Shown piece after piece: positions 1 to 64,000 of a DNA stretch of 64,000 bases. This DNA is from Lachnospiraceae bacterium. Lineage in GTDB: Bacteria; Bacillota; Clostridia; Lachnospirales; Lachnospiraceae. Position 1 is the first letter of the stretch, and each line of letters starts with the position of its first letter. The translations under genes and the position numbers were made by a program. Below the pieces are notes generated by a model that was not told the origin of the DNA, searched no databases, and was given only the letters and a program-made list of their open reading frames with translations. Location of the stretch: positions 104,271-168,270 of the forward strand of contig JAZQQI010000006.1 in assembly GCA_045628965.1 (NCBI GenBank), given 5' to 3'.

Positions 1-507
1 TCGCTTCAGACATCGAAGAAGGAAACAAACGAGGAAGTGCAAAATACCGAAAAACAAGACGAAGAAGATGAAAATGTTGAAGACAATGACGTTTCAGCCG
101 ATACTTCTGAAGACACAAACGAATCGGTCTCCGGTACGGAGGACAACGACGAATCGGAAGTTGAAACGGATTTGAATGACGACGGGACGGACGAGGATAA
201 CACTGAAGAAGATCAAGGTGTTGAAGACGGCGAAGGCGAATCCGAAGAGGATGCTTTGAATGACGTTGAGAACGGCGATGATGTTAATGCAAACGAAGGA
301 GAAGACACTTCACAGGAAGAAGAAATAGTTATTCCTGACACATTTGATCCGGTATTTTATGCAGAACATAATCCTGATGTGGTAAGTGTTTTTGGCGATA
401 CGCCGGAGGTGCTTTATAAACACTATCTTGAATACGGAATGGCGGAGGGAAGAGCGGCAAGCGAAAATGCTGATGTGATTCCCGAGTCCGAAGACAATGC
501 AAATTAA
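1..507 (+). CDS. 5'-truncated acidic low-complexity protein with a C-terminal FDxxFYAxxNPDV...HYLxYGxxEGR repeat-type domain (probably surface/secreted)
   Basis: Frame is open from base 1 to the stop at 507. Asp/Glu-rich linker followed by FDPVFYAEHNPDVVSVFGDTPEVLYKHYLEYGMAEGR. Confidence 0.7.
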   Translation, partial: SLQTSKKETNEEVQNTEKQDEEDENVEDNDVSADTSEDTNESVSGTEDNDESEVETDLNDDGTDEDNTEEDQGVEDGEGESEEDALNDVENGDDVNANEGEDTSQEEEIVIPDTFDPVFYAEHNPDVVSVFGDTPEVLYKHYLEYGMAEGRAASENADVIPESEDNAN

Positions 508-529
508 TTAAACGAAATTAGTGTAAATA

Positions 530-1522
530 ATGGACGAAAAAGATTTTACGGAACAAGTTCAAATAGAAAAGGAAGTAACAACGGCTCCTTCTCTTGATGA
601 AGGCAAACGAAAAAAGAAAGAGAAAAAGCCGAAAGTTGAAATTTCCGAGTATGGAAAGAAAATGGCCAAGAAGGAGAGAAGAATTGATTCTCTGTTTCTT
701 GTACCTTCGGGTGTGCTTGTTGCAGTTTTTTATCTTGTTCCTTTCCTTGTGGTGATAGCATATTCTCTTGAGGATAATCCAATTACAAAGAATTTTGCCG
801 GATTGTCGAATTTTGTCAAAATCCTTCAAAATGAGGCATTTAAACTTGCAGCATGGAATACGATTAAATTTTCGCTTATGGCGGTTCCGTCTGCGGTCGT
901 TATATCCCTTTTGATGGCGATTCTTCTTGATCAGAGCATTCCTCTGGCATCCAAATTCAGAACTATTTTTTTATCTCCGATGATGGTACCCGTAGCATCG
1001 GTTATTTTGGTGTTCAGGGTGCTTTTTGATTACAACGGAGCATTCAATGAAATGATTGTATTTTTGGGCGGAACAAAGGTTGACTGGATTAAGAGTGATC
1101 TTGCGCCTTTTGTCATTTTGGCTCTTTTCCTTTGGAAGAATCTTGGATACAACATGATTCTTTTCCTTGCCGGACTGGGAACGATTCCAAAGGAACTGAT
1201 GGAGGTTGCGTATCTTGATTCGTCGAATTCATTCAAACTGTTTTTTAAGATAAAAATAAGATATCTGTCACCGACAATTTTGTTCGTAGCAATTATGTCG
1301 TTAATCAATTCTTTTAAAATATTCAGAGAAGTGTATCTGCTGTCGGGCAGTTATCCGCACGGTTCGATTTATACGCTGCAACACTTCATGAACAATATGT
1401 TTGAGTCGCTTGATTATCAGAAATTGTCCTCGGGCGCGATACTGATGTGTCTTGTGATGATAGTGATAATCGGAATTTTGTATAAGGCCGAGAACAAATT
1501 CGGCAAAGATTTGGAGGAGTAG
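530..1522 (+). CDS. Carbohydrate-type ABC transporter permease (UgpA/MalF-like)
   Basis: Six hydrophobic segments; EAA-like loop IPKELMEVAYLDSSN; WKNLGYNMILFLAGL. Confidence 0.9.
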   Translation: MDEKDFTEQVQIEKEVTTAPSLDEGKRKKKEKKPKVEISEYGKKMAKKERRIDSLFLVPSGVLVAVFYLVPFLVVIAYSLEDNPITKNFAGLSNFVKILQNEAFKLAAWNTIKFSLMAVPSAVVISLLMAILLDQSIPLASKFRTIFLSPMMVPVASVILVFRVLFDYNGAFNEMIVFLGGTKVDWIKSDLAPFVILALFLWKNLGYNMILFLAGLGTIPKELMEVAYLDSSNSFKLFFKIKIRYLSPTILFVAIMSLINSFKIFREVYLLSGSYPHGSIYTLQHFMNNMFESLDYQKLSSGAILMCLVMIVIIGILYKAENKFGKDLEE

Positions 1523-1523
1523 T

Positions 1524-2447
1524 ATGAAACGTGAAAAGAAAGACAAACTCCTTCATTTCAGGAAAAAGAGTAAAAAGATAGCACGAATCGCAATCTTGTT
1601 TTCCATAGCACTTTTCTTTGCGGTGATTTTTCTTCTGCCGACGGTGCTTACGGTAACGAACTCTTTTATGAATGAGTCGGAAATAAATGCCAATTACGGT
1701 AAAATTTTTGCAACAAACGAAAAAGGCGGCAAGGTGTTTATAAGCGAATCGGTCAAGCTGAAACTGATTCCTGATAAGGTAAGTTTTGAGCAGTTCAAGG
1801 CATTCCTGTTTTTGAGCCCCGATTACCTTTACAAATTCTGGAATTCGGTAATATATACCGTCCCGATAATGTTACTGCAGTTGGCTGTGGCGCTTCTTGC
1901 ATCTTACGGTTTTATGAGACTGAAGGGGCGACCGAAGGAAATCCTTTTCTTTGTGTATATAATCATTTGCCTTATGCCTTATCAGGTTACGCTGGTGCCA
2001 AACTTCCTTGTATCGGAATGGCTCGGAATTCTTGATACCAGATGGTCGATATGGCTTCCGGGAATGGCTTCTCCGTTTGCGGTATATCTTCTGACAAAGT
2101 ACATGAAGAGAATTCCCAAATCGATTATTGAAGCCGCCAAAGTTGACGGTGCAGGAGAGTGGAAGGTGTTTACAAAAATTTGTCTTCCTCTTTGCAAGGG
2201 TGCAATTTTCTCTGTTGCGATACTGATATTCATTGATTACTGGAATATGGTGGAACAACCGCTTATTCTTTTGGCTGATGAGTATTATCATCCTTTAAGC
2301 ATTTTCCTCAGTAAAATCAATGAGGGTGAAATAGGTTTGGCATTTGCTGTAGCGTGTGTATATATGGTTCCAAGTTTGCTTATTTTCCTTTACGGCGAAG
2401 ATTACCTGGTTGAGGGAATTTCCTACCAGGGCGGTGTAAAAGGATAG
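1524..2447 (+). CDS. Carbohydrate-type ABC transporter permease (UgpE/MalG-like)
   Basis: EAA motif IPKSIIEAAKVDGAGEWKVFTKICLP; multiple TM segments; starts 1 nt after the previous stop. Confidence 0.9.
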   Translation: MKREKKDKLLHFRKKSKKIARIAILFSIALFFAVIFLLPTVLTVTNSFMNESEINANYGKIFATNEKGGKVFISESVKLKLIPDKVSFEQFKAFLFLSPDYLYKFWNSVIYTVPIMLLQLAVALLASYGFMRLKGRPKEILFFVYIIICLMPYQVTLVPNFLVSEWLGILDTRWSIWLPGMASPFAVYLLTKYMKRIPKSIIEAAKVDGAGEWKVFTKICLPLCKGAIFSVAILIFIDYWNMVEQPLILLADEYYHPLSIFLSKINEGEIGLAFAVACVYMVPSLLIFLYGEDYLVEGISYQGGVKG

Positions 2448-2460
2448 AACGGAGGATGTG

Positions 2461-4194
2461 ATGAAATTAACAAAACGTGAATGGATTAAAAATATAGCGA
2501 TTGTATTTCTTGTGATAATGCTTATTCTCACATTTTTTTCAAATACAATTATGAACCGCTCGCTCCCTGAGGTAAGTTCACAAAGCCTTACAAACGGAAC
2601 CATCGTAACACAGGTTCGCGGCGAGGGCGTTGTTGAAGCAGTGGATCCTTACAGCGTCATAATAGATGAGACGAGAAAAATCAAAAGCGTAGCGAAAAAA
2701 GTTGATGACCGTGTTGAAGTAGGAGATGTGCTTTATTACCTTGAGGGTGAGACGAGTGAGGAACTTACGACGGCGAAAAACAGTCTGAAGGATGCTCAAA
2801 CGGAATATGATTTGTATCTTATGGATAATAATATATCAAAATCCGAAGCTGAACAGATTCAGGCCGGAGTAACTACGACAACAGGTGATATTCTTCAAAA
2901 ACTTGAGGCAAAAGATAAAGAGATTACTGATGCTCAAAAGGTTTCGGATGATACACAAAAAAAGATTGATGAATTGGTTAAGCAAAAGGATCTTAATCAA
3001 TATAATACAGTTGATGCTAAGGCGGAACTTGATGCTCTCAATAAAGCAAAGAGTGAAAGCGAAGCGGCAGATGCGGCTTTGGCAGGATATGACAAAGCCA
3101 GAGCGGAGTATAATGCCAAGGCGGTTGAATTAAATGAAAAAAATGCAGAGTATGTATGGGAGAAAAACAGATTGGACAGTACCGATCCCGATCCTTCGGT
3201 AACGGATCCCGATTATTATGCAGAGATTAAAGAGGCGTATGAAACCGTAGACAGAGATAAGTATTTGCTTGAACAAAAGGTTGCCGAACTTGCAGGCAAA
3301 CTTCCGTCCGATGAACAGTATAACGAGGCAAAAGCGAATGCAGATGCAAAAAAATCGGCAATGGAAACTGCACAGAAGAATTATGACAATAAGCTTGCTT
3401 CAATTGACAATAACGGAGATTCCATAAGCAAACAGCTTATTGAATTAAATTATTCGAAAAAGGAAAATGATGATAAAGTCAAGAAGTTGCAGGAAGAAAG
3501 AGATAAATATTACAATAACGAGAAAGCTAAAATTGAAATAGAGAAAAAATATCAGAATATCCTTCAAATAGAAAAGAAAATCAAAGACCTCGAAGCCAAA
3601 GCTATCGGAGGTGAAGTAACATCTCCGGTTGCAGGTACAATTACATCGCTTTCGTATACCGCAGGCGAAAAGGTAGAGGCAGGCTCGACAGTTGCGGTAG
3701 TACAGATAGACGGCAAAGGATATAAGCTTTCTTTTCCTGTAACCGAGAAACAGGCCAAGTCGGTAAATGTCGGAGATGAGGTTAGCGTAGTCAACAACTG
3801 GTTTTATTATGATATTACGGCCAATCTTGTAGCAATTAAGCCTGACAAGAGCAGCTCAAAAAATGGCAAACTTCTCGAATTTACAATTTCGGGAGAATCG
3901 ATTCAGCCCGGTCAGTATTTGACGTTGTCTGTAGGACAGAAGAGTTCGAATTATGATTTAATTGTTCCTCTCAGTGCGCTCAGAGAAGACAATAACGGTA
4001 ATTTTGTACTGATAGTGGAAACAAAGTCGACACCGTTCGGTTCCAGATACGTTGCCAAAAGAGTTGACGTGGAAGTTCTCGAAAAAGATGACAACAACGC
4101 TGCCGTAAAAGCAGAACTTTTCGGTTACGAGTATGTAATCACATCGTCGTCAAAACCTCTTGAAAACGGAGATCAGGTCAAAATCGCGGAGTAA
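2461..4194 (+). CDS. Membrane-fusion/periplasmic-adaptor protein (HlyD/RND-MFP family) with a long coiled coil
   Basis: N-terminal TM anchor; lipoyl-like halves (VKKVDDRVEVGDVL; VTSPVAGTITSLSYTAGEKVEAG) flank ~300 aa of helical sequence; C-terminal VPLSALREDNNG beta domain. GGAGG RBS before ATG 2461. Confidence 0.85.
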   Translation: MKLTKREWIKNIAIVFLVIMLILTFFSNTIMNRSLPEVSSQSLTNGTIVTQVRGEGVVEAVDPYSVIIDETRKIKSVAKKVDDRVEVGDVLYYLEGETSEELTTAKNSLKDAQTEYDLYLMDNNISKSEAEQIQAGVTTTTGDILQKLEAKDKEITDAQKVSDDTQKKIDELVKQKDLNQYNTVDAKAELDALNKAKSESEAADAALAGYDKARAEYNAKAVELNEKNAEYVWEKNRLDSTDPDPSVTDPDYYAEIKEAYETVDRDKYLLEQKVAELAGKLPSDEQYNEAKANADAKKSAMETAQKNYDNKLASIDNNGDSISKQLIELNYSKKENDDKVKKLQEERDKYYNNEKAKIEIEKKYQNILQIEKKIKDLEAKAIGGEVTSPVAGTITSLSYTAGEKVEAGSTVAVVQIDGKGYKLSFPVTEKQAKSVNVGDEVSVVNNWFYYDITANLVAIKPDKSSSKNGKLLEFTISGESIQPGQYLTLSVGQKSSNYDLIVPLSALREDNNGNFVLIVETKSTPFGSRYVAKRVDVEVLEKDDNNAAVKAELFGYEYVITSSSKPLENGDQVKIAE

Positions 4195-4198
4195 TTAA

Positions 4199-5218
4199 AT
4201 GCAAAAATTCAAAATGATTCTTAAAAAAATTAAATATTACAGAGTCATTTCGCTATTGCTTGTTATTTGCTTTTTGATTATCGGATTGATACTGAAAGGA
4301 ATCCTTAATCGCGGGGCGGCTAAATATGAAGATCAAAACGCTGCAAAAAGATGGGATTCCGAAGGTAAATTTGCTCAGGTTTCGATGTTTGTCAAGGAAA
4401 CGGCGTGTGTGACAACAGATACCATTTCGCAAATGAACTATGATTTGGAAAAGAAACTGAGCCTTAACTCAATCGATACGGAAAACGAAGACGTGAGAGC
4501 GTACATAGAATGCTATTCGGCCAAAACGGATGTTTATCTTACAAGCGGAAAGAGGTCCGTTAATGTTGCGGCGTATGCCGTCGGCGGCGACTTCTTTTAC
4601 TTTCATCCGGTGAAACTGCTTTCGGGTACATATTTTTCAAGCGAAGATTTGATGCATGACGGAATAATTCTCGATGAAGAAACGGCTTGGAATCTTTTCG
4701 GCTCGTATGACATAGCGGGGCAACAGATTGAAATGGGCGAAAAGGTCCTTTTTGTTAAAGGTGTTTACCAAAAAGAGGACAATAAGATTTATTCATATGC
4801 CAGAGGCAAAAATGATGAGATTTTTGTGCCGTATGAGCTTGTTTCGGATGAAAACTCGGGTCCTTCCATTACATGTGTTGAGGTATGCATGCCAAACATC
4901 GTGGACAATTTTGCAACGGGAATCCTGACAGAATGCTTCAATGTAGCAGAAGGCGAGTGCATTATGACGGACAATTCGGAAAGATATACCGTCGATAATC
5001 TTTGGAACGTCTATAAATCGAGAAAATATCGTTCGATGGACAATAATGACATTATTTTCCCGTATTGGGAAAAGATAGCAAGATATGAAGAAGACATTTT
5101 GGCACCCAAAGCAGTATGGATGTGCATTTGCTTTATTTCGTCGGGAACAATTTTTGTATGCCTTGTTTTGTATGAACTTGCATATCTGACAAGATTTCGA
5201 AATACAGACGATTTGTAG
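4199..5218 (+). CDS. MacB-like extracytoplasmic-core-domain protein (ABC permease-associated)
   Basis: N- and C-terminal TM segments; GGDFFYFHPVKLLSGTYF and IILDEETAWNLFG match the MacB periplasmic-core pattern. Confidence 0.7.
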   Translation: MQKFKMILKKIKYYRVISLLLVICFLIIGLILKGILNRGAAKYEDQNAAKRWDSEGKFAQVSMFVKETACVTTDTISQMNYDLEKKLSLNSIDTENEDVRAYIECYSAKTDVYLTSGKRSVNVAAYAVGGDFFYFHPVKLLSGTYFSSEDLMHDGIILDEETAWNLFGSYDIAGQQIEMGEKVLFVKGVYQKEDNKIYSYARGKNDEIFVPYELVSDENSGPSITCVEVCMPNIVDNFATGILTECFNVAEGECIMTDNSERYTVDNLWNVYKSRKYRSMDNNDIIFPYWEKIARYEEDILAPKAVWMCICFISSGTIFVCLVLYELAYLTRFRNTDDL

Positions 5219-5228
5219 AAAGGACAAT

Positions 5229-6347
5229 ATGATGAAAAAATCGATAACACCTAAATTTATTGCGTTGTTCGCAGTGACAACTGTGCTACTGACATCGACC
5301 ACCGGCTGCAGCCTGGCAGATATTATAACTGAATATTTAATCGGAGATGTTGAAGAAATCGAAGAAGTAGCAGAAGCAGAAGCAGAAGATGAAGAGGAAG
5401 AAATAAGAAGAGAAGCAAGAATACTTATTCCGTACAGTCATGGGCAATATCATCCCTCAGGCGAAAATGCCGCAAAACCCGAAGATGCGAACAGTTATGG
5501 CGAACTTTCGGAAGAGGAAACGGCAGCCGAAAAGTATGCCGATCTTAAAGTCGGTGACGAAATTGTATTCGGAGAATATGGAGCAGGACCTATCGAATGG
5601 ATGGTTCTTGATAAAGATAATGACGGTAACTACCTTCTTTTCTCAAAGTATGCGGTGGAAGTAATGCCGTATGATTATGAAGATTCTGAAAATGACCAAT
5701 GGGAGTTTTCGTATTTACGTGAATGGATGAACAATGATTTTTATAATCAGGCTTTTACGGAAGAGGAAAGAAGCTATATTGATACTTCACATTTGACGAA
5801 TAATGATAATTTCTTCGAAAACGGTGACAAGCCAAAGTCGACTCCCGGAGCGGATACTTACGACAAAATATTTGCTTTTTCATATACGGAATTGATGACA
5901 TATTTTTCATATTCGAGGTATTATACAATGGAAGAGTCAGTTTCTCAAATAGGCGACATTGTATATACCGTGATTGATCATGGATATTCGAGGGATGCAC
6001 TTTGTCCGGCTACCGAATATGTCTGTGAAAAAGATGCATATTACTGGTGGAACAGTGAAAATACAAATCTTGAAAAATTCGGTATGACCGAAGAAACGTA
6101 CTATAAGCCTTTTGTGGAATATTGGCTCAGAACCGGAGGTTGTAAAGGTCAAGTCATGATAGTAATGTCCAAAGGGGAGATTGGACCGACGGGATATTCG
6201 GTGGATTCCGAAGGTGAATGTGTACGCCCTGCCATGTGGGTTAATTTCAGTGGAGGAAGAGACATCGAGCCTCAGTTTGTCGGAAATGACCACACAATCA
6301 GTTTTCAGGTGGACGAAAAACCCTTTGATATACCTGAGAAAGAATAA
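5229..6347 (+). CDS. Lipoprotein with DUF6273-type domain
   Basis: Lipobox-like TTGC; GDEIVFGEY..PIEWMVLDK, WEFSYLREWMNNDFYNQAFT, YWLRT and VRPAMW motifs. Confidence 0.7.
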   Translation: MMKKSITPKFIALFAVTTVLLTSTTGCSLADIITEYLIGDVEEIEEVAEAEAEDEEEEIRREARILIPYSHGQYHPSGENAAKPEDANSYGELSEEETAAEKYADLKVGDEIVFGEYGAGPIEWMVLDKDNDGNYLLFSKYAVEVMPYDYEDSENDQWEFSYLREWMNNDFYNQAFTEEERSYIDTSHLTNNDNFFENGDKPKSTPGADTYDKIFAFSYTELMTYFSYSRYYTMEESVSQIGDIVYTVIDHGYSRDALCPATEYVCEKDAYYWWNSENTNLEKFGMTEETYYKPFVEYWLRTGGCKGQVMIVMSKGEIGPTGYSVDSEGECVRPAMWVNFSGGRDIEPQFVGNDHTISFQVDEKPFDIPEKE

Positions 6348-6396
6348 TGAAAAAATAAACTTTGATGAATAAAACCAAAAAAATTTTTTCAGATTA

Positions 6397-6425
6397 TTGA
6401 CAACATTTTTTCTATATGGTATTAC
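6397..6425 (+). promoter_or_regulatory. SigA-type promoter for the riboswitch-purC leader
   Basis: TTGACA (6397-6402), 17-nt spacer, TG-extended TATTAC (6420-6425). Confidence 0.65.
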
Positions 6426-6443
6426 TTTTTTTGTGTGAATAAT

Positions 6444-6516
6444 TCATATGCTACTGACGGGTAAATGTGGAGCACCACAGGGAAGCATATGATTGGAAAG
6501 AGTCGACCGTCTGGGC
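6444..6516 (+). ncRNA. ZMP/ZTP (pfl) riboswitch aptamer
   Basis: P1 TCATATGCT (6444-52) pairs with AGCATATGA (6484-92); ACTGAC junction; P2 TGTGG/CCACA; 3' CCGTCTGGGC pseudoknot strand; lies directly upstream of purC. Confidence 0.9.
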
Positions 6517-6546
6517 ATACTTGAAAGTTTATTAAGTGTGCCTTTT
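6514..6546 (+). terminator. Intrinsic terminator forming the riboswitch expression platform
   Basis: GGCATACTTGA...TTAAGTGTGCC stem plus T-run, overlapping the aptamer 3' strand. Confidence 0.8.
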
Positions 6547-6592
6547 TATATTCTTTCTTCAAAAATATAATTAAAGCAGGAGGCAAACAAAA

Positions 6593-7273
6593 ATGAAATT
6601 TGTTTACAAAGGAAAGACCAAAGATGTTTATGAACTTGAGAACGGTAACTATCTTTTAAAGTTTAAAGATGACTGTACAGGAAAAGACGGTGTATTCGAT
6701 CCCGGCGAAAACTCAGTTGGTCTTCAGATTGAAGGTGTAGGCGATGTTAATCTTCGTATGACAGAGTACTTCTTCGAGAAAGTTAACGCTGCAGGCATCA
6801 GAACACATTTTGTTAAGGCTAACCTTGACGATACAACAATGGAAGTACTTCCTGCTAAAGTTTTCGGCCATGGTCTTGAAGTTATCTGCCGTTACAAAGC
6901 AGTAGGAAGCTTCTTCAAGAGATACGGCGAATATATTGAGAACGGTGCAGATCTTCCCGCATACGTTGAAACAACATTCAAGAATGACGAGAAGGGCGAT
7001 CCCCTTGTAACAAAGGATGCTTTGGTAGCACTTAACGTTATGACGGAAGCTCAGTACGACGACATCAAGAAGATGACACAGGACATCACAAAGATTGTTG
7101 CCGATGATTTGAAGGCTAAGGGAATGGACCTTTACGATATCAAGTTTGAGTTCGGTTACGATAAGGATGGAAAGGTTATGCTTATCGACGAAATCGCTTC
7201 AGGAAACATGAGAGTTTACAAGAACGGCGAATACATCGATCCCATGACATTGTCAAAACTTTTCTTTGCATAA
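6593..7273 (+). CDS. purC: SAICAR synthase
   Basis: [22 protein letters not shown] and LIDEI motifs; ZTP riboswitch upstream. Confidence 0.95.
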
Positions 7274-7289
7274 TTTGCAATTACAATAT

Positions 7290-7325
7290 AAACCTTCGGA
7301 AACGTTGTTTTCGGGGGTTTTTTAT
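7290..7325 (+). terminator. Intrinsic terminator after purC
   Basis: AAACCTTCGGAA...TTTCGGGGGTTT stem plus T-run. Confidence 0.75.
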
Positions 7326-7428
7326 TGTCTTGAAAGAGGCGTTTCAAAGCCCTCCTTCGACTTGACTTATTTTGCGTTTGGGACTAATATGAAGGGTGGT
7401 TTTTATAAATAAGAAAGAAGGATTTGCA

Positions 7429-8295
7429 ATGAGTAAGAAGAGAGCCATTATCAGCGGCATCATATTCGGTGTCGTGATAACTTTATTGCTTGTTGGAATA
7501 TTTTTAACCGGCGAATCCGGGGCGGAAGAAGACATCAAAGAGGTCATGAAGGATGCCGTTTTGCATGAATCCGCCAAGGTAAGTCTTTTCGGACTTATAA
7601 ACGTCAATCCGGGTCTTATTTCAGCCTTTATGGTGACCGGAATCTTGACGGTGTTCGCGGTTATTGTACGAATTTTCGTTATTCCAAAATTCAAGATGGT
7701 GCCGGGGAAGTTTCAGATGCTTCTGGAAGCTGCGGTAGGCGTGTTTGAAGGCATAGCCAAATCGAACAGCCCCCATAAGAATTATTTCTTAAACGGTTAT
7801 ATGTTTGTTGCCGGCACATATATTTTTGTAAGTACGCTTTTTGAACTTCTCGGTGTTCAGGTGATTACGACAAACGGAACACCGATAACGTTATCAGCTC
7901 CGCTTTCGGATATAAACGGTGCGATAATGCTTGGATGTACCACTTATGGATTCCTACTTATAAGCGGCATTATAAACAACGGATTTATGGGACTTGTGAA
8001 GACTTTGAAGGACTTCTCGCTTCCCATCTCCATGAGCTTCCGTTTGTTCGGCGCGCTTTTGTCGGGAGCTTTGGTAACGGAACTTGTTTATTACTATAAA
8101 GTTACAAGCTTTGTTCTTCCGGTTATCGTCGGTGTGCTGTTCACGCTTCTTCATGCGATAGTTCAGTCATACGTTTTGACGATGCTTGCCAGCGTGACAT
8201 ACGGCGAGTCGGCGGAACCTGTTGAAAAGAAAGAAAAAGTCAAAAAGAATAAAAAAGATAAAAATAACAACTTAACTACGGAGGTTTTGGAATGA
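7429..8295 (+). CDS. atpB: F1Fo ATP synthase subunit a
   Basis: SMSFRLFG with the essential Arg; PGKFQMLLE; HAIVQSYVLTML; first gene of the operon. Confidence 0.9.
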   Translation: MSKKRAIISGIIFGVVITLLLVGIFLTGESGAEEDIKEVMKDAVLHESAKVSLFGLINVNPGLISAFMVTGILTVFAVIVRIFVIPKFKMVPGKFQMLLEAAVGVFEGIAKSNSPHKNYFLNGYMFVAGTYIFVSTLFELLGVQVITTNGTPITLSAPLSDINGAIMLGCTTYGFLLISGIINNGFMGLVKTLKDFSLPISMSFRLFGALLSGALVTELVYYYKVTSFVLPVIVGVLFTLLHAIVQSYVLTMLASVTYGESAEPVEKKEKVKKNKKDKNNNLTTEVLE

Positions 8296-8648
8296 AAAAT
8301 TCTACAAAAGCAATCACATTGATTTTATTATTGGTAGTGGCACTCGGCCTTGCATTTATCCCTTCAAATAAGGCATATGCCGCAGGAGAATCGGGAATTG
8401 AAGCAGAGACAAACGACAATGACATTATGGTGGCTAAAGCACTCGGTGCAGCCGCTTGTGTAGGTTTGGTTGCCGCAGCGGGTGCTGTAGGTATGGCACT
8501 TGCAATTTCTAAGGCGGCAGAAGGTGTTTCACGTCAGCCCGAAGCGGCAGGAAAGATTCAGACGCTTTTACTTCTAGGACTTATCTTTATCGAGACTGCA
8601 ATTATTTACGGCTTGATTGTAGCTATCCTTGTAATTTTTGTACTGTAG
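8292..8648 (+). CDS. atpE: F1Fo ATP synthase subunit c with an N-terminal signal-peptide-like extension
   Basis: RQPE loop and IETAIIY carboxylate helix; ~45 extra N-terminal residues. Confidence 0.92.
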   Translation: MKNSTKAITLILLLVVALGLAFIPSNKAYAAGESGIEAETNDNDIMVAKALGAAACVGLVAAAGAVGMALAISKAAEGVSRQPEAAGKIQTLLLLGLIFIETAIIYGLIVAILVIFVL

Positions 8649-8675
8649 TAACTTTTATGGGAATGGAGTGTAAAT

Positions 8676-9158
8676 ATGAATTTACCGCTTAATATTGATA
8701 TACAGCAGATTCTTCTTCATCTCTTAAACTTCACAATCCTTTTCTGTGTTCTTTATTTCGTACTTTACGTACCAATTAAGAATTTCATGAACAAAAGGAC
8801 GGAGTACTATAAGAAGCTTGATGACGATGCCAATGACAAATTAAAAGAATCGGAAGAGATTAAGGCTGAATACGAGAAAAAACTTGCAAGCGCCGAAAGT
8901 GAAATTGCCGAAATCAAGGCAAATGCCAATAAAGAGAATGCTCTTGAACGCGAAAAAGTAATCGCAAAGGCAAACGATGAGGCCAAGGACATTGTTGAGA
9001 AGGCCAAAGAAAAGGCAAACGACGAGCATAAGCGAATTGTTGCCGATGCTCAGAAGGAAATTGCGGACATCGTAGATGAAGCAACACGTAAAATCGTTCT
9101 CGATTCGGATGTCGATACATACGATCAGTTCTTGAATGCTGTTGAAAGGAATCAGTAA
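8676..9158 (+). CDS. atpF: F1Fo ATP synthase subunit b
   Basis: N-terminal TM (LLNFTILFCVLYFVLYVPIKNFMNKR) plus a charged coiled coil. Confidence 0.9.
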   Translation: MNLPLNIDIQQILLHLLNFTILFCVLYFVLYVPIKNFMNKRTEYYKKLDDDANDKLKESEEIKAEYEKKLASAESEIAEIKANANKENALEREKVIAKANDEAKDIVEKAKEKANDEHKRIVADAQKEIADIVDEATRKIVLDSDVDTYDQFLNAVERNQ

Positions 9159-9159
9159 A

Positions 9160-10896
9160 ATGACTAACGAGCTTAAGGCTTATTTATATTCGAAGGTAAA
9201 ACCGACTGATTCGCAGGAGACAAAAATCAACGGATTTCTCGCAAAGAAATACGGTGAAGGCTTAACGCTTACATGGGTCTGTGATGCGAACGTCGAAGAC
9301 GGCTTCAGACTCGAAGTCGGTAAGGAAGTATACGATTGGACTAAGGAAGGTCGTCTTTTCCAGTTCAAGGAAATGCTTCAGAATGTAAAGGGTCGCAAGG
9401 GAAATGACAACATTATCCCTTTGATTAAGGAAAACTTAAAAGACTGGACGCCCAAAGGTGTTCCCGTTGAATACGGAAAGGTTACGGGAATCGGTGACGG
9501 CATTGCCACCATTGAAGGCCTTGACAGTGCAACATACGGTGAAATCCTTATTTTCGAGGACGGAACAAGAGGTATGGTACTTGACCTTCGTGAAGACGAA
9601 ATCGGATGTATCGTTTTTGACGACACAGATGAAATTTCCGAAGGCAGCAAGGTAAAGAGAACCGGAAGAAGTGCGGGTATTCCTGTTTCAAACGACTTCC
9701 TCGGAAGAGTAATCAATCCTTTGGGAGTTACAATCGACGGACTCGGAGAGGTTGAGAGCGAAGAATACAGAGCAATCGAAAGTCCGGCCCCCGGAATTAT
9801 CGAAAGACAGCCTGTCAATAAGCCCATGGAAACAGGTATCCTTTGCATTGATTCAATGTTTCCCATAGGAAGAGGACAGCGTGAACTCATAATCGGTGAC
9901 AGACAGACCGGAAAAACAGCCATTGCAATCGATACAATCGTTAACCAGAAGGGTAAGGATGTAATCTGTATCTATGTTGCAATCGGACAGAAAGCCAGCC
10001 TTATTTCACAACTTGTAACTAATCTTAAAAAACATGGCGCAATGGATTACACGGTAATCGTTACGGCTTCCGCATCGGATGCTGCGCCCATTCAATATAT
10101 CGCACCGTATTCGGGATGCGCTTTGGCTGAATATTTCATGTATCAGGGCAAAGATGTACTTATTGTCTATGATGATTTGTCAAAGCATGCCATAGCTTAC
10201 AGATCTTTGAGCTTGCTTCTCGACCGTTCGCCCGGACGTGAGGCATATCCGGGTGACGTATTCTATCTTCACTCAAGACTTCTTGAGCGTGCGGCACATC
10301 TTTCCGATGAACTCGGCGGCGGATCCATTACGGCTCTTCCCGTTGTAGAGACCCAGGCGGGTGACGTTTCGGCATATATTCCGACCAATATCATTTCGAT
10401 TACAGACGGTCAGATTTTCCTTGAAAGCAATCTTTTCTTCGAAGGTCAGAGACCTGCGGTAAATGTCGGTCTTTCTGTATCCCGTGTAGGTGGTGACGCC
10501 CAGACGAAGGCAGTAAAAAAAGCCACAGGCTCTTTGAGATTGGACCTCGCTCAGTACAGAGAAATGGAAGTCTTCAATCAGTTTTCGTCAGACCTTGACG
10601 ATGCAACACAGAAGCAGCTTGTTTACGGACAGGGACTTATGTATGTTTTGAGACAGCCTCAGTACAAGCCCTATTCACAGGCAGAACAGGTTATTCTCCT
10701 TGTAATTTCCCTTAATCATTTCTTCCAGGATGTTCCTTACAAGAAGATTAATGAGGAAATCAAGAAAGTACTCGATTATTTTAAGACTCAAAATCCTGAA
10801 ATTATAGCTAACATCGAAGCTACGGGCGTTATGACTCCCGAAGACAAAGAAAAGATTATTGAGGTTTCCAAACAGTACAAAAACAGTAACAAATAA
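9160..10896 (+). CDS. atpA: F1 subunit alpha with an N-terminal delta(C-domain)-like fusion
   Basis: GDRQTGKT Walker A, PGREAYPGDVFYLHSRLLER; ~90-aa extension containing DGFRLEVGKEVYDWT. AGGA RBS precedes ATG 9160. Confidence 0.95.
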   Translation: MTNELKAYLYSKVKPTDSQETKINGFLAKKYGEGLTLTWVCDANVEDGFRLEVGKEVYDWTKEGRLFQFKEMLQNVKGRKGNDNIIPLIKENLKDWTPKGVPVEYGKVTGIGDGIATIEGLDSATYGEILIFEDGTRGMVLDLREDEIGCIVFDDTDEISEGSKVKRTGRSAGIPVSNDFLGRVINPLGVTIDGLGEVESEEYRAIESPAPGIIERQPVNKPMETGILCIDSMFPIGRGQRELIIGDRQTGKTAIAIDTIVNQKGKDVICIYVAIGQKASLISQLVTNLKKHGAMDYTVIVTASASDAAPIQYIAPYSGCALAEYFMYQGKDVLIVYDDLSKHAIAYRSLSLLLDRSPGREAYPGDVFYLHSRLLERAAHLSDELGGGSITALPVVETQAGDVSAYIPTNIISITDGQIFLESNLFFEGQRPAVNVGLSVSRVGGDAQTKAVKKATGSLRLDLAQYREMEVFNQFSSDLDDATQKQLVYGQGLMYVLRQPQYKPYSQAEQVILLVISLNHFFQDVPYKKINEEIKKVLDYFKTQNPEIIANIEATGVMTPEDKEKIIEVSKQYKNSNK

Positions 10897-10917
10897 TCCT
10901 TTATGAGGTGATTTCGT

Positions 10918-13250
<2,333 letters not shown>

Positions 13251-13267
13251 TTTATAAAGAGGTCTGT

Positions 13268-13684
13268 ATGAATACATTCAATTTACATATTCTGGCAGCC
13301 GAACGTGATTTTTTTGAGGGAGAATGTGAAAGTCTTATAGTTCCCATTACCGACGGACTGTACGGAATTCAGGCTAATCATAAGAGTATGGTTGCCGCCA
13401 TAGTTCCGGGAGAATTGACAATAACATTACCGGGAGGGGAGAAAATCGAGACTGTGGTTTCTCAAGGTGTTTTGATAGTATCATCCAATGAAGTTCGAAT
13501 TTTGGCAGATACAATCGAAACAGAAGACGAACTTGTTAAAAATGCTGAAATTCGTGCCCAAGAGGACGAAAAAGAAGCGGCACTTCAAAAAAAGAGCATA
13601 CAGGAATTTAAAAGCGCTCAGATTTGGATGGCGAGAGAAAATTCCAGATTGAAAAGACGGAACCGAAACGAAAACAGATACTAA
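13268..13684 (+). CDS. atpC: F1 subunit epsilon
   Basis: N-terminal beta-sandwich pattern (GLYGIQANH, VSQGVLIVS) with a C-terminal helix; last gene of the operon. Confidence 0.9.
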   Translation: MNTFNLHILAAERDFFEGECESLIVPITDGLYGIQANHKSMVAAIVPGELTITLPGGEKIETVVSQGVLIVSSNEVRILADTIETEDELVKNAEIRAQEDEKEAALQKKSIQEFKSAQIWMARENSRLKRRNRNENRY

Positions 13685-13717
13685 AAAAGAATGGCGATTA
13701 TTCGACATTCTTTTTTT
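13683..13717 (+). terminator. Bidirectional-type terminator after the atp operon
   Basis: AAAAAAGAATG...CATTCTTTTTTT. Confidence 0.75.
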
Positions 13718-13813
13718 GTTGTTTTGAGTTGAGATTCTACTAAACCGAAGAAATATCTTCAAATAGTAGAAGAAATCCGTCAAAACGCAGGTAACTAAAA
13801 TACTTCACTACAA

Positions 13814-13861
13814 ATATTCAAGTATTACTTGAATATGAACTTCAACTTCAAACTGCTGTAA
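13814..13861 (+). promoter_or_regulatory. Palindromic operator, copy 1 (ATATTCAAGTA-T-TACTTGAATAT) within a duplicated leader
   Basis: Perfect 11-1-11 inverted repeat at 13814-13836; 13816-13861 matches 15901-15946 at 40/46 nt. Confidence 0.8.
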
Positions 13862-13911
13862 CTATGGTGCTTCATAGAATATTATTGAAACAACGAAAGG
13901 AGAACAAACAA

Positions 13912-14517
13912 ATGGCAAATTTGAATACATGGTATCCGACAATCGAAGTTGAATCTGCAAAGGGAATAAGAGAAGTATCGTTAAATACGAGGCATTTGAT
14001 GAACAGATGCATTTTCCTTACGGGAGAAATTGATGCGGAGACAGCAGGAAATTTCCTCTCGGAATTGCTCTTCTTGGAAAATGAGTCCGAAGAACCGGTA
14101 ACAATATATATTAACAGCCCCGGCGGCGAAGTTGATGCAGGCCTCTTGATATACGATGCCATACAGGGGAGCAGACTTGAAATCAACACTGTATGCACAG
14201 GAAGGGCAGCGAGCATGGCGGCGTTAATATTCGCTTCGGGACGAAGAGGACGAAGATACATAATGAAACACAGTAAGGTAATGATACACGAACCGCTTAT
14301 TGCGAACGGATTCGGCGGCTCGGCATCTTCGATAAAGAACATAGCCGACAGCATATTGGAAACAAGAGAGGTGGTAAACGGAATACTTGCTGAACTTACC
14401 GGCAGAACAATCGAAGAAATAAATGAAGCGACGGTTTACGACAATCTGATGAATGCCGACGAAGCAATAGAATTCGGAATGTGCGATAAGGTAACGGATA
14501 CAATAAAGATTAAATGA
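13912..14517 (+). CDS. clpP: ClpP-family serine protease subunit (atypical, accessory copy)
   Basis: IYINSPGG, AASMAA (Ser), VMIHEP (His), YDNLMNADEA (Asp). GAAAGGAG RBS before ATG 13912. Confidence 0.9.
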   Translation: MANLNTWYPTIEVESAKGIREVSLNTRHLMNRCIFLTGEIDAETAGNFLSELLFLENESEEPVTIYINSPGGEVDAGLLIYDAIQGSRLEINTVCTGRAASMAALIFASGRRGRRYIMKHSKVMIHEPLIANGFGGSASSIKNIADSILETREVVNGILAELTGRTIEEINEATVYDNLMNADEAIEFGMCDKVTDTIKIK

Positions 14518-14530
14518 AGGGGGGATAAAA

Positions 14531-15805
14531 ATGGAAAAGAATACGATGATTTTGGGACAGGATGTTTCTTTCAGCCTCGATTGCAGGCAAACGAGACTTA
14601 ACAATAATGTTTTGGTTGTGGGAACATCGGGCGCGGGAAAAACGAGAAGCATAGTAACACCGAATCTTCTACAGGCGAGCGGAAGTTACGTAATTTCCGA
14701 CCCGAAAGGTACTCTTTATAAAAAATACAAAGCCTATCTTGAAGGCAAAGGATACACGGTCAAAAAGCTGGATTTTACAGATCCGAAAAATTCTTCTCAT
14801 TATAACTTCTTTGAATATATAAAATCCACTCAGGATATCATGAAGACTGCTCATATACTGACATACAGCAGCGAGATGAGCGGCACAAACGAAATGTTTT
14901 GGCAGGAATCCACTCAACTTCTTTTGCAGGCGGTAATGGCACTTTTGATAGAGCAGGATAATAAAAAATTACAAAATCTTCGGTATATGATGGATTTAAT
15001 CTCCAGATGCCAAATAAATGAGAATGACAGTTCGTCTGCGACACAGTTGGATTTATTGATGAAAGCTATGAAAAATAAAAATACAGACAGCTACGCGGCC
15101 AAAACTTACGAAAAATTCCGAATTGCGGCGGGCAGAACGTTAAAATCGATTCTTATATCGGCTTTTGCAACTCTTGGAAATTATGATACGCCGGAAATAA
15201 ATGCGATGACGGAATATGACGATATAGATATTCCTTCGCTGGGAAAACAAAAGACGGCAATCTTTGTAATAGTAAGCGATACGGAACGATCGATGGACGG
15301 TCTTGTCAACATATTTTACACGCAGACGATGAATGAACTTTGCAGATATGCGGATAAAGAATGCGAAGACGGCTGCCTTCCGATACCGGTGAGGTTTATA
15401 ATGGATGATTTCGCGACAAACTGCAAAATAGAAGAATTCCCGAGAATGATATCATCCATAAGGTCGCGAGGAATATCGACAATGCTTATGATTCAGGCTG
15501 AATCGCAACTTGCAAAGTGCTACGGATATGATGGCAAAACCATAATCGGAAACTGTGATACATACGTATATATGGGCGGCAACGACATTGAGACGGCGGC
15601 CTCTGTGGCGGAAAGATGCGATGTGCCGATGAAGAAAATCTTATACATGCCGGTAGGGACTGTTTGGATATTCAGGCGCGGACAAAATCCGATACAAACT
15701 TTGAACTTCGATATAGATACTTACCTTGCCGAAAAAGGTCTGAACGAAAATAAAGTAACAGAGATTGTTTGTGAAAACAGTATTTTGGAAGAGGAGCCGA
15801 GATAA
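14531..15805 (+). CDS. VirD4/TraG-like coupling-protein-family ATPase lacking the N-terminal membrane anchor
   Basis: NNVLVVGTSGAGKT, VISDPKG, PVRFIMDDF, ISSIRSRGIS, IQAESQL and IIGNCDTYVYMG; no hydrophobic N-terminal helices. Confidence 0.85.
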   Translation: MEKNTMILGQDVSFSLDCRQTRLNNNVLVVGTSGAGKTRSIVTPNLLQASGSYVISDPKGTLYKKYKAYLEGKGYTVKKLDFTDPKNSSHYNFFEYIKSTQDIMKTAHILTYSSEMSGTNEMFWQESTQLLLQAVMALLIEQDNKKLQNLRYMMDLISRCQINENDSSSATQLDLLMKAMKNKNTDSYAAKTYEKFRIAAGRTLKSILISAFATLGNYDTPEINAMTEYDDIDIPSLGKQKTAIFVIVSDTERSMDGLVNIFYTQTMNELCRYADKECEDGCLPIPVRFIMDDFATNCKIEEFPRMISSIRSRGISTMLMIQAESQLAKCYGYDGKTIIGNCDTYVYMGGNDIETAASVAERCDVPMKKILYMPVGTVWIFRRGQNPIQTLNFDIDTYLAEKGLNENKVTEIVCENSILEEEPR

Positions 15806-15900
15806 TAAAAATTGACGCAAATCACGGTGAAGTGATAAACTGTTTTTGGATAAATGACAGAAGTCAAAACAGTTGAATGTAACGTATGTATTTATCTGCA

Positions 15901-15946
15901 ATTCAAGTAATACTTGAATATAAACTTCAACCTATGACTGCTGTAA
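15901..15946 (+). promoter_or_regulatory. Palindromic operator, copy 2 (ATTCAAGTA-A-TACTTGAAT) within a duplicated leader
   Basis: Perfect 9-1-9 inverted repeat at 15901-15919; starts 96 nt before ATG 15997, the same offset as copy 1. Confidence 0.8.
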
Positions 15947-15996
15947 TCTATACGGCAAGGTCGATATACTTGAGTTGTAGAAAGGAAGTGATACGA

Positions 15997-16827
15997 ATGA
16001 GCATAGGAACAAAGATAGCAGAAAGAAGAAAAGAATTGAAAATGAGCCAGCAGGATCTGGCCGAAAAAGTCGGAGTTTCTTTCCAGGCGGTAAGCTTGTG
16101 GGAGAGAGACGAGTGCCTTCCTGAGACGGAAAGGTTACTGGAGATAGCCAAAGTGTTAAGCACTAAGGTTTCATGGATTCTGGAAGAAGAAGGTGCAGAG
16201 CCGAATCGATGGGAATTAAAAGATGCGATGTTCTCGATAGAAAATATGGAGAAGAAGGTTCGCGAGTATGCCAGAGCAAAGGGGATGAGCGAATCATTAA
16301 AGGCCTTGAAAATCGCAAAGACAAAGCATGAAGGCCAAGTCAGAAGCGGAAAAGACAAGGTTCCGTACATAATTCACCCTCTGATGCTCGCCTGCCACGC
16401 AATCGCACTGAAGGTTGACAATGATAACCTGATTGCGGTATGCCTGCTTCACGATGTCGTCGAAGACTGCGATGTAACGCTCGACGAACTCGATGTAAAC
16501 GATGAGATAAAAGAAGCGGTCGGACTTCTGACCTTCAGGGTAATCGAAGGAAAAACCAAAGAAGAATCAAAGGCGGTTTACTACGATAAAATCAAGAAAA
16601 ACAAAACGGCCTGCATGGTCAAAGTGCTCGACCGGTGCAACAATATCTCCTCGATGGCAACAAGCTTCTCAAAAGCCAAAATCGCATCCTACATAGATGA
16701 AACCGAGAAGTACGTAATGCCGCTTCTGGATGTAATCAAACATGAATACGATGACTACTACGAAGCAGCGTTCCTTGTGAAATACCAAATGAGGAGTATA
16801 CTCGAATCACTGAAAAGACTTGTGTAA
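15997..16827 (+). CDS. XRE-family HTH fused to a RelA/SpoT-type HD hydrolase (small alarmone hydrolase/Mesh1-like)
   Basis: IAERRKELKMSQQDLAEKVGVSFQAVSLWE (XRE HTH); HEGQVRSG, PYIIHP, LLHDVVED and KVLDRCNN (hydrolase motifs). RBS favours ATG 15997. Confidence 0.9.
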   Translation: MSIGTKIAERRKELKMSQQDLAEKVGVSFQAVSLWERDECLPETERLLEIAKVLSTKVSWILEEEGAEPNRWELKDAMFSIENMEKKVREYARAKGMSESLKALKIAKTKHEGQVRSGKDKVPYIIHPLMLACHAIALKVDNDNLIAVCLLHDVVEDCDVTLDELDVNDEIKEAVGLLTFRVIEGKTKEESKAVYYDKIKKNKTACMVKVLDRCNNISSMATSFSKAKIASYIDETEKYVMPLLDVIKHEYDDYYEAAFLVKYQMRSILESLKRLV

Positions 16828-16848
16828 AAAGGTATACGATGAATAAAG

Positions 16849-16884
16849 AAGCAACTCAAACGATGAAGTTTGAGTTGCTTTTTT
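16849..16884. terminator. Terminator between the convergent HD-hydrolase and alarmone-synthetase genes
   Basis: AAGCAACTCAAAC-GATGAA-GTTTGAGTTGCTT, with A/T runs on the flanks. Confidence 0.8.
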
Positions 16885-17662
16885 ACCCTTCAAGAGTTCT
16901 GTTCATGTTTTCCATTTTTGCTTCTGCTTTATAAATAAGCATGCTGCATTCTTTAAGCTCCTTGTCGAAATTTGAGGTATTCTCAGAATATAATGATTTG
17001 TATTTTATGTCATGTTCGAGACTTGCCCAAAGGTCCATAGCAAGTGTTCGAATCTGAAGTTCGACGGGGACATACTGCTTTTTGTTCATGAAATAAATGG
17101 GAACGCGGATTGTCATGTGAAGACTTCTGTACCCGTTTTTCTTCGGCTCTTCTATATAGTCTTTAATTCGCATTACCTGCAAATCGTCTTGGGCAAGAAT
17201 TCGGTCACGTATGAGATAAACATCCTTTATATAAGGACAGACAACTCTTATTCCGGCAATGTCGTAGATGTTATTGCATGCGGAATTAAGAGTGAGCTCG
17301 AGATTCTTTTTTTGAAGCTTTCCCAAAATGCTTTTGGCTGATTTGAGCCTTGTATCGATGTGATGAATGGGACTTCGAAGCTTTCTGAATTCAAATTCGT
17401 CCTGAATGATTTCAAGACGGGATTTTGCTTCGCTCATTGCCGAGTTATACATAAGAAGAATCGGGTCGATTGTCTGTGAGAAGATTTCGTCCATATCGAC
17501 CAAATCTTCCATGTTTCCGTGTGTTCCTGAAGCGGGGACGATACTGTAAATTTCAATTGTATCATCGGACGTTAACTCGATGGCCTCTTCGGCTTCATCG
17601 GATATTATTTCTATTTGTTTTGTTTCTTTGTAAACTGTTTTTTCTTTCTTTTTAAAATTCAA
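16883..17662 (-). CDS. Small alarmone synthetase (RelP/RelQ-like GTP pyrophosphokinase)
   Basis: RLKSAKSILGK, DIAGIRVV, KDYIEEPKKNGYRSLH and ELQIRTLAMDLWASLEHDIKYK. TTG at 17662 chosen from GAGG spacing; the start is uncertain. Confidence 0.92.
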   Translation of the reverse strand: MNFKKKEKTVYKETKQIEIISDEAEEAIELTSDDTIEIYSIVPASGTHGNMEDLVDMDEIFSQTIDPILLMYNSAMSEAKSRLEIIQDEFEFRKLRSPIHHIDTRLKSAKSILGKLQKKNLELTLNSACNNIYDIAGIRVVCPYIKDVYLIRDRILAQDDLQVMRIKDYIEEPKKNGYRSLHMTIRVPIYFMNKKQYVPVELQIRTLAMDLWASLEHDIKYKSLYSENTSNFDKELKECSMLIYKAEAKMENMNRTLEG

Positions 17663-17693
17663 AATAACTAACCTCACAAATCAAGATATCGAT

Positions 17694-17722
17694 ATGATAG
17701 CACATATTGTTAGCACTCACAA
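17694..17722 (-). promoter_or_regulatory. SigA-type promoter for the alarmone synthetase
   Basis: Minus strand TTGTGA (17722-17717), 17 nt, TG-extended TATCAT (17699-17694). Confidence 0.6.
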
Positions 17723-17736
17723 TAGACGAGTGCTAA
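17710..17736. promoter_or_regulatory. CIRCE element (HrcA operator)
   Basis: Exact TTAGCACTC-N9-GAGTGCTAA. Confidence 0.92.
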
Positions 17737-17773
17737 AATTTACAAATTGTTCATATGTTTTTCGGGAGAAGAG

Positions 17774-17838
17774 TGCGTAAAATGTTTCCTAAAATGCGTA
17801 ATTTAACCTTTATTAAAAAAAAATTCATATGTTATAAT
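17774..17838 (+). promoter_or_regulatory. TGCGTAA-N14-TGCGTAA direct repeat plus extended -10, upstream of the EAL gene
   Basis: Repeats at 17774 and 17795; TGTTATAAT with -10 at 17833. Confidence 0.65.
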
Positions 17839-17876
17839 ATATTAAGTAGTGTAATAATATATTGGCGGGTGAATGT

Positions 17877-19745
17877 ATGAATATTCAGGTTCAGCTTTGC
17901 GGACTGATTGTCATATTTTTAATAATGCTTTTCTATTACGGAAATAAGAAAATAGGCCTTTTTACGGAGGCTGTTTTTACTCGTGCTCTGAGCGGTTCTT
18001 TTATCTGTCTATGTCTTGACATTCTGTCGGTTGTAATGATTGTTTACAGTGCAACGATTCCGGATTTTTGGGTAAAAGTTGTTTGTAAAGCGTACCTTGT
18101 GTCTCTTCTTTGGATGGGTTTTGCAGGATTTGATTATGAGATGACAGAACTTGTTACTGAGGCGAGATACCATAGACTGATTCGTATTTTTATGCTTCTC
18201 GGTGCAATTGAGTCGCTTGTTATTTTTCTTGCTCCGATCAATTATTTCCTCGACGGAGAGGTTGTTTACAGCTACGGACTCAGTACAACGCTCACTTATA
18301 TTTTCACGCTTATCTATATTTTATGCACGGTAGTTATTCTTTTTGTTCAAAGAAAAGTTATAAACAGCAGAAGACGTACCGCTACAACCATTTGGATGAT
18401 ACTTTGGTTTTCGTCAGCACTGACTCAGTTCTTCTTTAACGAACTTCTTCTTGTCGGCTTTGCGATTTCCATGGGAATGCTTACGATTTTTATTATGCTG
18501 GAGAACCCCGAGGCAATGCAGGACAGACGTATCGGATGCTTTAACTCGCATGCGCTTTTGATGTTTTTAAAGCAGACATACGAAAGAAAAGAGTCTTACG
18601 GTGTAATGGATATTCTTATCGAGTCGGCTGATTCGGAGAATGATTCCATGATAAAATCCGATGTTGTATTTGCCGCAGTATTTGAATATTTTGAAAATAG
18701 GAAGGGATATTCCGTATTTAAAAATGTTGATGATGAACTTTTGATTTTCACAAAGAGAAAAGACAATCTTAAAATCGAAAAAGAATTTGAAGATTTTTAC
18801 AATAAAAAAATCGCATCGAAGTACAATACTGACGTCAAAATAATAGTGCTTGACGATACCAATAAGGTTAAAAATTATGATGACCTTTTTGCAATATTGA
18901 AGATGTCTGCGATAAATGTTTCGGCTCAAAGCGAGTATGCGCGTTTTACTTTGGGAGAAGAGGCCGTAAATAAATATTACAGATATCACGAAGTTGTAAA
19001 AGAGATAGAACTTGCTCTTTCGGAAGATCGTGTGGAGGTGTTTTATCAGCCGATTTATTCGAATGCGAAAGAAAGATATGTTTCGTGTGAAGCCCTTGCG
19101 AGAATCAGAAGAAAGGACGGAACGCTTCTTTCGCCGGGAGAGTTTATTCCGGTTGCGGAGGACTCGGGTCTTATAGTTCAACTTGGAGAAAGAGTATTCA
19201 CTAAAGTTTGCCAATTCCTGAATATTAATCAGAATATAAAAAACATGTTGGATTATGTTGAAGTAAACCTTTCTGTGGCGCAGTTCGAAGAAGATAATCT
19301 CGCTGATAAGTTCATTAGAATTATGCAGAAATATGATATCGAACCTCATAAAATCAACCTTGAGATTACAGAAACGGCTTCGATTCAGACCAAAAAGATG
19401 CTTCTTGAAAATATGAACAGGTTTATCGATTACGGAGTAAAGTTTTCGCTTGATGATTTCGGTAAGGGCGAATCAAATCTTATGTACGTTGTGGAAATGC
19501 CTGTTTCCATTGTTAAGTTGGATATGGATATGACTAAGGCATATTTCGTTGAGCCTAAGGCAAAATGTGTTGTGGCAGCTACGGTAAGAATGGCACATGA
19601 ACTCGGTCTACATGTTGTAGCAGAGGGAGTTGAAGACAAAGACGAACTTTCCGCCATGAGAGAAGAAAAAATAGATTTCATTCAGGGTTATTATTTCTCA
19701 AAACCGGTAAAAGAATCGGATTTCATAAAAATGCTTACATTATAA
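17877..19745 (+). CDS. Membrane-bound EAL-domain c-di-GMP phosphodiesterase (multi-TM N-terminus, degenerate GGDEF)
   Basis: About seven N-terminal TM segments; YQPIY, CEALARI, NLSVAQF, LEITE, LDDFGKG and AEGVE. Confidence 0.9.
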   Translation: MNIQVQLCGLIVIFLIMLFYYGNKKIGLFTEAVFTRALSGSFICLCLDILSVVMIVYSATIPDFWVKVVCKAYLVSLLWMGFAGFDYEMTELVTEARYHRLIRIFMLLGAIESLVIFLAPINYFLDGEVVYSYGLSTTLTYIFTLIYILCTVVILFVQRKVINSRRRTATTIWMILWFSSALTQFFFNELLLVGFAISMGMLTIFIMLENPEAMQDRRIGCFNSHALLMFLKQTYERKESYGVMDILIESADSENDSMIKSDVVFAAVFEYFENRKGYSVFKNVDDELLIFTKRKDNLKIEKEFEDFYNKKIASKYNTDVKIIVLDDTNKVKNYDDLFAILKMSAINVSAQSEYARFTLGEEAVNKYYRYHEVVKEIELALSEDRVEVFYQPIYSNAKERYVSCEALARIRRKDGTLLSPGEFIPVAEDSGLIVQLGERVFTKVCQFLNINQNIKNMLDYVEVNLSVAQFEEDNLADKFIRIMQKYDIEPHKINLEITETASIQTKKMLLENMNRFIDYGVKFSLDDFGKGESNLMYVVEMPVSIVKLDMDMTKAYFVEPKAKCVVAATVRMAHELGLHVVAEGVEDKDELSAMREEKIDFIQGYYFSKPVKESDFIKMLTL

Positions 19746-19764
19746 AAAATTATATTCATAAAAA

Positions 19765-19789
19765 AATCGTTCCGCCAAGCGGAACGATT
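19765..19789. repeat. Left 25-bp target-site duplication (palindromic terminator) of the IS
   Basis: AATCGTTCCGCCAAGCGGAACGATT, identical to 21405-21429. Confidence 0.85.
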
Positions 19790-21404
19790 CAGACTGCAGA
19801 CAAACCCCTTTTCAAAACGAGATGTTTTTGAAGAGGGGTTCATTTTTTGAGATTTTATGCGATTTTGATGACTATAAATCGCGAAAAGTCAAATAAGTGC
19901 GATATATGGGTGCCTATTAGCCCCATTCTTTTCTTAATTCTTGCCATTTTTTTAAGATTCATGCACGCAAATGTGAGCCCGACTTTCATTTCCATTCGGG
20001 CTTTTCCTATCATATTTGTGTATCTGAATCCATGTGCTTCTTTAGCAGTTCCAAACAACCTTTCAATTGTTTCTTTTCGCTTGGAATAAAGTTCCTTCAT
20101 TCCCTCTGTATAGCGAATATCTTCTGCCATTTCCATGTATTCTTCCCAGACATGTCTTGTGACTACTTTGACATGATTCTTTGATTCCGTACATTGATTA
20201 AGATAAGGACATTTCTCACAGATTTCCGCGCAGCTTTTATACTCTTTATAACCTTCCTTGTTAGTTGTTGTATATTTTAGGATTTCATCATTGGGGCATA
20301 TATAGCAATCATAGTATTCATCATAAACGTATTCATATTTTTTAAAGAACCCTTCTTTAGTCATTGGTCTTTTATACGGGAAGAGAGGTGTCTTACCATC
20401 ATCTATGATTGTTTTGGCTATCGCCGGTGTTTTATATCCTGCATCTGCAATGATTGTTTCACAATCAAGATTTCGTATCTTTTCATAGATGGCAGGAAAT
20501 GTTCTGCTGTCATGTTCATTACCTGGATGAACTGTATATCCTAAAATCCATCCGTATTTATCGCAGGCGGTTTCTACTGCGTATGCGAATACCTGTTTAT
20601 GTTCTCCTTTATGAAACCATCCGCTTTCGGGATCTGTTGTACTTACCTTTATTTCCTTTCCGCCTGATGCTCCGCCTTTGTTATTATCATCGTCATCGTC
20701 ATCATCTTTATCTTTAAGAGGTTTCTTGCCATGAAGTTCACGGTCTTCGTTTATCTCTTTTTTTAACAACTCTTCATAAAAAAGGGCTTCTTCTTTGGCG
20801 AATTGTTTCTCCATCTTTTTATTGTTTGCACATGCTTTCACATGAGTGGCATCAATAAATATCTCTTTGGGATCAACAAGATTTAACTTATAGCATTCCT
20901 CAAGAATACGTGCAAAAATCTGTTCAAACAGATCCGTATCTTTAAATCTTCTTGTATAGTTTTTTCCAAAGGTGGTGAAGTGGGGAACTCTGTCGGTAAG
21001 ACCAATACCGAGGAACCAGCGAAAAGCGACATTTACTTCGATTTCTTTCATTGTCTGTCGCATAGAGCGTATACCATAAAGGTATTGAATAAAAGGTATT
21101 TTAATAAGCGTTACCGGATCCATACTTGGACGGCCGTTATTCGGACAATACTTCTCTTCTACAAGATCGTATATGAAAGTCCAGTCAATCGCTTCATCTA
21201 TAAGACGAAGCAGATGATCTTGAGGAACCAATTCGTCTGTACAAAACATCTGAAGCTGACTTCTGTTCTTGTCAGTATTCTGAGTCATCATAAGCAATAC
21301 CCTCCATGACTCTATTATACCACAAAAGTGCCTATTTTACGCGGTTTTTAAGCAATTTCAAAAGAAAAATCCACGGAAAATCCGTGGACTTTGTCTTCAC
21401 TCTG
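19790..21404 (-). mobile_element. IS1182-family insertion sequence, apparently intact (1615 bp)
   Basis: Terminal IRs CAGACTGCAGACAAA / CAGAGTGAAGACAAA (13/15); flanked by a 25-bp direct repeat; single transposase ORF. Confidence 0.9.
19855..21291 (-). CDS. IS1182-family DDE transposase
   Basis: DELVPQDHLLRLID, GRPSMDP, FRWFLG, IFIDATH, ADAGY and RKETIERLFG motifs. Confidence 0.92.
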   Translation of the reverse strand: MMTQNTDKNRSQLQMFCTDELVPQDHLLRLIDEAIDWTFIYDLVEEKYCPNNGRPSMDPVTLIKIPFIQYLYGIRSMRQTMKEIEVNVAFRWFLGIGLTDRVPHFTTFGKNYTRRFKDTDLFEQIFARILEECYKLNLVDPKEIFIDATHVKACANNKKMEKQFAKEEALFYEELLKKEINEDRELHGKKPLKDKDDDDDDDNNKGGASGGKEIKVSTTDPESGWFHKGEHKQVFAYAVETACDKYGWILGYTVHPGNEHDSRTFPAIYEKIRNLDCETIIADAGYKTPAIAKTIIDDGKTPLFPYKRPMTKEGFFKKYEYVYDEYYDCYICPNDEILKYTTTNKEGYKEYKSCAEICEKCPYLNQCTESKNHVKVVTRHVWEEYMEMAEDIRYTEGMKELYSKRKETIERLFGTAKEAHGFRYTNMIGKARMEMKVGLTFACMNLKKMARIKKRMGLIGTHISHLFDFSRFIVIKIA

Positions 21405-21429
21405 AATCGTTCCGCCAAGCGGAACGATT
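21405..21429. repeat. Right 25-bp target-site duplication of the IS
   Basis: Identical to 19765-19789. Confidence 0.85.
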
Positions 21430-21445
21430 TTTTGATTTCAAACTA

Positions 21446-21811
21446 TTATTCAACAGGTTTGCTTTCGGGAGCTATTTCTTCAACATCTTCTGCGGGAAGA
21501 ATAATCTCTTCGGCAATGTTTTCGTCTGCCGGCTCATCTTTTTTGAGATTTTTCTTGAAAGAATCGAATTTGTCTTTTGCTTTGCCCCATGTGTCCTGAG
21601 CGGCTTCTTTAGTCTTAGAAACAGCTTCGTTAGTTTTTTCCTTGATGTTGTCGAGGTCAACGTATGAACGCTTTTTCTCGACATCGCCGTCTTCGTTGAT
21701 TATTTCTTCAGATTTAAATATCTTGTCTTTATTCTTAATTATGTAGTAAGTACCGAAAGCGGCGGCTGCTGTTGTTACGCCAAAAATAAAACCTTTTGTG
21801 GATTTCTTCAT
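21446..21811 (-). CDS. Small membrane-anchored hypothetical protein
   Basis: AGGAGG RBS; N-terminal hydrophobic helix followed by a charged tail. Confidence 0.7.
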   Translation of the reverse strand: MKKSTKGFIFGVTTAAAAFGTYYIIKNKDKIFKSEEIINEDGDVEKKRSYVDLDNIKEKTNEAVSKTKEAAQDTWGKAKDKFDSFKKNLKKDEPADENIAEEIILPAEDVEEIAPESKPVE

Positions 21812-21956
21812 TTGTGTATCCTCCTTTAAGTATTTACAGAAATTCATTTTACTATCAAAATCATAAAAAGTAAAGCGAAAAGCATTGAAGTTGAAATGTG
21901 ATTATGATAAGATTATTTCGACTTATTCAGTCAATTTTGTGATTCGGAGCGTGATT

Positions 21957-22559
21957 ATGAACGACAAGTTTTTTGATCTTAAGAAAGAAAAACAGGACAA
22001 AATGATTAACGGTGCCATGCAGGTTTTTGCATCAAGAGGATATAGGCTTGCCAGCACGGACGATATGGTTAAAGTTGCGGGAGTATCGAAGGGATTGTGG
22101 TTCCATTATTTCGTTAACAAGGCCGGACTTTATACATTTGTTGCCGACTACGGCGTTAAGTATCTTAATATGGAGCTTTCCGTCAACTTAATCGGCAAAA
22201 CTCAGGATTATTTTGAAATCCTTTATACAGTGGAAGAGACTAAGGCCTCTATTGCGAGAATGTATCCGTATATTCCGCTCATGATTCAGTCCATGGAAAA
22301 AGAGGATGACGAGGAAATAAAAGATATTGCCGAATCAAAACTCGCTCCCTTTGTCCAAAAGGTTAATGATGCGCTCGAATCTTTTTCAGATGAAAGACTG
22401 AAGGAAGGCGTTTCAAGAGCGATTCTTGACAAAACGGTTAAATATACAGTAAACGGAATAAGGGAAAAAGCTTACAGTAACGGAACTTTTGACTTAGATA
22501 AATATCTTTCGGAAATCAAAGAATATTTTGATATGATGAAAAAAATAACTTACAGATAG
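21957..22559 (+). CDS. TetR/AcrR-family transcriptional regulator
   Basis: FASRGYRLASTDDMVKVAGVSKGLWFHYFVNK HTH. Confidence 0.9.
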   Translation: MNDKFFDLKKEKQDKMINGAMQVFASRGYRLASTDDMVKVAGVSKGLWFHYFVNKAGLYTFVADYGVKYLNMELSVNLIGKTQDYFEILYTVEETKASIARMYPYIPLMIQSMEKEDDEEIKDIAESKLAPFVQKVNDALESFSDERLKEGVSRAILDKTVKYTVNGIREKAYSNGTFDLDKYLSEIKEYFDMMKKITYR

Positions 22560-22578
22560 CGGATGGTTGGTAAAAGGG

Positions 22579-23406
22579 ATGAAACAAATCGATAAAAAAA
22601 CGGCGGGACTTATATGCACTATTCTCGGCGGAATATTTTTTCTGTCGGGAATTGTTTTGTTTATTTTGAGCAATACGGTAAATCTGTATTCTCAAAAGGT
22701 TGTGGCCAATATTCTTTCAAAGTATGAAGTTCGAACGGATGAACCTTATGTCATGCTGGAACTTTGCTACAGAGTCGGGGATGAAATGATTACGACAATG
22801 GAATCGTTTAATGAAGAGATTCCCGATGAGATGGTGGATAAAGAAGTCTACTATGATATAAGAAATCCTCAAAAACTGGTTGACGGAGGGTGGCATTTTA
22901 TGCCTCTTTGGGAAGCCGTTTTCGGATTGCTTATTCTTCTTCCGGGACTCTATTACATGCAGATTCTCACATTCGGAATCGAGCCTCGCAAAAAACCCGG
23001 AAAGAACGCATCAAAATGGGATATCGAGTATTATGAAATTTCCGAAAAAATAGAGAATGACATTATTCCTTTTGCAGGAGCCGTTGCTCTTACGGCATTC
23101 GGAATAATAATTCTTTTAACGCAGGAAGGATGGTGGCAGTGGATAATAATTGCCATCGGCTCAATTGCCGCCATGTACATAGGAATTGATGCTTTTCCTT
23201 CAATCGGCAAATATTTCGCATTAAAGAAAATCAAAAAATTAAAGGCCAAATCAGTTACAGTGGATGATGATTTTGAGAAATTTGACAGAAAAATCAAAGA
23301 AAAAGATTTGGTGGATAAAATGAAAGAGGAAGGATTCGAGATTGAAGAAACTTTCGAAATCAAAAAATCTGAAATTCCGTCCAAAAAGAGAAAAAAGAGG
23401 AAATAA
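22579..23406 (+). CDS. Hypothetical multi-pass membrane protein
   Basis: About four hydrophobic segments and a basic C-terminal tail; no family recognised. Confidence 0.7.
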   Translation: MKQIDKKTAGLICTILGGIFFLSGIVLFILSNTVNLYSQKVVANILSKYEVRTDEPYVMLELCYRVGDEMITTMESFNEEIPDEMVDKEVYYDIRNPQKLVDGGWHFMPLWEAVFGLLILLPGLYYMQILTFGIEPRKKPGKNASKWDIEYYEISEKIENDIIPFAGAVALTAFGIIILLTQEGWWQWIIIAIGSIAAMYIGIDAFPSIGKYFALKKIKKLKAKSVTVDDDFEKFDRKIKEKDLVDKMKEEGFEIEETFEIKKSEIPSKKRKKRK

Positions 23407-23409
23407 ATC

Positions 23410-25419
23410 ATGTATTATTGTATGCGATGCGGTGACAAAATTGATAAGGACGAATTTGTCTGCGATAAGTGCGGATTGAAATTTACCGTGAACTGCGATG
23501 ACGGCTCGATGGTTTACGTCAATATGTCTCCCGATCCTGAGGCTCAAAAGAAAAAGAATGCCGAAGAAAACAAAAAGAAGAAAAAGAAAAAAAGAAAAAA
23601 AGGTTGGTTGATAGCTCTTTTATCGACTCTCGGAGTTTTTATGCTTCTGTTTACCGGCACGCTTGTCCTTACAGCGGGCGGAGTTATAGGAATATTGTTT
23701 TTCTGGCTCGGGTTCGAGGATGAAAGTATCGAGGTATACGACCCGACGGCAGATCCTTTGACGTCGCAGTCGACAATGGTTAAAGATCCGATAGTCTTCC
23801 AAAACGGCGGGCAGATGGTTCAGTCGCAGTTCTTTTCCGATGTCATAAGAGACCAGTTTGTAACGCTTAAAGGTGACGGAACGGATACTGTTACCGTTAT
23901 GGTTTATTTGAATGGGTCCGATCTTGAAACAGAGAACGGTTTTGCATCAAGTGACGTAAAAGAGATACTAAGCGCAACTTTATCAGATAACGTCAATGTC
24001 ATTATTCAGACCGGCGGTACGAAGAAGTGGAGAACAAGTGCAATCTCGAGTACGCATTCGCAAAGATTTCTTGTTCAAAACGGCAAACTTGTGCTTATAG
24101 ACGATACTTTGGGACAGCTTGATATTACCGATGAACAAACGCTTGAAGATTTTATTGTATATTGCAATACCAATTATCCGGCAGACAGAAATATGCTTGT
24201 TTTGTGGGATCATGGCGGCGGAGTTGTGTACGGCTTCGGAAATGATGAAAATAATCCCGATTATTCGGCAACTTTGACTATCGGAGAAATTCGTGAAGCC
24301 ATAAGAAATTCAGGCGTGAAGTTTGAAATGATCGGTTTTGATGCATGCCTTATGGGCGGACTTGAAACAGCCTGTGCACTCAGTGACGTTGCGGATTATC
24401 TTATTGCTTCAGAAGATTTTGAATCTGCGGAAGGATGGGAGTATCAGAACTGGCTTTCGCTTCTTGGATACAATTCATCGACTCCTATGACCGATATAGG
24501 CAAAATCATTATTGATGACTTTATTAAAGAAAGTATGATAGGATACAGCGAAGGATGTCTTGCTCTCGTCGATTTGAGGTACACGAGACTTCTCTTCAAT
24601 GCCTGGACGGAATTTGCATATGCGAACGAAAACGACATTCTGCAATACGACTATAATATGGCCATGCAAAGAAGCGCAAGAGCGTTGCCTTGGATGTTTG
24701 AGGATGAAAAGAAGGATATTTGGGATTGGTGGTTCTCCGATTCGGGCTCAGATGACGGTATTACGATGGAATCGTATTATCATGCCGTAGATTTGATGGC
24801 TATTGCAAGCCGAATTGATACGGAAGAAGCAGAAGCTCTTTGTTCGGCAATTCCCTGCGCAATACTTTATTGCTCGACGACGCAAGGGGATTCGTATATG
24901 ACCGGACTTTCCGTAACGTTGCCGTATTCCGACGAGGATTTTTACTTCAGATTAAAGGATGCGTTTTTGGAATGCGGATTTGATGAGGGCTATTTGAGCT
25001 ACCTTTATGATTTCGTTAATGCCGATCTGGTTGGATCGTATGATTGGAACGAGTCGGGCTATAACGGTTGGGATGATTATTCCTACGATGATTATGATTA
25101 TAACTGGGAAGATTATTCCTGGGATGATTATACAGACAGCGATTATTCGTGGGATACATACGAATATGACGATGAGTGGTATGATTACAATTGGGAATTC
25201 GGAGATTATTATTACGATTCCGAGACGGATGAGTGGTATTACTGCGATGAACGCGGCAATTGGATTTCCGAAGACGAATGGGATGATTACTATTGCGACG
25301 ATTACTATTACGACGATTACTATTACGACGATTATTATTACGATGATGATTACTACTACTATGATGACGAGTACTACTACGATGATGAGTATTACTGCGA
25401 AGACGGCTACTGTTATTGA
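23410..25419 (+). CDS. Clostripain-family (C11) cysteine peptidase with an N-terminal zinc ribbon, a TM anchor and an Asp/Tyr/Trp-rich tail
   Basis: CMRC...CDKC; TM segment; YLNGSDLE, WDHGGG (His), GFDACLM (Cys); C-terminal DDYYY repeats. Confidence 0.85.
   Translation: MYYCMRCGDKIDKDEFVCDKCGLKFTVNCDDGSMVYVNMSPDPEAQKKKNAEENKKKKKKKRKKGWLIALLSTLGVFMLLFTGTLVLTAGGVIGILFFWLGFEDESIEVYDPTADPLTSQSTMVKDPIVFQNGGQMVQSQFFSDVIRDQFVTLKGDGTDTVTVMVYLNGSDLETENGFASSDVKEILSATLSDNVNVIIQTGGTKKWRTSAISSTHSQRFLVQNGKLVLIDDTLGQLDITDEQTLEDFIVYCNTNYPADRNMLVLWDHGGGVVYGFGNDENNPDYSATLTIGEIREAIRNSGVKFEMIGFDACLMGGLETACALSDVADYLIASEDFESAEGWEYQNWLSLLGYNSSTPMTDIGKIIIDDFIKESMIGYSEGCLALVDLRYTRLLFNAWTEFAYANENDILQYDYNMAMQRSARALPWMFEDEKKDIWDWWFSDSGSDDGITMESYYHAVDLMAIASRIDTEEAEALCSAIPCAILYCSTTQGDSYMTGLSVTLPYSDEDFYFRLKDAFLECGFDEGYLSYLYDFVNADLVGSYDWNESGYNGWDDYSYDDYDYNWEDYSWDDYTDSDYSWDTYEYDDEWYDYNWEFGDYYYDSETDEWYYCDERGNWISEDEWDDYYCDDYYYDDYYYDDYYYDDDYYYYDDEYYYDDEYYCEDGYCY
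25282..25400 (+). repeat. Coding tandem repeat (~15-bp GACGATTACTATTAC units; DDYYY)
   Basis: Four near-identical 15-bp units from 25282, then degenerate GAY/TAY triplets. Confidence 0.85.
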
Positions 25420-25443
25420 CGGAAGACTTAATTGAAAAAATGC

Positions 25444-25478
25444 AAAAAAAATGTCCGGCTAAAGTCGGACATTTTTTT
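25444..25478. terminator. Bidirectional terminator
   Basis: AAAAAAATGTCCGGC-TAAA-GTCGGACATTTTTTT between convergent genes. Confidence 0.8.
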
Positions 25479-25482
25479 ATAC

Positions 25483-26181
25483 TTATAAACAACTGTTAAT
25501 TATTTCTTTCCATTCGGATTTGGATCTTGACCCCATTACGGTGCCTATTATGGCGCCTTGGTTGTCTATGATAAAAGTAAATGGGAATACTTCTACACCG
25601 TATAGATTCCAGTTCCCCAGTGAGTCGTTCATCAAAAGATGAGTATAATTTGCACCGGTCTCGTCTATCAGATATTCGGCGTAGGAGGAGTCTTCTCCGT
25701 AATAAACATCTGACACAACACCGATTATTTGAACGTCCGCGGAATTATATTCCGATGCGAGTTCGCCAAGGTCCGGCATTTCATCGATGCAATATCCGCA
25801 AAATGTTCCCCATACGTTAAATACCGTTATTTGGGATTCAGTGAATACTTCCTGTGTTATCGTGTTACCGTAAATATCCGTTGCTTCGAAAGTACCTTCC
25901 GCATCTCCGAGGTTTGGAGGAGATGCGACTTCCAGCTCCGAAACTTGAGGAGAATCGGAAGTATTATTGTCTTCATCGTAATCCCCGGTGTAAATGTTTT
26001 CTGAATCGATATTTTCAATATCCTGAGAAGTATTTTCGGATGTAGTTGATATAAGTTGCGCATGTGGCTCAGGAGGGACTATAACCGAAGATGTCTGCGG
26101 TTCTTCAGATAAAAGAGAGCAGCCTTCAAGCATAATCACCGAGAAAAGAGCAATACTGCGCTTAATGTTTTTTGTATTCAT
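25483..26181 (-). CDS. TlpA/ResA-like thioredoxin-fold lipoprotein
   Basis: Lipobox LEGC; VFNVWGTFCGYCIDEMPDL (CxxC); FPFTFIID. Confidence 0.88.
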   Translation of the reverse strand: MNTKNIKRSIALFSVIMLEGCSLLSEEPQTSSVIVPPEPHAQLISTTSENTSQDIENIDSENIYTGDYDEDNNTSDSPQVSELEVASPPNLGDAEGTFEATDIYGNTITQEVFTESQITVFNVWGTFCGYCIDEMPDLGELASEYNSADVQIIGVVSDVYYGEDSSYAEYLIDETGANYTHLLMNDSLGNWNLYGVEVFPFTFIIDNQGAIIGTVMGSRSKSEWKEIINSCL

Positions 26182-26196
26182 GATATTTTATCCTCT

Positions 26197-27420
26197 TTAT
26201 TCTTTGAAAAGATTTTCAAACCATATAAGAGCGTCTTTATATGCTTCGTAAACTTTTGAGGTATCTATGTCTTCAACAATTTCCAAACGGTTCAATTCAG
26301 CAAAATCGGCAGCTTCGTAACTGCGTATGAAATTGAGGACTCTGTAGTAATCTCCGGTATTCTCCAAAAGGGCATCGGAAATTGGTTTGGAAACGTTCAC
26401 CAGCTGCAATGCCTCTGACATGGGCTTTGAAAGAATTATATCCAAAACGGAGAAAAGTCCCATAAGGAACAATTCCTGCGATTGAACAGAAAGGTCGAAC
26501 GATTCGGCAAGATTTTCGGCAAATTTTGCTCGAATAAGAGAAAGTCTGGTGATTTCGTTCGGTCTGTCAAAGCAAAGCTCCTTGGTTACCGCCGTCGTTA
26601 TCCATTTTTTCAATTCTTTCTGACCGAGCATTGCTGCGGCGTGACGAATTGATGTGATCTTTGAGTTGCGGCTCATGTTGTTAACCATTTTCAAAAGGGA
26701 TATTACAAGAGCTGTATCTCTTGAAATAATATCTGCGGCACCGGTCAAATCAAAATCGGGATCGTTTACCGTGTTAATCAAATCGATATAGTTGATTTTT
26801 AACGGAGCAACTTCTGTATCGCCTCTCGTAATCGGCACTCTGTAGAAAGGTCCTTCGTAAAAATGGTAACCGCCTTCGCTTTTTAATGCTTCGTAATCGT
26901 CAGTTGACTGAATATTTTCGGCGATAAGCTTGATTGACGGATATACTTTCGAAAAATAAATACGGGCTTTCTTAATGTCGATTTTTGTATAATCAAGGTA
27001 TATATAATCCATCTGATTAAGAATCGGACGATAAATTTCGAAATCCTTTACGCGAAGATTCTTGATGGCAAATTTATATCCGAGATTCTTAAGTTCGGTG
27101 ATTCTTTTTGAATACATTTCGTTCGGGAGAACGGAATTGTCGATAAGCAAAACAAGTTTTGAATGCGGAGCGAAACAGTTTTTTTCAATCTCTGTAAAGA
27201 TAGAAATGTTGTTGATTTGAACAAAGATTTCTTTGTCACCCGACAAAGTGGACATACCCACGTTCTCTATGATATCAAGACCGTCGATTCTTCCCACCGA
27301 ATCGTTAATCCCCGTCGAAAGAAGAAGCGGATTCAAATATTTATTCTCTTTTTGCGAAAATAACGAATACGAACTTACGGCCATTTCCGCATCGAATAAC
27401 GGCAATAAAACTGCAAACAT
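26197..27420 (-). CDS. EAL-like/HDOD-domain signalling protein (YuxH/PdeH-like; EAL appears degenerate)
   Basis: HDOD motifs IISRDTALVISLLKMVN, IRHAAAMLG and FLMGLFSVLD; the N-terminal EAL-like fold has YSLF in place of the ExL motif. Confidence 0.8.
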   Translation of the reverse strand: MFAVLLPLFDAEMAVSSYSLFSQKENKYLNPLLLSTGINDSVGRIDGLDIIENVGMSTLSGDKEIFVQINNISIFTEIEKNCFAPHSKLVLLIDNSVLPNEMYSKRITELKNLGYKFAIKNLRVKDFEIYRPILNQMDYIYLDYTKIDIKKARIYFSKVYPSIKLIAENIQSTDDYEALKSEGGYHFYEGPFYRVPITRGDTEVAPLKINYIDLINTVNDPDFDLTGAADIISRDTALVISLLKMVNNMSRNSKITSIRHAAAMLGQKELKKWITTAVTKELCFDRPNEITRLSLIRAKFAENLAESFDLSVQSQELFLMGLFSVLDIILSKPMSEALQLVNVSKPISDALLENTGDYYRVLNFIRSYEAADFAELNRLEIVEDIDTSKVYEAYKDALIWFENLFKE

Positions 27421-27631
27421 TCCGAAAACCTCCCAATTACATATATATAGTTAATTTTACACGATTTTTAATGATAAAACAACAACAATTTGTAAGTCGC
27501 AAATTAAAAAAATCATCTTTTTTGTAAACATGAACATATTGTGGGATAAGGTAAAATGTGCTAAAATTATTCTGTTCGCGGGTTTGCTTCGAAGGTGAAA
27601 CTGCGACACATTTTTCATATCGGAGAAAAGA

Positions 27632-28780
27632 ATGAATAACTCGGAAATACTTGAATTGAAAAAAAGACTGAAATTCGCAGACGATGCTTCTGTCAAACTT
27701 GCTGCGGCTTATATAATCGGTTCGGAAAAAAGAGTTCAAAGCAGGATGAATTGCTATCTTACCCAACTTGAAGAGGGCGACCGTCACAAATATCTCGAGA
27801 TATTAAAGAAAGGGTTAAGCGGAGTTTTGAACAGAAACCTTTTGAATCTGTCTTTCAAAAGAGATCCCGACGGAGATACGAAACAGAAATTTTTGTTGGA
27901 ACTGAGAGATTCTGCTCTCGGAAATGAAGAACTTCTCGACAAATTGTACGAATCGATAATCAGCGATTATTCAACGGTGGGCAATTTCCTGATTGTAACG
28001 ATGTATGATGCATATGATGTTATGAAGAAAGGAACGGATGGCGCAAGTCAAGGCGAGTCGGAAGAGGTATTCAGGTATTTTTATACTTGCGTGTGTCCCG
28101 TAAATCTTTCGAAAGCTGCGCTTTCATATCATGAAGACGAGAATGTGATAGCCGGCAGGGTGAGAGACTGGGTTGTGGAAATGCCGGATGTGGGATTTTT
28201 GTATCCTGCCTTTAACGACAGGAGTGCGGATGTAAACAATCTTTTGTATTATTGCAAGGATCCGATTCTTGTTCATCCGGAAATTATAGAAAATACACTC
28301 GGTTGCGAAGAAGAACTGACAAGCGCCGCAGAGACTGAGATTTTTCACAGAGTACTTGAAAATGTCATTAACGAGGTTCCCGAATACGATACATTTGAAG
28401 TGGTAAGGTCCGTTCAGGACAACTTAAACGATATGGTGGAAGGCAGAGTGTTCTTCGATTCGCCGACATTGGATAAAGAGGGAGTCAAGACGCTTCTTAA
28501 ACATTCGGGTATCAAAGAAGAGCATTTGCCCGTAGTTGAAGAGGAATTTGAGAAGGAAGTCGGCGAAAACGGTTTTCTTCATGCTGACAGAATAAAAGAA
28601 AAAGGCAGAATAGAGGTCAAAGGAGAAAATGTCAAGATTTCCGTGAAACCGGAGGCTTCGGAGATAGTGGAAATCAGAATCATAGACGGAAGAAAATGTC
28701 TCGTCATACCGATGGATTCGGATGTTGAGGTAAATGGTATTATTAAGAAAATTGCAGCCAAATTGGAGGAAGAGGGGTAG
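27632..28780 (+). CDS. DUF4317-family protein
   Basis: YDVMKKGTDG...SEEVF, CPVNLSKAALSY and GFLYPAFNDRSADVN. Confidence 0.8.
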   Translation: MNNSEILELKKRLKFADDASVKLAAAYIIGSEKRVQSRMNCYLTQLEEGDRHKYLEILKKGLSGVLNRNLLNLSFKRDPDGDTKQKFLLELRDSALGNEELLDKLYESIISDYSTVGNFLIVTMYDAYDVMKKGTDGASQGESEEVFRYFYTCVCPVNLSKAALSYHEDENVIAGRVRDWVVEMPDVGFLYPAFNDRSADVNNLLYYCKDPILVHPEIIENTLGCEEELTSAAETEIFHRVLENVINEVPEYDTFEVVRSVQDNLNDMVEGRVFFDSPTLDKEGVKTLLKHSGIKEEHLPVVEEEFEKEVGENGFLHADRIKEKGRIEVKGENVKISVKPEASEIVEIRIIDGRKCLVIPMDSDVEVNGIIKKIAAKLEEEG

Positions 28781-28784
28781 AAAA

Positions 28785-28910
28785 ATGTCAATGATGGTAA
28801 TTATATTGTTCGGAATAATAGGTATTCCTGTAATTGCGGCAATTATCGCGGCTATAGCGACTGTTGTTTCGGCAGCTGCATTTGTGGCTTCGAGAGAAGG
28901 CGAAGAATAA
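28785..28910 (+). CDS. 41-aa single-helix membrane peptide (below the ORF-track cutoff)
   Basis: MSMMVIILFGIIGIPVIAAIIAAIATVVSAAAFVASREGEE; purine-rich RBS; followed by a terminator. Confidence 0.55.
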   Translation: MSMMVIILFGIIGIPVIAAIIAAIATVVSAAAFVASREGEE

Positions 28911-28925
28911 TCGAATTCGATGCGG

Positions 28926-28968
28926 GGACAATCCCGACGGGTTTCGTGCTGTCGGGAAGTCTTTTTTA
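28926..28968 (+). terminator. Intrinsic terminator
   Basis: CCCGACGG...CTGTCGGG stem plus T-run. Confidence 0.65.
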
Positions 28969-29136
28969 TATGTTTGTCGGTATGACCGTTACGGTCAGTC
29001 GGCAATCGGCAACGAACCGAAAAAGTCACTTGTTTCAATAATTAAAAAATATTTGAAATTTCGAAGTTTTTCGCCTTGACATTTACGGGGGATTATAAGT
29101 ATAATCTTTCGAGATATAGGATTAAGAGGTGACAAT

Positions 29137-30546
29137 ATGGGCGGATTTTTTGGAGTAACTTCCAAATCAAATTGTGTTTTCGATCTATTTTTCGGAATAG
29201 ATTATCATTCTCATTTAGGAACCAGACGAGGCGGTATGTGTCTGTATTCCGAGAACAAAGGATTTGACCGCGCCATACATAATATAGAAAATTCACCTTT
29301 CAGAACGAAGTTTGAACGTGACTTCGAGGAGATGGAAGGTACCGTCGGTATCGGGTGCATTTCCGATAACGAACCTCAACCGCTTATCGTACGTTCTCAT
29401 TTAGGGACATACTCACTTACCACGGTCGGTAAAATTTCCAATACAGACGATTTAGTAAATAAGCTCTTTCATGACGGAATGTCTCATTTTCTCGAAATGA
29501 GCGGCGGCAGCATTAATCAAACAGAATTGGTTGCAGCCATCATCAATCAGAAGAATTCCATTGTGGAGGGCTTATCTTATGTACAAGAGGTTATAGAAGG
29601 TTCAATGTCGGTTCTTCTCATGACAAGCGAGGGAATTTACGCTTCGAGAGATAAGCTTGGCAGGACACCGATTCATATAGGAAGAAAGAGCGACTCAATG
29701 TGTGCTTCTTTCGAAGATTTTGCGTACCTTCATTTGGGATACAAGGATATAAAAGACCTTGGCCCCGGAGAGATAGTGTATTTTACGGCAGACAGACTTG
29801 AAATCAAAAAAGAAGCCGAGAAGGAGATGAAGATTTGTTCATTCCTCTGGGTTTACTACGGATACCCCACATCGGGTTACGAAGGAATAAATGTCGAAGA
29901 CATGAGATACAGAAACGGCGCAAATATGGCCAAGAGAGACGATGTTAAGGCAGATATCGTTGCCGGCGTTCCCGATTCCGGAACGGCTCATGCCATCGGA
30001 TACGCTAATGAATCTGACGCAAAGTTTGCAAGACCTTTTATTAAGTATACACCCACATGGCCCAGAAGCTTTATGCCGGTAAAACAGAGCCAGAGAAATC
30101 TTATCGCAAAGATGAAACTGATTCCTGTTGAGCCGTTGATAAGAGACAAATCCATGGTACTTATCGATGATTCCATTGTACGAGGAACACAACTTCGCGA
30201 AACGACCGATTTTCTCTTCGATTCCGGCGCTAAGGAAGTGCATGTAAGACCTGCATGCCCTCCGATTATGTACGGATGCAAGTATCTTAACTTCTCAAGA
30301 TCGAATTCTGACATGGATCTCATTGCCAGAAAAGTGATATATGAACTCGAAGACGGAAACGTAACTCCTGAGGTACTTGAGGAATATTCGAATCCCGAGA
30401 GCGAAAAGTATAAAAATATGGAAAAGAAAATTTGTGACATGATGCACTTTACGAGCCTTAAATTCAACAGACTTGATGATATGGTAGACGCTATAGGTCT
30501 TCCGAAGTGCAAGGTTTGTACATATTGTTTTGACGGAAAAGAGTAA
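29137..30546 (+). CDS. purF: Amidophosphoribosyltransferase, variant lacking the N-terminal Cys
   Basis: Starts MGGFFG; GVPDSG, VLIDDSIVRGT (PRPP-binding) and CTYCFDG. Confidence 0.92.
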   Translation: MGGFFGVTSKSNCVFDLFFGIDYHSHLGTRRGGMCLYSENKGFDRAIHNIENSPFRTKFERDFEEMEGTVGIGCISDNEPQPLIVRSHLGTYSLTTVGKISNTDDLVNKLFHDGMSHFLEMSGGSINQTELVAAIINQKNSIVEGLSYVQEVIEGSMSVLLMTSEGIYASRDKLGRTPIHIGRKSDSMCASFEDFAYLHLGYKDIKDLGPGEIVYFTADRLEIKKEAEKEMKICSFLWVYYGYPTSGYEGINVEDMRYRNGANMAKRDDVKADIVAGVPDSGTAHAIGYANESDAKFARPFIKYTPTWPRSFMPVKQSQRNLIAKMKLIPVEPLIRDKSMVLIDDSIVRGTQLRETTDFLFDSGAKEVHVRPACPPIMYGCKYLNFSRSNSDMDLIARKVIYELEDGNVTPEVLEEYSNPESEKYKNMEKKICDMMHFTSLKFNRLDDMVDAIGLPKCKVCTYCFDGKE

Positions 30547-30568
30547 TAAAATATAAAGGAGGCCCATT

Positions 30569-33500
30569 ATGGCAAAGAGAGAAGACATTCATAAGGTATT
30601 GATTATCGGTTCGGGTCCGATTATCATCGGTCAGGCATGCGAGTTCGATTATTCAGGTACTCAGGCATGTAAAGCGCTTAAGAAACTTGGATACGAGATA
30701 GTTCTCGTCAATTCCAATCCCGCTACGATTATGACCGATCCGGGAACGGCTGATATTACATATATCGAACCGCTTAACGTCGACAGACTTGAGCAGATTA
30801 TCGCTAAAGAGCGTCCCGATGCACTTCTTCCGAACCTCGGAGGACAGTCAGGTCTTAACCTTTGCTCGGAACTTGCCGAAGCGGGCGTTCTTGATAAATA
30901 CAATGTAAAAGTAATCGGTGTTCAGGTCGATGCCATTGAAAAAGGTGAAGACAGAATCGAATTTAAGAACACAATGGACAAACTCGGTGTCGAGATGGCA
31001 AGATCAAATGTTGCTTATTCGGTAGAAGAGGGTCTTAAGATTGCAGAAGAACTCGGATTCCCTGTAGTTCTTCGTCCTGCATACACAATGGGCGGCGCAG
31101 GCGGCGGACTTGTATATAATGTAGATGAATTTAAGACTGTTATGGCAAGAGGCCTTCAGGCTTCTTTGGTAGGACAGGTTCTTGTAGAAGAGTCAATCCT
31201 CGGTTGGGAAGAACTCGAACTTGAAGTCGTAAGAGACGCAAAGGGCAATATGATTACCGTTTGCTTCATTGAGAACATCGACCCGGTCGGCGTTCATACA
31301 GGCGATTCTTTCTGCTCGGCTCCCATGCTTACAATTTCGGAAGAGACTCAAAAGAAACTTCAGGAGCAGGCATATAAGATTGTAGATTCTGTAGAAGTTA
31401 TCGGCGGCTGCAACGTTCAGTTTGCGCATGACCCCGTTTCTGACAGAATCGTAGTAATCGAAATTAACCCCAGAACATCACGTTCCTCGGCTCTTGCTTC
31501 AAAGGCAACGGGATTCCCCATTGCTCTTGTATCCGCAATGCTTGCATCGGGCCTTACACTTGACGAAATTCCCTGCGGAAAGTACGGAACACTTGATAAG
31601 TATTATCCCGACGGCGATTATGTTGTTCTTAAATTTGCAAGATGGGCATTTGAGAAATTCAAAGGCGTTGAAGATAAACTCGGTACACAGATGAGAGCCG
31701 TAGGCGAAGTAATGAGTATCGGTAAGACATATAAGGAAGCATTCCAGAAGGCTATAAGATCTCTTGAAAAGAATCGTTACGGCCTCGGATATGTAAAGAA
31801 CTTTAACGAGATGACAAAGGAAGAACTTCTTTCGAATCTTGTTATCGCAACAAGCGAAAGACAGTTTATCATGTACGAAGCTTTGAGAAAAGGCGCTACG
31901 GTTGATGAACTTTTCGAACTTACAAAGATTAAGAAATATTTCATCGAACAGATGAAGGAACTTGTTGATGAAGAGGAAGAAATCCTTAAATTCAAGGGCT
32001 CCGTTCCTTCGAATGAAGTGCTTACAAAAGCTAAAAAAGACGGTTTCTCGGATAAGTATTTGAGCCAGATTCTCGGAGTTAAGGAAGACGATATAAGAAA
32101 TGCAAGAAAAGCAATCGGTGTCGTTGAATGCTGGGATAAGGTTCACGTATCGGGAACAGAAGACAGTGCATATTACTATTCGACATACAATGCACCTGAC
32201 AAGACAACCGTATCCGATAAGAAGAAGGTAATGATTCTCGGCGGCGGTCCCAACAGAATCGGTCAGGGTATCGAGTTCGACTATTGTTGTGTTCATGCAG
32301 CATTTGCACTTCGCGAACTCGGTTTTGAAACAATTATCGTAAACTGCAACCCCGAAACGGTTTCCACAGACTACGATACATCGGATAAATTGTACTTTGA
32401 GCCTCTTACTCTTGAAGATGTTCTCAGTATTTATGAGAAAGAAAAGCCTGTCGGCGTTATTGCTCAGTTCGGAGGTCAGACACCTCTTAACCTTGCAGAT
32501 TCTCTGCAGGCAAACGGCGTAAAGATTCTCGGAACGACTCCCGAAGTTATCGATATGGCCGAAGACAGAGATTTGTTCCGCGCCATGATGGATAAACTCG
32601 GAATTCCCATGCCTGAAGCAGGAATGGCTGTTAATGTTGACGAAGCAATTGAAATTGCAGAGAAAATCGGATATCCCGTTATGGTACGTCCTTCCTTCGT
32701 ACTCGGCGGCCGCGGAATGGAAGTTGTTTACGACAGAGAAATGCTTAAGGACTACATGGCGGCAGCTGTAGGCGTAACACCCGACAGACCCATCCTTATC
32801 GACAGATTCTTAAAGAACGCAATGGAATGTGAAGCAGATGCAATTTGCGACGGCGAGCATGCTTTTGTTCCTGCTGTTATGGAGCATATCGAACTTGCCG
32901 GAATTCACTCGGGTGACTCGGCTTGCATCCTTCCTTCAAAGCACATTTCCGCAGAGAATCTTGCAACAATTAAAGAATACACAAAGAAGATTGCGGTTGA
33001 GATGAACGTACGCGGTCTTATGAATATGCAGTATGCCATCGAAGACGGCGTAGTATACGTTATCGAAGCAAATCCCAGAGCATCACGTACGGTGCCTCTT
33101 GTTTCAAAGGTTTGCGGTATTCAGATGGTTAAACTCGCAACACAGATTATTACGGGAGAACTTACAGGCAATCCTTCACCGGTACCCGAACTTAAGGATG
33201 CTCACTTTGACTATTACGGAGTAAAGGAAGCAGTATTCCCCTTCAATATGTTCCCTGAAGTCGATCCTCTTCTCGGACCGGAAATGAGATCCACAGGTGA
33301 GGTTCTCGGTATCGCTCCCGATTTCGGTGAGGCATATTACAAGGCACAGGAAGGAACAAAGAATCCTCTTCCCACAAAGGGATGCGTTCTCATTTCCGTA
33401 AACAAGAACGATAAGAAGGAACTTCCCGAAGTTGCCAAGGCATTTAACGATTGCGGATTTAAGATTATGGCTACGGGTTCAACATATGACCTCATCGCTT

Positions 33501-33790
33501 CTTTAGGAATTCCCGCAGAGAAGATTAAGAAGATGCAGGAAGGCAGACCTAACATTGTCGATGCCATTACAAACGGACAGATTCAGCTTATCGTTAACAC
33601 ACCTGCAGGAAAAGATAAGGTATTTGACGACTCATATATCAGAAAGAATGCCATTAAGCATAAGATTCCTTATATTACCACAATGGCTGCAGCAAAAGCA
33701 TCCGCAGCAGGTATTAAGGCTGTTCTTGAGCAGGGCGTAATCGGTGTAGAAAGTCTTCAGGACATCCATAAGGGAATAAGCTACAAATAA
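30569..33790 (+). CDS. carB: Carbamoyl-phosphate synthase large subunit
   Basis: IGSGPIIIGQACEFDYSG, GVHTGDS, GQGIEFDY and GIHSGDS; C-terminal MGS domain. Confidence 0.97.
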   Translation: MAKREDIHKVLIIGSGPIIIGQACEFDYSGTQACKALKKLGYEIVLVNSNPATIMTDPGTADITYIEPLNVDRLEQIIAKERPDALLPNLGGQSGLNLCSELAEAGVLDKYNVKVIGVQVDAIEKGEDRIEFKNTMDKLGVEMARSNVAYSVEEGLKIAEELGFPVVLRPAYTMGGAGGGLVYNVDEFKTVMARGLQASLVGQVLVEESILGWEELELEVVRDAKGNMITVCFIENIDPVGVHTGDSFCSAPMLTISEETQKKLQEQAYKIVDSVEVIGGCNVQFAHDPVSDRIVVIEINPRTSRSSALASKATGFPIALVSAMLASGLTLDEIPCGKYGTLDKYYPDGDYVVLKFARWAFEKFKGVEDKLGTQMRAVGEVMSIGKTYKEAFQKAIRSLEKNRYGLGYVKNFNEMTKEELLSNLVIATSERQFIMYEALRKGATVDELFELTKIKKYFIEQMKELVDEEEEILKFKGSVPSNEVLTKAKKDGFSDKYLSQILGVKEDDIRNARKAIGVVECWDKVHVSGTEDSAYYYSTYNAPDKTTVSDKKKVMILGGGPNRIGQGIEFDYCCVHAAFALRELGFETIIVNCNPETVSTDYDTSDKLYFEPLTLEDVLSIYEKEKPVGVIAQFGGQTPLNLADSLQANGVKILGTTPEVIDMAEDRDLFRAMMDKLGIPMPEAGMAVNVDEAIEIAEKIGYPVMVRPSFVLGGRGMEVVYDREMLKDYMAAAVGVTPDRPILIDRFLKNAMECEADAICDGEHAFVPAVMEHIELAGIHSGDSACILPSKHISAENLATIKEYTKKIAVEMNVRGLMNMQYAIEDGVVYVIEANPRASRTVPLVSKVCGIQMVKLATQIITGELTGNPSPVPELKDAHFDYYGVKEAVFPFNMFPEVDPLLGPEMRSTGEVLGIAPDFGEAYYKAQEGTKNPLPTKGCVLISVNKNDKKELPEVAKAFNDCGFKIMATGSTYDLIASLGIPAEKIKKMQEGRPNIVDAITNGQIQLIVNTPAGKDKVFDDSYIRKNAIKHKIPYITTMAAAKASAAGIKAVLEQGVIGVESLQDIHKGISYK

Positions 33791-33926
33791 ATGCTCAAAA
33801 AGGTTGTTTGTGCACTTATATTTGCAGTTGGTGCAATTTGGTCAAGTTCCTTACCAAAAAGGTTGCTTTTTTAGTGAAAAATATATAAAATAGTACCGAA
33901 TGATGTTTTAATCAGGAGGGTTTGAA

Positions 33927-34616
33927 ATGATTTACACCTATGAATTATCTGTTCAGGTCAAGAAACTTTTGGCAGGAGATACGGCGGCATTCGATAAGTT
34001 TTTTGTAATGACGGCTGACGACGTGTATTTTCATGTTTCTATGGTAATAAGAGATCCGGCTGAAGCTGAAGATATGGTAGTAAAGATTTATAAGAATCTT
34101 TACAAAAGAATCGGCAGAATCGATAAAGTTGAGAACGTAATTTCCTGGTATAATCAGATTTTATATAACGAACTTGACGACTGGGTTGGAAAGAATTATA
34201 TGAATATTCTTCTTCAGGAAGAGAACGGAAAGTACGATAACCCCAAGGCAAACATTGATGTTCTTTATGGCGAGAAGGTTTATAACGAGGCAGAGACATC
34301 TCTTGTTACTGTTGATTATCTTTACGAACTGAATCCTTTGCATTCATTGACGGCACTTGCATATTTCTTCGACAAAATGGAGATTGACAAAATTGCAAAT
34401 CTGTTGCAGGTTGACGATGAGAGAATAGTGAAGAGAGTTAAGTACATTACGCTTACGATAGAAGATTTTTGTAAGAAATATGCTCAGAATCATGAGGTAA
34501 GAATTGCACAGGTTGACGCACATATGATTCTTTTGGCATATGTTCAGCTTTTCAAATCGGTTGAACTTCCTCATCCCAACAAAGTATATCAAAGAGTAAT
34601 TGAGGTTTTGCAATAA
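33927..34616 (+). CDS. Divergent ECF-type sigma-70 factor-like protein
   Basis: Region-2-like AEAEDMV..IY and SWYNQILYN; region-4-like IDKIANLLQVDDERIVKR. Confidence 0.6.
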   Translation: MIYTYELSVQVKKLLAGDTAAFDKFFVMTADDVYFHVSMVIRDPAEAEDMVVKIYKNLYKRIGRIDKVENVISWYNQILYNELDDWVGKNYMNILLQEENGKYDNPKANIDVLYGEKVYNEAETSLVTVDYLYELNPLHSLTALAYFFDKMEIDKIANLLQVDDERIVKRVKYITLTIEDFCKKYAQNHEVRIAQVDAHMILLAYVQLFKSVELPHPNKVYQRVIEVLQ

Positions 34617-34618
34617 AG

Positions 34619-35278
34619 ATGTACAAATATTTGTTTTTTGATTTAGACGGTACATTAACCGATTCACACGAAGGCATAACTAAGTCTGTTAGTTATGCCT
34701 TAGTTAGTTTGGGATATAAAGAGCCTGAACTTGACAGTCTTTTCGGATTTATCGGACCGCCTTTATCGGATTCTTTCAAAAAATACTATAATATGAACGA
34801 CGACGAGGCGAAGGAAGCAATAAGTCTGTATCGAGAGCGCTATTCGACAATCGGCAAATTTGAAAATTACCCGTATGAAGGTATACCGGAACTGCTTAAT
34901 AAGCTTAAGAAGCAGGGGAGAAAACTGATTATAGCTTCTTCAAAGCCCACGGAATTCGTTGTGGACATTCTTAAAAAATTCGAGATTTACGATTATTTCG
35001 ATATTGTCCAGGGAGCAGACATGGCCGGACTTAAGGGCACCAAGGAAGCCGTTATCGAAGGGGCAATGGAAATGCTCGGAATCGGTGAAGAGAATAAAGC
35101 GGAAGTCGTTATGATAGGCGACAGACATTATGACATAAACGGCGCTAAGTATTTTGGAATAGATTCCATAGGAGTCAATTACGGTTTCAAACAGTCAGAG
35201 AAAGAACTTGAAGAGGCCGGTGCAACTTATGTTGCGGATACGGTTGAAGAACTCGGAAAGCTTCTGGATAGGATATAG
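34619..35278 (+). CDS. HAD-superfamily (IA) phosphatase
   Basis: FDLDGTLTDS, ASSKP and MIGDRHYDI. Confidence 0.9.
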   Translation: MYKYLFFDLDGTLTDSHEGITKSVSYALVSLGYKEPELDSLFGFIGPPLSDSFKKYYNMNDDEAKEAISLYRERYSTIGKFENYPYEGIPELLNKLKKQGRKLIIASSKPTEFVVDILKKFEIYDYFDIVQGADMAGLKGTKEAVIEGAMEMLGIGEENKAEVVMIGDRHYDINGAKYFGIDSIGVNYGFKQSEKELEEAGATYVADTVEELGKLLDRI

Positions 35279-35380
35279 ACAGCAACATAAAAAAGCAATA
35301 TATGCTGTCTGTAGATTCAACGAACCGGCTCGAATTCCGAAATAGGCTCTTGGGCAAAATCGGTTATACTATAGGTATAC

Positions 35381-35409
35381 TTGAAAAGCAAGATGAATTT
35401 GGTTATAAT
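35381..35409 (+). promoter_or_regulatory. SigA-type promoter of tyrS
   Basis: TTGAAA, 17 nt, TATAAT, ~30 nt before the start codon. Confidence 0.65.
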
Positions 35410-35441
35410 ACGAAAGACGTTTTCTAATAAGGAGTAAAGAT

Positions 35442-36665
35442 ATGAAAATTTACGAAGAATTGCAGGCAAGAGGACTTCTTGCACAACTTACGGACGAAGA
35501 AGAAATAAGAGAACTTATCAATAACGGTAAAGCCGTATTTTATATAGGATTTGACCCCACGGCAGACAGCCTTCATGTAGGTCACTTTATGGCACTTTGC
35601 CTTATGAAGAGACTTCAGATGGCAGGCAATAAGCCTATTGCACTTCTCGGCGGCGGTACCGGAATGATCGGAGACCCTTCCGGAAAGACCGATATGCGAA
35701 AGATGCTTACCAAAGAAGATATCGCTCACAACTGCGAGTGCTTTAAGAAGCAGATGAGCAAGTTTATCGATTTTTCGGATGACAAGGCAATCATGGTAAA
35801 CAATGCCGATTGGCTTTTGGATTTGAACTATGTTGATGTATTAAGAGAAGTCGGACCTCATTTCTCCGTTAACAGAATGCTTACGGCAGAATGCTACAAG
35901 CAGAGAATGGAAAGAGGACTTACTTTCCTTGAATTCAACTATATGATTATGCAGAGCTACGATTTCTATATGCTTTTCCAGAAGTACGGATGCAACATGG
36001 AATTCGGCGGTGACGACCAGTGGTCGAACATGCTCGGCGGTACGGAACTTATAAGAAGAAAACTCGGCAAAGACGCTTATGCCATGACAATACAACTCCT
36101 TCTTAATTCCGAAGGAAAGAAAATGGGTAAGACAGAAAAGGGTGCCGTATGGCTCGATCCCGAAAAGACATCTCCTTACGAATTCTACCAGTACTGGAGA
36201 AACGTTGCGGATGACGACGTACTTAAGTGTATAAGAATGCTTACATTTATCCCTCTCGAAGAAATTGACAAGATGGATGCATGGGAAGGCGCAGAACTTA
36301 ATAAGGCTAAAGAGATTCTTGCCTTTGAACTTACAAAGATGGTTCATGGCGAGGAAGAGGCAAAGAAGGCAGAGGAAGCTTCCAAGGCATTGTTTGCAGG
36401 CGGCGGAAATATGGAGAATATGCCTCAGGTTCAGGTAACCGACGACATGTTCAGAGACGGTCAGGTCGATCTTATTTCAATTCTTGTGGCTGCTAAATTC
36501 GTTCCCACAAGATCGGAAGGAAGAAGAACAATCGAGCAGGGCGGATGCACGGTCAACGACGAGAAAATAACCGATTTCAAGAAGGGATTTACAAAAGAAG
36601 AAATCTCATCCGGAGACATTATTGTCAGAAAAGGAAAGAAGAATTTCTGTAAAGTTGTATTATAA
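35442..36665 (+). CDS. tyrS: Tyrosine--tRNA ligase
   Basis: [21 protein letters not shown] and KMGKT; C-terminal S4-like domain. Confidence 0.97.
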
Positions 36666-36685
36666 AACGGACATATGATATTTTG

Positions 36686-36713
36686 AGCCTTTGGTTTTTC
36701 CAAAGGCTTTTTT
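36686..36713 (+). terminator. Intrinsic terminator after tyrS
   Basis: AGCCTTTGG-TTTTT-CCAAAGGCT plus T-run. Confidence 0.8.
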
Positions 36714-36773
36714 ATTTGTGAAAAATATGTTAAAATTATTGTGTATGCAAAAATCTTTTATGAGGAATAGGAA

Positions 36774-38114
36774 ATGATTTACAGAAGTCTTGCGTGTTTA
36801 TGCTTTGTGCTCTTTTATGCCACATATTTCGTTAAGCTTTTGAAACAAAAGAAAAAAGGCATAGTAACGGATCAATTAGGAAAGGGCACGGGAAAAAGTA
36901 AGACATTTTATATAGAAATAATTTTAAAAATTGTGACGGTTATTGCTGCGACAATCGATGCAATCAGTATAATTCTCGGACGTTCCTATTTGGGAATCAT
37001 GTGGAAGGCGATAGGCCTATATTTTGCATTTAGCGGCGGCATTCTTTTGATTCTTGCTACATTCTTCATGAAAGACAACTGGCGTGCGGGAGTGGCAAAG
37101 GAAGAAAATGACAGAAGCCTTGTTACGAACGGAATATATAAATTCAGCAGAAATCCCGCATTCCTTGGATTCGATTTTTGCTACATCGGCTTTTGCCTTA
37201 TGTATTGCAATCCGTTCACAATAGGGATAACAATTCTCGGAATTGTAGGATTTCATATTCAGATTCTCGAAGAAGAAAAGTATCTGGCAAAGAAGTTTGG
37301 CGAAGAATACTCGGATTATAAGAAAAACGTTTCCAGATATCTCGGATTCGGCAAACCTACATTCAAAAAGCTTGTCTGCGTAATTTATATCGTGATTGCG
37401 GTGTGGTCTGCATTTTATCTTGTGACACTTTTGGCGTATGCCGGACCGACGCTTTCATGGATATGGATTTGGATACTTATCGGCGGATATGCAGTGTTAA
37501 GATTCGTAATGCTTTATCGTGAGATAAAAGGAATCGGCAAGTTCAGAATTCCGAAAACTTTGTATGTGATTTATCTTTGCTTTGTGACATTGTGCCTGAT
37601 ATTTTTTACCATAGTAGAAGTAAATGTCGTTAAAGCTATGACGGCAAAACCAAAAGAAAATTTGTCTTATGTAATTGTTTTGGGAGCCGGCTTAAACGGT
37701 ACAAGACCTTCCAATCCGTTGGTGAAAAGAATTGAAAAAGCTGCCGAGTACATGTCCGATAATCCGGACACAATACTTATCGCTTCGGGCGGACAGGGAA
37801 TGTTCGAATCTATAAGCGAAGCAGAATGTATAAAAAACGAACTTGTGAAAAAAGGTGTGGATGAAAGTCGTATAATTCTTGAGGACAAATCCACAAGCAC
37901 CGAAGAAAACCTGCGATTTTCCATGAAAATAATCGGCGACGCTGATGCGGATGTGGGTATTATCACCAACAGCTTTCATGAATATCGCGCAGGACTTATA
38001 GCAAAACGCGAAGGGTATACCAATTACTATTCGGTACCTGCGGTAACGCTTTTCCCTGTTGGAGTTCACTATATGTTAAGAGAATTCTTCGGAGTTGTAA
38101 GATTGATGATTTAA
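36774..38114 (+). CDS. Fusion of an ICMT/PEMT-like membrane methyltransferase domain and a YdcF/DUF218 domain
   Basis: LVTNGIYKFSRNPAFLG and EEKYLAKKFGEEYSDYKKNVSRY; later VIVLGAG, ASGGQG, SEAECI, EDKSTSTEENL and TNSFHEYRA. Confidence 0.85.
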   Translation: MIYRSLACLCFVLFYATYFVKLLKQKKKGIVTDQLGKGTGKSKTFYIEIILKIVTVIAATIDAISIILGRSYLGIMWKAIGLYFAFSGGILLILATFFMKDNWRAGVAKEENDRSLVTNGIYKFSRNPAFLGFDFCYIGFCLMYCNPFTIGITILGIVGFHIQILEEEKYLAKKFGEEYSDYKKNVSRYLGFGKPTFKKLVCVIYIVIAVWSAFYLVTLLAYAGPTLSWIWIWILIGGYAVLRFVMLYREIKGIGKFRIPKTLYVIYLCFVTLCLIFFTIVEVNVVKAMTAKPKENLSYVIVLGAGLNGTRPSNPLVKRIEKAAEYMSDNPDTILIASGGQGMFESISEAECIKNELVKKGVDESRIILEDKSTSTEENLRFSMKIIGDADADVGIITNSFHEYRAGLIAKREGYTNYYSVPAVTLFPVGVHYMLREFFGVVRLMI

Positions 38115-38160
38115 AAAATAAAAGCCGTAAAAAGAATACGGCGGGAGGAAGGATTAATAA

Positions 38161-39228
38161 ATGAAAAAAAGAAAAATCAACACCATAATGCTTTCAATAA
38201 TGACGGCGCTTTGTGTGACGGCATGTAACAATTCGGGAAATGTATCGCCCGAACCCGATATTTTGCCGGAACCGGAAGAAATAATCGAACAGGATTCGGA
38301 AACAAACGAAAATTATGATGAGAATCTTTCCGGAAATACCGATGAAAATGCGACAGAAGGATTTGTTGCTGACGGTTTGTATGGGGATTTTCTTTTCACA
38401 GACGGACTTTTGTATTTCGATGAAGAGAAAACTGTCAATATAAATTCTATTTTTAGCCCGGAGATGCTTTACAAGGAGTATTGTCCCGATTATTCAAAAG
38501 GATATACTTTGAAAGAAACAGTCAAAATGGTGTTGGCGGCAGCTTGGAACGATCCCGAAATAGAGGCTGAAGCTTATTATTGGATGATAGATGCCGGCGC
38601 GGATGGTGTACCGGAAATGTGTGTTTCGATAACGGCAGATTCGCCGGTCTTGAATAGTGTAATGTTTGTGACAAAAGAAATTGACGGGAAACTTCAATGC
38701 CTTTGTTTCTTAACTTCAGGGGTACGCTTTTCTTACAATTTATCCTATTATGGTTTTATCACTGAAACAGGTGCCGGAGGTGCCGGAGATCATTCATATA
38801 CCGAAAGATACATTGATGCGGACGGAACATGTAAGTTCCTTTTTAAAGAAGAGGACTTATATCCCGGATTCAGTTCTTGCAAATCGGATGCCTTTGAAGA
38901 AATAAGTGTCAAACTTACGGAACTTGAGGATAATAAGGGATATACGGTTGTTACGGATGTCGCTTCTTTTGAAGATGAATATCGCACGGATAATTTCATT
39001 ACGAAAATTTCAATATATGATGCAGAAGGTCAGGAAATTACCGAAGCAACCCCCATTTATGAAGAAGCAAAACAGATATTTGCCAACGAGGGAATAAGCG
39101 TTATAAGTTCGGATGAATATAACAGTGTTCTCGAAAAAATACATGAAACGGAAGGAATTACCGACGAAACGATGAATTTTTTCGACAAGATTGAATCTCA
39201 ATATGTTGATTACAACGTCAAAGGGTAA
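38161..39228 (+). CDS. Hypothetical acidic lipoprotein
   Basis: Lipobox VTAC; contains IDAGADGVPEMCV. Confidence 0.75.
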   Translation: MKKRKINTIMLSIMTALCVTACNNSGNVSPEPDILPEPEEIIEQDSETNENYDENLSGNTDENATEGFVADGLYGDFLFTDGLLYFDEEKTVNINSIFSPEMLYKEYCPDYSKGYTLKETVKMVLAAAWNDPEIEAEAYYWMIDAGADGVPEMCVSITADSPVLNSVMFVTKEIDGKLQCLCFLTSGVRFSYNLSYYGFITETGAGGAGDHSYTERYIDADGTCKFLFKEEDLYPGFSSCKSDAFEEISVKLTELEDNKGYTVVTDVASFEDEYRTDNFITKISIYDAEGQEITEATPIYEEAKQIFANEGISVISSDEYNSVLEKIHETEGITDETMNFFDKIESQYVDYNVKG

Positions 39229-39309
39229 CGAACGCTAATTTTTGAAGGATTATAAATTTGTATCCTTATAACGGATAAAGGGAAAAAAGCATAAAAGTAC
39301 GGAGGGAAA

Positions 39310-40752
39310 ATGGAAAAATTTGATTTGATTCATATGGGAAAAGCGCAATGCGCAGTCGACCTTGGTGACGGCAGCGAAAGAGGCGAGTACGTCAACCAGG
39401 ATTACATTTTGAATACTCTCGGAAGACCCATGCGCGCCATTTCATTAATGACCAGTTATTATCCTTTGGACAAGGGATTTCCGAAGAGAGCCCATGATGC
39501 TTTTTCGGATACGGATATTTCATTCCAATGGGATTACCCTTATGACGATTATGAGACGTACAAAGGTGGGCTTGTCGGACAGCTTGACAAGGAGCCTTTC
39601 AATTGGATGAGGGATGTAAGAAGACACGGCCAGGATGTTTGTCTTACAATTACAATGGATCCGCACCTTCCTGATGAGCATATTGTTGCGATAGCTAAGG
39701 ATTTGTCGACTTTTGGACGTGTTCTTTTAAGAATCAATCATGAAGCTACAGGCAACTGGTTTTCTTTTAACAAAAGAGCTTCGTACGAAGAAGTTGCGGA
39801 ATTTTTCGCTCATGTGTGCGAGATTTTTCATAAAGAAGCCGAGAATGTCAAAGTTATTCTTTGCATTGACGGATACAAGAGCCTTACTGAAGAAAAGATG
39901 GATAAGGAAGAAGAGTTTACCCGTGCGATTAAGAACGCGGACATCTTTTCGGTGGACAGATATATGGCACTTCACTGGGGATGGCCGTATGATGTTGCCG
40001 ACAGCGACACAAAGAATTACAGCAGAACCAAGGTTGAAGAAATCTATGAACTCGGAAAGAGAAGTTACAAGAGATTTTGCGAGATAGCCGAAGAAAAACG
40101 TCCCATGGTTCTTTCGGAAGTTAATGCCGACGGCGACGTTACGGGACCTTACGATCAGGCAGAGATGCTTATTTCGTTTTGCAACATGTTAAAGGAAGAC
40201 GAAGAAAAGTGGCTTGACGCATTTACGCTTTATCAGTTCAGAGACAGAGGAAGACTCGGACTTGAGCTTGAGGATGCGAACAATAAGGAAGTGGGAATCA
40301 AACTTCCTCTGATGGATGCGTTTAAACAGGTCATTAACGACGAATATTTTATGCCGACGATTGAATCCAATTCGGAAATATCTCTTCCGGCAACATTGAG
40401 ATGGGGCGGAAGCGAGGACGCCGACGGCATAGGAATGAATCTTAATTTCGAAAAAGATCCGGTATTTTGCGAGGCGTACTTTGAGGACGAACTCTTGGAA
40501 GCAAATCTTTTGATGGCAATTAACGGAAAGTGGTTTTACAAAGCCCCGGGCGTAAAGTGCGTTGATTTGATGCCTGCCTTTTTCGACAAGAAAATCGGAG
40601 CGGATGCCAAGCTTAATCTTTTGATATTTGCACCGCCTGCCACGGGCGAAAATGTGCCGGAATCCGGTGATGACTGGAAGTTGAATTACAGATATACGTT
40701 AACGAAAATTCCCCGCATAAGAATCAGGTATGCGCCGATTCTTCCGAGATAG
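39310..40752 (+). CDS. GH26-like glycoside hydrolase (clan GH-A pattern)
   Basis: LRINHEATGNWF (acid/base Glu, like GH26 HEMNGxWF); DIFSVDRY; PMVLSEV (putative nucleophile). Confidence 0.6.
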   Translation: MEKFDLIHMGKAQCAVDLGDGSERGEYVNQDYILNTLGRPMRAISLMTSYYPLDKGFPKRAHDAFSDTDISFQWDYPYDDYETYKGGLVGQLDKEPFNWMRDVRRHGQDVCLTITMDPHLPDEHIVAIAKDLSTFGRVLLRINHEATGNWFSFNKRASYEEVAEFFAHVCEIFHKEAENVKVILCIDGYKSLTEEKMDKEEEFTRAIKNADIFSVDRYMALHWGWPYDVADSDTKNYSRTKVEEIYELGKRSYKRFCEIAEEKRPMVLSEVNADGDVTGPYDQAEMLISFCNMLKEDEEKWLDAFTLYQFRDRGRLGLELEDANNKEVGIKLPLMDAFKQVINDEYFMPTIESNSEISLPATLRWGGSEDADGIGMNLNFEKDPVFCEAYFEDELLEANLLMAINGKWFYKAPGVKCVDLMPAFFDKKIGADAKLNLLIFAPPATGENVPESGDDWKLNYRYTLTKIPRIRIRYAPILPR

Positions 40753-40920
40753 AAATTACAACATAAATAAGAAAAAGCAGATATTTGTTGTAAAATGTCA
40801 AAACACAAAGATAGAAATTACAACAAAAATATGAAAAAACAGATATCTGTTGTAAAATGCCAATATTCAGGTATCGAAATTACAACATAAACGTAGAAAA
40901 AGTAATATTTGTTGTAATTT
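40753..40920. repeat. Array A: 3 x 62-bp units, each TTACAACA-N22-TGTTGTAA
   Basis: Left arms at 40756, 40818, 40880; right arms at 40786, 40848, 40910. Confidence 0.9.
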
Positions 40921-41001
40921 GAAAAATATGACACACAAAAGTGATATAATTAGTGAAATTCACACGTATAAACAGCGCGGGATAAAGAAAAGAGGAGAAT
41001 C

Positions 41002-42216
41002 ATGGAAAGAGTTATTACAAGCCTTCTTGAAACGGATGCATACAAGTTTTCGATGGGACAGGCAATTTATCATCAGTTCAGCGATTACAAAACAACATGG
41101 GATTTCAAGTGCAGAAACACGGATGTGCATTTTACACCCGAAATGGTTGACGAAATCAAGAATCAGATTAAACTTTATTGCGATTTGAGATTCAAGGAGG
41201 ATGAACTTGAATATCTTCATAACATCAAGTGGATTAAAGGCTCTTATGTTGATTTCTTACGACTTTGGAAGCCGAGATATGAGGATTTTGAAATATCTGA
41301 CAATGCGGAATGCGGTCTTGCAATCGAAACAAAGGGAACGTGGCTGAATACTTCTATGTATGAGATTCCGACACTTGCAATCGTCAACGAAGTTTATTTC
41401 AGAATGGCTTATGATTACGACGATCTGATGGAAAGCTTCAAAGAAAGACTTACGGCAAAAGTTAAGAAACTTGAAAGCGGAGCTTATGAACTCGGACCTT
41501 TCTCGGAGTTTGGTATGAGAAGACGTCTTTCGGCTGAAGCACAGGACCTCGCTGTTAAGACACTTAAAGAGTGCAAACCCGCAAATTCAACTTTTGTCGG
41601 AACATCGAATGTTTATCTTGCAAAGAAATACGGAATTACACCTGTAGGTACAATGGCACATGAGTGGATTATGTGCGTAGGACAGGGTAATCACAAACAT
41701 AATCCCGCTTATTCGAACTGGTATGCTTTGGATGCATGGGTAAAAGAATACGGAGTATTAAACGGAACGGCTCTTACGGATGCTATTACAACAAAATGCT
41801 TCCTTAAAGACTTCCAGCTTACATATGCAACGCTCTTTAGCGGTTGCCGTCATGACTCGGGCGATCCTTATGCTTGGGGCGATATGATGATTGAGCATTA
41901 TAAGTCACTTGGAATCGATCCCACAACAAAGACGCTTCTTTTCAGCGACAGCCTTGACTTTGACAAAGCTACTGCCATTAAGAAGTATTTTGACGGAAAA
42001 GCAAAGGTTGCATTCGGAATCGGAACGTTTATCGCCAACGATACAAAGGTACCCGCACTTAACATTATTATGAAGAGTACAGCCTGCAACGGAATGGATG
42101 TGGCTAAGATTTCCGACGTGGAAGGCAAGGGAATGTGCAAGAGTCCCGAATATATCCATTATTTGAAGAGATGTATCGATTGGCGTATGAATCATGCAAA
42201 CGATACATTAAGATAA
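41002..42216 (+). CDS. pncB: Nicotinate phosphoribosyltransferase
   Basis: LLETDAYKFSM, EFGMRRR, GTMAHEW, RHDSGDP and FGIGT. Confidence 0.95.
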   Translation: MERVITSLLETDAYKFSMGQAIYHQFSDYKTTWDFKCRNTDVHFTPEMVDEIKNQIKLYCDLRFKEDELEYLHNIKWIKGSYVDFLRLWKPRYEDFEISDNAECGLAIETKGTWLNTSMYEIPTLAIVNEVYFRMAYDYDDLMESFKERLTAKVKKLESGAYELGPFSEFGMRRRLSAEAQDLAVKTLKECKPANSTFVGTSNVYLAKKYGITPVGTMAHEWIMCVGQGNHKHNPAYSNWYALDAWVKEYGVLNGTALTDAITTKCFLKDFQLTYATLFSGCRHDSGDPYAWGDMMIEHYKSLGIDPTTKTLLFSDSLDFDKATAIKKYFDGKAKVAFGIGTFIANDTKVPALNIIMKSTACNGMDVAKISDVEGKGMCKSPEYIHYLKRCIDWRMNHANDTLR

Positions 42217-42227
42217 GGAGCATCGTA

Positions 42228-43598
42228 TTGAAAAACAGATTATTAAAATCGATAGCCTCATTATTTGTCGTGATTTTGATTTCTGCATGCACGTTTATAA
42301 ATCCAAATATATTGGATAATACGGGCTCGGGAACTGACGTAAACGGTCAAAGTCCGTTTGACACAAGCAATCTGTATGTTCCTGAAAGAAATGAGGATGA
42401 TTTGAGTGAAGGTATACAAAATGCCGAAGAAGATTCGGAGGAAGATTTAAATACTCCCGAGAATTCTTCGGACACAAAAAAAGAGTATCTTCATCCTTAT
42501 AATGCAGATATAGTCTACGGAAATCAAATCGTTACGTATGAGGATGACCCGATAATAACGGAAAAGTATTTGGAATATCTTTATAAAAATGCCGATAGTT
42601 TTCTTGAGGGCTTCGAAGACAGATATGATTATTCGGACGTGCGTTTTTATTTCTTTGATTTGGACGGCGATTATATGAATGAAATGGCGTACGCATTCGA
42701 TAATTACCATTCGGCCGGTGTATATATTGCAACCTATGACAAAACAAAGGACGAAGTGATTAATCTCGGCTCTTTTGGTTCGAACGGAAACGTGACCGTT
42801 TATGAAGGACAAAATATTCTTTTCAGCGAGTACATCGGGATGGGATATATAAACGATTATTTCTATACCTTTGATGAAAACAAAACGAGTCAATTGATAA
42901 TGAACTTTGAATCAAATGAGGGTGCGGTCGAAAATGAAGAGGACATTGTCTTAAGAATCAACGGAGAACCTGTTTCTGAAGAAATCTATGAGCAGTATTT
43001 GCAGGAATGGAAAGAATACTATTCGGACAATTGGTTGTATCTTTATTATGACATAATGATTCCATTGGACGGAAATGTTGATTTTGATTATTATTACTAT
43101 CCGGAAACAGAGGATAATGATGTCTGCATGGAAGCAATCGAGTCGTATGCAAATGAGCTTGCTGAATTTGGCTTCCCGAAATTCTGCGTAATTGATTTGG
43201 ACGGAGACAATATTCCGGAGCTTGTTTTTGCGGATGATAACGGTAACGAATATATAACGTATTATAATACTGCCCAAAATGAATGTATTACGAGATATGC
43301 TACAAGTAATGATTTATATTATCTGCCCGGAAGAGGAATATATGCTTTTGAATGGTCGTCCCAAATAACATATTATTATTACTATAATCATAGTATAATG
43401 AACACCTTTTTAAGAGACGAAGAAAAAGATTTGTATTATGCCTGCGATATGTTTGTATACAAGGATATATACGATCTTTACAAAAAAGCTTGGGATGAGG
43501 CAGACTTTGTAAGGGTTGACAGGAATGATATGATATCGGGATATGATGAGAGCGAAATAACGGATCTTATTCTGAAAATGAGTGACGGAATCATGTAA
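42228..43598 (+). CDS. Hypothetical acidic lipoprotein with two DLDGD-type repeats
   Basis: AAGGAG RBS before TTG 42228; lipobox ISAC; FDLDGDYMNEM and IDLDGDNIPEL. Confidence 0.75.
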   Translation: MKNRLLKSIASLFVVILISACTFINPNILDNTGSGTDVNGQSPFDTSNLYVPERNEDDLSEGIQNAEEDSEEDLNTPENSSDTKKEYLHPYNADIVYGNQIVTYEDDPIITEKYLEYLYKNADSFLEGFEDRYDYSDVRFYFFDLDGDYMNEMAYAFDNYHSAGVYIATYDKTKDEVINLGSFGSNGNVTVYEGQNILFSEYIGMGYINDYFYTFDENKTSQLIMNFESNEGAVENEEDIVLRINGEPVSEEIYEQYLQEWKEYYSDNWLYLYYDIMIPLDGNVDFDYYYYPETEDNDVCMEAIESYANELAEFGFPKFCVIDLDGDNIPELVFADDNGNEYITYYNTAQNECITRYATSNDLYYLPGRGIYAFEWSSQITYYYYYNHSIMNTFLRDEEKDLYYACDMFVYKDIYDLYKKAWDEADFVRVDRNDMISGYDESEITDLILKMSDGIM

Positions 43599-43670
43599 AA
43601 AGTAATGAAAAAATGATTATTAAGCATAGGATTAAAAGACGCAAAAAAACTTCGCGGGGGGAAAGGTTTT

Positions 43671-45584
43671 ATGTTGAAAAAGAAAAAAATAGCGTTATTT
43701 TTGAATGTTTGGAGCAATGAGCTGGTCAGCAAAGTGCTCGAAGGAATACGTGAAGAGGCAAAAAAGGACAATGCGGACATATTTGTGTTTACTTCGCTTG
43801 CTTTTTTCTCGGATCATGACATTCAGAAAAGAACACAGCTTAAATTGTTTGAAATGGCCAATCCGAATGATTATGACGGTGCGATTATGTTCACGAACAC
43901 GTTTAACATTCCGGAAGAAGAGAATGCGGTGAGAGATTCTTTTCAATTGGCGAATGTACCGATGATTTCGTTGGATTCGAGAGTCAACAATATGGCTTTT
44001 GTCGGTACTGAAAATTATAACGGAGTATACGAGCTTGCAACTCACCTGGTCAAAAAGCATGATGTAAAAACAGTAGTATATGTGGCCGGAATTCAGGGTA
44101 ATCAGGAAGACAGTATAAGAAAGAAAGCCTTGGAAGATGCGTTGGCAGATCAGAACCTCAAACTTTTTGATTCTATAAGAGGTGATTACGGTTTCCATAC
44201 GGCATGGATAAAAACAGGTGAGTGGATAGACAATCATGACAAACTTCCCGATGCGTTTGTCTGCGCCAACGATTATACGGCAATAGGTGTTTACAATGCT
44301 TTGTTCGAAAGAGGTCTTGAAGTTCCCGAAGACACGATAGTTACGGGATTTGACCATTGCTCCGACGGTGTTATAGCAGACCCGATGCTTGCAACGGTAA
44401 GCCGTGATGGTACAATGCTCGGAAAAAGAGCATATAACGAGCTGATGAATCAGATTCAAAATCCGGATCCCACAATTGACATTATACTTCCGTCCAAATT
44501 CGTCCCTTCGGAAAGTTGCGGATGCGAAGCGGACGAATCGGATGCTGCGTTCAAAAAGAACAAACTCAGAAGAGTATACCTTGAAGGCGCCGATTCCGAT
44601 ATGTTGGAATATTCTTTTAAAAATCTGAGACTCAATACGATGAAAGTATTTGAAAAAAATGATTTTTATGAGCTGACCAAGAATGAATTTGAAATGATTC
44701 CGTTTACAGGAGATGATTTTTGTCTTTGTGCGATTCCCGATTATTTTGAATTGCAGGAAGATGCCTATTTGACAAAAGTTTCGGAATACCCTCAAACAAT
44801 GGAAGTTATGTACGAAAAATCTTCAGGAAGAAGCGTTCCTTCGTATGAGTTCGACAGAAAAGATATTGTTCCGGGGTATGAAAAAAAGGAAAACGAGTCA
44901 AATCTTTATATAATAGCACCTTTAAATCAGATGAATTCGCTTATCGGATACATTACGATAAAAAACAACACGACAATGCTTTATTCAGGAATGCTTTATA
45001 TTTACTGCATCAACCTGAACGATTTGTTTGCACGTATAAGAAACAGTGTTTTTGCGGAACGAAATGAAAGAGAATTGAAAAAAATATATATGTCGGATTT
45101 TACGACAGATATGTATAACAGAAAAGGTTGCGACAAAGTACTGAACGCTTTTCTTGAAAAACAGAAAGAAAACAGCAAACCGTCCATTCTGGTGCTTGCG
45201 GATATCGATTGTATGAAGGCCATTAACGAAAAATTCGGCATGATTAAGGGCGATATGACAATAAAAGCAACTGCCGAAGCTTTGAAAAAGTTTTTGCCTG
45301 AGGAATGGCTTTTCGCAAGATTCAGCGGAGACGAATTTGTTATGGTTGGCGAGTACCTCAAAAACATGAATTATGAGGATTTGAAAAAAACGTTGCGAGA
45401 AAAAATGACTCAGTATTTCGAACAGCTTGATTTGGGATTTCCTTTGAGCGTAAGTGTCGGATATGTATATATAAATCCGAGAGATGACAGAAATATGGAC
45501 GAGTTTGTAAAAATAGCCAATGATGCCATGTATAAAGAAAAGCAGGAGGCTCACGTAAGGTTAAAAGACCTCCTTAACGAATAA
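43671..45584 (+). CDS. LacI/periplasmic-binding-protein-like sensor fused to a GGDEF domain
   Basis: PDAFVCAND and DTIVTGFD (LacI-type ligand domain); ADIDCMKAINEKFG and ARFSGDEF. Confidence 0.88.
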   Translation: MLKKKKIALFLNVWSNELVSKVLEGIREEAKKDNADIFVFTSLAFFSDHDIQKRTQLKLFEMANPNDYDGAIMFTNTFNIPEEENAVRDSFQLANVPMISLDSRVNNMAFVGTENYNGVYELATHLVKKHDVKTVVYVAGIQGNQEDSIRKKALEDALADQNLKLFDSIRGDYGFHTAWIKTGEWIDNHDKLPDAFVCANDYTAIGVYNALFERGLEVPEDTIVTGFDHCSDGVIADPMLATVSRDGTMLGKRAYNELMNQIQNPDPTIDIILPSKFVPSESCGCEADESDAAFKKNKLRRVYLEGADSDMLEYSFKNLRLNTMKVFEKNDFYELTKNEFEMIPFTGDDFCLCAIPDYFELQEDAYLTKVSEYPQTMEVMYEKSSGRSVPSYEFDRKDIVPGYEKKENESNLYIIAPLNQMNSLIGYITIKNNTTMLYSGMLYIYCINLNDLFARIRNSVFAERNERELKKIYMSDFTTDMYNRKGCDKVLNAFLEKQKENSKPSILVLADIDCMKAINEKFGMIKGDMTIKATAEALKKFLPEEWLFARFSGDEFVMVGEYLKNMNYEDLKKTLREKMTQYFEQLDLGFPLSVSVGYVYINPRDDRNMDEFVKIANDAMYKEKQEAHVRLKDLLNE

Positions 45585-45605
45585 AATTATTGGAGTATAA
45601 AAAAT

Positions 45606-46856
45606 ATGTACGTAACATTGGTTATGACTTTAATAACGATAATAATACTGACAGTCGGTTCTAAGTTTGCAGGATTCGGAAGAGATAAGTTCCATGATGA
45701 TTATTTGAGCCTCGACAATACAAAATCTTTGAGGGGATTGGCGGCAATGGGCGTAATTTTACATCATATTTCTCAGGAAACCGCTTTTCAGACGAACGGA
45801 GAATTGTCGTTTTTTGTAAATCTCGGACCGGAACTTGTATCGTTGTTCTTCTTTTGCTCAGGATACGGCCTTTTGAAGAGTTTAAGAGAAAAGCCCGATT
45901 ATCTAAAGAGCTTTTTGAAAAAGAGAGTGCTTTTGGGAATTGTGCTTCCGTATTACGTAAATATTTTGCTGTACGCTGTGTTTTTTATTATAGTCGGTCA
46001 AAAATTCGAGCCTGCTCAGTGGGTTACAAACTGCCTCGGACTTACAATGATGAATCCTTATGCGTGGTTTCCCGTTGTGCTGACGATGTTATATCTGGCG
46101 TTTTATTTCGTGTTTAAAAAAGTCAAACGACATGAAATCGGAGTATTTATAATGTTGCTTCTGATTATCGGTCAGGGACTTATTTTCTGTCATGTCGGAC
46201 ATTTTGCCTGGTGGGCAGGAGAAAGCGGCTGGTGGTTTAAGGGTTTTGAATCCGTACCGTGGTGGATGGGAGAGAAGATAACCTGGTATCACGGAGAATG
46301 GTGGGTAAATTCATCGATAGGTTTTCTTGTCGGAATGGTATATGCTCTTAAGGAAAAAGAAATATCTGATTTTTTCAAAAAGAATTACGAGTTCAGAATT
46401 CTTGTGGCATTGATTCTTTGCGAAATATTCCACCTTATTTCCGGATTTATGCAAGGCGGTATCGGGTATTATACGGAATGGCAACCCGGAATCGGAAGCG
46501 GAGTTGCAGACAAGATAATTACGTTTATGGCTACATTGCCGCAGATTATTTCCTTTGACGTTGTAGTGTTTGCAATAGCCATGAAGTTTACGGTACAAAA
46601 TCCCGTTACAAGGTTTTTCGGAAAGTTTTCGCTCGATACATACCTGATGAATTTTATTCCCATCAATGTGTTCGGTTTCCTTTTGTATGATGAATACGGA
46701 GAAATTATCGAGAGCAAGTTCAACATAAATATGTTTATATATATACTTGCGGTTTTTGCGGTTTCGATATTGCTCGGAGTCGGAGAACATTATCTTGTTG
46801 CTTTGATTAAAAAGATATTTGTTAAAAAGGAAGCCGTGAACAAACAGGCTTCGTAA
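45606..46856 (+). CDS. Acyltransferase family 3 membrane protein
   Basis: LRGLAAMGVILHH and VSLFFFCSGYGL; ~10 TM segments. Confidence 0.85.
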   Translation: MYVTLVMTLITIIILTVGSKFAGFGRDKFHDDYLSLDNTKSLRGLAAMGVILHHISQETAFQTNGELSFFVNLGPELVSLFFFCSGYGLLKSLREKPDYLKSFLKKRVLLGIVLPYYVNILLYAVFFIIVGQKFEPAQWVTNCLGLTMMNPYAWFPVVLTMLYLAFYFVFKKVKRHEIGVFIMLLLIIGQGLIFCHVGHFAWWAGESGWWFKGFESVPWWMGEKITWYHGEWWVNSSIGFLVGMVYALKEKEISDFFKKNYEFRILVALILCEIFHLISGFMQGGIGYYTEWQPGIGSGVADKIITFMATLPQIISFDVVVFAIAMKFTVQNPVTRFFGKFSLDTYLMNFIPINVFGFLLYDEYGEIIESKFNINMFIYILAVFAVSILLGVGEHYLVALIKKIFVKKEAVNKQAS

Positions 46857-46860
46857 AATG

Positions 46861-46901
46861 AAAAAAATAGCGGTTATCCGAAAGGATAACCGTTTTTTTT
46901 T
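46861..46901. terminator. Bidirectional terminator
   Basis: GCGGTTATCC-GAAA-GGATAACCGT flanked by A- and T-runs. Confidence 0.85.
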
Positions 46902-47091
46902 AGAGACAAATGTCTATGTTTCCTCCTATGGCGGGATTAACGCTTCTTTCAAGCGCGGCCGAATCAATCATGGAAATAAGGTCGATGGATTCGGTATTTG
47001 CCAAATCGAGAGTTTTGTCAAGCATGGCTACTGAAAACGACTGAGTGACGTTTTGCTGCGCCATGGCCATCGATAATGCGGGTATATCCAT
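46900..47091 (-). CDS. YjfB-family small protein
   Basis: MDIPALSMAM...VAMLDKTLD...NPAIGGNIDI; GGAGG RBS. Confidence 0.8.
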   Translation of the reverse strand: MDIPALSMAMAQQNVTQSFSVAMLDKTLDLANTESIDLISMIDSAALERSVNPAIGGNIDICL

Positions 47092-47238
47092 TTTAGCATC
47101 CCTCCTTTTTCATTTTCTCACGTCAATAAGAATGATTGCAAAGTTTTTGCCGAATCAGATCCTTATTGTTTTAGTATTATATCATAAGATTATGTAAACG
47201 AAAACATAAATTTGTACAATTTTTATATCGGCATAATT

Positions 47239-47302
47239 TGCGTAAAATAGAGAGTTAAATGCGTAACAATTAAAAAATTTGCATAGACAAAAATGTTATA
47301 AT
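47239..47302 (+). promoter_or_regulatory. TGCGTAA-N14-TGCGTAA direct repeat plus extended -10, upstream of hybrid kinase 1
   Basis: Repeats at 47239 and 47260; TGTTATAAT with -10 at 47297. Confidence 0.65.
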
Positions 47303-47374
47303 TATTATGATACGCGGATAGTTTGGAAAGGCTTGTAATGCGTATAATTGCAGGGGATAGCAAAAGGAGAATTT

Positions 47375-50300
47375 ATGTCTCAGTTAAATTCGAAAGCGAG
47401 TATCGATGATATTTTACAAAAAGCAAAAATCGGTATTTGGGTGGTTGAACAAAAAGATGGCGGCACGATTAAAATGTATGCCGACTCTCAAATGTGCGAA
47501 CTTATCGGAATAGATGAGAACAGTGAACCGGATAAAGTGTATAGTTTTTGGTACGATCATATTCATCCGGACCATTACGAAGAAGTTAATCAGATGATCG
47601 CCCAGGCTTCCGAGGGCAGACCTACGGAAGTTGTTTATCCGTATTATCATCCGACTAAAGGAATGATAACTGTACGATGTTCCGCGGTGAACGTTACTAT
47701 GGATAACGGACTGTTGAGATTTGAGGGAACTCATCAGGAAGTTACAACGTTCAGTCATCTTCGGAAAGAAAACAAGAAAATCGATGAGCTTATTAAACTT
47801 TTGGCAAGCGATTACCTTGGATTTTACTACGTAAATCTTGACGATGAATCCGGAGTAATAGTAAACATTGACGATAACGTTGTAGATACACAGCAAAATC
47901 TTTCAAAGTCATCGAGTTTAAGGGAAGCATTCGGCAGATATATAGCTACTGCAGTTCATCCCGAAGATCGCGATAAGATGCGAAAGGCTCTTGAAACCGA
48001 AAACATTCGTCAAAAATTAAAAAACGACAAGAGTTTTACCGAGGTTTTCAGGCGTAACTTAAACGGGGAGTTTTTTTATTGCGACATGAAAGTCACAAAA
48101 TACGAACCCCTGCACGATATGCCGCATAATGTTTCAATCGGTTTTACTCTGGCGAACAGCGAGAGACAGGAAGAGATAAAACTCCGCAAAAAATTGGAAC
48201 AGAATCTTCAGATTATCGATGTTTTGGCATCTGAATTCGAAGCTGTTTTCTATGTCAATCTCGAAACGGACGAGATGAGCAATTACTCTCATAAAAAAGA
48301 CAGCGGACGTGTTGTCGATAAATGTTTCAGTTCGGGAATAAAATACAGCGAAGCATACAAACTGTTTCTTGAAAGCAAAGTGCTCCCGGAAGATGTTGCC
48401 ATGATGACACAACGAGGCAGCTTCGAAAACATTGTTAAGGAGTTGAAATCCAAGAAAACTTATACGACGATTTATCGTTCGGAGCACGGCGGGTATGCCG
48501 AAATGAAATTCGTTAAGGTGGGTAACGAAGACGAGAATCCTAAGGCGGTAGCTCTCGGATTTGCCGACAGAGATTCGGAAATCAGACAAAAAAAAGAAGA
48601 AGAAAAGAGATTAAAGAGAAACATAGACATTATGGAGATTCTCGCATCGGAGTATTCTTCTGTTTATTATGTCGATTTGACGACCGATGATATCGATACT
48701 TATACGATGAACGAAGAAACCGAATCGGAATTCGGACAGATTTTCAGAAGCGGAATCAAGTATACACAAGCTTACCAAATGTATGTGGATACATTGGTTT
48801 ACGAAGAAGACAGGGAAATGATGTTAAAAGCAGGTTCCCTTTACAATATTCTTAATGAGCTCGGCAACAAAAAGACTTTCATTACCCAATACCGTTCCGT
48901 CGGAAACGGAGAACCGCATTATTGCGAGATGAAGTTCGTAAAGGTAGGGGAAGATGAGAATCCGAATGCCGTTGCACTCGGCTTTTCGGATAAGGATGAA
49001 GTAATAAGGACGGAGAAGAAAAATAAGGAAACCATCGAAAGAGACATGGCCGTGATATCCGGTCTTTCGGATGATTTCGGATGCGTTGTTTATGTTGATT
49101 ACAATACATATGAGGAAATTCATTACAGATACGAACCGAAATTCGAACAAAATATTCCGGGTTGGACCAAACTAAACAATTTTCAGGAGAGAATAGAACT
49201 TCTCATAAATACAATTATGCATCCGGATGACAGAGCATCATTCAAAGAAGCGACAAGGCATGACGTGGTGCTTGAATCAATAAAAAAAGATAAAGTGTAT
49301 TTTGTCAATTTCAGAACATTGATAGGTGATGAAGTAACGTATTATCAGGCTAAATTTGTACGTGACGATTATTCGGACACACATCTTATTGCAGGCTTTC
49401 ATAATGTCGATGAAGAAACAAAGCGCGAAATGAATGCACTTCAAAAAGCCGAGACGGCGAGCAAAGCAAAGAGTACGTTTTTGTTTAACATGTCGCATGA
49501 TATCAGAACACCCATGAATGCGATTATGGGATTTACCGATATGGCGATAAAAAACATCGACAACAAAGACAGAACGATGGAAAGCTTGCGAAAAGTAAAA
49601 TCGTCGAGTGAGTATCTGCTGTCGCTTATAAACGATATCCTGGATATGTCGCGCATAGAGGCGGATAAGATGGATTTGGAGGAAACACCTCATGATTTGT
49701 TCCAATGCGGACAGGATGTGCTTCCGATGCTAAGGGATTTGGCGGAGCAGAAAGAGTTACGGTTTACGTCAGACTTCTTAAACATTACGGACAGATACGT
49801 TTATCTTGATTACCTGAGAATGAACCAGGCTCTTATTAATCTTGTTTCCAATGCCGTCAAATATACAAAAGAAGGCGGAAGGGTATGGTTTAATGTCAAA
49901 CAGACGAAAAAACCCGAAAACGGCTACGCGGAATATGAATTCAGCGTAAAAGATACCGGAATCGGAATGAGTCAGGAATTTATAAAGACGGCTTTCGATA
50001 CTTTTTCGAGAGAAAAGAATTCGACGATAAGCAAGCAACAGGGCACGGGACTCGGATTGGCAATTACCAAAAGAATTATCGAAAAAATGAACGGAACGAT
50101 AACGATAGAAAGCGAACAGGGAGTAGGTTCTCTGTTTACCGTGACGGTGCCATTCAGAATCGTAGAGAATCCCAAAGAAGTCGAAGAGGCTCAAAGCAAG
50201 ATGTCCGTCGAAGAAGTCAAACTTGAAGGTAAGCGAGTACTGATAGTCGAAGACAACGAATTAAACAGAGAAATATCCGTGGATATTTTGAGTGATGCAG

Positions 50301-50599
50301 GTCTTTTGGTTGAAGAGGCCGAAGACGGCCAGGTTGCTCTTTACAAGGTGCTTGAAAAAGGAGCGGATTATTACGATGCGATTCTTATGGATATACAAAT
50401 GCCGGTTATGGACGGTTATGAAGCAACACGTGAAATCAGAAAGAGATTTCCGGATGAACATATCCCGATAATTGCGTTGTCCGCAAATGCTTTCAACGAG
50501 GACAAAATAAAAGCTGTCGAGGCGGGCATGGACGATCATCAGTCAAAACCGATTGTTATTTCGCAATTGTTTGAAACGCTTAAAAAGTATATTAAATAA
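47375..50599 (+). CDS. Soluble hybrid histidine kinase/response regulator with tandem PAS-like repeats
   Basis: H-box FLFNMSHDIRTPMNAI; N/G boxes; receiver VEDN, LMDIQMP and KP; no TM segment. Confidence 0.93.
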   Translation: MSQLNSKASIDDILQKAKIGIWVVEQKDGGTIKMYADSQMCELIGIDENSEPDKVYSFWYDHIHPDHYEEVNQMIAQASEGRPTEVVYPYYHPTKGMITVRCSAVNVTMDNGLLRFEGTHQEVTTFSHLRKENKKIDELIKLLASDYLGFYYVNLDDESGVIVNIDDNVVDTQQNLSKSSSLREAFGRYIATAVHPEDRDKMRKALETENIRQKLKNDKSFTEVFRRNLNGEFFYCDMKVTKYEPLHDMPHNVSIGFTLANSERQEEIKLRKKLEQNLQIIDVLASEFEAVFYVNLETDEMSNYSHKKDSGRVVDKCFSSGIKYSEAYKLFLESKVLPEDVAMMTQRGSFENIVKELKSKKTYTTIYRSEHGGYAEMKFVKVGNEDENPKAVALGFADRDSEIRQKKEEEKRLKRNIDIMEILASEYSSVYYVDLTTDDIDTYTMNEETESEFGQIFRSGIKYTQAYQMYVDTLVYEEDREMMLKAGSLYNILNELGNKKTFITQYRSVGNGEPHYCEMKFVKVGEDENPNAVALGFSDKDEVIRTEKKNKETIERDMAVISGLSDDFGCVVYVDYNTYEEIHYRYEPKFEQNIPGWTKLNNFQERIELLINTIMHPDDRASFKEATRHDVVLESIKKDKVYFVNFRTLIGDEVTYYQAKFVRDDYSDTHLIAGFHNVDEETKREMNALQKAETASKAKSTFLFNMSHDIRTPMNAIMGFTDMAIKNIDNKDRTMESLRKVKSSSEYLLSLINDILDMSRIEADKMDLEETPHDLFQCGQDVLPMLRDLAEQKELRFTSDFLNITDRYVYLDYLRMNQALINLVSNAVKYTKEGGRVWFNVKQTKKPENGYAEYEFSVKDTGIGMSQEFIKTAFDTFSREKNSTISKQQGTGLGLAITKRIIEKMNGTITIESEQGVGSLFTVTVPFRIVENPKEVEEAQSKMSVEEVKLEGKRVLIVEDNELNREISVDILSDAGLLVEEAEDGQVALYKVLEKGADYYDAILMDIQMPVMDGYEATREIRKRFPDEHIPIIALSANAFNEDKIKAVEAGMDDHQSKPIVISQLFETLKKYIK

Positions 50600-50608
50600 G
50601 AGTGAATG

Positions 50609-50640
50609 AAAAAACCTCCGGGGAAAACGGAGGTTTTTTC
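50609..50640 (+). terminator. Intrinsic terminator
   Basis: AAAAAACCTCCG...CGGAGGTTTTTT. Confidence 0.85.
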
Positions 50641-50835
50641 TGTGTAAAAGGGGAATTCTTTCGGAATGATCTATTTGCATATATCAATTCGAACTACAAT
50701 TAGAATTATATTGATGAACACCCCTTAATAATACAAATATTTTGATTGAAAATAACAATATATTGCGCAATTGTGGCGACTTTTATTGCAAATACAATAT
50801 ATTGAAGACTTTTTGTTAATAAATGGCGGAAAAAC

Positions 50836-50900
50836 TGCGTAAAATAGTGAAGATATTGCGTAAAAGTAGAAGATTGCATAATAAGCAAGTATTGTATAAT
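50836..50900 (+). promoter_or_regulatory. TGCGTAA-N14-TGCGTAA direct repeat plus -10, upstream of hybrid kinase 2
   Basis: Repeats at 50836 and 50857; TATAAT at 50895. Confidence 0.65.
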
Positions 50901-50936
50901 TAAGAGTGGAAACGTGTATAAATTTGAGGGTTTGAA

Positions 50937-53372
50937 ATGTATAACGAGAATTTTACATACTCTAATTTCATAAATTATTTCCCCGGAATGGTAGTTGTAA
51001 AAGAGGCTGACACAGGACGTTTTATTGATTTTAACAATCGTTTTTTGGAACATTTCGGATTTACCGACAGACAGCAGTGTTATGGGAAGACGAATGAAGA
51101 ATTGTTTGATTTGCACCTTGCAAAAAAATTGAACGATTTGGATAAAAAAATTATTAATCGTGAATCTGAAGGCAGATATGTTCATGAAAGTACTATGCCC
51201 GGCGGTGAACATTTGGTTTTTGGAATTACCGGAAATAAATTTAAAGACGAAAACAACAAAGACCTCTTGGTGATTTTTGTTTATGATATTACAAAAGAGA
51301 TGACAAAAGTTTCCAAAATGGAAGGCGAACTTGAAAACGCAAAGTATTACACGGCTATTGCGGAATTGACGGAAGACTATGACAGCATCGATTATGTGGA
51401 TTTATACAGTCCGAAAGACGATAATGTTATCGTTTACCGAACGGAAAGCGCTTTTTCAGAAGTATTGCCCGAATGGCAGAAAGAAAAAAGCGGCGAACGC
51501 AGAATGGCAATAATGATAGAAAACATAGTTTATGAGCCGGACAAATACAGGGTTTACAAGGAAACTGCGATGGAACATGTTTTGCAGGTTCTTTCCGATC
51601 AAACGGCATACTATGTGAATTTCCGTGTAATTTTAAACGGAGAAATATCATATTATCAGATAAAGTATACGAGAAACCTTGATGATAGAGGCAATATAGT
51701 CGGCTTTATATGCGGAATACATAATATAAGCGAATGGGTACGCCAGGAAAGCGAAAAAGAAGAGCAACTTTCGATAATTGCTTCTATGTCGGATGATTTC
51801 GAATTTCTCGGAATAATCAATTCGGAAACAGACGAAATGACTGTATACAGAGCTTCGCAACGAATAAAAAATGTGATTTCGGATTTGGACAGCGAAACGA
51901 GTGAAATGGGAAAATATGTCACATATATAAAACGCTCGATATTGCCTGAAGAAGAGGAGTATTATTCCATTAAAGCGGATAAAGCTACGGTCATGGAAAA
52001 ATTGAAATACGCGTCTTCGTATAAATTTGATACAAGATTTGTCGTTGAGGGGGAAACGGTTCATTATCGAATCAAGTATACCAGAGGATTAAAAAATCCC
52101 AACATGGTTGTTGTAGGTCATTTGAATATCAACAATCAGATTCAAAAAGAAAATGCCATGCTCAGGATGGAAAGGGAGCTTGAGTATAAGAAAGAAATAG
52201 AAAAAGCCCGTGATACGGCCGAGGCTGCAAATAAGGCAAAATCGGAGTTTCTTTTTAATATGTCCCATGACATAAGAACACCGATGAACGCAATTACGGG
52301 ATTTACTTCAATCGCGAAAAAGCATATCGACAACAAGGATCGCGTTGAAGACTGTTTGAATAAGATTGATTCGTCGAGTGAGCATCTTTTGCGCCTGATA
52401 AACGAAATTCTCGATATGTCAAGAATTGAATCGGGAAATATCGTGATAGAAGAAAAGGCCGTGAGCATTCACGAACTTTTTGATATTTCGTATTCGATGT
52501 GCAATGAGATTGCCTTGGCTAAAGATATCAAACTGACTCTCGAAAAACGAGAAATATACGATGATAAGGTTTATGCCGACGAACTTCATGTAAATCAGAT
52601 TGTGATGAATGTTTTGTCGAATGCAATAAAATATACTGACAGAGGAGGTGTTGTTCGCTGCACGGTAAGACAGGAAGCAAGATTAAACAATGAATTTGCT
52701 CAATACAAAATCGTGGTGGATGATACCGGAATCGGAATGAGTCCGGAATTCCTCAAAACGATTTATGATGCTTTTTCAAGAGAAAGAAACAGTACGATAA
52801 GCGGTATTGAAGGAACGGGACTCGGAATGGCAATCGTCAAAAAACTTGTGGATTTGCTGGACGGTTCTATCAATATCAAATCGAAGGTGGGAGTGGGCAC
52901 AAGAGTTGAAATTACGCTTCCCTTCCGAATCGTCTCAGACGATATCGATAAAAAAGAACGGCTTGAATCTTTTAAGAGAAAGAGCCTTAGGGGAAAACGT
53001 GTTTTGCTTGTGGAAGATAACGAGCTTAATCGCGAAATAGCCAAAGATGTCCTCGAAGAAGAAGGAATGATAGTGGAAGAGGCAAATGACGGAGATGAGG
53101 CGGTAAGCCATATCAAGGATAAAATGTTGGAAAATCCATTTTATTTTGACTTTGTACTTATGGATATTCAGATGCCTAAAATGGACGGATATGAAGCCGC
53201 CAAACAGATTCGCCGTCTCCCTATGTCGAGATACGTACATGTGCCGATTATTGCAATGACTGCCAATGCATTTGAGGAAGACAGAAAAAGGGCTATGGCG
53301 GCGGGAATGGATGCACACCTTGCAAAACCTGTCGATATAGAGGTACTTCTTGATACACTAAGCAGATTTTAG
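50937..53372 (+). CDS. Soluble hybrid histidine kinase/response regulator with PAS domains
   Basis: N-terminal PAS (FIDFNNRFLEHFG); SHDIRTPMNAI; GTGLGM; receiver LMDIQMP. Confidence 0.93.
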   Translation: MYNENFTYSNFINYFPGMVVVKEADTGRFIDFNNRFLEHFGFTDRQQCYGKTNEELFDLHLAKKLNDLDKKIINRESEGRYVHESTMPGGEHLVFGITGNKFKDENNKDLLVIFVYDITKEMTKVSKMEGELENAKYYTAIAELTEDYDSIDYVDLYSPKDDNVIVYRTESAFSEVLPEWQKEKSGERRMAIMIENIVYEPDKYRVYKETAMEHVLQVLSDQTAYYVNFRVILNGEISYYQIKYTRNLDDRGNIVGFICGIHNISEWVRQESEKEEQLSIIASMSDDFEFLGIINSETDEMTVYRASQRIKNVISDLDSETSEMGKYVTYIKRSILPEEEEYYSIKADKATVMEKLKYASSYKFDTRFVVEGETVHYRIKYTRGLKNPNMVVVGHLNINNQIQKENAMLRMERELEYKKEIEKARDTAEAANKAKSEFLFNMSHDIRTPMNAITGFTSIAKKHIDNKDRVEDCLNKIDSSSEHLLRLINEILDMSRIESGNIVIEEKAVSIHELFDISYSMCNEIALAKDIKLTLEKREIYDDKVYADELHVNQIVMNVLSNAIKYTDRGGVVRCTVRQEARLNNEFAQYKIVVDDTGIGMSPEFLKTIYDAFSRERNSTISGIEGTGLGMAIVKKLVDLLDGSINIKSKVGVGTRVEITLPFRIVSDDIDKKERLESFKRKSLRGKRVLLVEDNELNREIAKDVLEEEGMIVEEANDGDEAVSHIKDKMLENPFYFDFVLMDIQMPKMDGYEAAKQIRRLPMSRYVHVPIIAMTANAFEEDRKRAMAAGMDAHLAKPVDIEVLLDTLSRF

Positions 53373-53475
53373 GGAAGATTGCAAAAATTGAACAGGCTGT
53401 TTATAATTAATAAAGAATAACACAAAGTCGGGGCCAAAATAATATTGACCCCGGCGTTTATTTGTAAAAAGGAAT

Positions 53476-54234
53476 ATGGAAGAAATGATGGATTTGAAGG
53501 TGTACGGAACAGGCGAATACGAAGAAAAAGCCGCAAAACTTGCAAAGAGGCTTGATGCAGAGTTTGTTTCTTATATAGGCGATGACGAAAAGACAGGCCT
53601 TTTTGTATCAGAGAAGGGAGTATCGCTTCTTGGAGACGGTATGGAACTTCAGGCAAGTTTTGACGAAATGCTTCCGAGATTAAAACAGTCCAATCTCGAA
53701 AAGGAGATGCTTGTTAAGGCATTCAAAATAAAAGGCAAAAAGAACCTTCGAATTATAGATGCGACCGCGGGTTTCGGCGAGGATTCGATAATTCTTGCGG
53801 CAGCAGGACACGATATTACAATGTATGAATATAATCCGGTAATTTACGAACTTTTGTCGGATGCACTTATTCGTGCGAAGGATGATCTAAGATTGAAGGA
53901 TATAGTATCGAGGATGACTCTTTATAACGAAGACAGTGTTGTAGCCATGAGACGTATGAGCGAAACGGGGGAGAGTTTTGATGCGATTCTTCTCGATCCG
54001 ATGTTTCCAAAAAGACAAAAGAGCGCTTCCGTAAAAAAGAAGTTTCAGCTTCTTCACGGGTTGGAATCTCCCTGCTCGAATGAAGAAGAACTTTTTGATG
54101 CGGCAATGTCTATGAAAACAAAAAAAGTCATAATAAAAAGACCTCAAAAGGGAGAATATCTGGCAGGGAAAAAACCGGATTATTTTGTTGAAGGCAAGGC
54201 AATCAGGTATGATTGTTACATCGGAAAGGTTTAG
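53476..54234 (+). CDS. rsmJ: SAM-dependent methyltransferase, RsmJ-like (16S rRNA m2G1516)
   Basis: IIDATAGFGEDS, LLDPMFP..QKSASVKK, VIIKRP and IRYDCY. Confidence 0.75.
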   Translation: MEEMMDLKVYGTGEYEEKAAKLAKRLDAEFVSYIGDDEKTGLFVSEKGVSLLGDGMELQASFDEMLPRLKQSNLEKEMLVKAFKIKGKKNLRIIDATAGFGEDSIILAAAGHDITMYEYNPVIYELLSDALIRAKDDLRLKDIVSRMTLYNEDSVVAMRRMSETGESFDAILLDPMFPKRQKSASVKKKFQLLHGLESPCSNEEELFDAAMSMKTKKVIIKRPQKGEYLAGKKPDYFVEGKAIRYDCYIGKV

Positions 54235-54258
54235 AAAAAAACATGTATATTTTCAAAT

Positions 54259-54300
54259 AAAAACGGGAAAGAGCAATTAAACGCTCTTCCCCGTTTTTTG
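54259..54300. terminator. Bidirectional terminator
   Basis: AAAAACGGGAAAGAGC...GCTCTTCCCCGTTTTTT between convergent genes. Confidence 0.75.
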
Positions 54301-54329
54301 AAGAATAAATACAAAGAGGATTTATAAGC

Positions 54330-56378
54330 TTACATTTTGAAGAAACTTACTGCTTCCGACATATCGTCATTGACTTCGCGCATTTTGACTGTCGAACCCT
54401 GGGTATCGTTGCATGAAACGGATACGGACTGACAGGAAGCGGCAACTTCTTCTGCCGAGGCACCAAGTTCTTCGGAAATTGCTCCAAGATCTGTGGTAGA
54501 TCTGAAAATCTCTTCCTTAATGCTTTCGAGAGATACTGCCATGCTCTTTAGTGTTTTGATTTCCTCAATCGAGGTCTCAACGGAATCCGAAAGAATATTG
54601 AATTTCTTTATGGCTTCGCGAATATCGTTCTGCTCATTGGTTATTACTTCATATACACGATCGGATATTTCGACTGTAACATTCGAAAGATGAATTACGT
54701 TTCCTATAATATCTTTAATTTCTTTTGCTGACTGTGCAGACGAATCTGCAAGAGATCTGATTTCGTCGGCAACAACGGCAAATCCGCGACCTGCTTCTCC
54801 GGCACGGGCTGCTTCGATTGAAGCATTGAGCGAAAGAAGATTGGTTTGAGCCGCGATGGATTCGATGGCTTTGAGAACGGTTTCGATTTCGTCGACTGCG
54901 GAATTTGTTTCTCTGATTTTCTGTTTTATGTTTTCCATTGCCTCAACAGATTCGTTTGAGCCTTCGTAAACCGAATTCATGCAACGGTTTGCTTCGTTGT
55001 TGGCATCTTTTATGGCTTCGGATGCACCGGTAAGCATTGTGATATTTCCGTTTATTGCTTCGACGTTTTCGCCGAGTTCGGATGCTTTTTCTGTCATAAT
55101 CTGTGCGTTTTCGGCAACGTGTTGTGAGGTTGCCGCAACTTCATCAATGGCGGAACTGATTTGATTAATCGAATCAACGTTGCTTCCTGTCATCCGATCA
55201 ACATTCATGATGGCATAACTTAATTCGGAAGCGGAATTCTGAACGCTTCCTATGGCAACGGTCAAAGCGTCCTTAAGCGTATCAAAAGCCAAAATTATGG
55301 CTGCGGTTTCTTTTATTTTGGAATGAGCGTTACAGGAAACCGATACATCGCCGGTACTTAACTTTTCGAGGTCTTTGGCCACGATTGAAAGCGGTTTTGC
55401 AAAACGTGAAGAAAGATACAGCGAAAATGCACCTGAAAGAAGAATGCACACAATACATATTATTATGGTAATTTTGGCAACATTTGAAATGCCGGACATA
55501 ACATCGTCTTTATCGGCGGTAAGAACGGCAATGTAATGCGAACCTTCACCGATGTAGTACGCTGCAAGTTTTTCGGCTCCTTTGTATTTGTATGTGACAC
55601 AGGCGGGAGAAGGTTTTTCACCTTTTGAAAGTTTTTCAACAAGACCTTTTACGGCTTCATTTTCCACGGGATTTCCGATTTTTGAAGATTCCGGATGGTA
55701 AAGCATTGTGCCCTCGTCATCTACGAAATAAACGTAAGCTGAACTGAGGCCGAGACCCGAAACATCGGAATATTTGGCTGCAAAATGATCTATGTATGTT
55801 CCGGCGCCAACATAACCGATGGGATTGTCGTGCGAATCAAAAATCGGAACGTAGAAAGACATGATAATGTCGCCTGATGCGGGACTTACCATTGTTCCGG
55901 TATTATAAAAACCGTCGGACGAAAGCATTGCGTCCTGAAGTTCTTTCAGACTCTCACCTTCACGTAATTTTACGCCGACCATGGACTTGTTGGGATGCGC
56001 CAAAACTGTTGAGTCCCAAGAAGCAAGATATATTCCTTCAAAACCTTCGAGTTCGTCGAAATAATCAAGCGTATATTGCTCAACTTTAGCTGCCGTAATG
56101 GCATTTTCACTGTCGAGAATAGCCTGTTCGATTATTGCCGCTTTGGAGTATGCTTCCATAACGACTCTTGAAGTGTGAATTGATTCGTCAAAAGCCTGTC
56201 CGCTTCCTTCTATAATCGTAACGAGAGAATTGCAAGTTGTTTCGTTAAGTTCCGCGGTGCTGTTTTGAATCAAAAGAAGGCTGATAATGACTACGGAAAT
56301 AATCATGGGAACGGTAGAAAGTAAAATAAGAGCGAATTTCATACCGAGTTTTGAACCGAGAGTTTTGTTGTTGACCAT
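54330..56378 (-). CDS. Methyl-accepting chemotaxis protein with an extracellular Cache domain
   Basis: Two TM segments; [31 protein letters not shown]. Confidence 0.95.
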
Positions 56379-56599
56379 AAGCTTTCACCCCCTGAGAAAA
56401 AATAAGACAATCGAGAATGGTTGTCGTTAATGAATATTTGTAACCTTTTATAACAATATAACCCACAAACGATAGTTTGTACACGAATTTCACACTTTTT
56501 TCATTGTTTTGGTGGACAAAAAGTGCCAAAAAGGTGTCCGTTATTTGTCACATTGCGAAATAAGTTGATAAAATGCGTTTGTTTTGCTAAAATAAGTAT

Positions 56600-56738
56600 C
56601 GTTTCGGGAAAAAGGAACAATGTGAAAATCATTGACAGCTTACTCTGAGGTAAGGCGGAGAGATGCTTCATTCAGCCATTGCGAAAGTGAGAAGGCGAAG
56701 CAAATCTGAGAAACCAAGTCCTAAGACTTCCCCGATTC
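56600..56738 (+). ncRNA. Cobalamin riboswitch
   Basis: Terminal TCGGGA/TCCCGA pairing; AAAAAGGAA, GTGAAAATC, GCCATTG...GAGAAGGC (B12-box-like) and AAGTC..AAGAC; precedes DUF4430 and ECF-S genes. Confidence 0.8.
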
Positions 56739-56773
56739 AGATTATGTTTCTTTGGTAAGAAAGGAGATTAATT

Positions 56774-57172
56774 ATGTCAAAGAAAGCCAAAATCATTTTG
56801 GTGTCTGTTTTTGCGGCGCTTATTCTTGCCGCAATGAGTGTGGTTTTAATTTTTTATGTGCAAAAACCAAACGCAGGCACAAAGCAATTCACTGTTTCGG
56901 TTGTAAGCGAGAGAGACGGTTACAGCTATCAAAAAGAGGTCAAATCAGACCTGGATTCACTCGGAGATTATTTGAGAACATGGGACAAATGTTCGTGGGA
57001 GGATTCCTCGTACGGAATTTATGTTCACGGCTTCGACGGTTACATGGATGACTCGGACAATCAGTATTGGTGGAATGTGTCCGTGAACGGAGAATCTGCG
57101 GTAACGGGTTGTGATGAAATCATGCTCACCGACGGCGACGTTTATGAGTTTATTCTGATGCAGGGGTGGTAG
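56774..57172 (+). CDS. DUF4430 (transcobalamin-C-domain-like) membrane-anchored protein
   Basis: N-terminal TM; YGIYVHGFDG...YWWNVSVNGESAVTGCDEIMLTDGDVYEF. Confidence 0.8.
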   Translation: MSKKAKIILVSVFAALILAAMSVVLIFYVQKPNAGTKQFTVSVVSERDGYSYQKEVKSDLDSLGDYLRTWDKCSWEDSSYGIYVHGFDGYMDDSDNQYWWNVSVNGESAVTGCDEIMLTDGDVYEFILMQGW

Positions 57173-57673
57173 ATGCCGGTCAAAACAATTACAAGGATAG
57201 CACTTATGAGTGCGCTCCTTTACGTGTCAAAATTTGCGCTTGACGCCATACCGAACGTGGAACTTGTTTCTTTTCTTCTTATCATATATACGATTGTTTT
57301 TGGAAAAGAAACGTTTATTGTCGCAACGGTTTTTAACCTTTTTCAGTTTATTCAGTGGGGAGCGGGCGACTGGCTTATCATGTATTTGTACATATGGCCG
57401 CTTCTTGTTCTCGTAACACTTCTTTTAAAAAAGATTGTGAAGGAAGAATTCTTGATTTGGGCCGTTGTTTCGGGAGCGTTCGGACTTGCGTTCGGACTTC
57501 TTTGTACGCCGGTGTATCTTGTTGAGGTCGGACCGACAACCGCTTTGGCAAAATGGGTTTCGGGACTTGTGTTCGACATACCTCACGGCATATTCAACTT
57601 TTTGATTATGCTTGTACTCGGAAAGCCCATGTACAAACTTTTGAAAAAATTAAAAATTGCATATGAAAAGTAA
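57173..57673 (+). CDS. ECF transporter S component (CbrT-like, cobalamin)
   Basis: IALMSALL, IPNVELVSFLLI and DIPHGIFN; ~5-6 TM segments; downstream of a B12 riboswitch. Confidence 0.8.
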   Translation: MPVKTITRIALMSALLYVSKFALDAIPNVELVSFLLIIYTIVFGKETFIVATVFNLFQFIQWGAGDWLIMYLYIWPLLVLVTLLLKKIVKEEFLIWAVVSGAFGLAFGLLCTPVYLVEVGPTTALAKWVSGLVFDIPHGIFNFLIMLVLGKPMYKLLKKLKIAYEK

Positions 57674-57679
57674 TTTATG

Positions 57680-57718
57680 CGAAAGTGTACCGGTGTTTCG
57701 GTACACTTTCGTTTTTTT
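57680..57718 (+). terminator. Intrinsic terminator
   Basis: GAAAGTGTACCG...CGGTACACTTTC plus T-run. Confidence 0.85.
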
Positions 57719-57733
57719 GTGGGGCAGAAAATC

Positions 57734-57902
57734 AATTTACAACAGAAATGAAAAAAATAACAGGATATGTTGTAATTTGGCTTGCGGTCGGAGAATAAAT
57801 TACAACAACAGTCGAAAATACGCGAGATATGTTGTAATTTGCGCCGGGTGTAGAGGGGATAATTACAGCAATAGGGCTGATTATTGCAAATATGTTGTAA
57901 TT
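57734..57902. repeat. Array B: 3 x 62-63-bp units, TTACA(A/G)CA-N22/23-TGTTGTAA (same family as array A)
   Basis: Left arms at 57737, 57800, 57863; right arms at 57768, 57830, 57893. Confidence 0.88.
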
Positions 57903-57996
57903 CATAAGAATAAGTGCAGGAAACTTGTTATATTGATATTTTCAAGGGAACAGAATATAATTCTTATTGAGAAAAGTTCCCAATAAGGTGGCTGAA

Positions 57997-58416
57997 ATGG
58001 AAAAAAGAAACACTGTTCAAAAAGAATTGGTATATAACGCCGTTTTGAGTTTTAAAGGGCATGTTACCGCCGAGGATGTGTATCAATATATTAAGGTGAA
58101 AAAGCCGAACATCGGTCGTGGAACCGTTTACAGAAATCTTAACACTTTGGCAGACGAAGGTGCCATAAGAAGAGTTGAGATTCCAAACGGACCGGATCGT
58201 TTTGATTTTACGCTCGAAAATCACTACCACGTTCAGTGCGTTAAATGCGGTCAGGTATTTGACGTTGACATGGATGAAATTTCCGATATGGAAAAAAGGA
58301 TAAAAGATAAGCATGGAATGAATTTTTTATCATACGATCTTCTGTTTAAAGGAATATGCGAAAAATGCGAGCAAGAGGAGATGAATAATGCGGGAGCGGG
58401 TTCTAAGGCAAATTAG
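57997..58416 (+). CDS. Fur/PerR-family transcriptional regulator
   Basis: HVTAEDVY, TVYRNL, HYHVQCVKCG and CEKC. Confidence 0.92.
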   Translation: MEKRNTVQKELVYNAVLSFKGHVTAEDVYQYIKVKKPNIGRGTVYRNLNTLADEGAIRRVEIPNGPDRFDFTLENHYHVQCVKCGQVFDVDMDEISDMEKRIKDKHGMNFLSYDLLFKGICEKCEQEEMNNAGAGSKAN

Positions 58417-58470
58417 TATAAGACACATTTTTTCTTCTTGCAAAAAAATGAAAAATAAAAGATAATTAAT

Positions 58471-58574
58471 CTTAGCGTAAGGGGTGGAGACTGTCATGCA
58501 ATTGCGAATGCATTGCATTTATGCTGAGTGTTAGTCTGTTATGGGAGACCCGTTTCCGCGTGTCTCCCTTCTTT
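58471..58574 (+). promoter_or_regulatory. Candidate structured 5' leader with a terminator (unassigned riboswitch-like element)
   Basis: 58471-80 pairs with 58519-28; inner hairpin 58496-58518; terminator GGGAGAC/GTCTCCC plus TTCTTT. Confidence 0.45.
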
Positions 58575-58627
58575 ATGCAAAAAAGAATTAAGACATTATA
58601 TTCCCTAAGTTTGGAATATTCGGAGGT

Positions 58628-60166
58628 ATGATGATTAATGCTTTTCTGTCAAAATTAAAAGAATCTTTGTTTTCAGTTTTGCCGATTGTGATTATGGTTT
58701 TTGTGCTGGGATTGACTCCCGCAGTGTCGCTTACGACGACGGAGACGGTTATTTTTGCCGTTTCGGCACTGTTTCTTATAATAGGTATCGGTCTTTTTAA
58801 TCTCGGTGCGGATATTGCGATGACTCCCATGGGAGAATATATGGGCATCGGCCTTACCAAAACGAGAAAACTTGAACTGCTTCTTATAATAAGCTTTTTT
58901 ATGGGACTTCTCATAACCGTGGCGGAACCGGATCTTTCCGTTTTGGCTGCACAGGTAAACAATGTTATGAACGGGACGACTCTCATTTTTACGGTTGGCG
59001 CGGGTGTCGGATTGTTTCTTCTTTTGGCGGTTTTGAAAACGGTATTTAAGATTAATCTTTCCAATATGTTAATGCTTTCTTATATGCTTCTTTTTGCCTT
59101 GTGTGCTTTGATGATTGAAGTGGGAAAAGCTGATTTTGTTCCTCTTTCTTTCGATTCCGGAGGCGTTACGACCGGGCCGATTACGGTTCCATTTATTATG
59201 GCTTTCGGAATCGGTATAGCTTCTACCGTCGGCGGACATGATGCAAATGAGAATTCCTTCGGCCTTATTTCGTTATGTTCGGTAGGACCGATGCTTGCGG
59301 TTATGTTCCTTTCTCTTGGAGCAGACGGCGCTATGACGTATGAGTTGGCAGATTATTCGGTGGAATCAATATTGGGTGCAGGATTTTTAACGATTGTTGC
59401 AGCCAAAATGTTAGAGGTTGTAAAAGCGCTTGGATTAATCGTAATCTTCTTTTTCATAGTTCAGATTTTTATTCTGAAACTTCCGAAGAAAAGATTGAAA
59501 CATATAGTAATCGGAATAGTATACACTTTTATCGGCTTGGTGATTTTTTTGACCGCGGTTGAAATCGGATTTATGCCGATAGGTTTTAAAATCGGTCGGG
59601 AACTTGCAGGAAAAGGACGGTTTATAGTTATATTTATTTCTTTCATTCTGGGATTCATTGTAGTACTTGCCGAGCCTGCGGTTCATGTCCTCAACAAACA
59701 GGTTGAAGAAGTAACCGGCGGTACGATTACCAAGAAAGCTATGCTTATAGCTCTTTCGGTGGGTGTCGGATTGTCAATCGGGCTTTCGGTAATAAGAATA
59801 ATTTTCGGATTCTCGATTCTTTATTATTTGATTCCGGGATATTTTGTTTCGCTTCTTTTAAGTATTTTTGTCCCGAAAATCTATACGGCGATAGCTTTCG
59901 ACTCCGGCGGTGTTGCAAGCGGTCCTCTGACTTCGGGCTTTATTCTTCCCCTTGCAATCGGAATATGTTCGACAATTCGCGGGGAAGACGCCATTTTATC
60001 ATGTGCATTCGGTGTTGTTGCCATGGTTGCCATGACCCCGCTTATTACGATACAGGTGTTGGGCTTTAAAGCAATTGCCATGAGAGTCATGAGGGAGCGA
60101 ATCGTAATGAAGCGGATTACAAATGCCGATGACGAACAGATTATTTATTTTGATTACAGGAGTTAA
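58628..60166 (+). CDS. DUF1538 membrane protein with two tandem DUF1538 halves
   Basis: Duplicated AEP(D/A) and FDSGGV(T/A)(T/S)GP motifs; ~14 TM segments. Confidence 0.85.
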   Translation: MMINAFLSKLKESLFSVLPIVIMVFVLGLTPAVSLTTTETVIFAVSALFLIIGIGLFNLGADIAMTPMGEYMGIGLTKTRKLELLLIISFFMGLLITVAEPDLSVLAAQVNNVMNGTTLIFTVGAGVGLFLLLAVLKTVFKINLSNMLMLSYMLLFALCALMIEVGKADFVPLSFDSGGVTTGPITVPFIMAFGIGIASTVGGHDANENSFGLISLCSVGPMLAVMFLSLGADGAMTYELADYSVESILGAGFLTIVAAKMLEVVKALGLIVIFFFIVQIFILKLPKKRLKHIVIGIVYTFIGLVIFLTAVEIGFMPIGFKIGRELAGKGRFIVIFISFILGFIVVLAEPAVHVLNKQVEEVTGGTITKKAMLIALSVGVGLSIGLSVIRIIFGFSILYYLIPGYFVSLLLSIFVPKIYTAIAFDSGGVASGPLTSGFILPLAIGICSTIRGEDAILSCAFGVVAMVAMTPLITIQVLGFKAIAMRVMRERIVMKRITNADDEQIIYFDYRS

Positions 60167-60168
60167 TT

Positions 60169-60546
60169 ATGGCGGAAAGGAAAAATCGCAAAAACAATAC
60201 ATCATCAAACAGACTGATGCTTCTTGTTACAATTGTAAACCGTAAAAAGGCAGAATATTTTACAGATCTTATACAAGGCTATTCTGCCAATTTTCAGTTT
60301 GTGACATTGGGCGAAGGAACGGCGGACGAGAGCATGCTTTCGACACTGGGACTTTCGGATTCAGATAAGGCCGTTATTTTCAGTGTTATCAAAGAAGAAC
60401 GTCAGGATGAGATATTAAGGGTAATAGACGACAGATTCAATTCAATAAAAGACGGAAAGGGAATCGCCTACACGATACCTTTTTCCAGTGTGATAGGCGC
60501 TAATATTTTTAATTTCTTAAGTGACAACCGTCAGACATTTATATAG
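60169..60546 (+). CDS. P-II-like (GlnB-fold) protein 1
   Basis: LLVTIVNR, LGEGTA and GKGIAYTIP. Confidence 0.7.
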   Translation: MAERKNRKNNTSSNRLMLLVTIVNRKKAEYFTDLIQGYSANFQFVTLGEGTADESMLSTLGLSDSDKAVIFSVIKEERQDEILRVIDDRFNSIKDGKGIAYTIPFSSVIGANIFNFLSDNRQTFI

Positions 60547-60564
60547 GAAAAGAGAGGTGCAGAT

Positions 60565-60879
60565 ATGAGCGATAAAAAGTACGAAATGATTCTATGCATA
60601 GTAAATTCGGGATATTCCGAACTTGTAATGGATGCTGCAAAAGCAGCGGGTGCCGGCGGAGGAACGCTTATTCACGCAAGAGGAACGGCAAATAAAGATG
60701 CGGAGCAGTTTTTTCATATAAGCATTGAGCCGGATAAAGACTGCGTTATGATGCTTGTTCCCGAAAAAATAAAGGACGATGTTTTGCATGCAATATATCA
60801 AAAAGCGGGCTTGGATACGCCCGGACAGGGAATTGCATTTTCTATGCCGATATCTAAGGCAGTGGGGCTTCCGAAATAA
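60565..60879 (+). CDS. P-II-like (GlnB-fold) protein 2
   Basis: CIVNSG, AAKAAGAGGGT..HARGT and GQGIAFSMP. Confidence 0.8.
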   Translation: MSDKKYEMILCIVNSGYSELVMDAAKAAGAGGGTLIHARGTANKDAEQFFHISIEPDKDCVMMLVPEKIKDDVLHAIYQKAGLDTPGQGIAFSMPISKAVGLPK

Positions 60880-60916
60880 GCCTCATTTTTTATTGCTTAT
60901 TTTTAGTACAAAACAC

Positions 60917-60972
60917 TTGAAATTTCGAAAATATGTTCGTATAATGTTATTTGGAGGACGAACACATGTACG
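60917..60972 (+). promoter_or_regulatory. SigA promoter with two LexA (SOS)-box-like sites
   Basis: TTGAAA-17-TATAAT; CGAAAATATGTTCG (60926-39) and CGAACACATGTACG (60959-72) each match CGAACRNRYGTTCG at 13/14. Confidence 0.8.
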
Positions 60973-62396
60973 AGATAACGGACGGGCTTTCGATTTCGGA
61001 TAAATTAGAGATTCTTGCGGATGCGGCAAAGTATGATGTTGCATGTACATCAAGCGGCGTTGACAGAAGCGGCAAGGAAGGGTATCTGGGCAATTCCTGT
61101 GCGGCGGGAGTGTGCCATTCTTTTGCGGCGGACGGAAGATGCATTTCACTTTTGAAGATTCTTATGACGAATCACTGCATGTATGATTGCAAGTATTGTC
61201 ACAACAGGAAATCAAACGATATAAGGCGAGCCACTTTTACTCCGAGAGAAATATGCGATTTAACGATTGAATTTTATAAAAGGAATTATATAGAAGGATT
61301 GTTTTTGAGTTCAGGTGTGATAAACAATCCAGAATATACAATGGAGAAGATGTGCGAGACATTAAGGCTTCTTCGAACAGAGTATAAGTTTAACGGGTAT
61401 ATTCATGTTAAGGCAATTCCCGGTGCGCCGCAGGAACTCATATACTCGGCAGGCCTTCTTGCGGACAGAATCAGTATTAATATGGAACTTCCGACGGAAG
61501 AAAGCCTTTCGAGACTTGCACCGCAAAAGACTTTCAATACGATTTTTAAGAATATGGGGCAGATTACGAATACCATTGCCGCACACAGACAGGCTATCGG
61601 GAAAGATGCGAGGATGGAGAGAGCAGGGATTAATTCTCATCTGGATAACAGTATTTTTTCACCGGATTCTCTTAGAATCGAAGAGAAGGAGAGAGTTTTT
61701 CAATACCCTGCGGATGCCAAAGATAAGGCATTGAAAAGAAGATTTGCAAGCGCCGGACAGAGTACTCAAATGATTATCGGCGCTTCCGGAGAGACGGATT
61801 TCGAACTTGTGAGAACCACACAGTTTCTATATCAGAATTTTGACTTAAAAAGGGTATTTTATTCAGGATATGTACCCATTAACGAAGACAGTAATCTCCC
61901 GGCAATCGGAACACCCGTGCCGTTACTCAGAGAACACAGACTATATCAGGCGGATTGGCTTCTAAGGTATTACGGATTTAGGGCGGACGAGATATTAAGC
62001 GAAAAGAATCCGAATTTTGACGAGAAGATTGATCCTAAGTGCTTTTGGGCTATTACTCATTTGGAGAATTTTCCCGTTGAAGTTAATAAGGCGAGTTATG
62101 ACGAACTTTTGAGGGTTCCGGGAATCGGACCAATCGGAGTTAAGAAGATTATGAGCGCCAGAAGATATACAAAGGTTACATTCCCCATGTTAAAAAAGAT
62201 GGGAATAGTATTGAAACGCGCACAGTATTTTATTACCTGCGACGGAAGAATGCTTGAAAATATTCCGCTTGAAAGTTCATATATCAGAGGACAACTTGCG
62301 GGAATAGAGCAAAAAGAAAATTTCAAGATTCAGAATCCGGAAGGATATCGACAGATGAGTCTTTTTACGGATTTTAAGATGCAACAACAGGTGTGA
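60966..62396 (+). CDS. Putative DNA modification/repair radical SAM protein (TIGR03916-like) with HhH motif
   Basis: AAKYDVACTSSG, CMYDCKYC (CxxxCxxC), REHRLYQADWLLRYYGF and LLRVPGIG. GGAGG RBS before ATG 60966. Confidence 0.92.
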   Translation: MYEITDGLSISDKLEILADAAKYDVACTSSGVDRSGKEGYLGNSCAAGVCHSFAADGRCISLLKILMTNHCMYDCKYCHNRKSNDIRRATFTPREICDLTIEFYKRNYIEGLFLSSGVINNPEYTMEKMCETLRLLRTEYKFNGYIHVKAIPGAPQELIYSAGLLADRISINMELPTEESLSRLAPQKTFNTIFKNMGQITNTIAAHRQAIGKDARMERAGINSHLDNSIFSPDSLRIEEKERVFQYPADAKDKALKRRFASAGQSTQMIIGASGETDFELVRTTQFLYQNFDLKRVFYSGYVPINEDSNLPAIGTPVPLLREHRLYQADWLLRYYGFRADEILSEKNPNFDEKIDPKCFWAITHLENFPVEVNKASYDELLRVPGIGPIGVKKIMSARRYTKVTFPMLKKMGIVLKRAQYFITCDGRMLENIPLESSYIRGQLAGIEQKENFKIQNPEGYRQMSLFTDFKMQQQV

Positions 62397-62419
62397 AAAA
62401 TGCCGGAAAGAGATAGATT

Positions 62420-63187
62420 ATGTATGTATACACTTGCGTAAGAGAATACGATGCGATGCTTACATGTATATACGTTGCGTGGGCAAGCGGAAGAGGGCAT
62501 GAGAATATTAGACTTGAACTTGAGCCCTTCGGACAGTATTCTATATTTGATGAATATATTCATGTGGATGCCGATTCTGAGAAGGCGGAGAAAGTAATGG
62601 ATGCCGTTAACAGAAAGATTTCTCCGCGATTTTATTCGGAACTTGCATATTGCTCGATGGCCTATGAAGAGGATATTCTCGATAACATGTACAGAATGAT
62701 GCTTCTTGGATTTACATACGGAGAGAGTGCCCTTTACAGAGTTCAGAACAATTGCGTGATGAGACATCAGCAAATAAGAAAGAGGCTTGGCAAGGAAGTA
62801 TGTCGATTTCAGGAGTTTACGAGGTTTCATGAGATAGAGGGCAATGTTTACGTGGCTCACATAGAACCAAAGAGCAAACTTGTTGCGGCACTTGGACCGA
62901 TATTTAAAGACAGAATGCCTTCAGAGAATTGGATGATAGTGGATGATGTTCATTCGGAGGCTGTCGTTCATCCGAAAAATGAGAACTTTTATATACGAAT
63001 TCTTAATGAGGATGAAATGCAAAGACTTCTTAAAACCGAGCAAGCGAATGATGAATACACGGATATGTGGAAAGTCTTTTTCGATGCCATAGCAATTGAG
63101 GAACGAAAAAATCCGAGATGTCAGCGTACTCTTTTTCCGATATGGACAAGGAAGCATGTAGTGGAATTCAGCACAGGAGAGGATTAA
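62420..63187 (+). CDS. TIGR03915/DUF4130-like putative DNA repair protein
   Basis: IEPKS..., HF/IFKDRM..ENWMIVD, ERKNPRCQR and P.W motifs; usual partner of the radical SAM gene. Confidence 0.85.
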   Translation: MYVYTCVREYDAMLTCIYVAWASGRGHENIRLELEPFGQYSIFDEYIHVDADSEKAEKVMDAVNRKISPRFYSELAYCSMAYEEDILDNMYRMMLLGFTYGESALYRVQNNCVMRHQQIRKRLGKEVCRFQEFTRFHEIEGNVYVAHIEPKSKLVAALGPIFKDRMPSENWMIVDDVHSEAVVHPKNENFYIRILNEDEMQRLLKTEQANDEYTDMWKVFFDAIAIEERKNPRCQRTLFPIWTRKHVVEFSTGED

Positions 63188-63188
63188 A

Positions 63189-64000
63189 ATGCAAAAGAAA
63201 GTTGTATTTTTTGATATAGACGGAACGATGTGGGACTGGGACGGAATTATTCCGGACAGTACGATGGAAGCGGTCAGGAAACTTAAAGCAAACGGACATA
63301 TTCCCATCATTTGCACGGGACGCTCGAAAGGCCATATTAGAGATGAGAAACTTTTGTCTTTGGAATTCGAAGGAATGATTGCTGCCTGCGGCTCTCATGT
63401 TGAATATAACGGAGAGATTCTTTACGAAGATTATCTTGATAAAGAACTTGTTAAGAGAATAGTCGAAGTTTCGAAAGAGTGTAATGCACCAATAGTTCTC
63501 GAAGGAAAGAAAAAACACTGGATTTCTGTTAAGGGCTTTGATAAAGACCCTTTTGTGGACAGAATGATTGAAGCCATGGGCGAAGATGCGATTCTTACAG
63601 ACGAGTATTCCGATGATATGGAAGTGAATAAGTTTGCGGGAGACATCATAAGAACCACCGATTATCCGAGATTAAAAAGCGAACTTGAGAAGGATTTGTT
63701 TATTATCGAGCATGGAAATTGCCAGGGCTTTGAGGAAGAGGATGCCGATGAAAATGCAATTCTCGGAGTTTTCGAAGGTATAAAGTACGGCACAAGCAAA
63801 GCAATGGGCATTCGAATGATATGCGAGAAGCTTGGGATAGACATTTCCGATACATTCGGAATCGGTGACAGCAATAATGACATTGAAATGATACAATATG
63901 TCGGAACGGGAATTGCTATGGGTAACGCAACGGAAGGATTAAAGAAAGAAGCCGATTATGTTACGAGCGACATTCATGATGACGGAGTGTACAAGGCTTT
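63189..64000 (+). CDS. Cof-type HAD-IIB hydrolase (3'-truncated by the window edge)
   Basis: MQKKVVFFDIDGT, CTGRS, SKAMGI, GIGDSNNDIEM and AMGNA; no stop before 64000. Confidence 0.9.
   Translation, partial: MQKKVVFFDIDGTMWDWDGIIPDSTMEAVRKLKANGHIPIICTGRSKGHIRDEKLLSLEFEGMIAACGSHVEYNGEILYEDYLDKELVKRIVEVSKECNAPIVLEGKKKHWISVKGFDKDPFVDRMIEAMGEDAILTDEYSDDMEVNKFAGDIIRTTDYPRLKSELEKDLFIIEHGNCQGFEEEDADENAILGVFEGIKYGTSKAMGIRMICEKLGIDISDTFGIGDSNNDIEMIQYVGTGIAMGNATEGLKKEADYVTSDIHDDGVYKA

Follow-up and report, generated by a model that had tools for sequence, protein, structure and literature searches.

The unit conserved at the locus described here comprises two genes rather than three, i.e., an operon of gut Clostridia pairing a ClpP-like serine protease with a soluble ATPase of the type IV coupling protein (T4CP) kind, which, as far as the sequences can tell, may constitute an ATP-dependent protease of a kind not yet described. 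The window analysed is a stretch of 64 kb from Lachnospiraceae bacterium (assembly GCA_045628965.1, contig JAZQQI010000006.1, positions 104,271-168,270, forward strand). A first-pass annotation had joined the pair to a third gene, encoding an XRE-family HTH fused to an HD hydrolase domain (XRE-HD), in one candidate system; from that interpretation, the conserved ClpP/ATPase pair and a local link to XRE-HD stand, whereas the three-gene system, the role in defence and the link to alarmones are not supported. No paper on a ClpP-like/soluble T4CP pair was found in the literature.

Table 1. Features of the locus, with positions counted in the 64-kb window.
Feature	Positions	Strand	Remarks
Intrinsic terminator of the atp operon	13683-13717	+	Hairpin with downstream U-run; -13.6 kcal/mol; z = -3.7 relative to shuffles; upstream boundary
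Promoter/operator block, copy 1	13814-13861	+	Holds perfect palindrome TTCAAGTAtTACTTGAA at 13817-13833
ClpP-like serine protease, 201 aa	13912-14517	+	Member of the ATPase-linked ClpP clade
Soluble T4CP-like P-loop ATPase, 424 aa	14531-15805	+	NBD and all-alpha domain, without TM anchor
Promoter/operator block, copy 2	15899-15946	+	Holds palindrome TTCAAGTAaTACTTGAA at 15902-15918
XRE-family HTH fused to Rel/SpoT/Mesh1-type HD hydrolase domain, 276 aa	15997-16827	+	
Bidirectional terminator common to the XRE-HD gene and the convergent relP-like gene	16849-16880	.	13-pair stem with T-runs; downstream boundary
RelP/YwaC-type small alarmone synthetase	16883-17677	-	Neighbour, outside the conserved unit

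At the level of the locus itself (Table 1), the statements read from the sequence all hold, namely a ClpP with an intact triad, a soluble ATPase encoded only 13 nt further on and an XRE-HD fusion, and the two terminators, that of the atp operon and the convergent one, are both real. The reported absence of a relaxase, VirB4, an integrase and ClpX/ClpC from the window was likewise borne out, tblastn giving no match to VirB4, VirB6 or ClpX in the 64 kb, and neither ClpC nor a relaxase nor an integrase being present among its large ORFs. Three features were not mentioned in the first-pass annotation, namely the alarmone-synthetase identity of the convergent gene, the lack of any terminator between the ATPase gene and the XRE-HD promoter, and an IS transposase encoded at 19855-21297, about 4 kb from the ATPase gene.

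The clpP-like ORF extends from 13864 to 14517, with a likely start at 13912 preceded by an AAAGGAG ribosome-binding site. The protein matches the Pfam family CLP_protease (173.6 bits) and aligns over its full length with ClpPs of solved structure (152 bits), its Ser101, His126 and Asp177 matching their triad; by these residues, it is a catalytically intact ClpP paralogue. Its similarity to housekeeping ClpP does not reach equivalog level, as it scores below the cutoff of every NCBIfam ClpP model (e.g., 163.7 against 308.6 for TIGR00493). Within its clade, the triad Ser is present in 27 of 27 sequences, the His in 28 of 28 and the Asp in 24 of 28, and the clade is marked by an H[E/D]P signature together with an insertion of 2-4 aa, both found only in ATPase-linked members.

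The adjoining gene encodes an ATPase which, judged by its motifs, is a derivative of the CD1115-type T4CPs of Firmicutes that has lost the membrane anchor and in which the Walker B motif has changed from DE to DD. It matches the Pfam families T4SS-DNA_transf (PF02534), TrwB_AAD_bind (PF10412) and TraG-D_C (PF12696), reaches 341 bits with the NCBIfam model "VirD4-like, CD1115 family" (NF045973; cutoff 250; model positions 2-369 of 442) and shares about 37% identity with plasmid T4CPs. Like VirD4/TraG/TrwB coupling proteins, it combines a RecA-like NBD with an all-alpha domain, and an AF2 model (pLDDT 82.6) superposes on soluble TrwB-deltaN70 and Cag-beta (TM ~0.65), with Foldseek matches to 8dol, 1e9s and 1gki (E 1e-13 to 1e-16) and with HerA chains as the next-best structural matches after the T4CPs. 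Two features set it apart from the CD1115 T4CPs. First, the N-terminal TM anchor is missing: hydropathy (Kyte-Doolittle, 19 residues) reaches a maximum of 1.19, so that no TM helix is predicted, and Walker A begins at residue 31, whereas conjugative members carry an N-terminal extension of about 90-150 aa (about 110-150 aa in a set of 76 canonical CD1115 T4CPs), with one or two TM helices predicted in the DE-type representative set. Second, Walker B reads MDDFATNC and, like Walker A, is invariant throughout the ClpP-linked clade, whereas canonical T4CPs have DE (LDEFAN) wherever the motif was detected. Walker A and the conserved RSR and Q motifs of T4CPs, on the other hand, are retained. Of the 150 best clusters at 50% identity, about 100 consist of such DD-type proteins without TM helices. 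The invariant DD may entail slow hydrolysis, as would suit a protein that switches or gates more than one that unfolds processively.

The partnership of ClpP with a soluble T4CP proved, as a gene pair, to be strongly conserved and co-inherited. Of 45 related loci that could be assessed, reaching down to 34% identity, 41 have a ClpP-like gene next to that of the soluble ATPase, the 41 being 33 genome loci plus L044, L048, L049, L051, L131, L135, L138 and L139; in all 33 assessable genome loci, Oscillospiraceae among them, it lies upstream of the ATPase gene. Intergenic gaps are mostly of 60 nt or less, with 4-nt overlaps in some cases, and the two proteins diverge in step, their pairwise identities being correlated (r = 0.89). 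One locus shows the order T4CP-ClpP-T4CP, and in another (L022) an inserted gene splits the pair while both halves keep the same promoter motif; a ClpP-ATPase fusion protein was looked for and none was found. Two DD-type relatives with the motif DDFATNV lack ClpP, one of them adjoining an integrase. Evidence of transcription comes from no more than a few metatranscriptome contigs. In contrast, none of 76 canonical CD1115 T4CPs has a ClpP gene within 5 kb, and where VirB4 and VirB6 accompany 35 and 48 of these 76 canonical loci, respectively, neither occurs at any of 50 DD-type loci.

These counts bear directly on the reading of the ATPase as the degenerate leftover of an integrated conjugative element, situated beside a clpP gene by chance, a reading which the first-pass annotation had itself named, along with a lack of synteny, as what would speak against its proposal. 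The ATPase does score above the cutoff of an NCBIfam conjugal-transfer family and the IS element is only 4 kb away, but synteny is kept, members of the family retain their full length and invariant catalytic motifs over 34-70% identity and some 100 clusters at 50% identity, its contexts are chromosomal, and the sole degenerate copy (L033) differs from the rest by an internal deletion and by having no ClpP. With a conserved full-length family and neither VirB4 nor VirB6 at 50 loci, this reading is effectively refuted and hardly credible.

As for the genomic surroundings, the loci of the pair are chromosomal, with flanks that are stable and syntenic within lineages and of a housekeeping or signalling nature, the neighbours comprising kinases, XRE regulators, Hsp70/GrpE/DnaJ paralogues and housekeeping genes. 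In one subclade, the promoter motif of the operon is common to FHA/kinase and Hsp70/GrpE operons, which points to cellular proteostasis or signalling. The suggested function in anti-phage or anti-toxin defence found no backing here: PADLOC-DB v2.0.0 holds no convincing defence-system model for either protein, the ClpP-like protein giving a marginal unrelated match (14 bits, E = 0.006) and the ATPase a best match to mad8 (22 bits), while the XRE part matches generic HTH and the neighbours of the pair give only generic matches through kinase domains.

The XRE-HD protein, with its true start at 15997, is, by its distribution, a separate regulator family whose own operator has been copied before the clpP-like gene in this genome. 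Its N-terminus matches HTH_3 (48 bits) and, in the PDB, the P22 C2 repressor, and the protein resembles XRE/Cro-C1 repressors in this as well as in having a 17-bp palindromic operator. The remainder matches the N-terminal region of TIGR00691 (60.8 bits) and, just below the cutoff, Pfam HD_4 (26.0 against 27.2), with PDB matches to Rel hydrolase domains, Mesh1, SAH and a (p)ppApp hydrolase. As in Mesh1, SAH and Rel/SpoT, the hydrolase motifs (RxxGxPY..HP, LLHDxxED and DRxxN) are kept, being at least 90% conserved in 106 XRE-HD homologues; unlike in small alarmone hydrolases, the HTH and HD domains are joined in a single protein of 276 aa, and a poorly targeted literature search found no description of such an XRE-HTH/Rel-type-HD fusion. 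The palindrome TTCAAGTAnTACTTGAA (17 bp) occurs exactly twice in the 64 kb, at 13817 and 15902, where 0.03 occurrences would be expected by chance, and two matches arose in none of 100 shuffles; each copy lies within a common block of about 48 nt and 95 nt before the ATG of its gene, clpP-like or XRE-HD. The claim of an operator common to both transcription units is thus upheld, and the XRE-HD protein almost certainly controls both promoters in this genome, presumably by repression. The same operator also precedes orthologous XRE-HD genes elsewhere (L141/L142 and L042). As an XRE-HD operator copied before the clpP-like gene, it makes for a regulatory link that is real but lineage-specific.

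It is, on the other hand, very unlikely that ClpP, ATPase and XRE-HD form one alarmone-responsive system for stress proteolysis or for action against phages or toxins. In its favour can be counted the single operator at both promoters, the failure to find any terminator between the ATPase gene and the XRE-HD promoter, the catalytic motifs of the HD domain, the adjoining gene for a RelP-type synthetase and the frequency of XRE-type regulators beside the pair (11 of 145 nearest neighbours). However, no other related locus has an HD domain beside the pair, the closest relatives of the ATPase (70% identity) have no XRE-HD nearby, and the XRE-HD family, widespread in Lachnospiraceae with more than 1000 homologues, occurs in six distinct and unrelated contexts among seven homologues, without any ClpP, T4CP or SAS gene; the PADLOC results and the housekeeping or signalling character of the loci, which are not defence islands, weigh in the same direction. 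The convergent gene is of the alarmone-synthetase type (Pfam RelA_SpoT, 113.7 bits; best PDB match RelP 6ewz, 178 bits, then YwaC 6fgk), but it is absent beside XRE-HD homologues in the other contexts examined; what ties the locus to an alarmone response comes down to the HD domain of the fusion and a relP gene next door that is not conserved, and that part of the earlier interpretation is not supported. A toxSAS pair, i.e., SAS plus SAH, was also considered and rejected, the SAS gene being convergent and RelP/YwaC-like, not co-directional in a bicistronic arrangement and not conserved with XRE-HD.

For the two-gene operon, the functional coupling of ATPase and ClpP-like protein is something we infer from synteny. 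There is about an even chance that the T4CP-derived ring ATPase and its dedicated ClpP make up an ATP-dependent protease, with XRE-HD controlling both units in this genome. The ring ATPase would choose what is degraded and either deliver it to the ClpP-like chamber or gate the latter, filling the role that ClpX, ClpA or ClpC have for canonical ClpP. As a copy of the XRE-HD operator/promoter precedes the operon, the XRE-HD regulator would govern both transcription units through this duplicated autoregulatory element, possibly in response to alarmone-type nucleotides. Counting against the proposal is the symmetry, a predicted six-fold ATPase ring facing a seven-fold ClpP, and the same holds for the DD Walker B, the two ClpP-less DDFATNV relatives, the negative search for a fusion protein, and the docking features described below. 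Held more tentatively, and somewhat short of even, is the extension that a non-AAA+ ATPase of the FtsK-HerA/TrwB class, as dedicated partner of a specialised ClpP, would define, in gut Clostridia, a new class of compartmental protease driven by ATP, in which the substrate-recognising all-alpha domain, a legacy of conjugation, has been repurposed for the degradation of protein or protein-DNA substrates.

Compared with ClpXP, ClpAP and ClpCP, the operon has in common a ClpP-family serine protease encoded with a ring-type P-loop ATPase, as well as the conserved ClpP core, catalytic triad and N-terminal region. It differs in that the ATPase belongs to the FtsK-HerA/T4CP branch and not to AAA+, with no IGF/LGF-type loop or conserved C-terminal docking motif standing out by eye in the clade consensus or in its variable, disordered C-terminal tails, and in that HEP replaces HQP in the ClpP paralogue, which also has the short insertion and altered pocket residues; moreover, canonical clpP-clpX is encoded separately, the genome of L029 holding both the module and a tig-clpP-clpX locus. 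These features also have to be weighed in a different explanation, in which the ClpP-like protein is a second ClpP isoform, forming mixed rings with ClpP1 or served by ClpX or ClpC, and the T4CP-like protein is co-transcribed as an adaptor, a regulator or a DNA-directed factor that never docks on it. Several ClpPs per organism are common, e.g., ClpP1 and ClpP2 of C. difficile, and in the ClpX-docking pocket of the clade several canonical residues are altered while others, including the equivalents of Tyr62, Phe112 and Leu114, are kept, so that the ClpP-like protein could yet work with ClpX or ClpC. In four clade members, the catalytic Asp is replaced by Asn, a substitution known from ClpP isoforms that need a partner ring; a ClpX-derived fragment lies just upstream in L018, and the DD Walker B speaks against a strong motor. 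Nonetheless, the strict adjacency, tight gaps and co-inheritance go beyond what is usual for an adaptor, clpP2 of C. difficile has no such neighbour, and the insertion and HEP signature are confined to ATPase-linked ClpPs, which leaves this explanation unlikely, if the most serious of the competitors.

A further possibility, quite unlikely in our estimation, amounts to a substrate-specific version of the favoured two-protein protease, namely a host-domesticated module against conjugation or mobile elements in which the T4CP would act as a decoy whose all-alpha domain recognises incoming relaxase-DNA or other substrates of a T4SS for delivery to ClpP. The CD1115 family is abundant on conjugative plasmids and ICEs of Firmicutes (matches in 1916 plasmid records, of which 1310 are predicted to be conjugative), the ATPase retains the substrate-binding all-alpha domain, and the ClpP-less sister variant in an integrase-bearing element suggests an origin in mobile elements. 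Against it stand the lack of a defence-island context and of a PADLOC model, the stable syntenic flanks and the promoter motif found in common with FHA/kinase and Hsp70/GrpE operons. The proposed two-protein protease does resemble HerA-NurA, SIR2-HerA and DUF4297-HerA in that an ATPase of the FtsK-HerA superfamily is genetically paired with an enzyme effector, but there the effector is a nuclease or an NADase, with DNA or NAD+ as its target, whereas here it would be a compartmental protease outside any defence context.

To our knowledge, all characterised ATPase partners of ClpP are AAA+ unfoldases. As such, a ClpP partner of the T4CP class, if true, would add to the ways in which a self-compartmentalised protease is known to be fed and would mean that a conjugation coupling ATPase is open to domestication for a cytoplasmic job. 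There is also a consequence for annotation: scoring above the NCBIfam CD1115 cutoff, the ATPase would automatically be annotated as a conjugal transfer protein, and the source annotations of its relatives indeed read type IV secretion or VirD4 proteins, so that these genes may be miscounted as conjugation genes in surveys of the gut-microbiome mobilome; a simple rule tells them apart, namely DD in Walker B, no TM anchor and a ClpP gene next door. Finally, the XRE-HTH/Rel-type-HD fusion represents a large uncharacterised family with a defined operator, and a candidate nucleotide-responsive repressor.

Three genes, all on the same strand, lie between the terminator of the atp operon and a bidirectional terminator, namely those of a ClpP-like protein, of a soluble ATPase related to type IV coupling proteins (T4CPs), and of XRE-HD, an XRE regulator fused to an HD domain. 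The sequence-level details of the first-pass annotation, i.e., the genes, the 13-nt gap, the operators and the terminators, were all borne out, and tblastn found VirB4, VirB6 and ClpX nowhere in the window. It had overlooked the convergent small alarmone synthetase (SAS) gene, the IS transposase, and the lack of a terminator in the interval leading from the ATPase gene to the XRE-HD promoter. The large ORFs of the window encode signalling and metabolic proteins, and the wider window carries many signalling genes, e.g., for hybrid histidine kinases, GGDEF and HDOD proteins and a chemoreceptor-like protein. Portions of the clpP-like gene and of the XRE-HD gene are represented among sparse metatranscriptome contigs, which is weak evidence that they are expressed.

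Coordinates of features in the window and in relatives' loci from other genomes or contigs (L-handles)
Locus	Coordinates (strand)	Feature	Details
Window	13683-13717	atp operon terminator	Upstream boundary; hairpin z = -3.7
Window	13817; 15902	Palindrome TTCAAGTAnTACTTGAA	
Window	13912-14517	ClpP-family protease	ORF from 13864, likely start 13912 with AAAGGAG site ahead; Pfam CLP_protease, 173.6 bits
Window	14531-15805	ATPase, 424 aa	13 nt past ClpP stop codon; T4SS-DNA_transf, TrwB_AAD_bind and TraG-D_C matches
Window	15997-16827	XRE-HD (XRE HTH, Rel/SpoT-type HD), 276 aa	True start 15997
Window	16849-16880	Bidirectional convergent terminator	Downstream boundary; common to XRE-HD and RelP/YwaC-type genes
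Window	16883-17677 (-)	RelP/YwaC-type small alarmone synthetase	Convergent
Window	17862-19745 (+)	Membrane protein	C-terminal EAL (c-di-GMP phosphodiesterase) domain; IS transposase next downstream
Window	19855-21297 (-)	IS transposase	DDE_Tnp_1_6 and DUF772 domains
L014	2020; 7262; 9316; 15360	TGTAAAsTT-N5-TGAAA	
L018	4894-5296	ClpX-derived fragment	ClpX residues ~173-251 and ~357-407; directly upstream of ClpP-like gene
L033	1545-2210	Degenerate soluble ATPase gene	Residues ~161-257 missing, truncated past ~321
L041	~7548	Operator TTCAAGnnnnnCTTGAA and following TTCAAy...TGCTGT block	
L042	~4898	Same operator and block	
L128	4989-6281	'DDFATNV' ATPase	Beside tyrosine recombinase (integrase), lysozyme-like protein and DNA methyltransferase; putative viral contig
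L139	2089-5188	ATPase-ClpP-ATPase array	
L140	770-2992	'DDFATNV' ATPase	300-aa C-terminal extension; adjoins rpsB-tsf
L141	~1620	Same operator and block	
L142	~1500	Same operator and block	

The conserved unit is the gene pair encoding the ClpP-like protein and the ATPase. Homologues of the window ATPase number 3252 at E < 1e-5, the majority being 405-425 aa long and 60-71% identical to it. Among the contexts compared (35 genome loci and one extra), the ClpP-like gene stands immediately 5' of the ATPase gene in all 33 loci with sufficient upstream sequence, and it is kept down to 34-36% ATPase identity, an Oscillospiraceae MAG included. The pair also occurs in L044/L046, L048, L049, L051, L131, L135-L137 and L138, so that overall the synteny check proposed for the two genes came out in favour of the pair, with a ClpP-like neighbour in 41 of the 45 assessable loci. 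The intergenic gap is at most 60 nt in most loci, the two genes overlapping by 4 nt in L138, and across loci the pairwise identities of the ClpP-like proteins co-vary with those of the ATPases (r = 0.89). The order appears reversed in L050, and in L139 a single ClpP-like gene sits between two DD-type paralogues of 41% mutual identity (DD-type referring to the soluble ATPases with a DD Walker B); a divergent HTH_3 gene lies upstream of this array. An intact pair is missing from L033, an internally deleted pseudogene without upstream ClpP-like gene and the sole clearly decayed copy encountered, and from L128 and L140, whose ClpP-less 'DDFATNV' variant may represent a sister subclade or an ancestral one.

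The first-pass annotation had itself raised the alternative that the ATPase is a decayed ICE remnant. As a control, 76 canonical CD1115-type coupling proteins (35-40% identity) were taken from a metagenome scan. All 76 carry an N-terminal extension of ~110-150 aa, their Walker B reads LDEFAN wherever the motif was detected, and ClpP was found within 5 kb of their genes at none of the 76 loci. VirB4 homologues are present at 35/76 canonical loci versus 0/50 DD-type loci, and VirB6 homologues at 48/76 versus 0/50; on annotated plasmids, T4CPs of 530-623 aa are found amid VirB4, VirB6, PrgI and PcfB genes. Among the best 150 clusters of a representative library of 1.84 billion proteins, ~100 are DD-type, with Walker A ~30 residues from the N-terminus and a TM helix predicted in none, and ~25 are of the canonical DE-type (Walker B DE), with 1-2 TM helices. 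Core net charge (-6 for DD-type versus -4 for DE-type) gives no useful separation of the clades. Across a large and diverse clade, the missing anchor is thus found together with the DD Walker B and an adjacent ClpP gene, a combination that rules out the ICE remnant reading. A phage origin of the pair was likewise rejected, phage and viral collections holding nearly exclusively canonical T4CPs, besides a single pair (L131) and a single ClpP-less variant (L128).

For the window ATPase, the AF2 model (pLDDT 82.6, residues 407-424 forming a disordered tail) best matches Cag-beta (8dol) and TrwB-deltaN70 (1e9s, 1gki), at TM ~0.65, followed by HerA of the SIR2-HerA and DUF4297-HerA complexes. TrwB-deltaN70 is an engineered soluble fragment of TrwB, close in length to the window ATPase. 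Twelve members spanning 34-62% identity share invariant Walker A residues (G31, G34 and K37), the 'DDFATNC' motif at 292-298, and R311, R313, Q322 and Q326. As for the partner, the ClpP-like protein can be aligned over its whole length to ClpPs of solved structure (152 bits), and the catalytic triad of the ATPase-linked clade is preserved at Ser (27/27), His (28/28) and Asp (24/28, the other four being Asn). This clade has H[E/D]P rather than HQP, a 2-4-residue insertion past Pro-Leu, and a pocket in which the Phe82-equivalent aromatic is lost and the Tyr62, Phe112 and Leu114 equivalents are kept (E. coli numbering). The genome of L029 encodes a separate tig-clpP-clpX cluster 5 kb from the ATPase gene, and in L018 a ClpX-derived fragment adjoins the ClpP-like gene. 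Identity with the ClpP2 system of C. difficile was rejected, as clpP2 differs in its neighbours, namely bclA3, a glycosyltransferase gene and AraC/GntR regulators.

From these sequence features, we infer that the pair forms a dedicated ATP-dependent protease, in which a ring of the T4CP-derived ATPase would select substrates and either hand them to the ClpP-like chamber or gate it. This inference is weakened by several elements: the longer ATPase representatives bear N- or C-terminal extensions without a ClpP domain, so that no fusion was found; no conserved docking loop or motif was seen in the clade consensus or in the C-terminal tails, which are variable, charged and disordered; the DD Walker B is ambiguous, as it would suit a slow switch equally well as a motor; and the clades are not told apart by net charge.

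The first-pass annotation had counted XRE-HD as the third member of an alarmone-responsive system, which conservation does not uphold. The XRE-HD family is large (>1000 homologues of ~276 aa, with Rel/SpoT hydrolase motifs at least 90% conserved), and the seven homologues examined occupy six distinct contexts, all unlike that of the window, with no ClpP, T4CP or SAS gene nearby. Conversely, none of the other ATPase loci has an HD domain, and three genes upstream of the closest ATPase relatives (70% identity) lies just a small HTH_3 gene. The self-regulation also proposed, via an operator common to both transcription units, fared better. The palindrome occurs exactly twice in 64 kb (chance expectation 0.03), each copy within a ~48-nt common block and 95 nt ahead of the respective start codon. 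The operator is also found 92-103 nt ahead of XRE-HD orthologues in L141/L142 (75% identity) and L042 (49%), and ahead of an unrelated 93-aa gene instead in L041. Judging by these placements, the palindrome is the XRE-HD regulator's own, putatively family-wide operator, and there are hints that XRE-HD regulons vary between genomes. The simplest reading would be that, in the window's lineage, the promoter/operator by which the regulator controls its own gene was copied to a site before clpP, which makes the link between XRE-HD and the pair real but local. The synthetase beside a regulator with a hydrolase domain is suggestive, in an arrangement that XRE-HD homologues elsewhere do not keep; a toxSAS reading was rejected, this SAS being RelP-like and convergent. 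Small genes on one strand (Metallophos, PHP, UPF0158, HAD_SAK_2, FliG_C-like) recur in runs, in different genomes, beside XRE-HD family genes as well as beside the pair (L039, L044, L139).

The most frequent families among the 145 nearest neighbours of the pair are Ser/Thr kinases (17), XRE HTH proteins (11), Hsp70 (4), DnaJ (3) and GrpE (2). At seven or more other loci, the pair has a small XRE regulator next to it (~100 aa, ~30% identity to the HTH part of XRE-HD), and, XRE HTH being the second-commonest neighbour family, some degree of XRE control seems recurrent. The anti-phage or anti-toxin role first suggested found no support, since neither the ClpP-like gene nor the ATPase gave a convincing match to a defence model and PADLOC matches among the neighbours came through the kinase domain only. 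In one subclade, the motif TGTAAAsTT-N5-TGAAA (background 0.003 per 220 nt) precedes several same-strand operons, i.e., the pair, HTH-FHA-kinase-kinase and GrpE-like/Hsp70-like, a hint that these operons share a regulon of signalling or proteostasis character. The motif was seen in L009, L010, L014-L017, L019, L020, L022, L024 and L031, standing ahead of both halves of a split pair in L022; in the window, it is absent and not enriched.

A literature search, with most subscription journals outside its coverage, returned no published pairing of ClpP with a T4CP. The pair can be described as a Clp-type protease with a candidate non-AAA+ partner. An exact-protein lookup of the window ATPase in the collection gave no record. 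Together with its homologues P0011, P0106 and P0108, it falls under public names such as "type IV secretion system protein VirD4" or "conjugative DNA transfer family protein", and its score with the NCBIfam model NF045973 (CD1115 family, VirD4-like conjugal transfer protein; cutoff 250) is 341 bits. With this equivalog cutoff exceeded, curated rules label ClpP-linked chromosomal ATPases as conjugal-transfer proteins, probably a systematic mis-annotation, and counts of conjugation genes in gut Clostridia could be inflated as a result.

Follow-up and report, generated by a model that had tools for sequence, protein, structure and literature searches.

A block of 46 bp occurs twice in the 64 kb stretch of gut Lachnospiraceae DNA analysed here (hereafter the window), once in front of a pair of cargo genes and once in front of the gene for a DNA-binding regulator fused to a hydrolase domain. 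The first cargo gene (13912..14517, plus strand) encodes a ClpP-like serine protease of 201 amino acids (Pfam CLP_protease, E = 4e-51) that is 70-75% identical to the ClpP of other clpP-virD4L modules, and the second (14531..15805, plus strand) encodes a soluble VirD4/TraG-like ATPase of 424 amino acids belonging to the CD1115 family (NCBIfam NF045973, 341 bits; cut-off 250). In relatives, the gene for the VirD4-like ATPase is always directly downstream of that for ClpP. An in-frame ATG at 13864, given by the ORF finder, was rejected as the clpP start because it lacks a ribosome-binding site and orthologous ClpPs align from 13912. The regulator gene, XRE-HD (15997..16827, plus strand), encodes a protein of 276 amino acids with a P22 C2-like helix-turn-helix (HTH) domain at residues 1-65, a linker, and a SpoT/Mesh1-type HD hydrolase domain at residues ~80-276. 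Genes upstream of XRE-HD (the atp operon and virD4L) are co-oriented with it, and on its other side lies a convergent synthetase gene of the RelP/YwaC-like type (6ewz, E = 2e-51; further match, 1e-43), which has no cassette and is separated from XRE-HD by a hairpin terminator (16849..16880) with a 13-bp stem and a T-run on the minus strand. No phage genes were found near the XRE-HD locus, which belongs to an island downstream of atpC; strains with an AtpD 94-97% identical exist. We found no publication that pairs ClpP with VirD4-like or CD1115 proteins, and none describing the fusion of an XRE domain to a small alarmone hydrolase (SAH).

The two copies of the block, at 13816..13861 before the clpP-like gene (ATTCAAGTATTACTTGAATATGAACTTCAACTTCAAACTGCTGTAA) and at 15901..15946 before the XRE-HD gene (ATTCAAGTAATACTTGAATATAAACTTCAACCTATGACTGCTGTAA), both on the plus strand, are identical at 40 of 46 positions when compared directly. 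Each opens with a perfect 9-N-9 palindrome, the putative distal operator, which reads ATTCAAGTA-T-TACTTGAAT in copy 1 (13816..13834, centre 13825, ~-67 from the predicted start site) and ATTCAAGTA-A-TACTTGAAT in copy 2 (15901..15919, centre 15910). The ATGs of the clpP-like gene (13912) and of XRE-HD (15997) each fall exactly 96 nt after the start of the block, and GAAAGGA is located at +79 in both copies (13895 and 15980). The 40/46 match, the paired palindromes, the 96-nt distance to each ATG and the +79 position of GAAAGGA had been described in the initial annotation and were reproduced from the sequence, as was its statement that the window holds no other full copy. A palindrome search of the 64 kb allowing up to 3 mismatches returned just these two sites, where shuffled sequence predicts 0.04, and a 47-nt weight matrix derived from the orthologues gave 52 bits for copy 1, 55 bits for copy 2 and 7 bits for the next best site in the window. 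The many dispersed copies away from gene starts that would mark a genome-wide repeat or MITE were not found in the 64 kb, where there are only the two; further copies may exist elsewhere in the genome, as the scan covered 64 kb. Similarity drops abruptly at both ends of the block, with only 14/60 matches between the copies in the 60 nt upstream and 20/50 between +46 and +95. The duplicated unit is only ~46 nt long, and the 96-nt leader duplication first proposed therefore holds for this shared block but not beyond +46, where identities are concentrated at the -10 box and the Shine-Dalgarno sequence.

Both domains of the XRE-HD regulator were recognised at the level of sequence and fold. The protein scores 48.9 bits against Pfam HTH_3 (cut-off 23), the closest solved relative of its HTH is the N-terminal domain of P22 C2 (E = 1e-9), and in the AlphaFold model (pLDDT 89.7) this domain matches 3jxb_C by Foldseek with a TM of 0.91 and an rmsd of 0.7 Å at 41% identity. 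The match to Pfam HD_4 is just below the cut-off (26.3 versus 27.2 bits); a partial match to TIGR00691 (E = 6e-17) and phmmer hits to Rel hydrolase domains and Mesh1 (E = 4e-12 to 5e-7) were recovered, and the fold of the HD domain resembles SAH, Mesh1 and (p)ppApp hydrolases (Foldseek against 6yvc, 5vxa, 7smg and 7p1y, target-normalised TM 0.71-0.81). Residues H111, R116, H127, H152, D153, E156, D157, D212, R213 and N216 are invariant in 37 orthologues and the catalytic set H..HD..ED..D(R)xxN is kept, suggesting that the domain is apparently a catalytically intact hydrolase of the (p)ppGpp/(p)ppApp type. More than 1000 homologues of XRE-HD are present in gut and rumen Bacillota, and roughly 100 orthologues exceed 55% identity. 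A scan of the genome collection with the XRE-HD alignment returned mostly ordinary RelA/SpoT genes together with five full-length orthologues; the full-length protein was not found in the plasmid and phage record collections, and the viral collection contained only two distant homologues.

The block is also conserved in front of XRE-HD orthologues. A gap-free version, a.TCAAG-N5-CTTGAAT-N7-TCAA-N8-TGCTG, lies 96-128 nt before the ATG of orthologues that are 59-75% identical, and was found in seven unrelated neighbourhoods, with contexts that include an ADP-ribosylglycohydrolase, restriction-helicase/NUDIX, WYL/HIRAN and a MobL-Toprim conjugative element as well as chromosomal and other settings; in an eighth (L119), the perfect 9-N-9 palindrome is kept and indels occur downstream. 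The core TCAAG-N5-CTTGA precedes the ATG by ~100 nt in the window as well as in nine orthologous contexts, and one locus (L084) carries three copies of the cassette, placed before three different operons and in each case ~105 nt ahead of the leading gene. The initial annotation had allowed that the motif might be absent upstream of orthologues or be a genome-wide repeat; it is present in the seven contexts and, within the 64 kb checked, has two copies only. These results support the view that the block is a shared cis-regulatory element.

The distribution of the core motif follows the recognition helix of the protein. Loci of the motif group contain it 11 times in 125 kb, and distant orthologues with a retained V[ST]FQAVSxWER helix three times in 30 kb, versus no occurrences in 32 kb of orthologues with the helix VSAQAVSKWEN, none in 43 kb of clpP-virD4L loci and one in 788 kb of unrelated RSH loci, although these counts are not fully independent because the orthologues are related by descent. 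Two of the distant orthologues (L004 and L005) again place the motif ~100 nt before the first ATG. The geometry is not constant among distant orthologues: the L117 palindrome directly adjoins the -35 region, and L004 has a canonical TTGAAT-17-TATAAT promoter. In viral contigs, the palindrome on its own gave eight chance matches, none with related genes, and a 41-nt pattern gave none; the same pattern returned five matches in the JGI metagenomes, of which one was a true match, before an XRE-HD gene.

The initial annotation had named the XRE domain as the operator binder, and XRE-HD does very probably bind the palindrome, as the palindrome tracks the recognition helix, the HTH is a homologue of P22 C2, and TCAAG resembles the TTAAG of P22. 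The P22 operator consensus is ATTTAAGATATCTTAAAT, ATTTAAG-N4-CTTAAAT, with half-sites one helical turn apart (PMC5175364), and the half-sites TCAAG/CTTGA of the distal operator are likewise 10 bp apart, as in TTAAG-N4-CTTAA. Specificity is predicted to reside in the operator arms TCAAG/CTTGA and in the recognition helix FQAVSxWER. It is improbable that the cassette is real but bound by some other factor, such as a host regulator or an alternative sigma factor recognising TGCTGTAA. Such a factor would fit the conservation of TGCTG(T)A beyond the needs of a weak -35 element, and binding by XRE-HD is itself deduced from the sequence. However, the palindrome travels with XRE-HD across unrelated genomes and contexts and is lost exactly where the recognition helix changes, and P22 C2, structurally the nearest homologue of the HTH, has a similar operator.

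The position of the core promoter within the cassette is indicated by a -10 box. The sequence TAnnnT lies at +64 in nine of the ten instances and one position further on, at +65, in the remaining one (background 0.044 per position), with no conservation of the surrounding sequence; in the window it corresponds to TATTAT in copy 1 (13880..13885, plus strand) and TATACT in copy 2 (15965..15970, plus strand). As this box is conserved at +64/+65, start sites are predicted near 13892 and 15977 (~+76), a prediction based solely on the -10 box; the assigned -35-like element is weak (CTGTAA, 3/6; 13856..13861, plus strand, 18 nt before the -10 box in copy 1, and 15941-15946 in copy 2). A -10 box at +64 would place the palindrome upstream of the core promoter (centre ~-67) and would leave a 5' UTR of only ~20 nt in place of a transcribed leader of 96 nt. 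The Shine-Dalgarno sequence of the clpP-like gene is GAAAGGAG (13895..13902, plus strand), and that of copy 2 is GAAAGGA (15980-15986). A putative proximal, degenerate operator (TTCAAC...CTGCTGT, 13841..13859 in copy 1) is located 24 bp downstream of the distal site, with its centre at ~-43, and overlaps the -35 region. When the distal site was compared with shifted sequence, the best agreement was obtained at the 24-bp offset (8.8/18 versus 2.5-6.1 at other offsets), and the TTCAA and TGCTG of the proximal site are invariant or nearly so across instances. The site is poorly palindromic in both window copies, where only TTCAA and TG match, and we infer that it acts as a second operator. An alternative in which the operator lies at +1 and a -10 box immediately precedes the palindrome seemed attractive in L081, L111 and L114 but was rejected as a general model: the position of that box is not conserved, and both window copies lack it. 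Two metatranscriptome runs yielded three or four short contigs, all of them internal pieces of clpP and XRE-HD.

This layout bears on a second reading of similarly low probability, that XRE-HD is a classical auto-repressor whose operator covers a TTGAAT -35 element followed by the 96-nt leader, so that RNA polymerase is blocked at both promoters. XRE and P22-C2-type proteins are usually repressors, TTGAAT matches 5/6 of the -35 consensus, and in L004 the CTTGAAT half-site does act as the -35 of the canonical promoter. However, the position 17 nt after TTGAAT is occupied by nnTGCT in 11/11 instances, none of which has a -10 box at a distance of 16-19 nt, and the conserved -10 box sits 45 nt away; the hexamer, which the initial annotation had described as -35-like, is thus without a -10 partner in any instance. 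Moreover, the leaders share nothing past +46 save the -10 box and the Shine-Dalgarno sequence, and have no common RNA structure.

It is very unlikely that the 46-bp direct repeats are a recombination scar or att-like site around an inserted clpP-virD4L module (13816-15900) with no regulatory role. The repeats do bracket the two-gene module precisely, the module is of mobile-element origin and a DDE transposase lies 4 kb away, but XRE-HD orthologues are preceded by a single copy and L084 has three copies before three operons. In addition, the block is always ~100 nt from the ATG with a -10 box at +64, there is no adjacent recombinase, and no joined or excised form was detected in four metagenome or metatranscriptome runs of low depth. 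Hardly credible at all is a reading at the RNA level, in which a promoter preceding the palindrome would give rise to a long 5' UTR containing a hairpin, attenuator or riboswitch. In its favour, several orthologues have good -10-like boxes that precede the palindrome by 3-8 nt (TATAAT in L081 and L111, TATACT in L114), TTGACG-18-TAAACT is matched at 15812-15841, and complementarity of the inner arms is kept in three perfect 9-N-9 palindromes of differing sequence (those of the window, L084b and L119). Against it, there is no credible Rfam match, copy 1 is no more stably folded than shuffled sequence (z-score -0.3; -3.0 for the other copy), no structure is shared between the copies beyond the palindrome, a 1-nt loop cannot close a 9-bp stem, and the upstream boxes vary in position where the +64 box does not.

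The reading that we favour, with a probability of roughly 0.7, is that the block forms the operator half of a promoter cassette belonging to XRE-HD, and that a second copy places clpP-virD4L under the same control. XRE-HD would own a portable sigma-A promoter cassette, with the 46-bp block as its upstream half and the part to which protein binds; in this block, the strong palindrome TCAAG-N5-CTTGA, extended in the window to 9-N-9 and centred at ~-67, would serve as the high-affinity site. The degenerate proximal site at ~-43 would overlap the weak -35 element CTGTAA, which an 18-nt spacer would separate from a good -10 box at +64, and the ~20-nt 5' UTR beyond would contain the ribosome-binding site only. 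A dimer of the P22-C2-like HTH would bind the palindrome and a second dimer would probably occupy the proximal site, cooperatively. The block would have been duplicated inside the genome and grafted before a captured clpP-virD4-like pair, with the result that protease, ATPase and regulator would answer to one protein. Each window copy has the other as its closest relative, with agreement in 19/26 variable columns versus ~10/26 for other pairs, and their flanks are unrelated. The C-terminal domain, apparently an active hydrolase, is the likely signal input.

The predicted arrangement of a strong site at -67, a weak site at -43 and a weak -35 element matches that of OR1/OR2 relative to PRM in lambda and P22, and for this reason we lean towards activation; by this analogy, the chances that XRE-HD is a positive autoregulator are about even. 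Repression by occupation of the -35 region is a serious possibility, at a little under even odds. The sequence does not itself give the direction of regulation, because a palindrome at -67 alone does not occlude RNA polymerase.

Joint control of XRE-HD and the clpP-ATPase pair, as initially proposed, has a parallel in L084, with its three copies before three operons, but the trio of genes is not conserved elsewhere. The clpP-virD4L pair was present in none of nine other XRE-HD contexts, and neither the cassette nor the XRE-HD gene was present in any of four distinct clpP-virD4L contexts, so the three-gene circuit of the initial annotation is not a conserved system. Judged by these contexts, the clpP link is a rewiring specific to this genome or lineage. 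Other clpP-virD4L pairs have their own small XRE regulator, whose gene is preceded by a long conserved leader that gave no Rfam match. The synthetase gene also raised the possibility of a toxSAS/SAH toxin-antitoxin pair, which was rejected: the synthetase is RelP-like (versus CapRel-type chains, only E = 6e-5), the two genes are convergent, and their adjacency is not conserved, an SAS gene beside XRE-HD being absent in 9/9 other contexts. A known anti-phage defence system was likewise rejected, as PADLOC returned only weak or generic matches (mad8, E = 2e-5; the HTH part of RmrA; and PDC-S33 for the synthetase).

Palindromic auto-operators of XRE proteins are routine, but the fusion of the regulator, the copyable cassette and the cargo are not. 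The cassette is a compact, copyable unit of ~100 bp (two operators, a weak -35 and a -10 box), copied before cargo in at least two genomes, and represents a clean natural example of regulon growth through promoter duplication. It also marks a conserved and unstudied pair of ClpP and soluble VirD4-like ATPase as a regulated unit and offers a route to its experimental induction. More speculatively, and against the odds, XRE-HD could represent a new class of mobile-element switch protein that combines a P22-C2-type HTH with an active alarmone hydrolase in place of the SOS-sensing, self-cleaving domain, and is switched by alarmones, the inferred ligand, rather than by DNA damage. If so, the cassette and any cargo operon acquiring a copy would be switched by the stringent response or by toxSAS/ppApp attack, the regulator would destroy its own signal, and the uncharacterised machine of ClpP and VirD4-like ATPase, which may be a protease powered by an ATPase of the FtsK/HerA type and not of the AAA+ type, would be alarmone-inducible in this genome. 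We know of no direct action of (p)ppGpp on RNA polymerase in Firmicutes, and XRE-HD would therefore provide a direct transcriptional read-out of alarmones.

Several known systems share parts of this arrangement. In toxSAS-SAH pairs (FaRel/ATfaRel; PMC7229694), a RelA/SpoT-type synthetase gene also adjoins an HD hydrolase gene, and the HTH of XRE-HD could give antitoxin-style autoregulation, but the synthetase in the window is RelP/YwaC-like, convergent and not co-transcribed. The RNPP regulators (ComR, Rgg and PlcR) similarly join an XRE HTH to a domain at the C-terminus that binds a ligand, give weak whole-chain Foldseek matches and activate promoters with a weak -35 from an inverted repeat just upstream; in contrast to XRE-HD, their sensor is a peptide-binding TPR domain rather than an HD hydrolase, and the TM is only ~0.2. 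Controller (C) proteins of restriction-modification systems, such as C.PvuII, resemble the proposed XRE-HD system in having a small XRE-type HTH, distal high-affinity and proximal low-affinity operators before their own gene, and a co-controlled cargo gene, which for C proteins lies downstream on the same promoter; activating and repressing operators are described in PMC2647307. However, C proteins are single-domain and lack a sensor, their cargo is co-transcribed with no duplicated cassette, and their operator sequences differ.

The C-terminal 190 residues of XRE-HD share the fold of small alarmone hydrolases, including Mesh1, P. aeruginosa SAH, C. glutamicum RelH and the Bacteroides (p)ppApp hydrolase. 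To our knowledge these are stand-alone enzymes, whereas in XRE-HD the hydrolase is fused to what its sequence predicts to be a sequence-specific DNA-binding domain. P22 C2 and lambda CI offer close parallels. The HTH is 41% identical to the N-terminal domain of P22 C2 (rmsd 0.7 Å), and both operators are palindromes whose half-sites are separated by one helical turn and nearly alike in sequence (TCAAG here, TTAAG in P22). Adjacent operators of the lambda/P22 switch have centres about 23-24 bp apart; here, a strong distal site and a putative weak proximal one are spaced by 24 bp, at ~-67 and ~-43 in the regulator's weak-(-35) promoter, and would correspond in position to lambda OR1 and OR2 relative to PRM. 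In contrast to the phage repressors, XRE-HD carries a SpoT/Mesh1-type HD hydrolase rather than an S24/LexA-like self-cleaving domain, and no RecA/SOS input is therefore expected. The central spacer of its operator is 5 bp rather than 4, and no divergent lytic promoter, cro gene or third operator was seen at the locus. Finally, the locus is not in a prophage, and the XRE-HD cassette has been copied to drive neighbouring cargo operons.

The island downstream of the F1Fo ATP synthase operon (which ends at 13684) encodes a ClpP-like protease (13912-14517), a soluble VirD4/TraG-like ATPase of 424 aa (VirD4L; 14531-15805), assigned to the CD1115 family by NF045973 (341 bits versus a cut-off of 250), and XRE-HD (15997-16827; 276 aa), which joins an HTH_3 domain at its N-terminus to a RelA/SpoT-type HD domain at its C-terminus. 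The clpP and XRE-HD genes are each preceded by one copy of a block (13816-13861 and 15901-15946, respectively) that, on direct reading, is identical at 40/46 positions. Each copy opens with ATTCAAGTA-N-TACTTGAAT, a perfect 9-N-9 palindrome; both are followed by an ATG 96 nt after the block start (13912 and 15997), and both carry GAAAGGA at +79 from that start, confirming the initial annotation. No further full copy exists in the window, as had been noted: a repeat finder returned the two blocks as a two-copy family, and the palindrome occurs at two sites in 64 kb with ≤3 mismatches allowed, versus 0.04 expected by chance. The proposed duplicated leader of ~96 bp was not upheld. Only 14/60 nt are identical upstream, and from +46 to +95 the copies share 20/50 positions, the matches being a -10-like box and the Shine-Dalgarno sequence; as identity ends sharply on both sides, the duplicated unit is ~46 bp.

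Convergent with XRE-HD, and sharing with it a hairpin terminator (16849-16880) that lies between the two genes, is a small alarmone synthetase (16883-17677, minus strand) extended by ~70 aa at its N-terminus; an EAL phosphodiesterase gene lies beyond it. The synthetase lacks the cassette and is RelP/YwaC-like (E = 2e-51), on which ground assignment to the toxic toxSAS class was rejected. Its position beside a hydrolase is suggestive; the pairing is not conserved in orthologous loci. A DDE transposase (DUF772/DDE_Tnp_1_6; 19855-21297, minus strand) 3 kb past the island fits the region downstream of atpC as a landing site for mobile DNA.

When all block instances were aligned on the block and the 10 non-redundant ones counted (orthologous instances not being statistically independent), a TAnnnT hexamer was found at +64 in nine and at +65 in the remaining one (TATTAT, TATACT, TATACT, TATAAT, TAAACT, TATAAT, TATTCT, TACGAT, TACAAT and TATAAT), against a per-position background of 0.044 in the same regions; the sequence around the hexamer showed no conservation. 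A conserved CTGTAA within TGCTGTAA, 18 nt upstream of this -10 box, constitutes a weak -35. In the window the -10 boxes lie at 13880-13885 and 15965-15970, with predicted start sites at ~13892 and ~15977, and the block would on this basis be part of a promoter cassette rather than a transcribed leader. The resulting 5' UTR of ~20 nt has room for a ribosome-binding site alone, which explains the identical GAAAGGA and ATG offsets of the two copies. The palindrome centre is predicted to lie near -67. TTGAAT within the palindrome, previously read as a -35-like hexamer, is followed 17 nt downstream by nnTGCT in every instance and is thus not the -35 of the cassette promoter. Comparison of this distal palindrome with the shifted sequence gave a best match only at a 24-bp offset (8.8/18 identity versus 2.5-6.1 at other offsets; weak in the two window copies), suggesting a putative proximal site of degenerate sequence, TTCAAn-N5-nTTGCT, whose centre lies at about -43 and which overlaps the -35 region. 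One distant orthologue (L117) has a single good palindrome at the proximal position.

AtpD shares 85-89% identity with proteins whose names refer to Lachnospiraceae MAGs, and the sequencing runs containing window DNA are metagenomes from gut or faeces, in some cases of horses, so ordinary sigma-A promoters are expected. Metatranscriptome contigs cover stretches of clpP and XRE-HD and show no more than the presence of these stretches in RNA libraries. An RNA element acting from a leader is unlikely, as no Rfam match and no fold common to both copies were found. Directly past the virD4L stop and 60 nt upstream of copy 2 lies TTGACG-18-TAAACT (15812-15841), which is sigma-70-like and has an extended TG, and the window has no terminator between virD4L and XRE-HD; read-through or a second promoter may possibly run into the copy 2 palindrome.

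XRE-HD has >1000 homologues, and orthologous loci were fetched from genomes and assemblies for comparison of context. Orthologues of 59-75% identity share a gap-free block, a.TCAAG-N5-CTTGAAT-N7-TCAA-N8-TGCTG(t/g), 96-128 nt before the ATG, so the motif is not absent upstream of orthologues. Surroundings include an ADP-ribosylglycohydrolase (L081/82), a restriction-helicase with NUDIX (L083), WYL, HIRAN and NT5C genes (L084), a conjugative element with MobL and Toprim (L111-113) and chromosomal loci (L105-110 and L120-121), with further block-bearing loci at L102 and L114/115, while L119 carries another perfect 9-N-9 palindrome, ATTCAAGCT-A-AGCTTGAAT, with indels downstream. A 41-nt pattern recovered one further true copy from a metagenome collection, before an XRE-HD gene, along with four chance matches, all within GC-rich coding sequence, and had no match in a viral collection. 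In L084 (Logan SRR21151038; XRE-HD 64% identical), each of three copies (3508-3554, 5896-5942 and 8537-8583) precedes a separate operon, whose first gene begins ~105 nt further on, the operons being Sel1/HIRAN, XRE-HD itself and 93-aa/86-aa/NT5C/Sel1; WYL, NS-type endonuclease and AAA_23 ATPase genes give the region the look of a mobile element, and one regulator with cassette copies on neighbouring cargo appears to be a recurring design. A pair of blocks could also be a recombination scar, but single-copy and triple-copy occurrences elsewhere oppose this, and no joined (excised) form was found in four runs of low depth. None of the other XRE-HD contexts fetched contained clpP, virD4L or a synthetase. 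The proposal of an XRE operator uniting three genes in one circuit appears right in substance for this genome; across the contexts compared, the trio is not conserved as a system.

Among the loci compared, every orthologue with helix 3 of the form V[ST]FQAVSxWER has TCAAG-N5-CTTGA, including two that are only 40% identical (L004 and L005), where it lies ~100 nt upstream of the operon's first ATG. Matches numbered 11 in 125 kb of motif-group loci, three in 30 kb of distant orthologues retaining the helix and none in 32 kb of orthologues with VSAQAVSKWEN (L002, L003 and L116), with none in 43 kb of clpP-virD4L loci, none in 40 kb of HD-only loci and one in 788 kb of unrelated RSH loci. This covariation opposes recognition of the block by another protein. 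Among solved structures, the HTH is closest to the N-terminal domain of the P22 C2 repressor (E = 1e-9), and the AlphaFold model of XRE-HD (pLDDT 89.7) superposes on operator-bound 3jxb_C with an rmsd of 0.7 Å (TM 0.91, 41% identity). In the P22 operator consensus, ATTTAAGATATCTTAAAT, one helical turn separates the TTAAG half-sites (PMC5175364); the window site is ATTCAAG-N5-CTTGAAT. Co-occurrence with the block in unrelated contexts, helix covariation and homology to a protein of known operator point to XRE-HD itself as the candidate binder.

The C-terminal domain matches Rel, SpoT and Mesh1 hydrolase domains in sequence and resembles P. aeruginosa SAH (small alarmone hydrolase), Mesh1, Bacteroides (p)ppApp hydrolase and RelH in fold (TM 0.71-0.81). 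Equivalents of the Mesh1/Rel metal and catalytic set (H111, R116, H127, H152-D153, E156-D157, D212-R213 and N216) are invariant in 37 orthologues, suggesting that the domain is probably an active alarmone hydrolase. Substrate binding may gate DNA binding.

ClpP and soluble VirD4L form a conserved two-gene module by themselves (L085-L091 and L118; 70-75% and 68-71% identity, respectively), and ClpP with a 412-424-aa soluble VirD4-like ATPase is a widespread pair (65-71% identity over >100 clusters). Canonical plasmid CD1115 proteins have 623 aa and lie within type IV secretion loci without ClpP. No function has been characterised for the pair, in which ClpP might be partnered with an FtsK/HerA-type instead of an AAA+ ATPase; PADLOC yields only a weak mad8 match, arguing against a known defence system. 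In other modules the pair follows either a small XRE gene (96-100 aa) that has a long conserved leader of its own or a membrane protein gene (152-157 aa), and the XRE-HD cassette was never found in the 43 kb of these loci scanned. The window copies are mutual closest relatives (19/26 variable columns identical versus ~10/26 for other pairs), suggesting that duplication of the cassette took place in this lineage and that a copy would then have been grafted before a captured, stripped-down module. The small XRE gene has a conserved upstream region of ~110-130 nt, GCCTTGCATCCCC...GGATG(C/T)TGTAAT...ACCCGCATT (L085 3940-4045, L090 4935-5045, L091 1-70); no Rfam family matches it in these three loci, and it may represent a leader or an array of operators that has not been described. 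In L089 (3100-3860), a separate SAH-like HD_4 gene, broken by a stop codon and sharing 30% identity with the hydrolase domain of XRE-HD, directly follows a frameshifted small XRE gene; here an alarmone hydrolase seems to have become associated with the module independently.

Elsewhere in the window, three tandem 62-nt units (40747-40932), each with an inverted repeat AAATTACAACA...TGTTGTAAT, and a fourth related copy 17 kb away (57797-57842) resemble an array of operators serving a different regulator. Two paralogous sensor-kinase/response-regulator-like stretches (49433-50424 and 52203-53197), 2770 bp apart with 71-83% nucleotide identity, suggest a tandem gene duplication, and a coding repeat of 12-15-nt units rich in GAT/TAC codons (25058-25405) would encode an Asp/Tyr-rich low-complexity segment. 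The N-terminus of the 586-aa ATP synthase alpha ORF (within 8676-10896), whose start is overlapped by a 160-aa ORF, is the C-terminal half of the OSCP/delta domain, indicating either a delta-alpha fusion or an atpH frameshift.

XRE-HD may repress the cassette promoters by occupying the -35 region, a reading we hold more tentatively than activation. In lambda and P22, PRM, from which the repressor drives its own expression, is activated when OR1 and OR2 are occupied cooperatively. The cassette resembles the arrangement of these two operators relative to PRM: its strong site lies at about -67 and its putative weak site at about -43, its -35 is weak and its -10 is good. By this analogy we lean towards activation of the cassette promoters with positive autoregulation, at a probability of about 0.5.

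Follow-up and report, generated by a model that had tools for sequence, protein, structure and literature searches.

The regulons of HrcA are considered to be small and to consist almost wholly of chaperone genes. Their response to stress is described by the GroE-titration model, in which unfolded proteins inactivate HrcA (summarised in PMC10212131). RelP (YwaC/SasA) of B. subtilis and S. aureus is induced at the level of transcription by cell-envelope stress (PMC10212131 and references therein). Ribosome-bound Rel produces the (p)ppGpp that B. subtilis accumulates on heating, a response for which neither RelP nor RelQ is needed (Schaefer et al. 2020, PMC7098656). There is thus no experimental precedent for a small alarmone synthetase (SAS) as a heat-shock effector, and a search of open-access papers returned no report of an SAS or RelP under HrcA control.

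The locus described here, from a Lachnospiraceae bacterium, places a CIRCE element on the promoter of a RelP-type SAS gene. It resembles the classical CIRCE/HrcA system (1997, cited in PMC10212131), as far as that system is outlined in the citing paper, in its identical 9-N9-9 operator, in an hrcA gene autoregulated through the same element, in its sigma-A-type promoter and, presumably, in its logic, with a repressor that is inactivated when GroE is titrated. It departs from the same outline in its target, which is a nucleotide-second-messenger synthetase and not a chaperone or protease; in the position of the operator, which lies over the −35 element rather than between the transcription start and the start codon; and in the groESL operon, which has lost its CIRCE in this genome, whereas clpB and htpG carry one. 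Like RelP (YwaC/SasA), the enzyme is a single-domain synthetase whose response to stress would reside in its transcription instead of in a sensor domain. Unlike RelP, it carries at its N-terminus a variable acidic extension of ~50 aa, and its proposed regulator is HrcA acting through CIRCE in proteotoxic stress, not the envelope-stress regulators. With the heat-induced (p)ppGpp pulse of B. subtilis the proposed circuit shares a tie between heat or folding stress, alarmone accumulation and down-regulation of translation; that pulse is made by Rel (PMC7098656), whereas the link proposed here would be hard-wired at transcription of the SAS gene.

The sequence analyzed (the window) is a stretch of 64,000 nt, positions 104,271–168,270 of the forward strand of contig JAZQQI010000006.1, in an assembly (GCA_045628965.1) of 2.2 Mb with 39% G+C. 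Positions 17710–17736 read TTAGCACTCACAATAGACGAGTGCTAA, a predicted HrcA operator that matches TTAGCACTC-N9-GAGTGCTAA with 0 mismatches (with its spacer written out, TTAGCACTC-ACAATAGAC-GAGTGCTAA). None of 100 dinucleotide-preserving shuffles contained a CIRCE match, with up to 3 mismatches allowed. The element lies in a 199-nt gap that separates two divergent genes. The minus-strand gene (16883–17662, with an alternative 5′ end at 17677) encodes the SAS, recognized by its RelA_SpoT domain, and the plus-strand gene (17877–19745) encodes an EAL-domain protein with multiple membrane passes. An IS transposase gene (DDE_Tnp_1_6/DUF772; 19855–21297, minus strand) sits between the EAL gene and the genes for a 133-aa protein and a TetR protein; it is missing from the corresponding place in the related loci L116–L120. 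An earlier note on this DNA had reported an exact CIRCE over the −35 (TTGTGA) of a minus-strand promoter facing the SAS gene, no chaperone gene adjoining it, and ClpP and an alarmone hydrolase next door. This description agrees with the layout found here, in which the CIRCE covers a −35 at 17722–17717, and a ClpP-like gene (13864–14517) and an XRE-HTH/HD fusion gene (15886–16827) lie close by. The range that the note gave, 17694–17736, comprises the CIRCE plus the −10.

The predicted SAS promoter is sigma-A-type and reads on the minus strand, toward the gene with the RelA_SpoT domain. Its −35 hexamer (TTGTGA, 17717–17722, located by consensus scan) corresponds to CIRCE positions 15–20, that is, the last four spacer bases and the first two bases of the right arm. 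A spacer of 17 nt leads to an extended −10, TGcTATCAT (17694–17702), with the TG at 17702–17701 and the hexamer TATCAT at 17699–17694. The consensus score is 9/12 plus the TG, and the scanned region held 7 comparable matches against 4.6 expected; the case for this promoter rests on its conservation, described below. We infer a transcription start near 17687, relative to which CIRCE would span approximately −49 to −23 (with the −10 placed at −12 to −7). A ribosome-binding site, GAGG (17672–17675, minus strand), precedes by 9 nt a TTG codon at 17662 that is the likely start of SAS. The TTG start, the GAGG and an N-terminus of MNFKKK or MKFKKK are kept in L116–L123 and L131.

Directly upstream of CIRCE on the minus strand is a block, ATGAACAATTTGTAAAT (17738–17754), that is present in 6 of the 10 lineages in which CIRCE precedes SAS (the window genome, L116, L120, L121, L131 and L124), including some with unrelated neighbours; it is not conserved in L133, L036, L041 or L136. 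The block occurs nowhere else in the genome and may be an UP-like element or the site of a second regulator. The conserved block ATGAACAWTYTGTRAAT was considered as a dispersed regulator site and discarded, having a single occurrence in the genome. A promoter located upstream of CIRCE would leave the element in the 5′ UTR, the arrangement at hrcA; it was also rejected, there being no conserved −35/−10 pair in that position.

The SAS protein has 259 aa and a single Pfam match, RelA_SpoT (PF04607, 113.7 bits against a cut-off of 27); HD hydrolase, TGS and ACT domains are absent. Among solved structures it scores highest against S. aureus RelP (6EWZ/6FGJ, 178 bits), followed by B. subtilis YwaC (6FGK, 153 bits). 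The match to YjbM/RelQ, at 113 bits, falls below these, and the score of 141 bits against the NCBIfam YjbM equivalog is under its cut-off of 320. The synthetase motifs DIAGIRVV, GYRSLH, ELQIRT and W..LEH are intact, as judged from an alignment with 6EWZ and from an alignment of 15 sequences. By these criteria the protein is an ordinary RelP-type enzyme, a predicted (p)ppGpp/pGpp synthetase that is nearer to RelP than to RelQ. RelP-type enzymes are regulated chiefly through their abundance, which fits transcriptional gating of the SAS gene. The genome also encodes a long Rel (contig C3) and a second RelP-like SAS.

The repressor needed for such gating is present. An intact hrcA (a 342-aa ORF on contig C48; TIGR00331, 321.6 bits against a cut-off of 197) is followed by grpE. 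The 2.2-Mb genome contains four exact CIRCEs, at SAS, hrcA-grpE, clpB and htpG; the fifth-best match has 4 mismatches, with nothing between 0 and 4. Apart from the SAS promoter, then, the element is reserved for heat-shock genes. At hrcA-grpE the element lies 25 nt before hrcA. At clpB, the −35 (TTGACG) is shared between the spacer and the right arm of CIRCE, with its register shifted by one base relative to SAS. An undoubted heat-shock gene of this genome thus uses an architecture with the −35 inside CIRCE, as read from the sequence. The SAS promoter may have been copied from the clpB promoter, but besides the shift in register the two spacers are unrelated. The htpG CIRCE (G000:C18:37561-37587) directly follows the stop codon of a PrsA/SurA-like gene and lies immediately upstream of the −35 of its promoter (TTGACT-17-TATAAT), not over or after the promoter, which makes a third operator geometry within one genome.

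The regulon is atypical in this genome. Genes for groES/EL, the classical partner of HrcA, are present, with no CIRCE in the operon or in ~200 nt upstream of it (G000:C15:9492-9767, groES on the minus strand), even when 5 mismatches were allowed. A CIRCE before groES is kept in 7 of 23 sampled genomes of the genus (loci L005 and L138–L159). The groESL promoter region of the present genome reads TTGAAA-17-TGtTAAAAT and is overlapped by two perfect 6-bp palindromes, GAAACA-AAAA-TGTTTC and TTCTAT-GTTAAA-ATAGAA, an arrangement that suggests that control of groESL has been taken over by another regulator.

Orthologues of the SAS were then compared. Within 24 genomes of the same genus there was none above 45% identity; the matches were paralogues of 41–43% identity, of the type found on contig C35 of the window genome, and none had a CIRCE. 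The close relatives that a protein search located came from metagenome assemblies and Roseburia-like Lachnospiraceae. Scanning metagenomes with the single SAS protein gave six Roseburia-type loci at 70% identity, all lacking CIRCE. In total, CIRCE with 0 or 1 mismatch and in the same register was found upstream of 10 distinct SAS orthologues: that of the window, P0002 (L116–L119), P0003 (L120), P0004 (L121–L123), P0006 (L124), P0007 (L131), P0008 (L136), P0011 (L133), L036 and L041. Two of these, L036 and L041, came from the 80 best species-level orthologue loci of the genome collection, and the remainder are on metagenome contigs. The trait is phylogenetically narrow. Three Roseburia-type loci (L075:3799, L086:3834 from Roseburia lenta, and L087:3743) have an SAS gene without an upstream CIRCE, directly followed by a CIRCE-controlled Hsp20 gene; this adjacency is a second, looser tie of the SAS family to heat-shock genes.

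The ten orthologues with CIRCE occupy about seven different neighbourhoods, some without an EAL gene and one without the atp operon. In the window and L116–L120, atpC lies downstream and the EAL gene is divergent upstream. L121–L123 also have atpC downstream and no EAL gene; a same-strand gene for a 126-aa protein and a terminator lie upstream. Elsewhere the SAS gene is found with DUF6062 and holA (L124), beside an unrelated divergent gene (L131), with TraX and a DtxR-like gene (L136), with a 4HBT thioesterase and serS (L133 and L036), or in a further, different setting (L041). The sole constant partner of CIRCE across these contexts is the SAS gene.

A maximum-likelihood tree was calculated from 90 SAS cores (89 orthologues, with the C35 paralogue as outgroup). 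The ten CIRCE-bearing sequences form one clade (support 100/99) inside which there is no loss of the element, and all 79 orthologues outside the clade lack it. A single change accounts for the distribution of CIRCE on the tree, and none of 500 label shuffles gave so low a number. Conservation of CIRCE ahead of SAS orthologues, which the earlier note had proposed as a check, was therefore observed in 10 orthologues and about seven contexts, all within one clade.

The ten upstream regions were anchored on CIRCE, and mean pairwise identity was calculated for each segment. The left and right arms gave 0.98 and 0.93, respectively, and spacer bases 10–14 gave 0.44. Identity was 0.72 for the −35 hexamer and 0.76 for the TGnTATnnT stretch; it was 0.29 in the 21–60 nt upstream of CIRCE and 0.38 in the 17–56 nt downstream. 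The promoter geometry, with the −35 at CIRCE positions 15–20 followed after 17 nt by a TG-extended −10 (TG-n-TAT--T), is fixed in 10/10 lineages. Besides TTGTGA, the −35 occurs among the CIRCE-bearing orthologues as TTGCGA, TTGAGA, TTGAAA, TGGACA and ATGACA. Of the five arm substitutions, four affect a base that the two elements share, first in the right arm and fifth in the −35, and replace its G by C or A. These four shift the −35 toward TTGACA (TGGACA, ATGACA and TTGAAA) at the cost of one operator mismatch. This pattern suggests a trade-off between promoter and operator, with both functions selected in the same bases.

These comparisons bear on which gene the operator serves. The other face of the palindrome presents a plus-strand promoter (TTAGCA-18-TAAAAT, 17710–17739) that scores 9/12 with a TG in the scan, and the EAL gene is the divergent neighbour in the window genome, L116–L119 and L120. 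CIRCE might then control this c-di-GMP phosphodiesterase gene, alone or together with SAS, and the TAAAAT-like bases beside the arm are indeed conserved. Those A/T-rich bases are present, however, also in L121, where only a terminator lies upstream. The EAL gene moreover has a better promoter of its own, in the region 17774–17838, which combines two boxes (TGCGTAA-N14-TGCGTAA) with an extended −10, TGTTATAAT (17830–17838), about 95 nt away. Both boxes come and go with the EAL gene, being conserved in L116 and L120, where the gene is found, and absent in L121–L123, where it is not. At least seven loci carry CIRCE without any EAL gene. The earlier note had named service to the EAL gene as an outcome that would count against its proposal; CIRCE is instead kept in the EAL-less L121–L123, L124, L131, L136, L133, L036 and L041. 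The retention of CIRCE with SAS across contexts, and the 93–98% identity of its arms against 29–38% in the flanks, argue that the operator belongs to SAS and not to EAL, and we regard control of the EAL gene as very unlikely. A broader role had been suggested by the genes on the other side of SAS, which the earlier note joined with it in a “proteostasis-alarmone hub” of ClpP and a small alarmone hydrolase (SAH). CIRCE would then be the stress input either of such a hub or of a toxSAS/antitoxin pair. The genes are adjacent in the window genome. The HD domain retains its HD motif (LLHDVVED) and is matched by the hydrolase portion of RelA/SpoT models; hydrolases serve as antitoxins in known toxSAS systems. 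Yet the SAS and HTH-HD genes are convergent and not co-transcribed, and the SAS is an ordinary RelP-type enzyme. The ClpP-like, VirD4/TraG-like ATPase and XRE-HTH/HD genes form a block (13864–16827) that puts 3.2 kb between atpC and SAS in the window. In the syntenic relatives L116–L122, whose SAS proteins are 83–90% identical, the whole block is absent; atpG-atpD-atpC is followed by the convergent SAS, with which atpC shares a terminator region of 23–58 nt. Neither SAH nor ClpP genes were found in the remaining contexts of CIRCE-bearing SAS genes. The block thus appears specific to the window genome and is most simply read as a 3.2-kb insertion, which makes its adjacency to SAS incidental. 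A toxSAS toxin-antitoxin module was discarded on the same grounds, the HTH-HD gene being convergent and absent from all related loci, and the hub is, in our judgement, extremely unlikely.

The element could also be an inert relic, a copy of a chaperone promoter carried in by recombination or horizontal transfer that is unbound and leaves SAS expression unaffected. The SAS lineage has a patchy distribution and is apparently mobile between contexts, its sister orthologues in Roseburia work without CIRCE, and loci of the Roseburia lenta type, with a CIRCE-driven hsp20 right behind SAS, would have offered raw material nearby. A relic would be expected to decay. Its arms are nevertheless 93–98% identical among loci that show up to ~30% divergence in the SAS protein and near-random flanks, it has not been lost once inside the clade, and its register to the −35 and −10 is fixed. 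The host, furthermore, has hrcA and uses the identical sequence at the hrcA operon. We consider a relic very unlikely. Positions 17710–17736 are, in our assessment, probably a working HrcA operator of the RelP-type SAS promoter.

On the preferred reading, that HrcA represses SAS, GroE-activated HrcA would occupy the palindrome (approximately −49 to −23) in the absence of stress, excluding sigma region 4 and the alpha C-terminal domains. RNA polymerase would be kept off the −35 and the sequence upstream of it, and SAS would be silent. Titration of the chaperonin by unfolded proteins would deprive HrcA of its DNA-binding activity, and SAS would then be transcribed at the same time as dnaK, clpB and htpG. 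Newly made enzyme would raise (p)ppGpp/pGpp, slowing translation and growth and lowering the load of nascent protein. The CIRCE-SAS link would have arisen once, in one Lachnospiraceae lineage of SAS, and been retained since, adding a stress-specific source of alarmone beside the long Rel and the second RelP-like SAS. The comparative evidence thus points to protein-folding stress as what probably switches on alarmone synthesis directly in this bacterium and its close relatives. We lean, with less assurance, toward the fuller proposal that HrcA directly gates a RelP-type SAS, passing an unfolded-protein signal to (p)ppGpp/pGpp without ribosome-bound Rel, and that the enzyme is a dedicated heat-shock synthetase of a gut Lachnospiraceae lineage. 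The earlier note had proposed that (p)ppGpp synthesis is wired to the unfolded-protein response. The CIRCE on the SAS promoter, the intact hrcA and the conservation of the element favour that part of its claim; the hub did not survive the comparison with related loci.

We know of no transcriptional wiring between heat shock and (p)ppGpp. The SAS gene is, with good confidence, a non-chaperone target of HrcA/CIRCE that produces a second messenger, a link well supported by the comparative evidence. If this is true, the HrcA regulon counts the messenger of the stringent response among its genuine outputs, and the conserved CIRCE on the SAS promoter would couple proteostasis sensing directly, at the genetic level, to the alarmone system. 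The promoter, ~60 bp in length and with its trade-off between −35 and operator, would be a compact natural example of repression tuned against promoter strength. Such a link would also help to explain why a bacterium has several small synthetases, each of which possibly reports a different stress.
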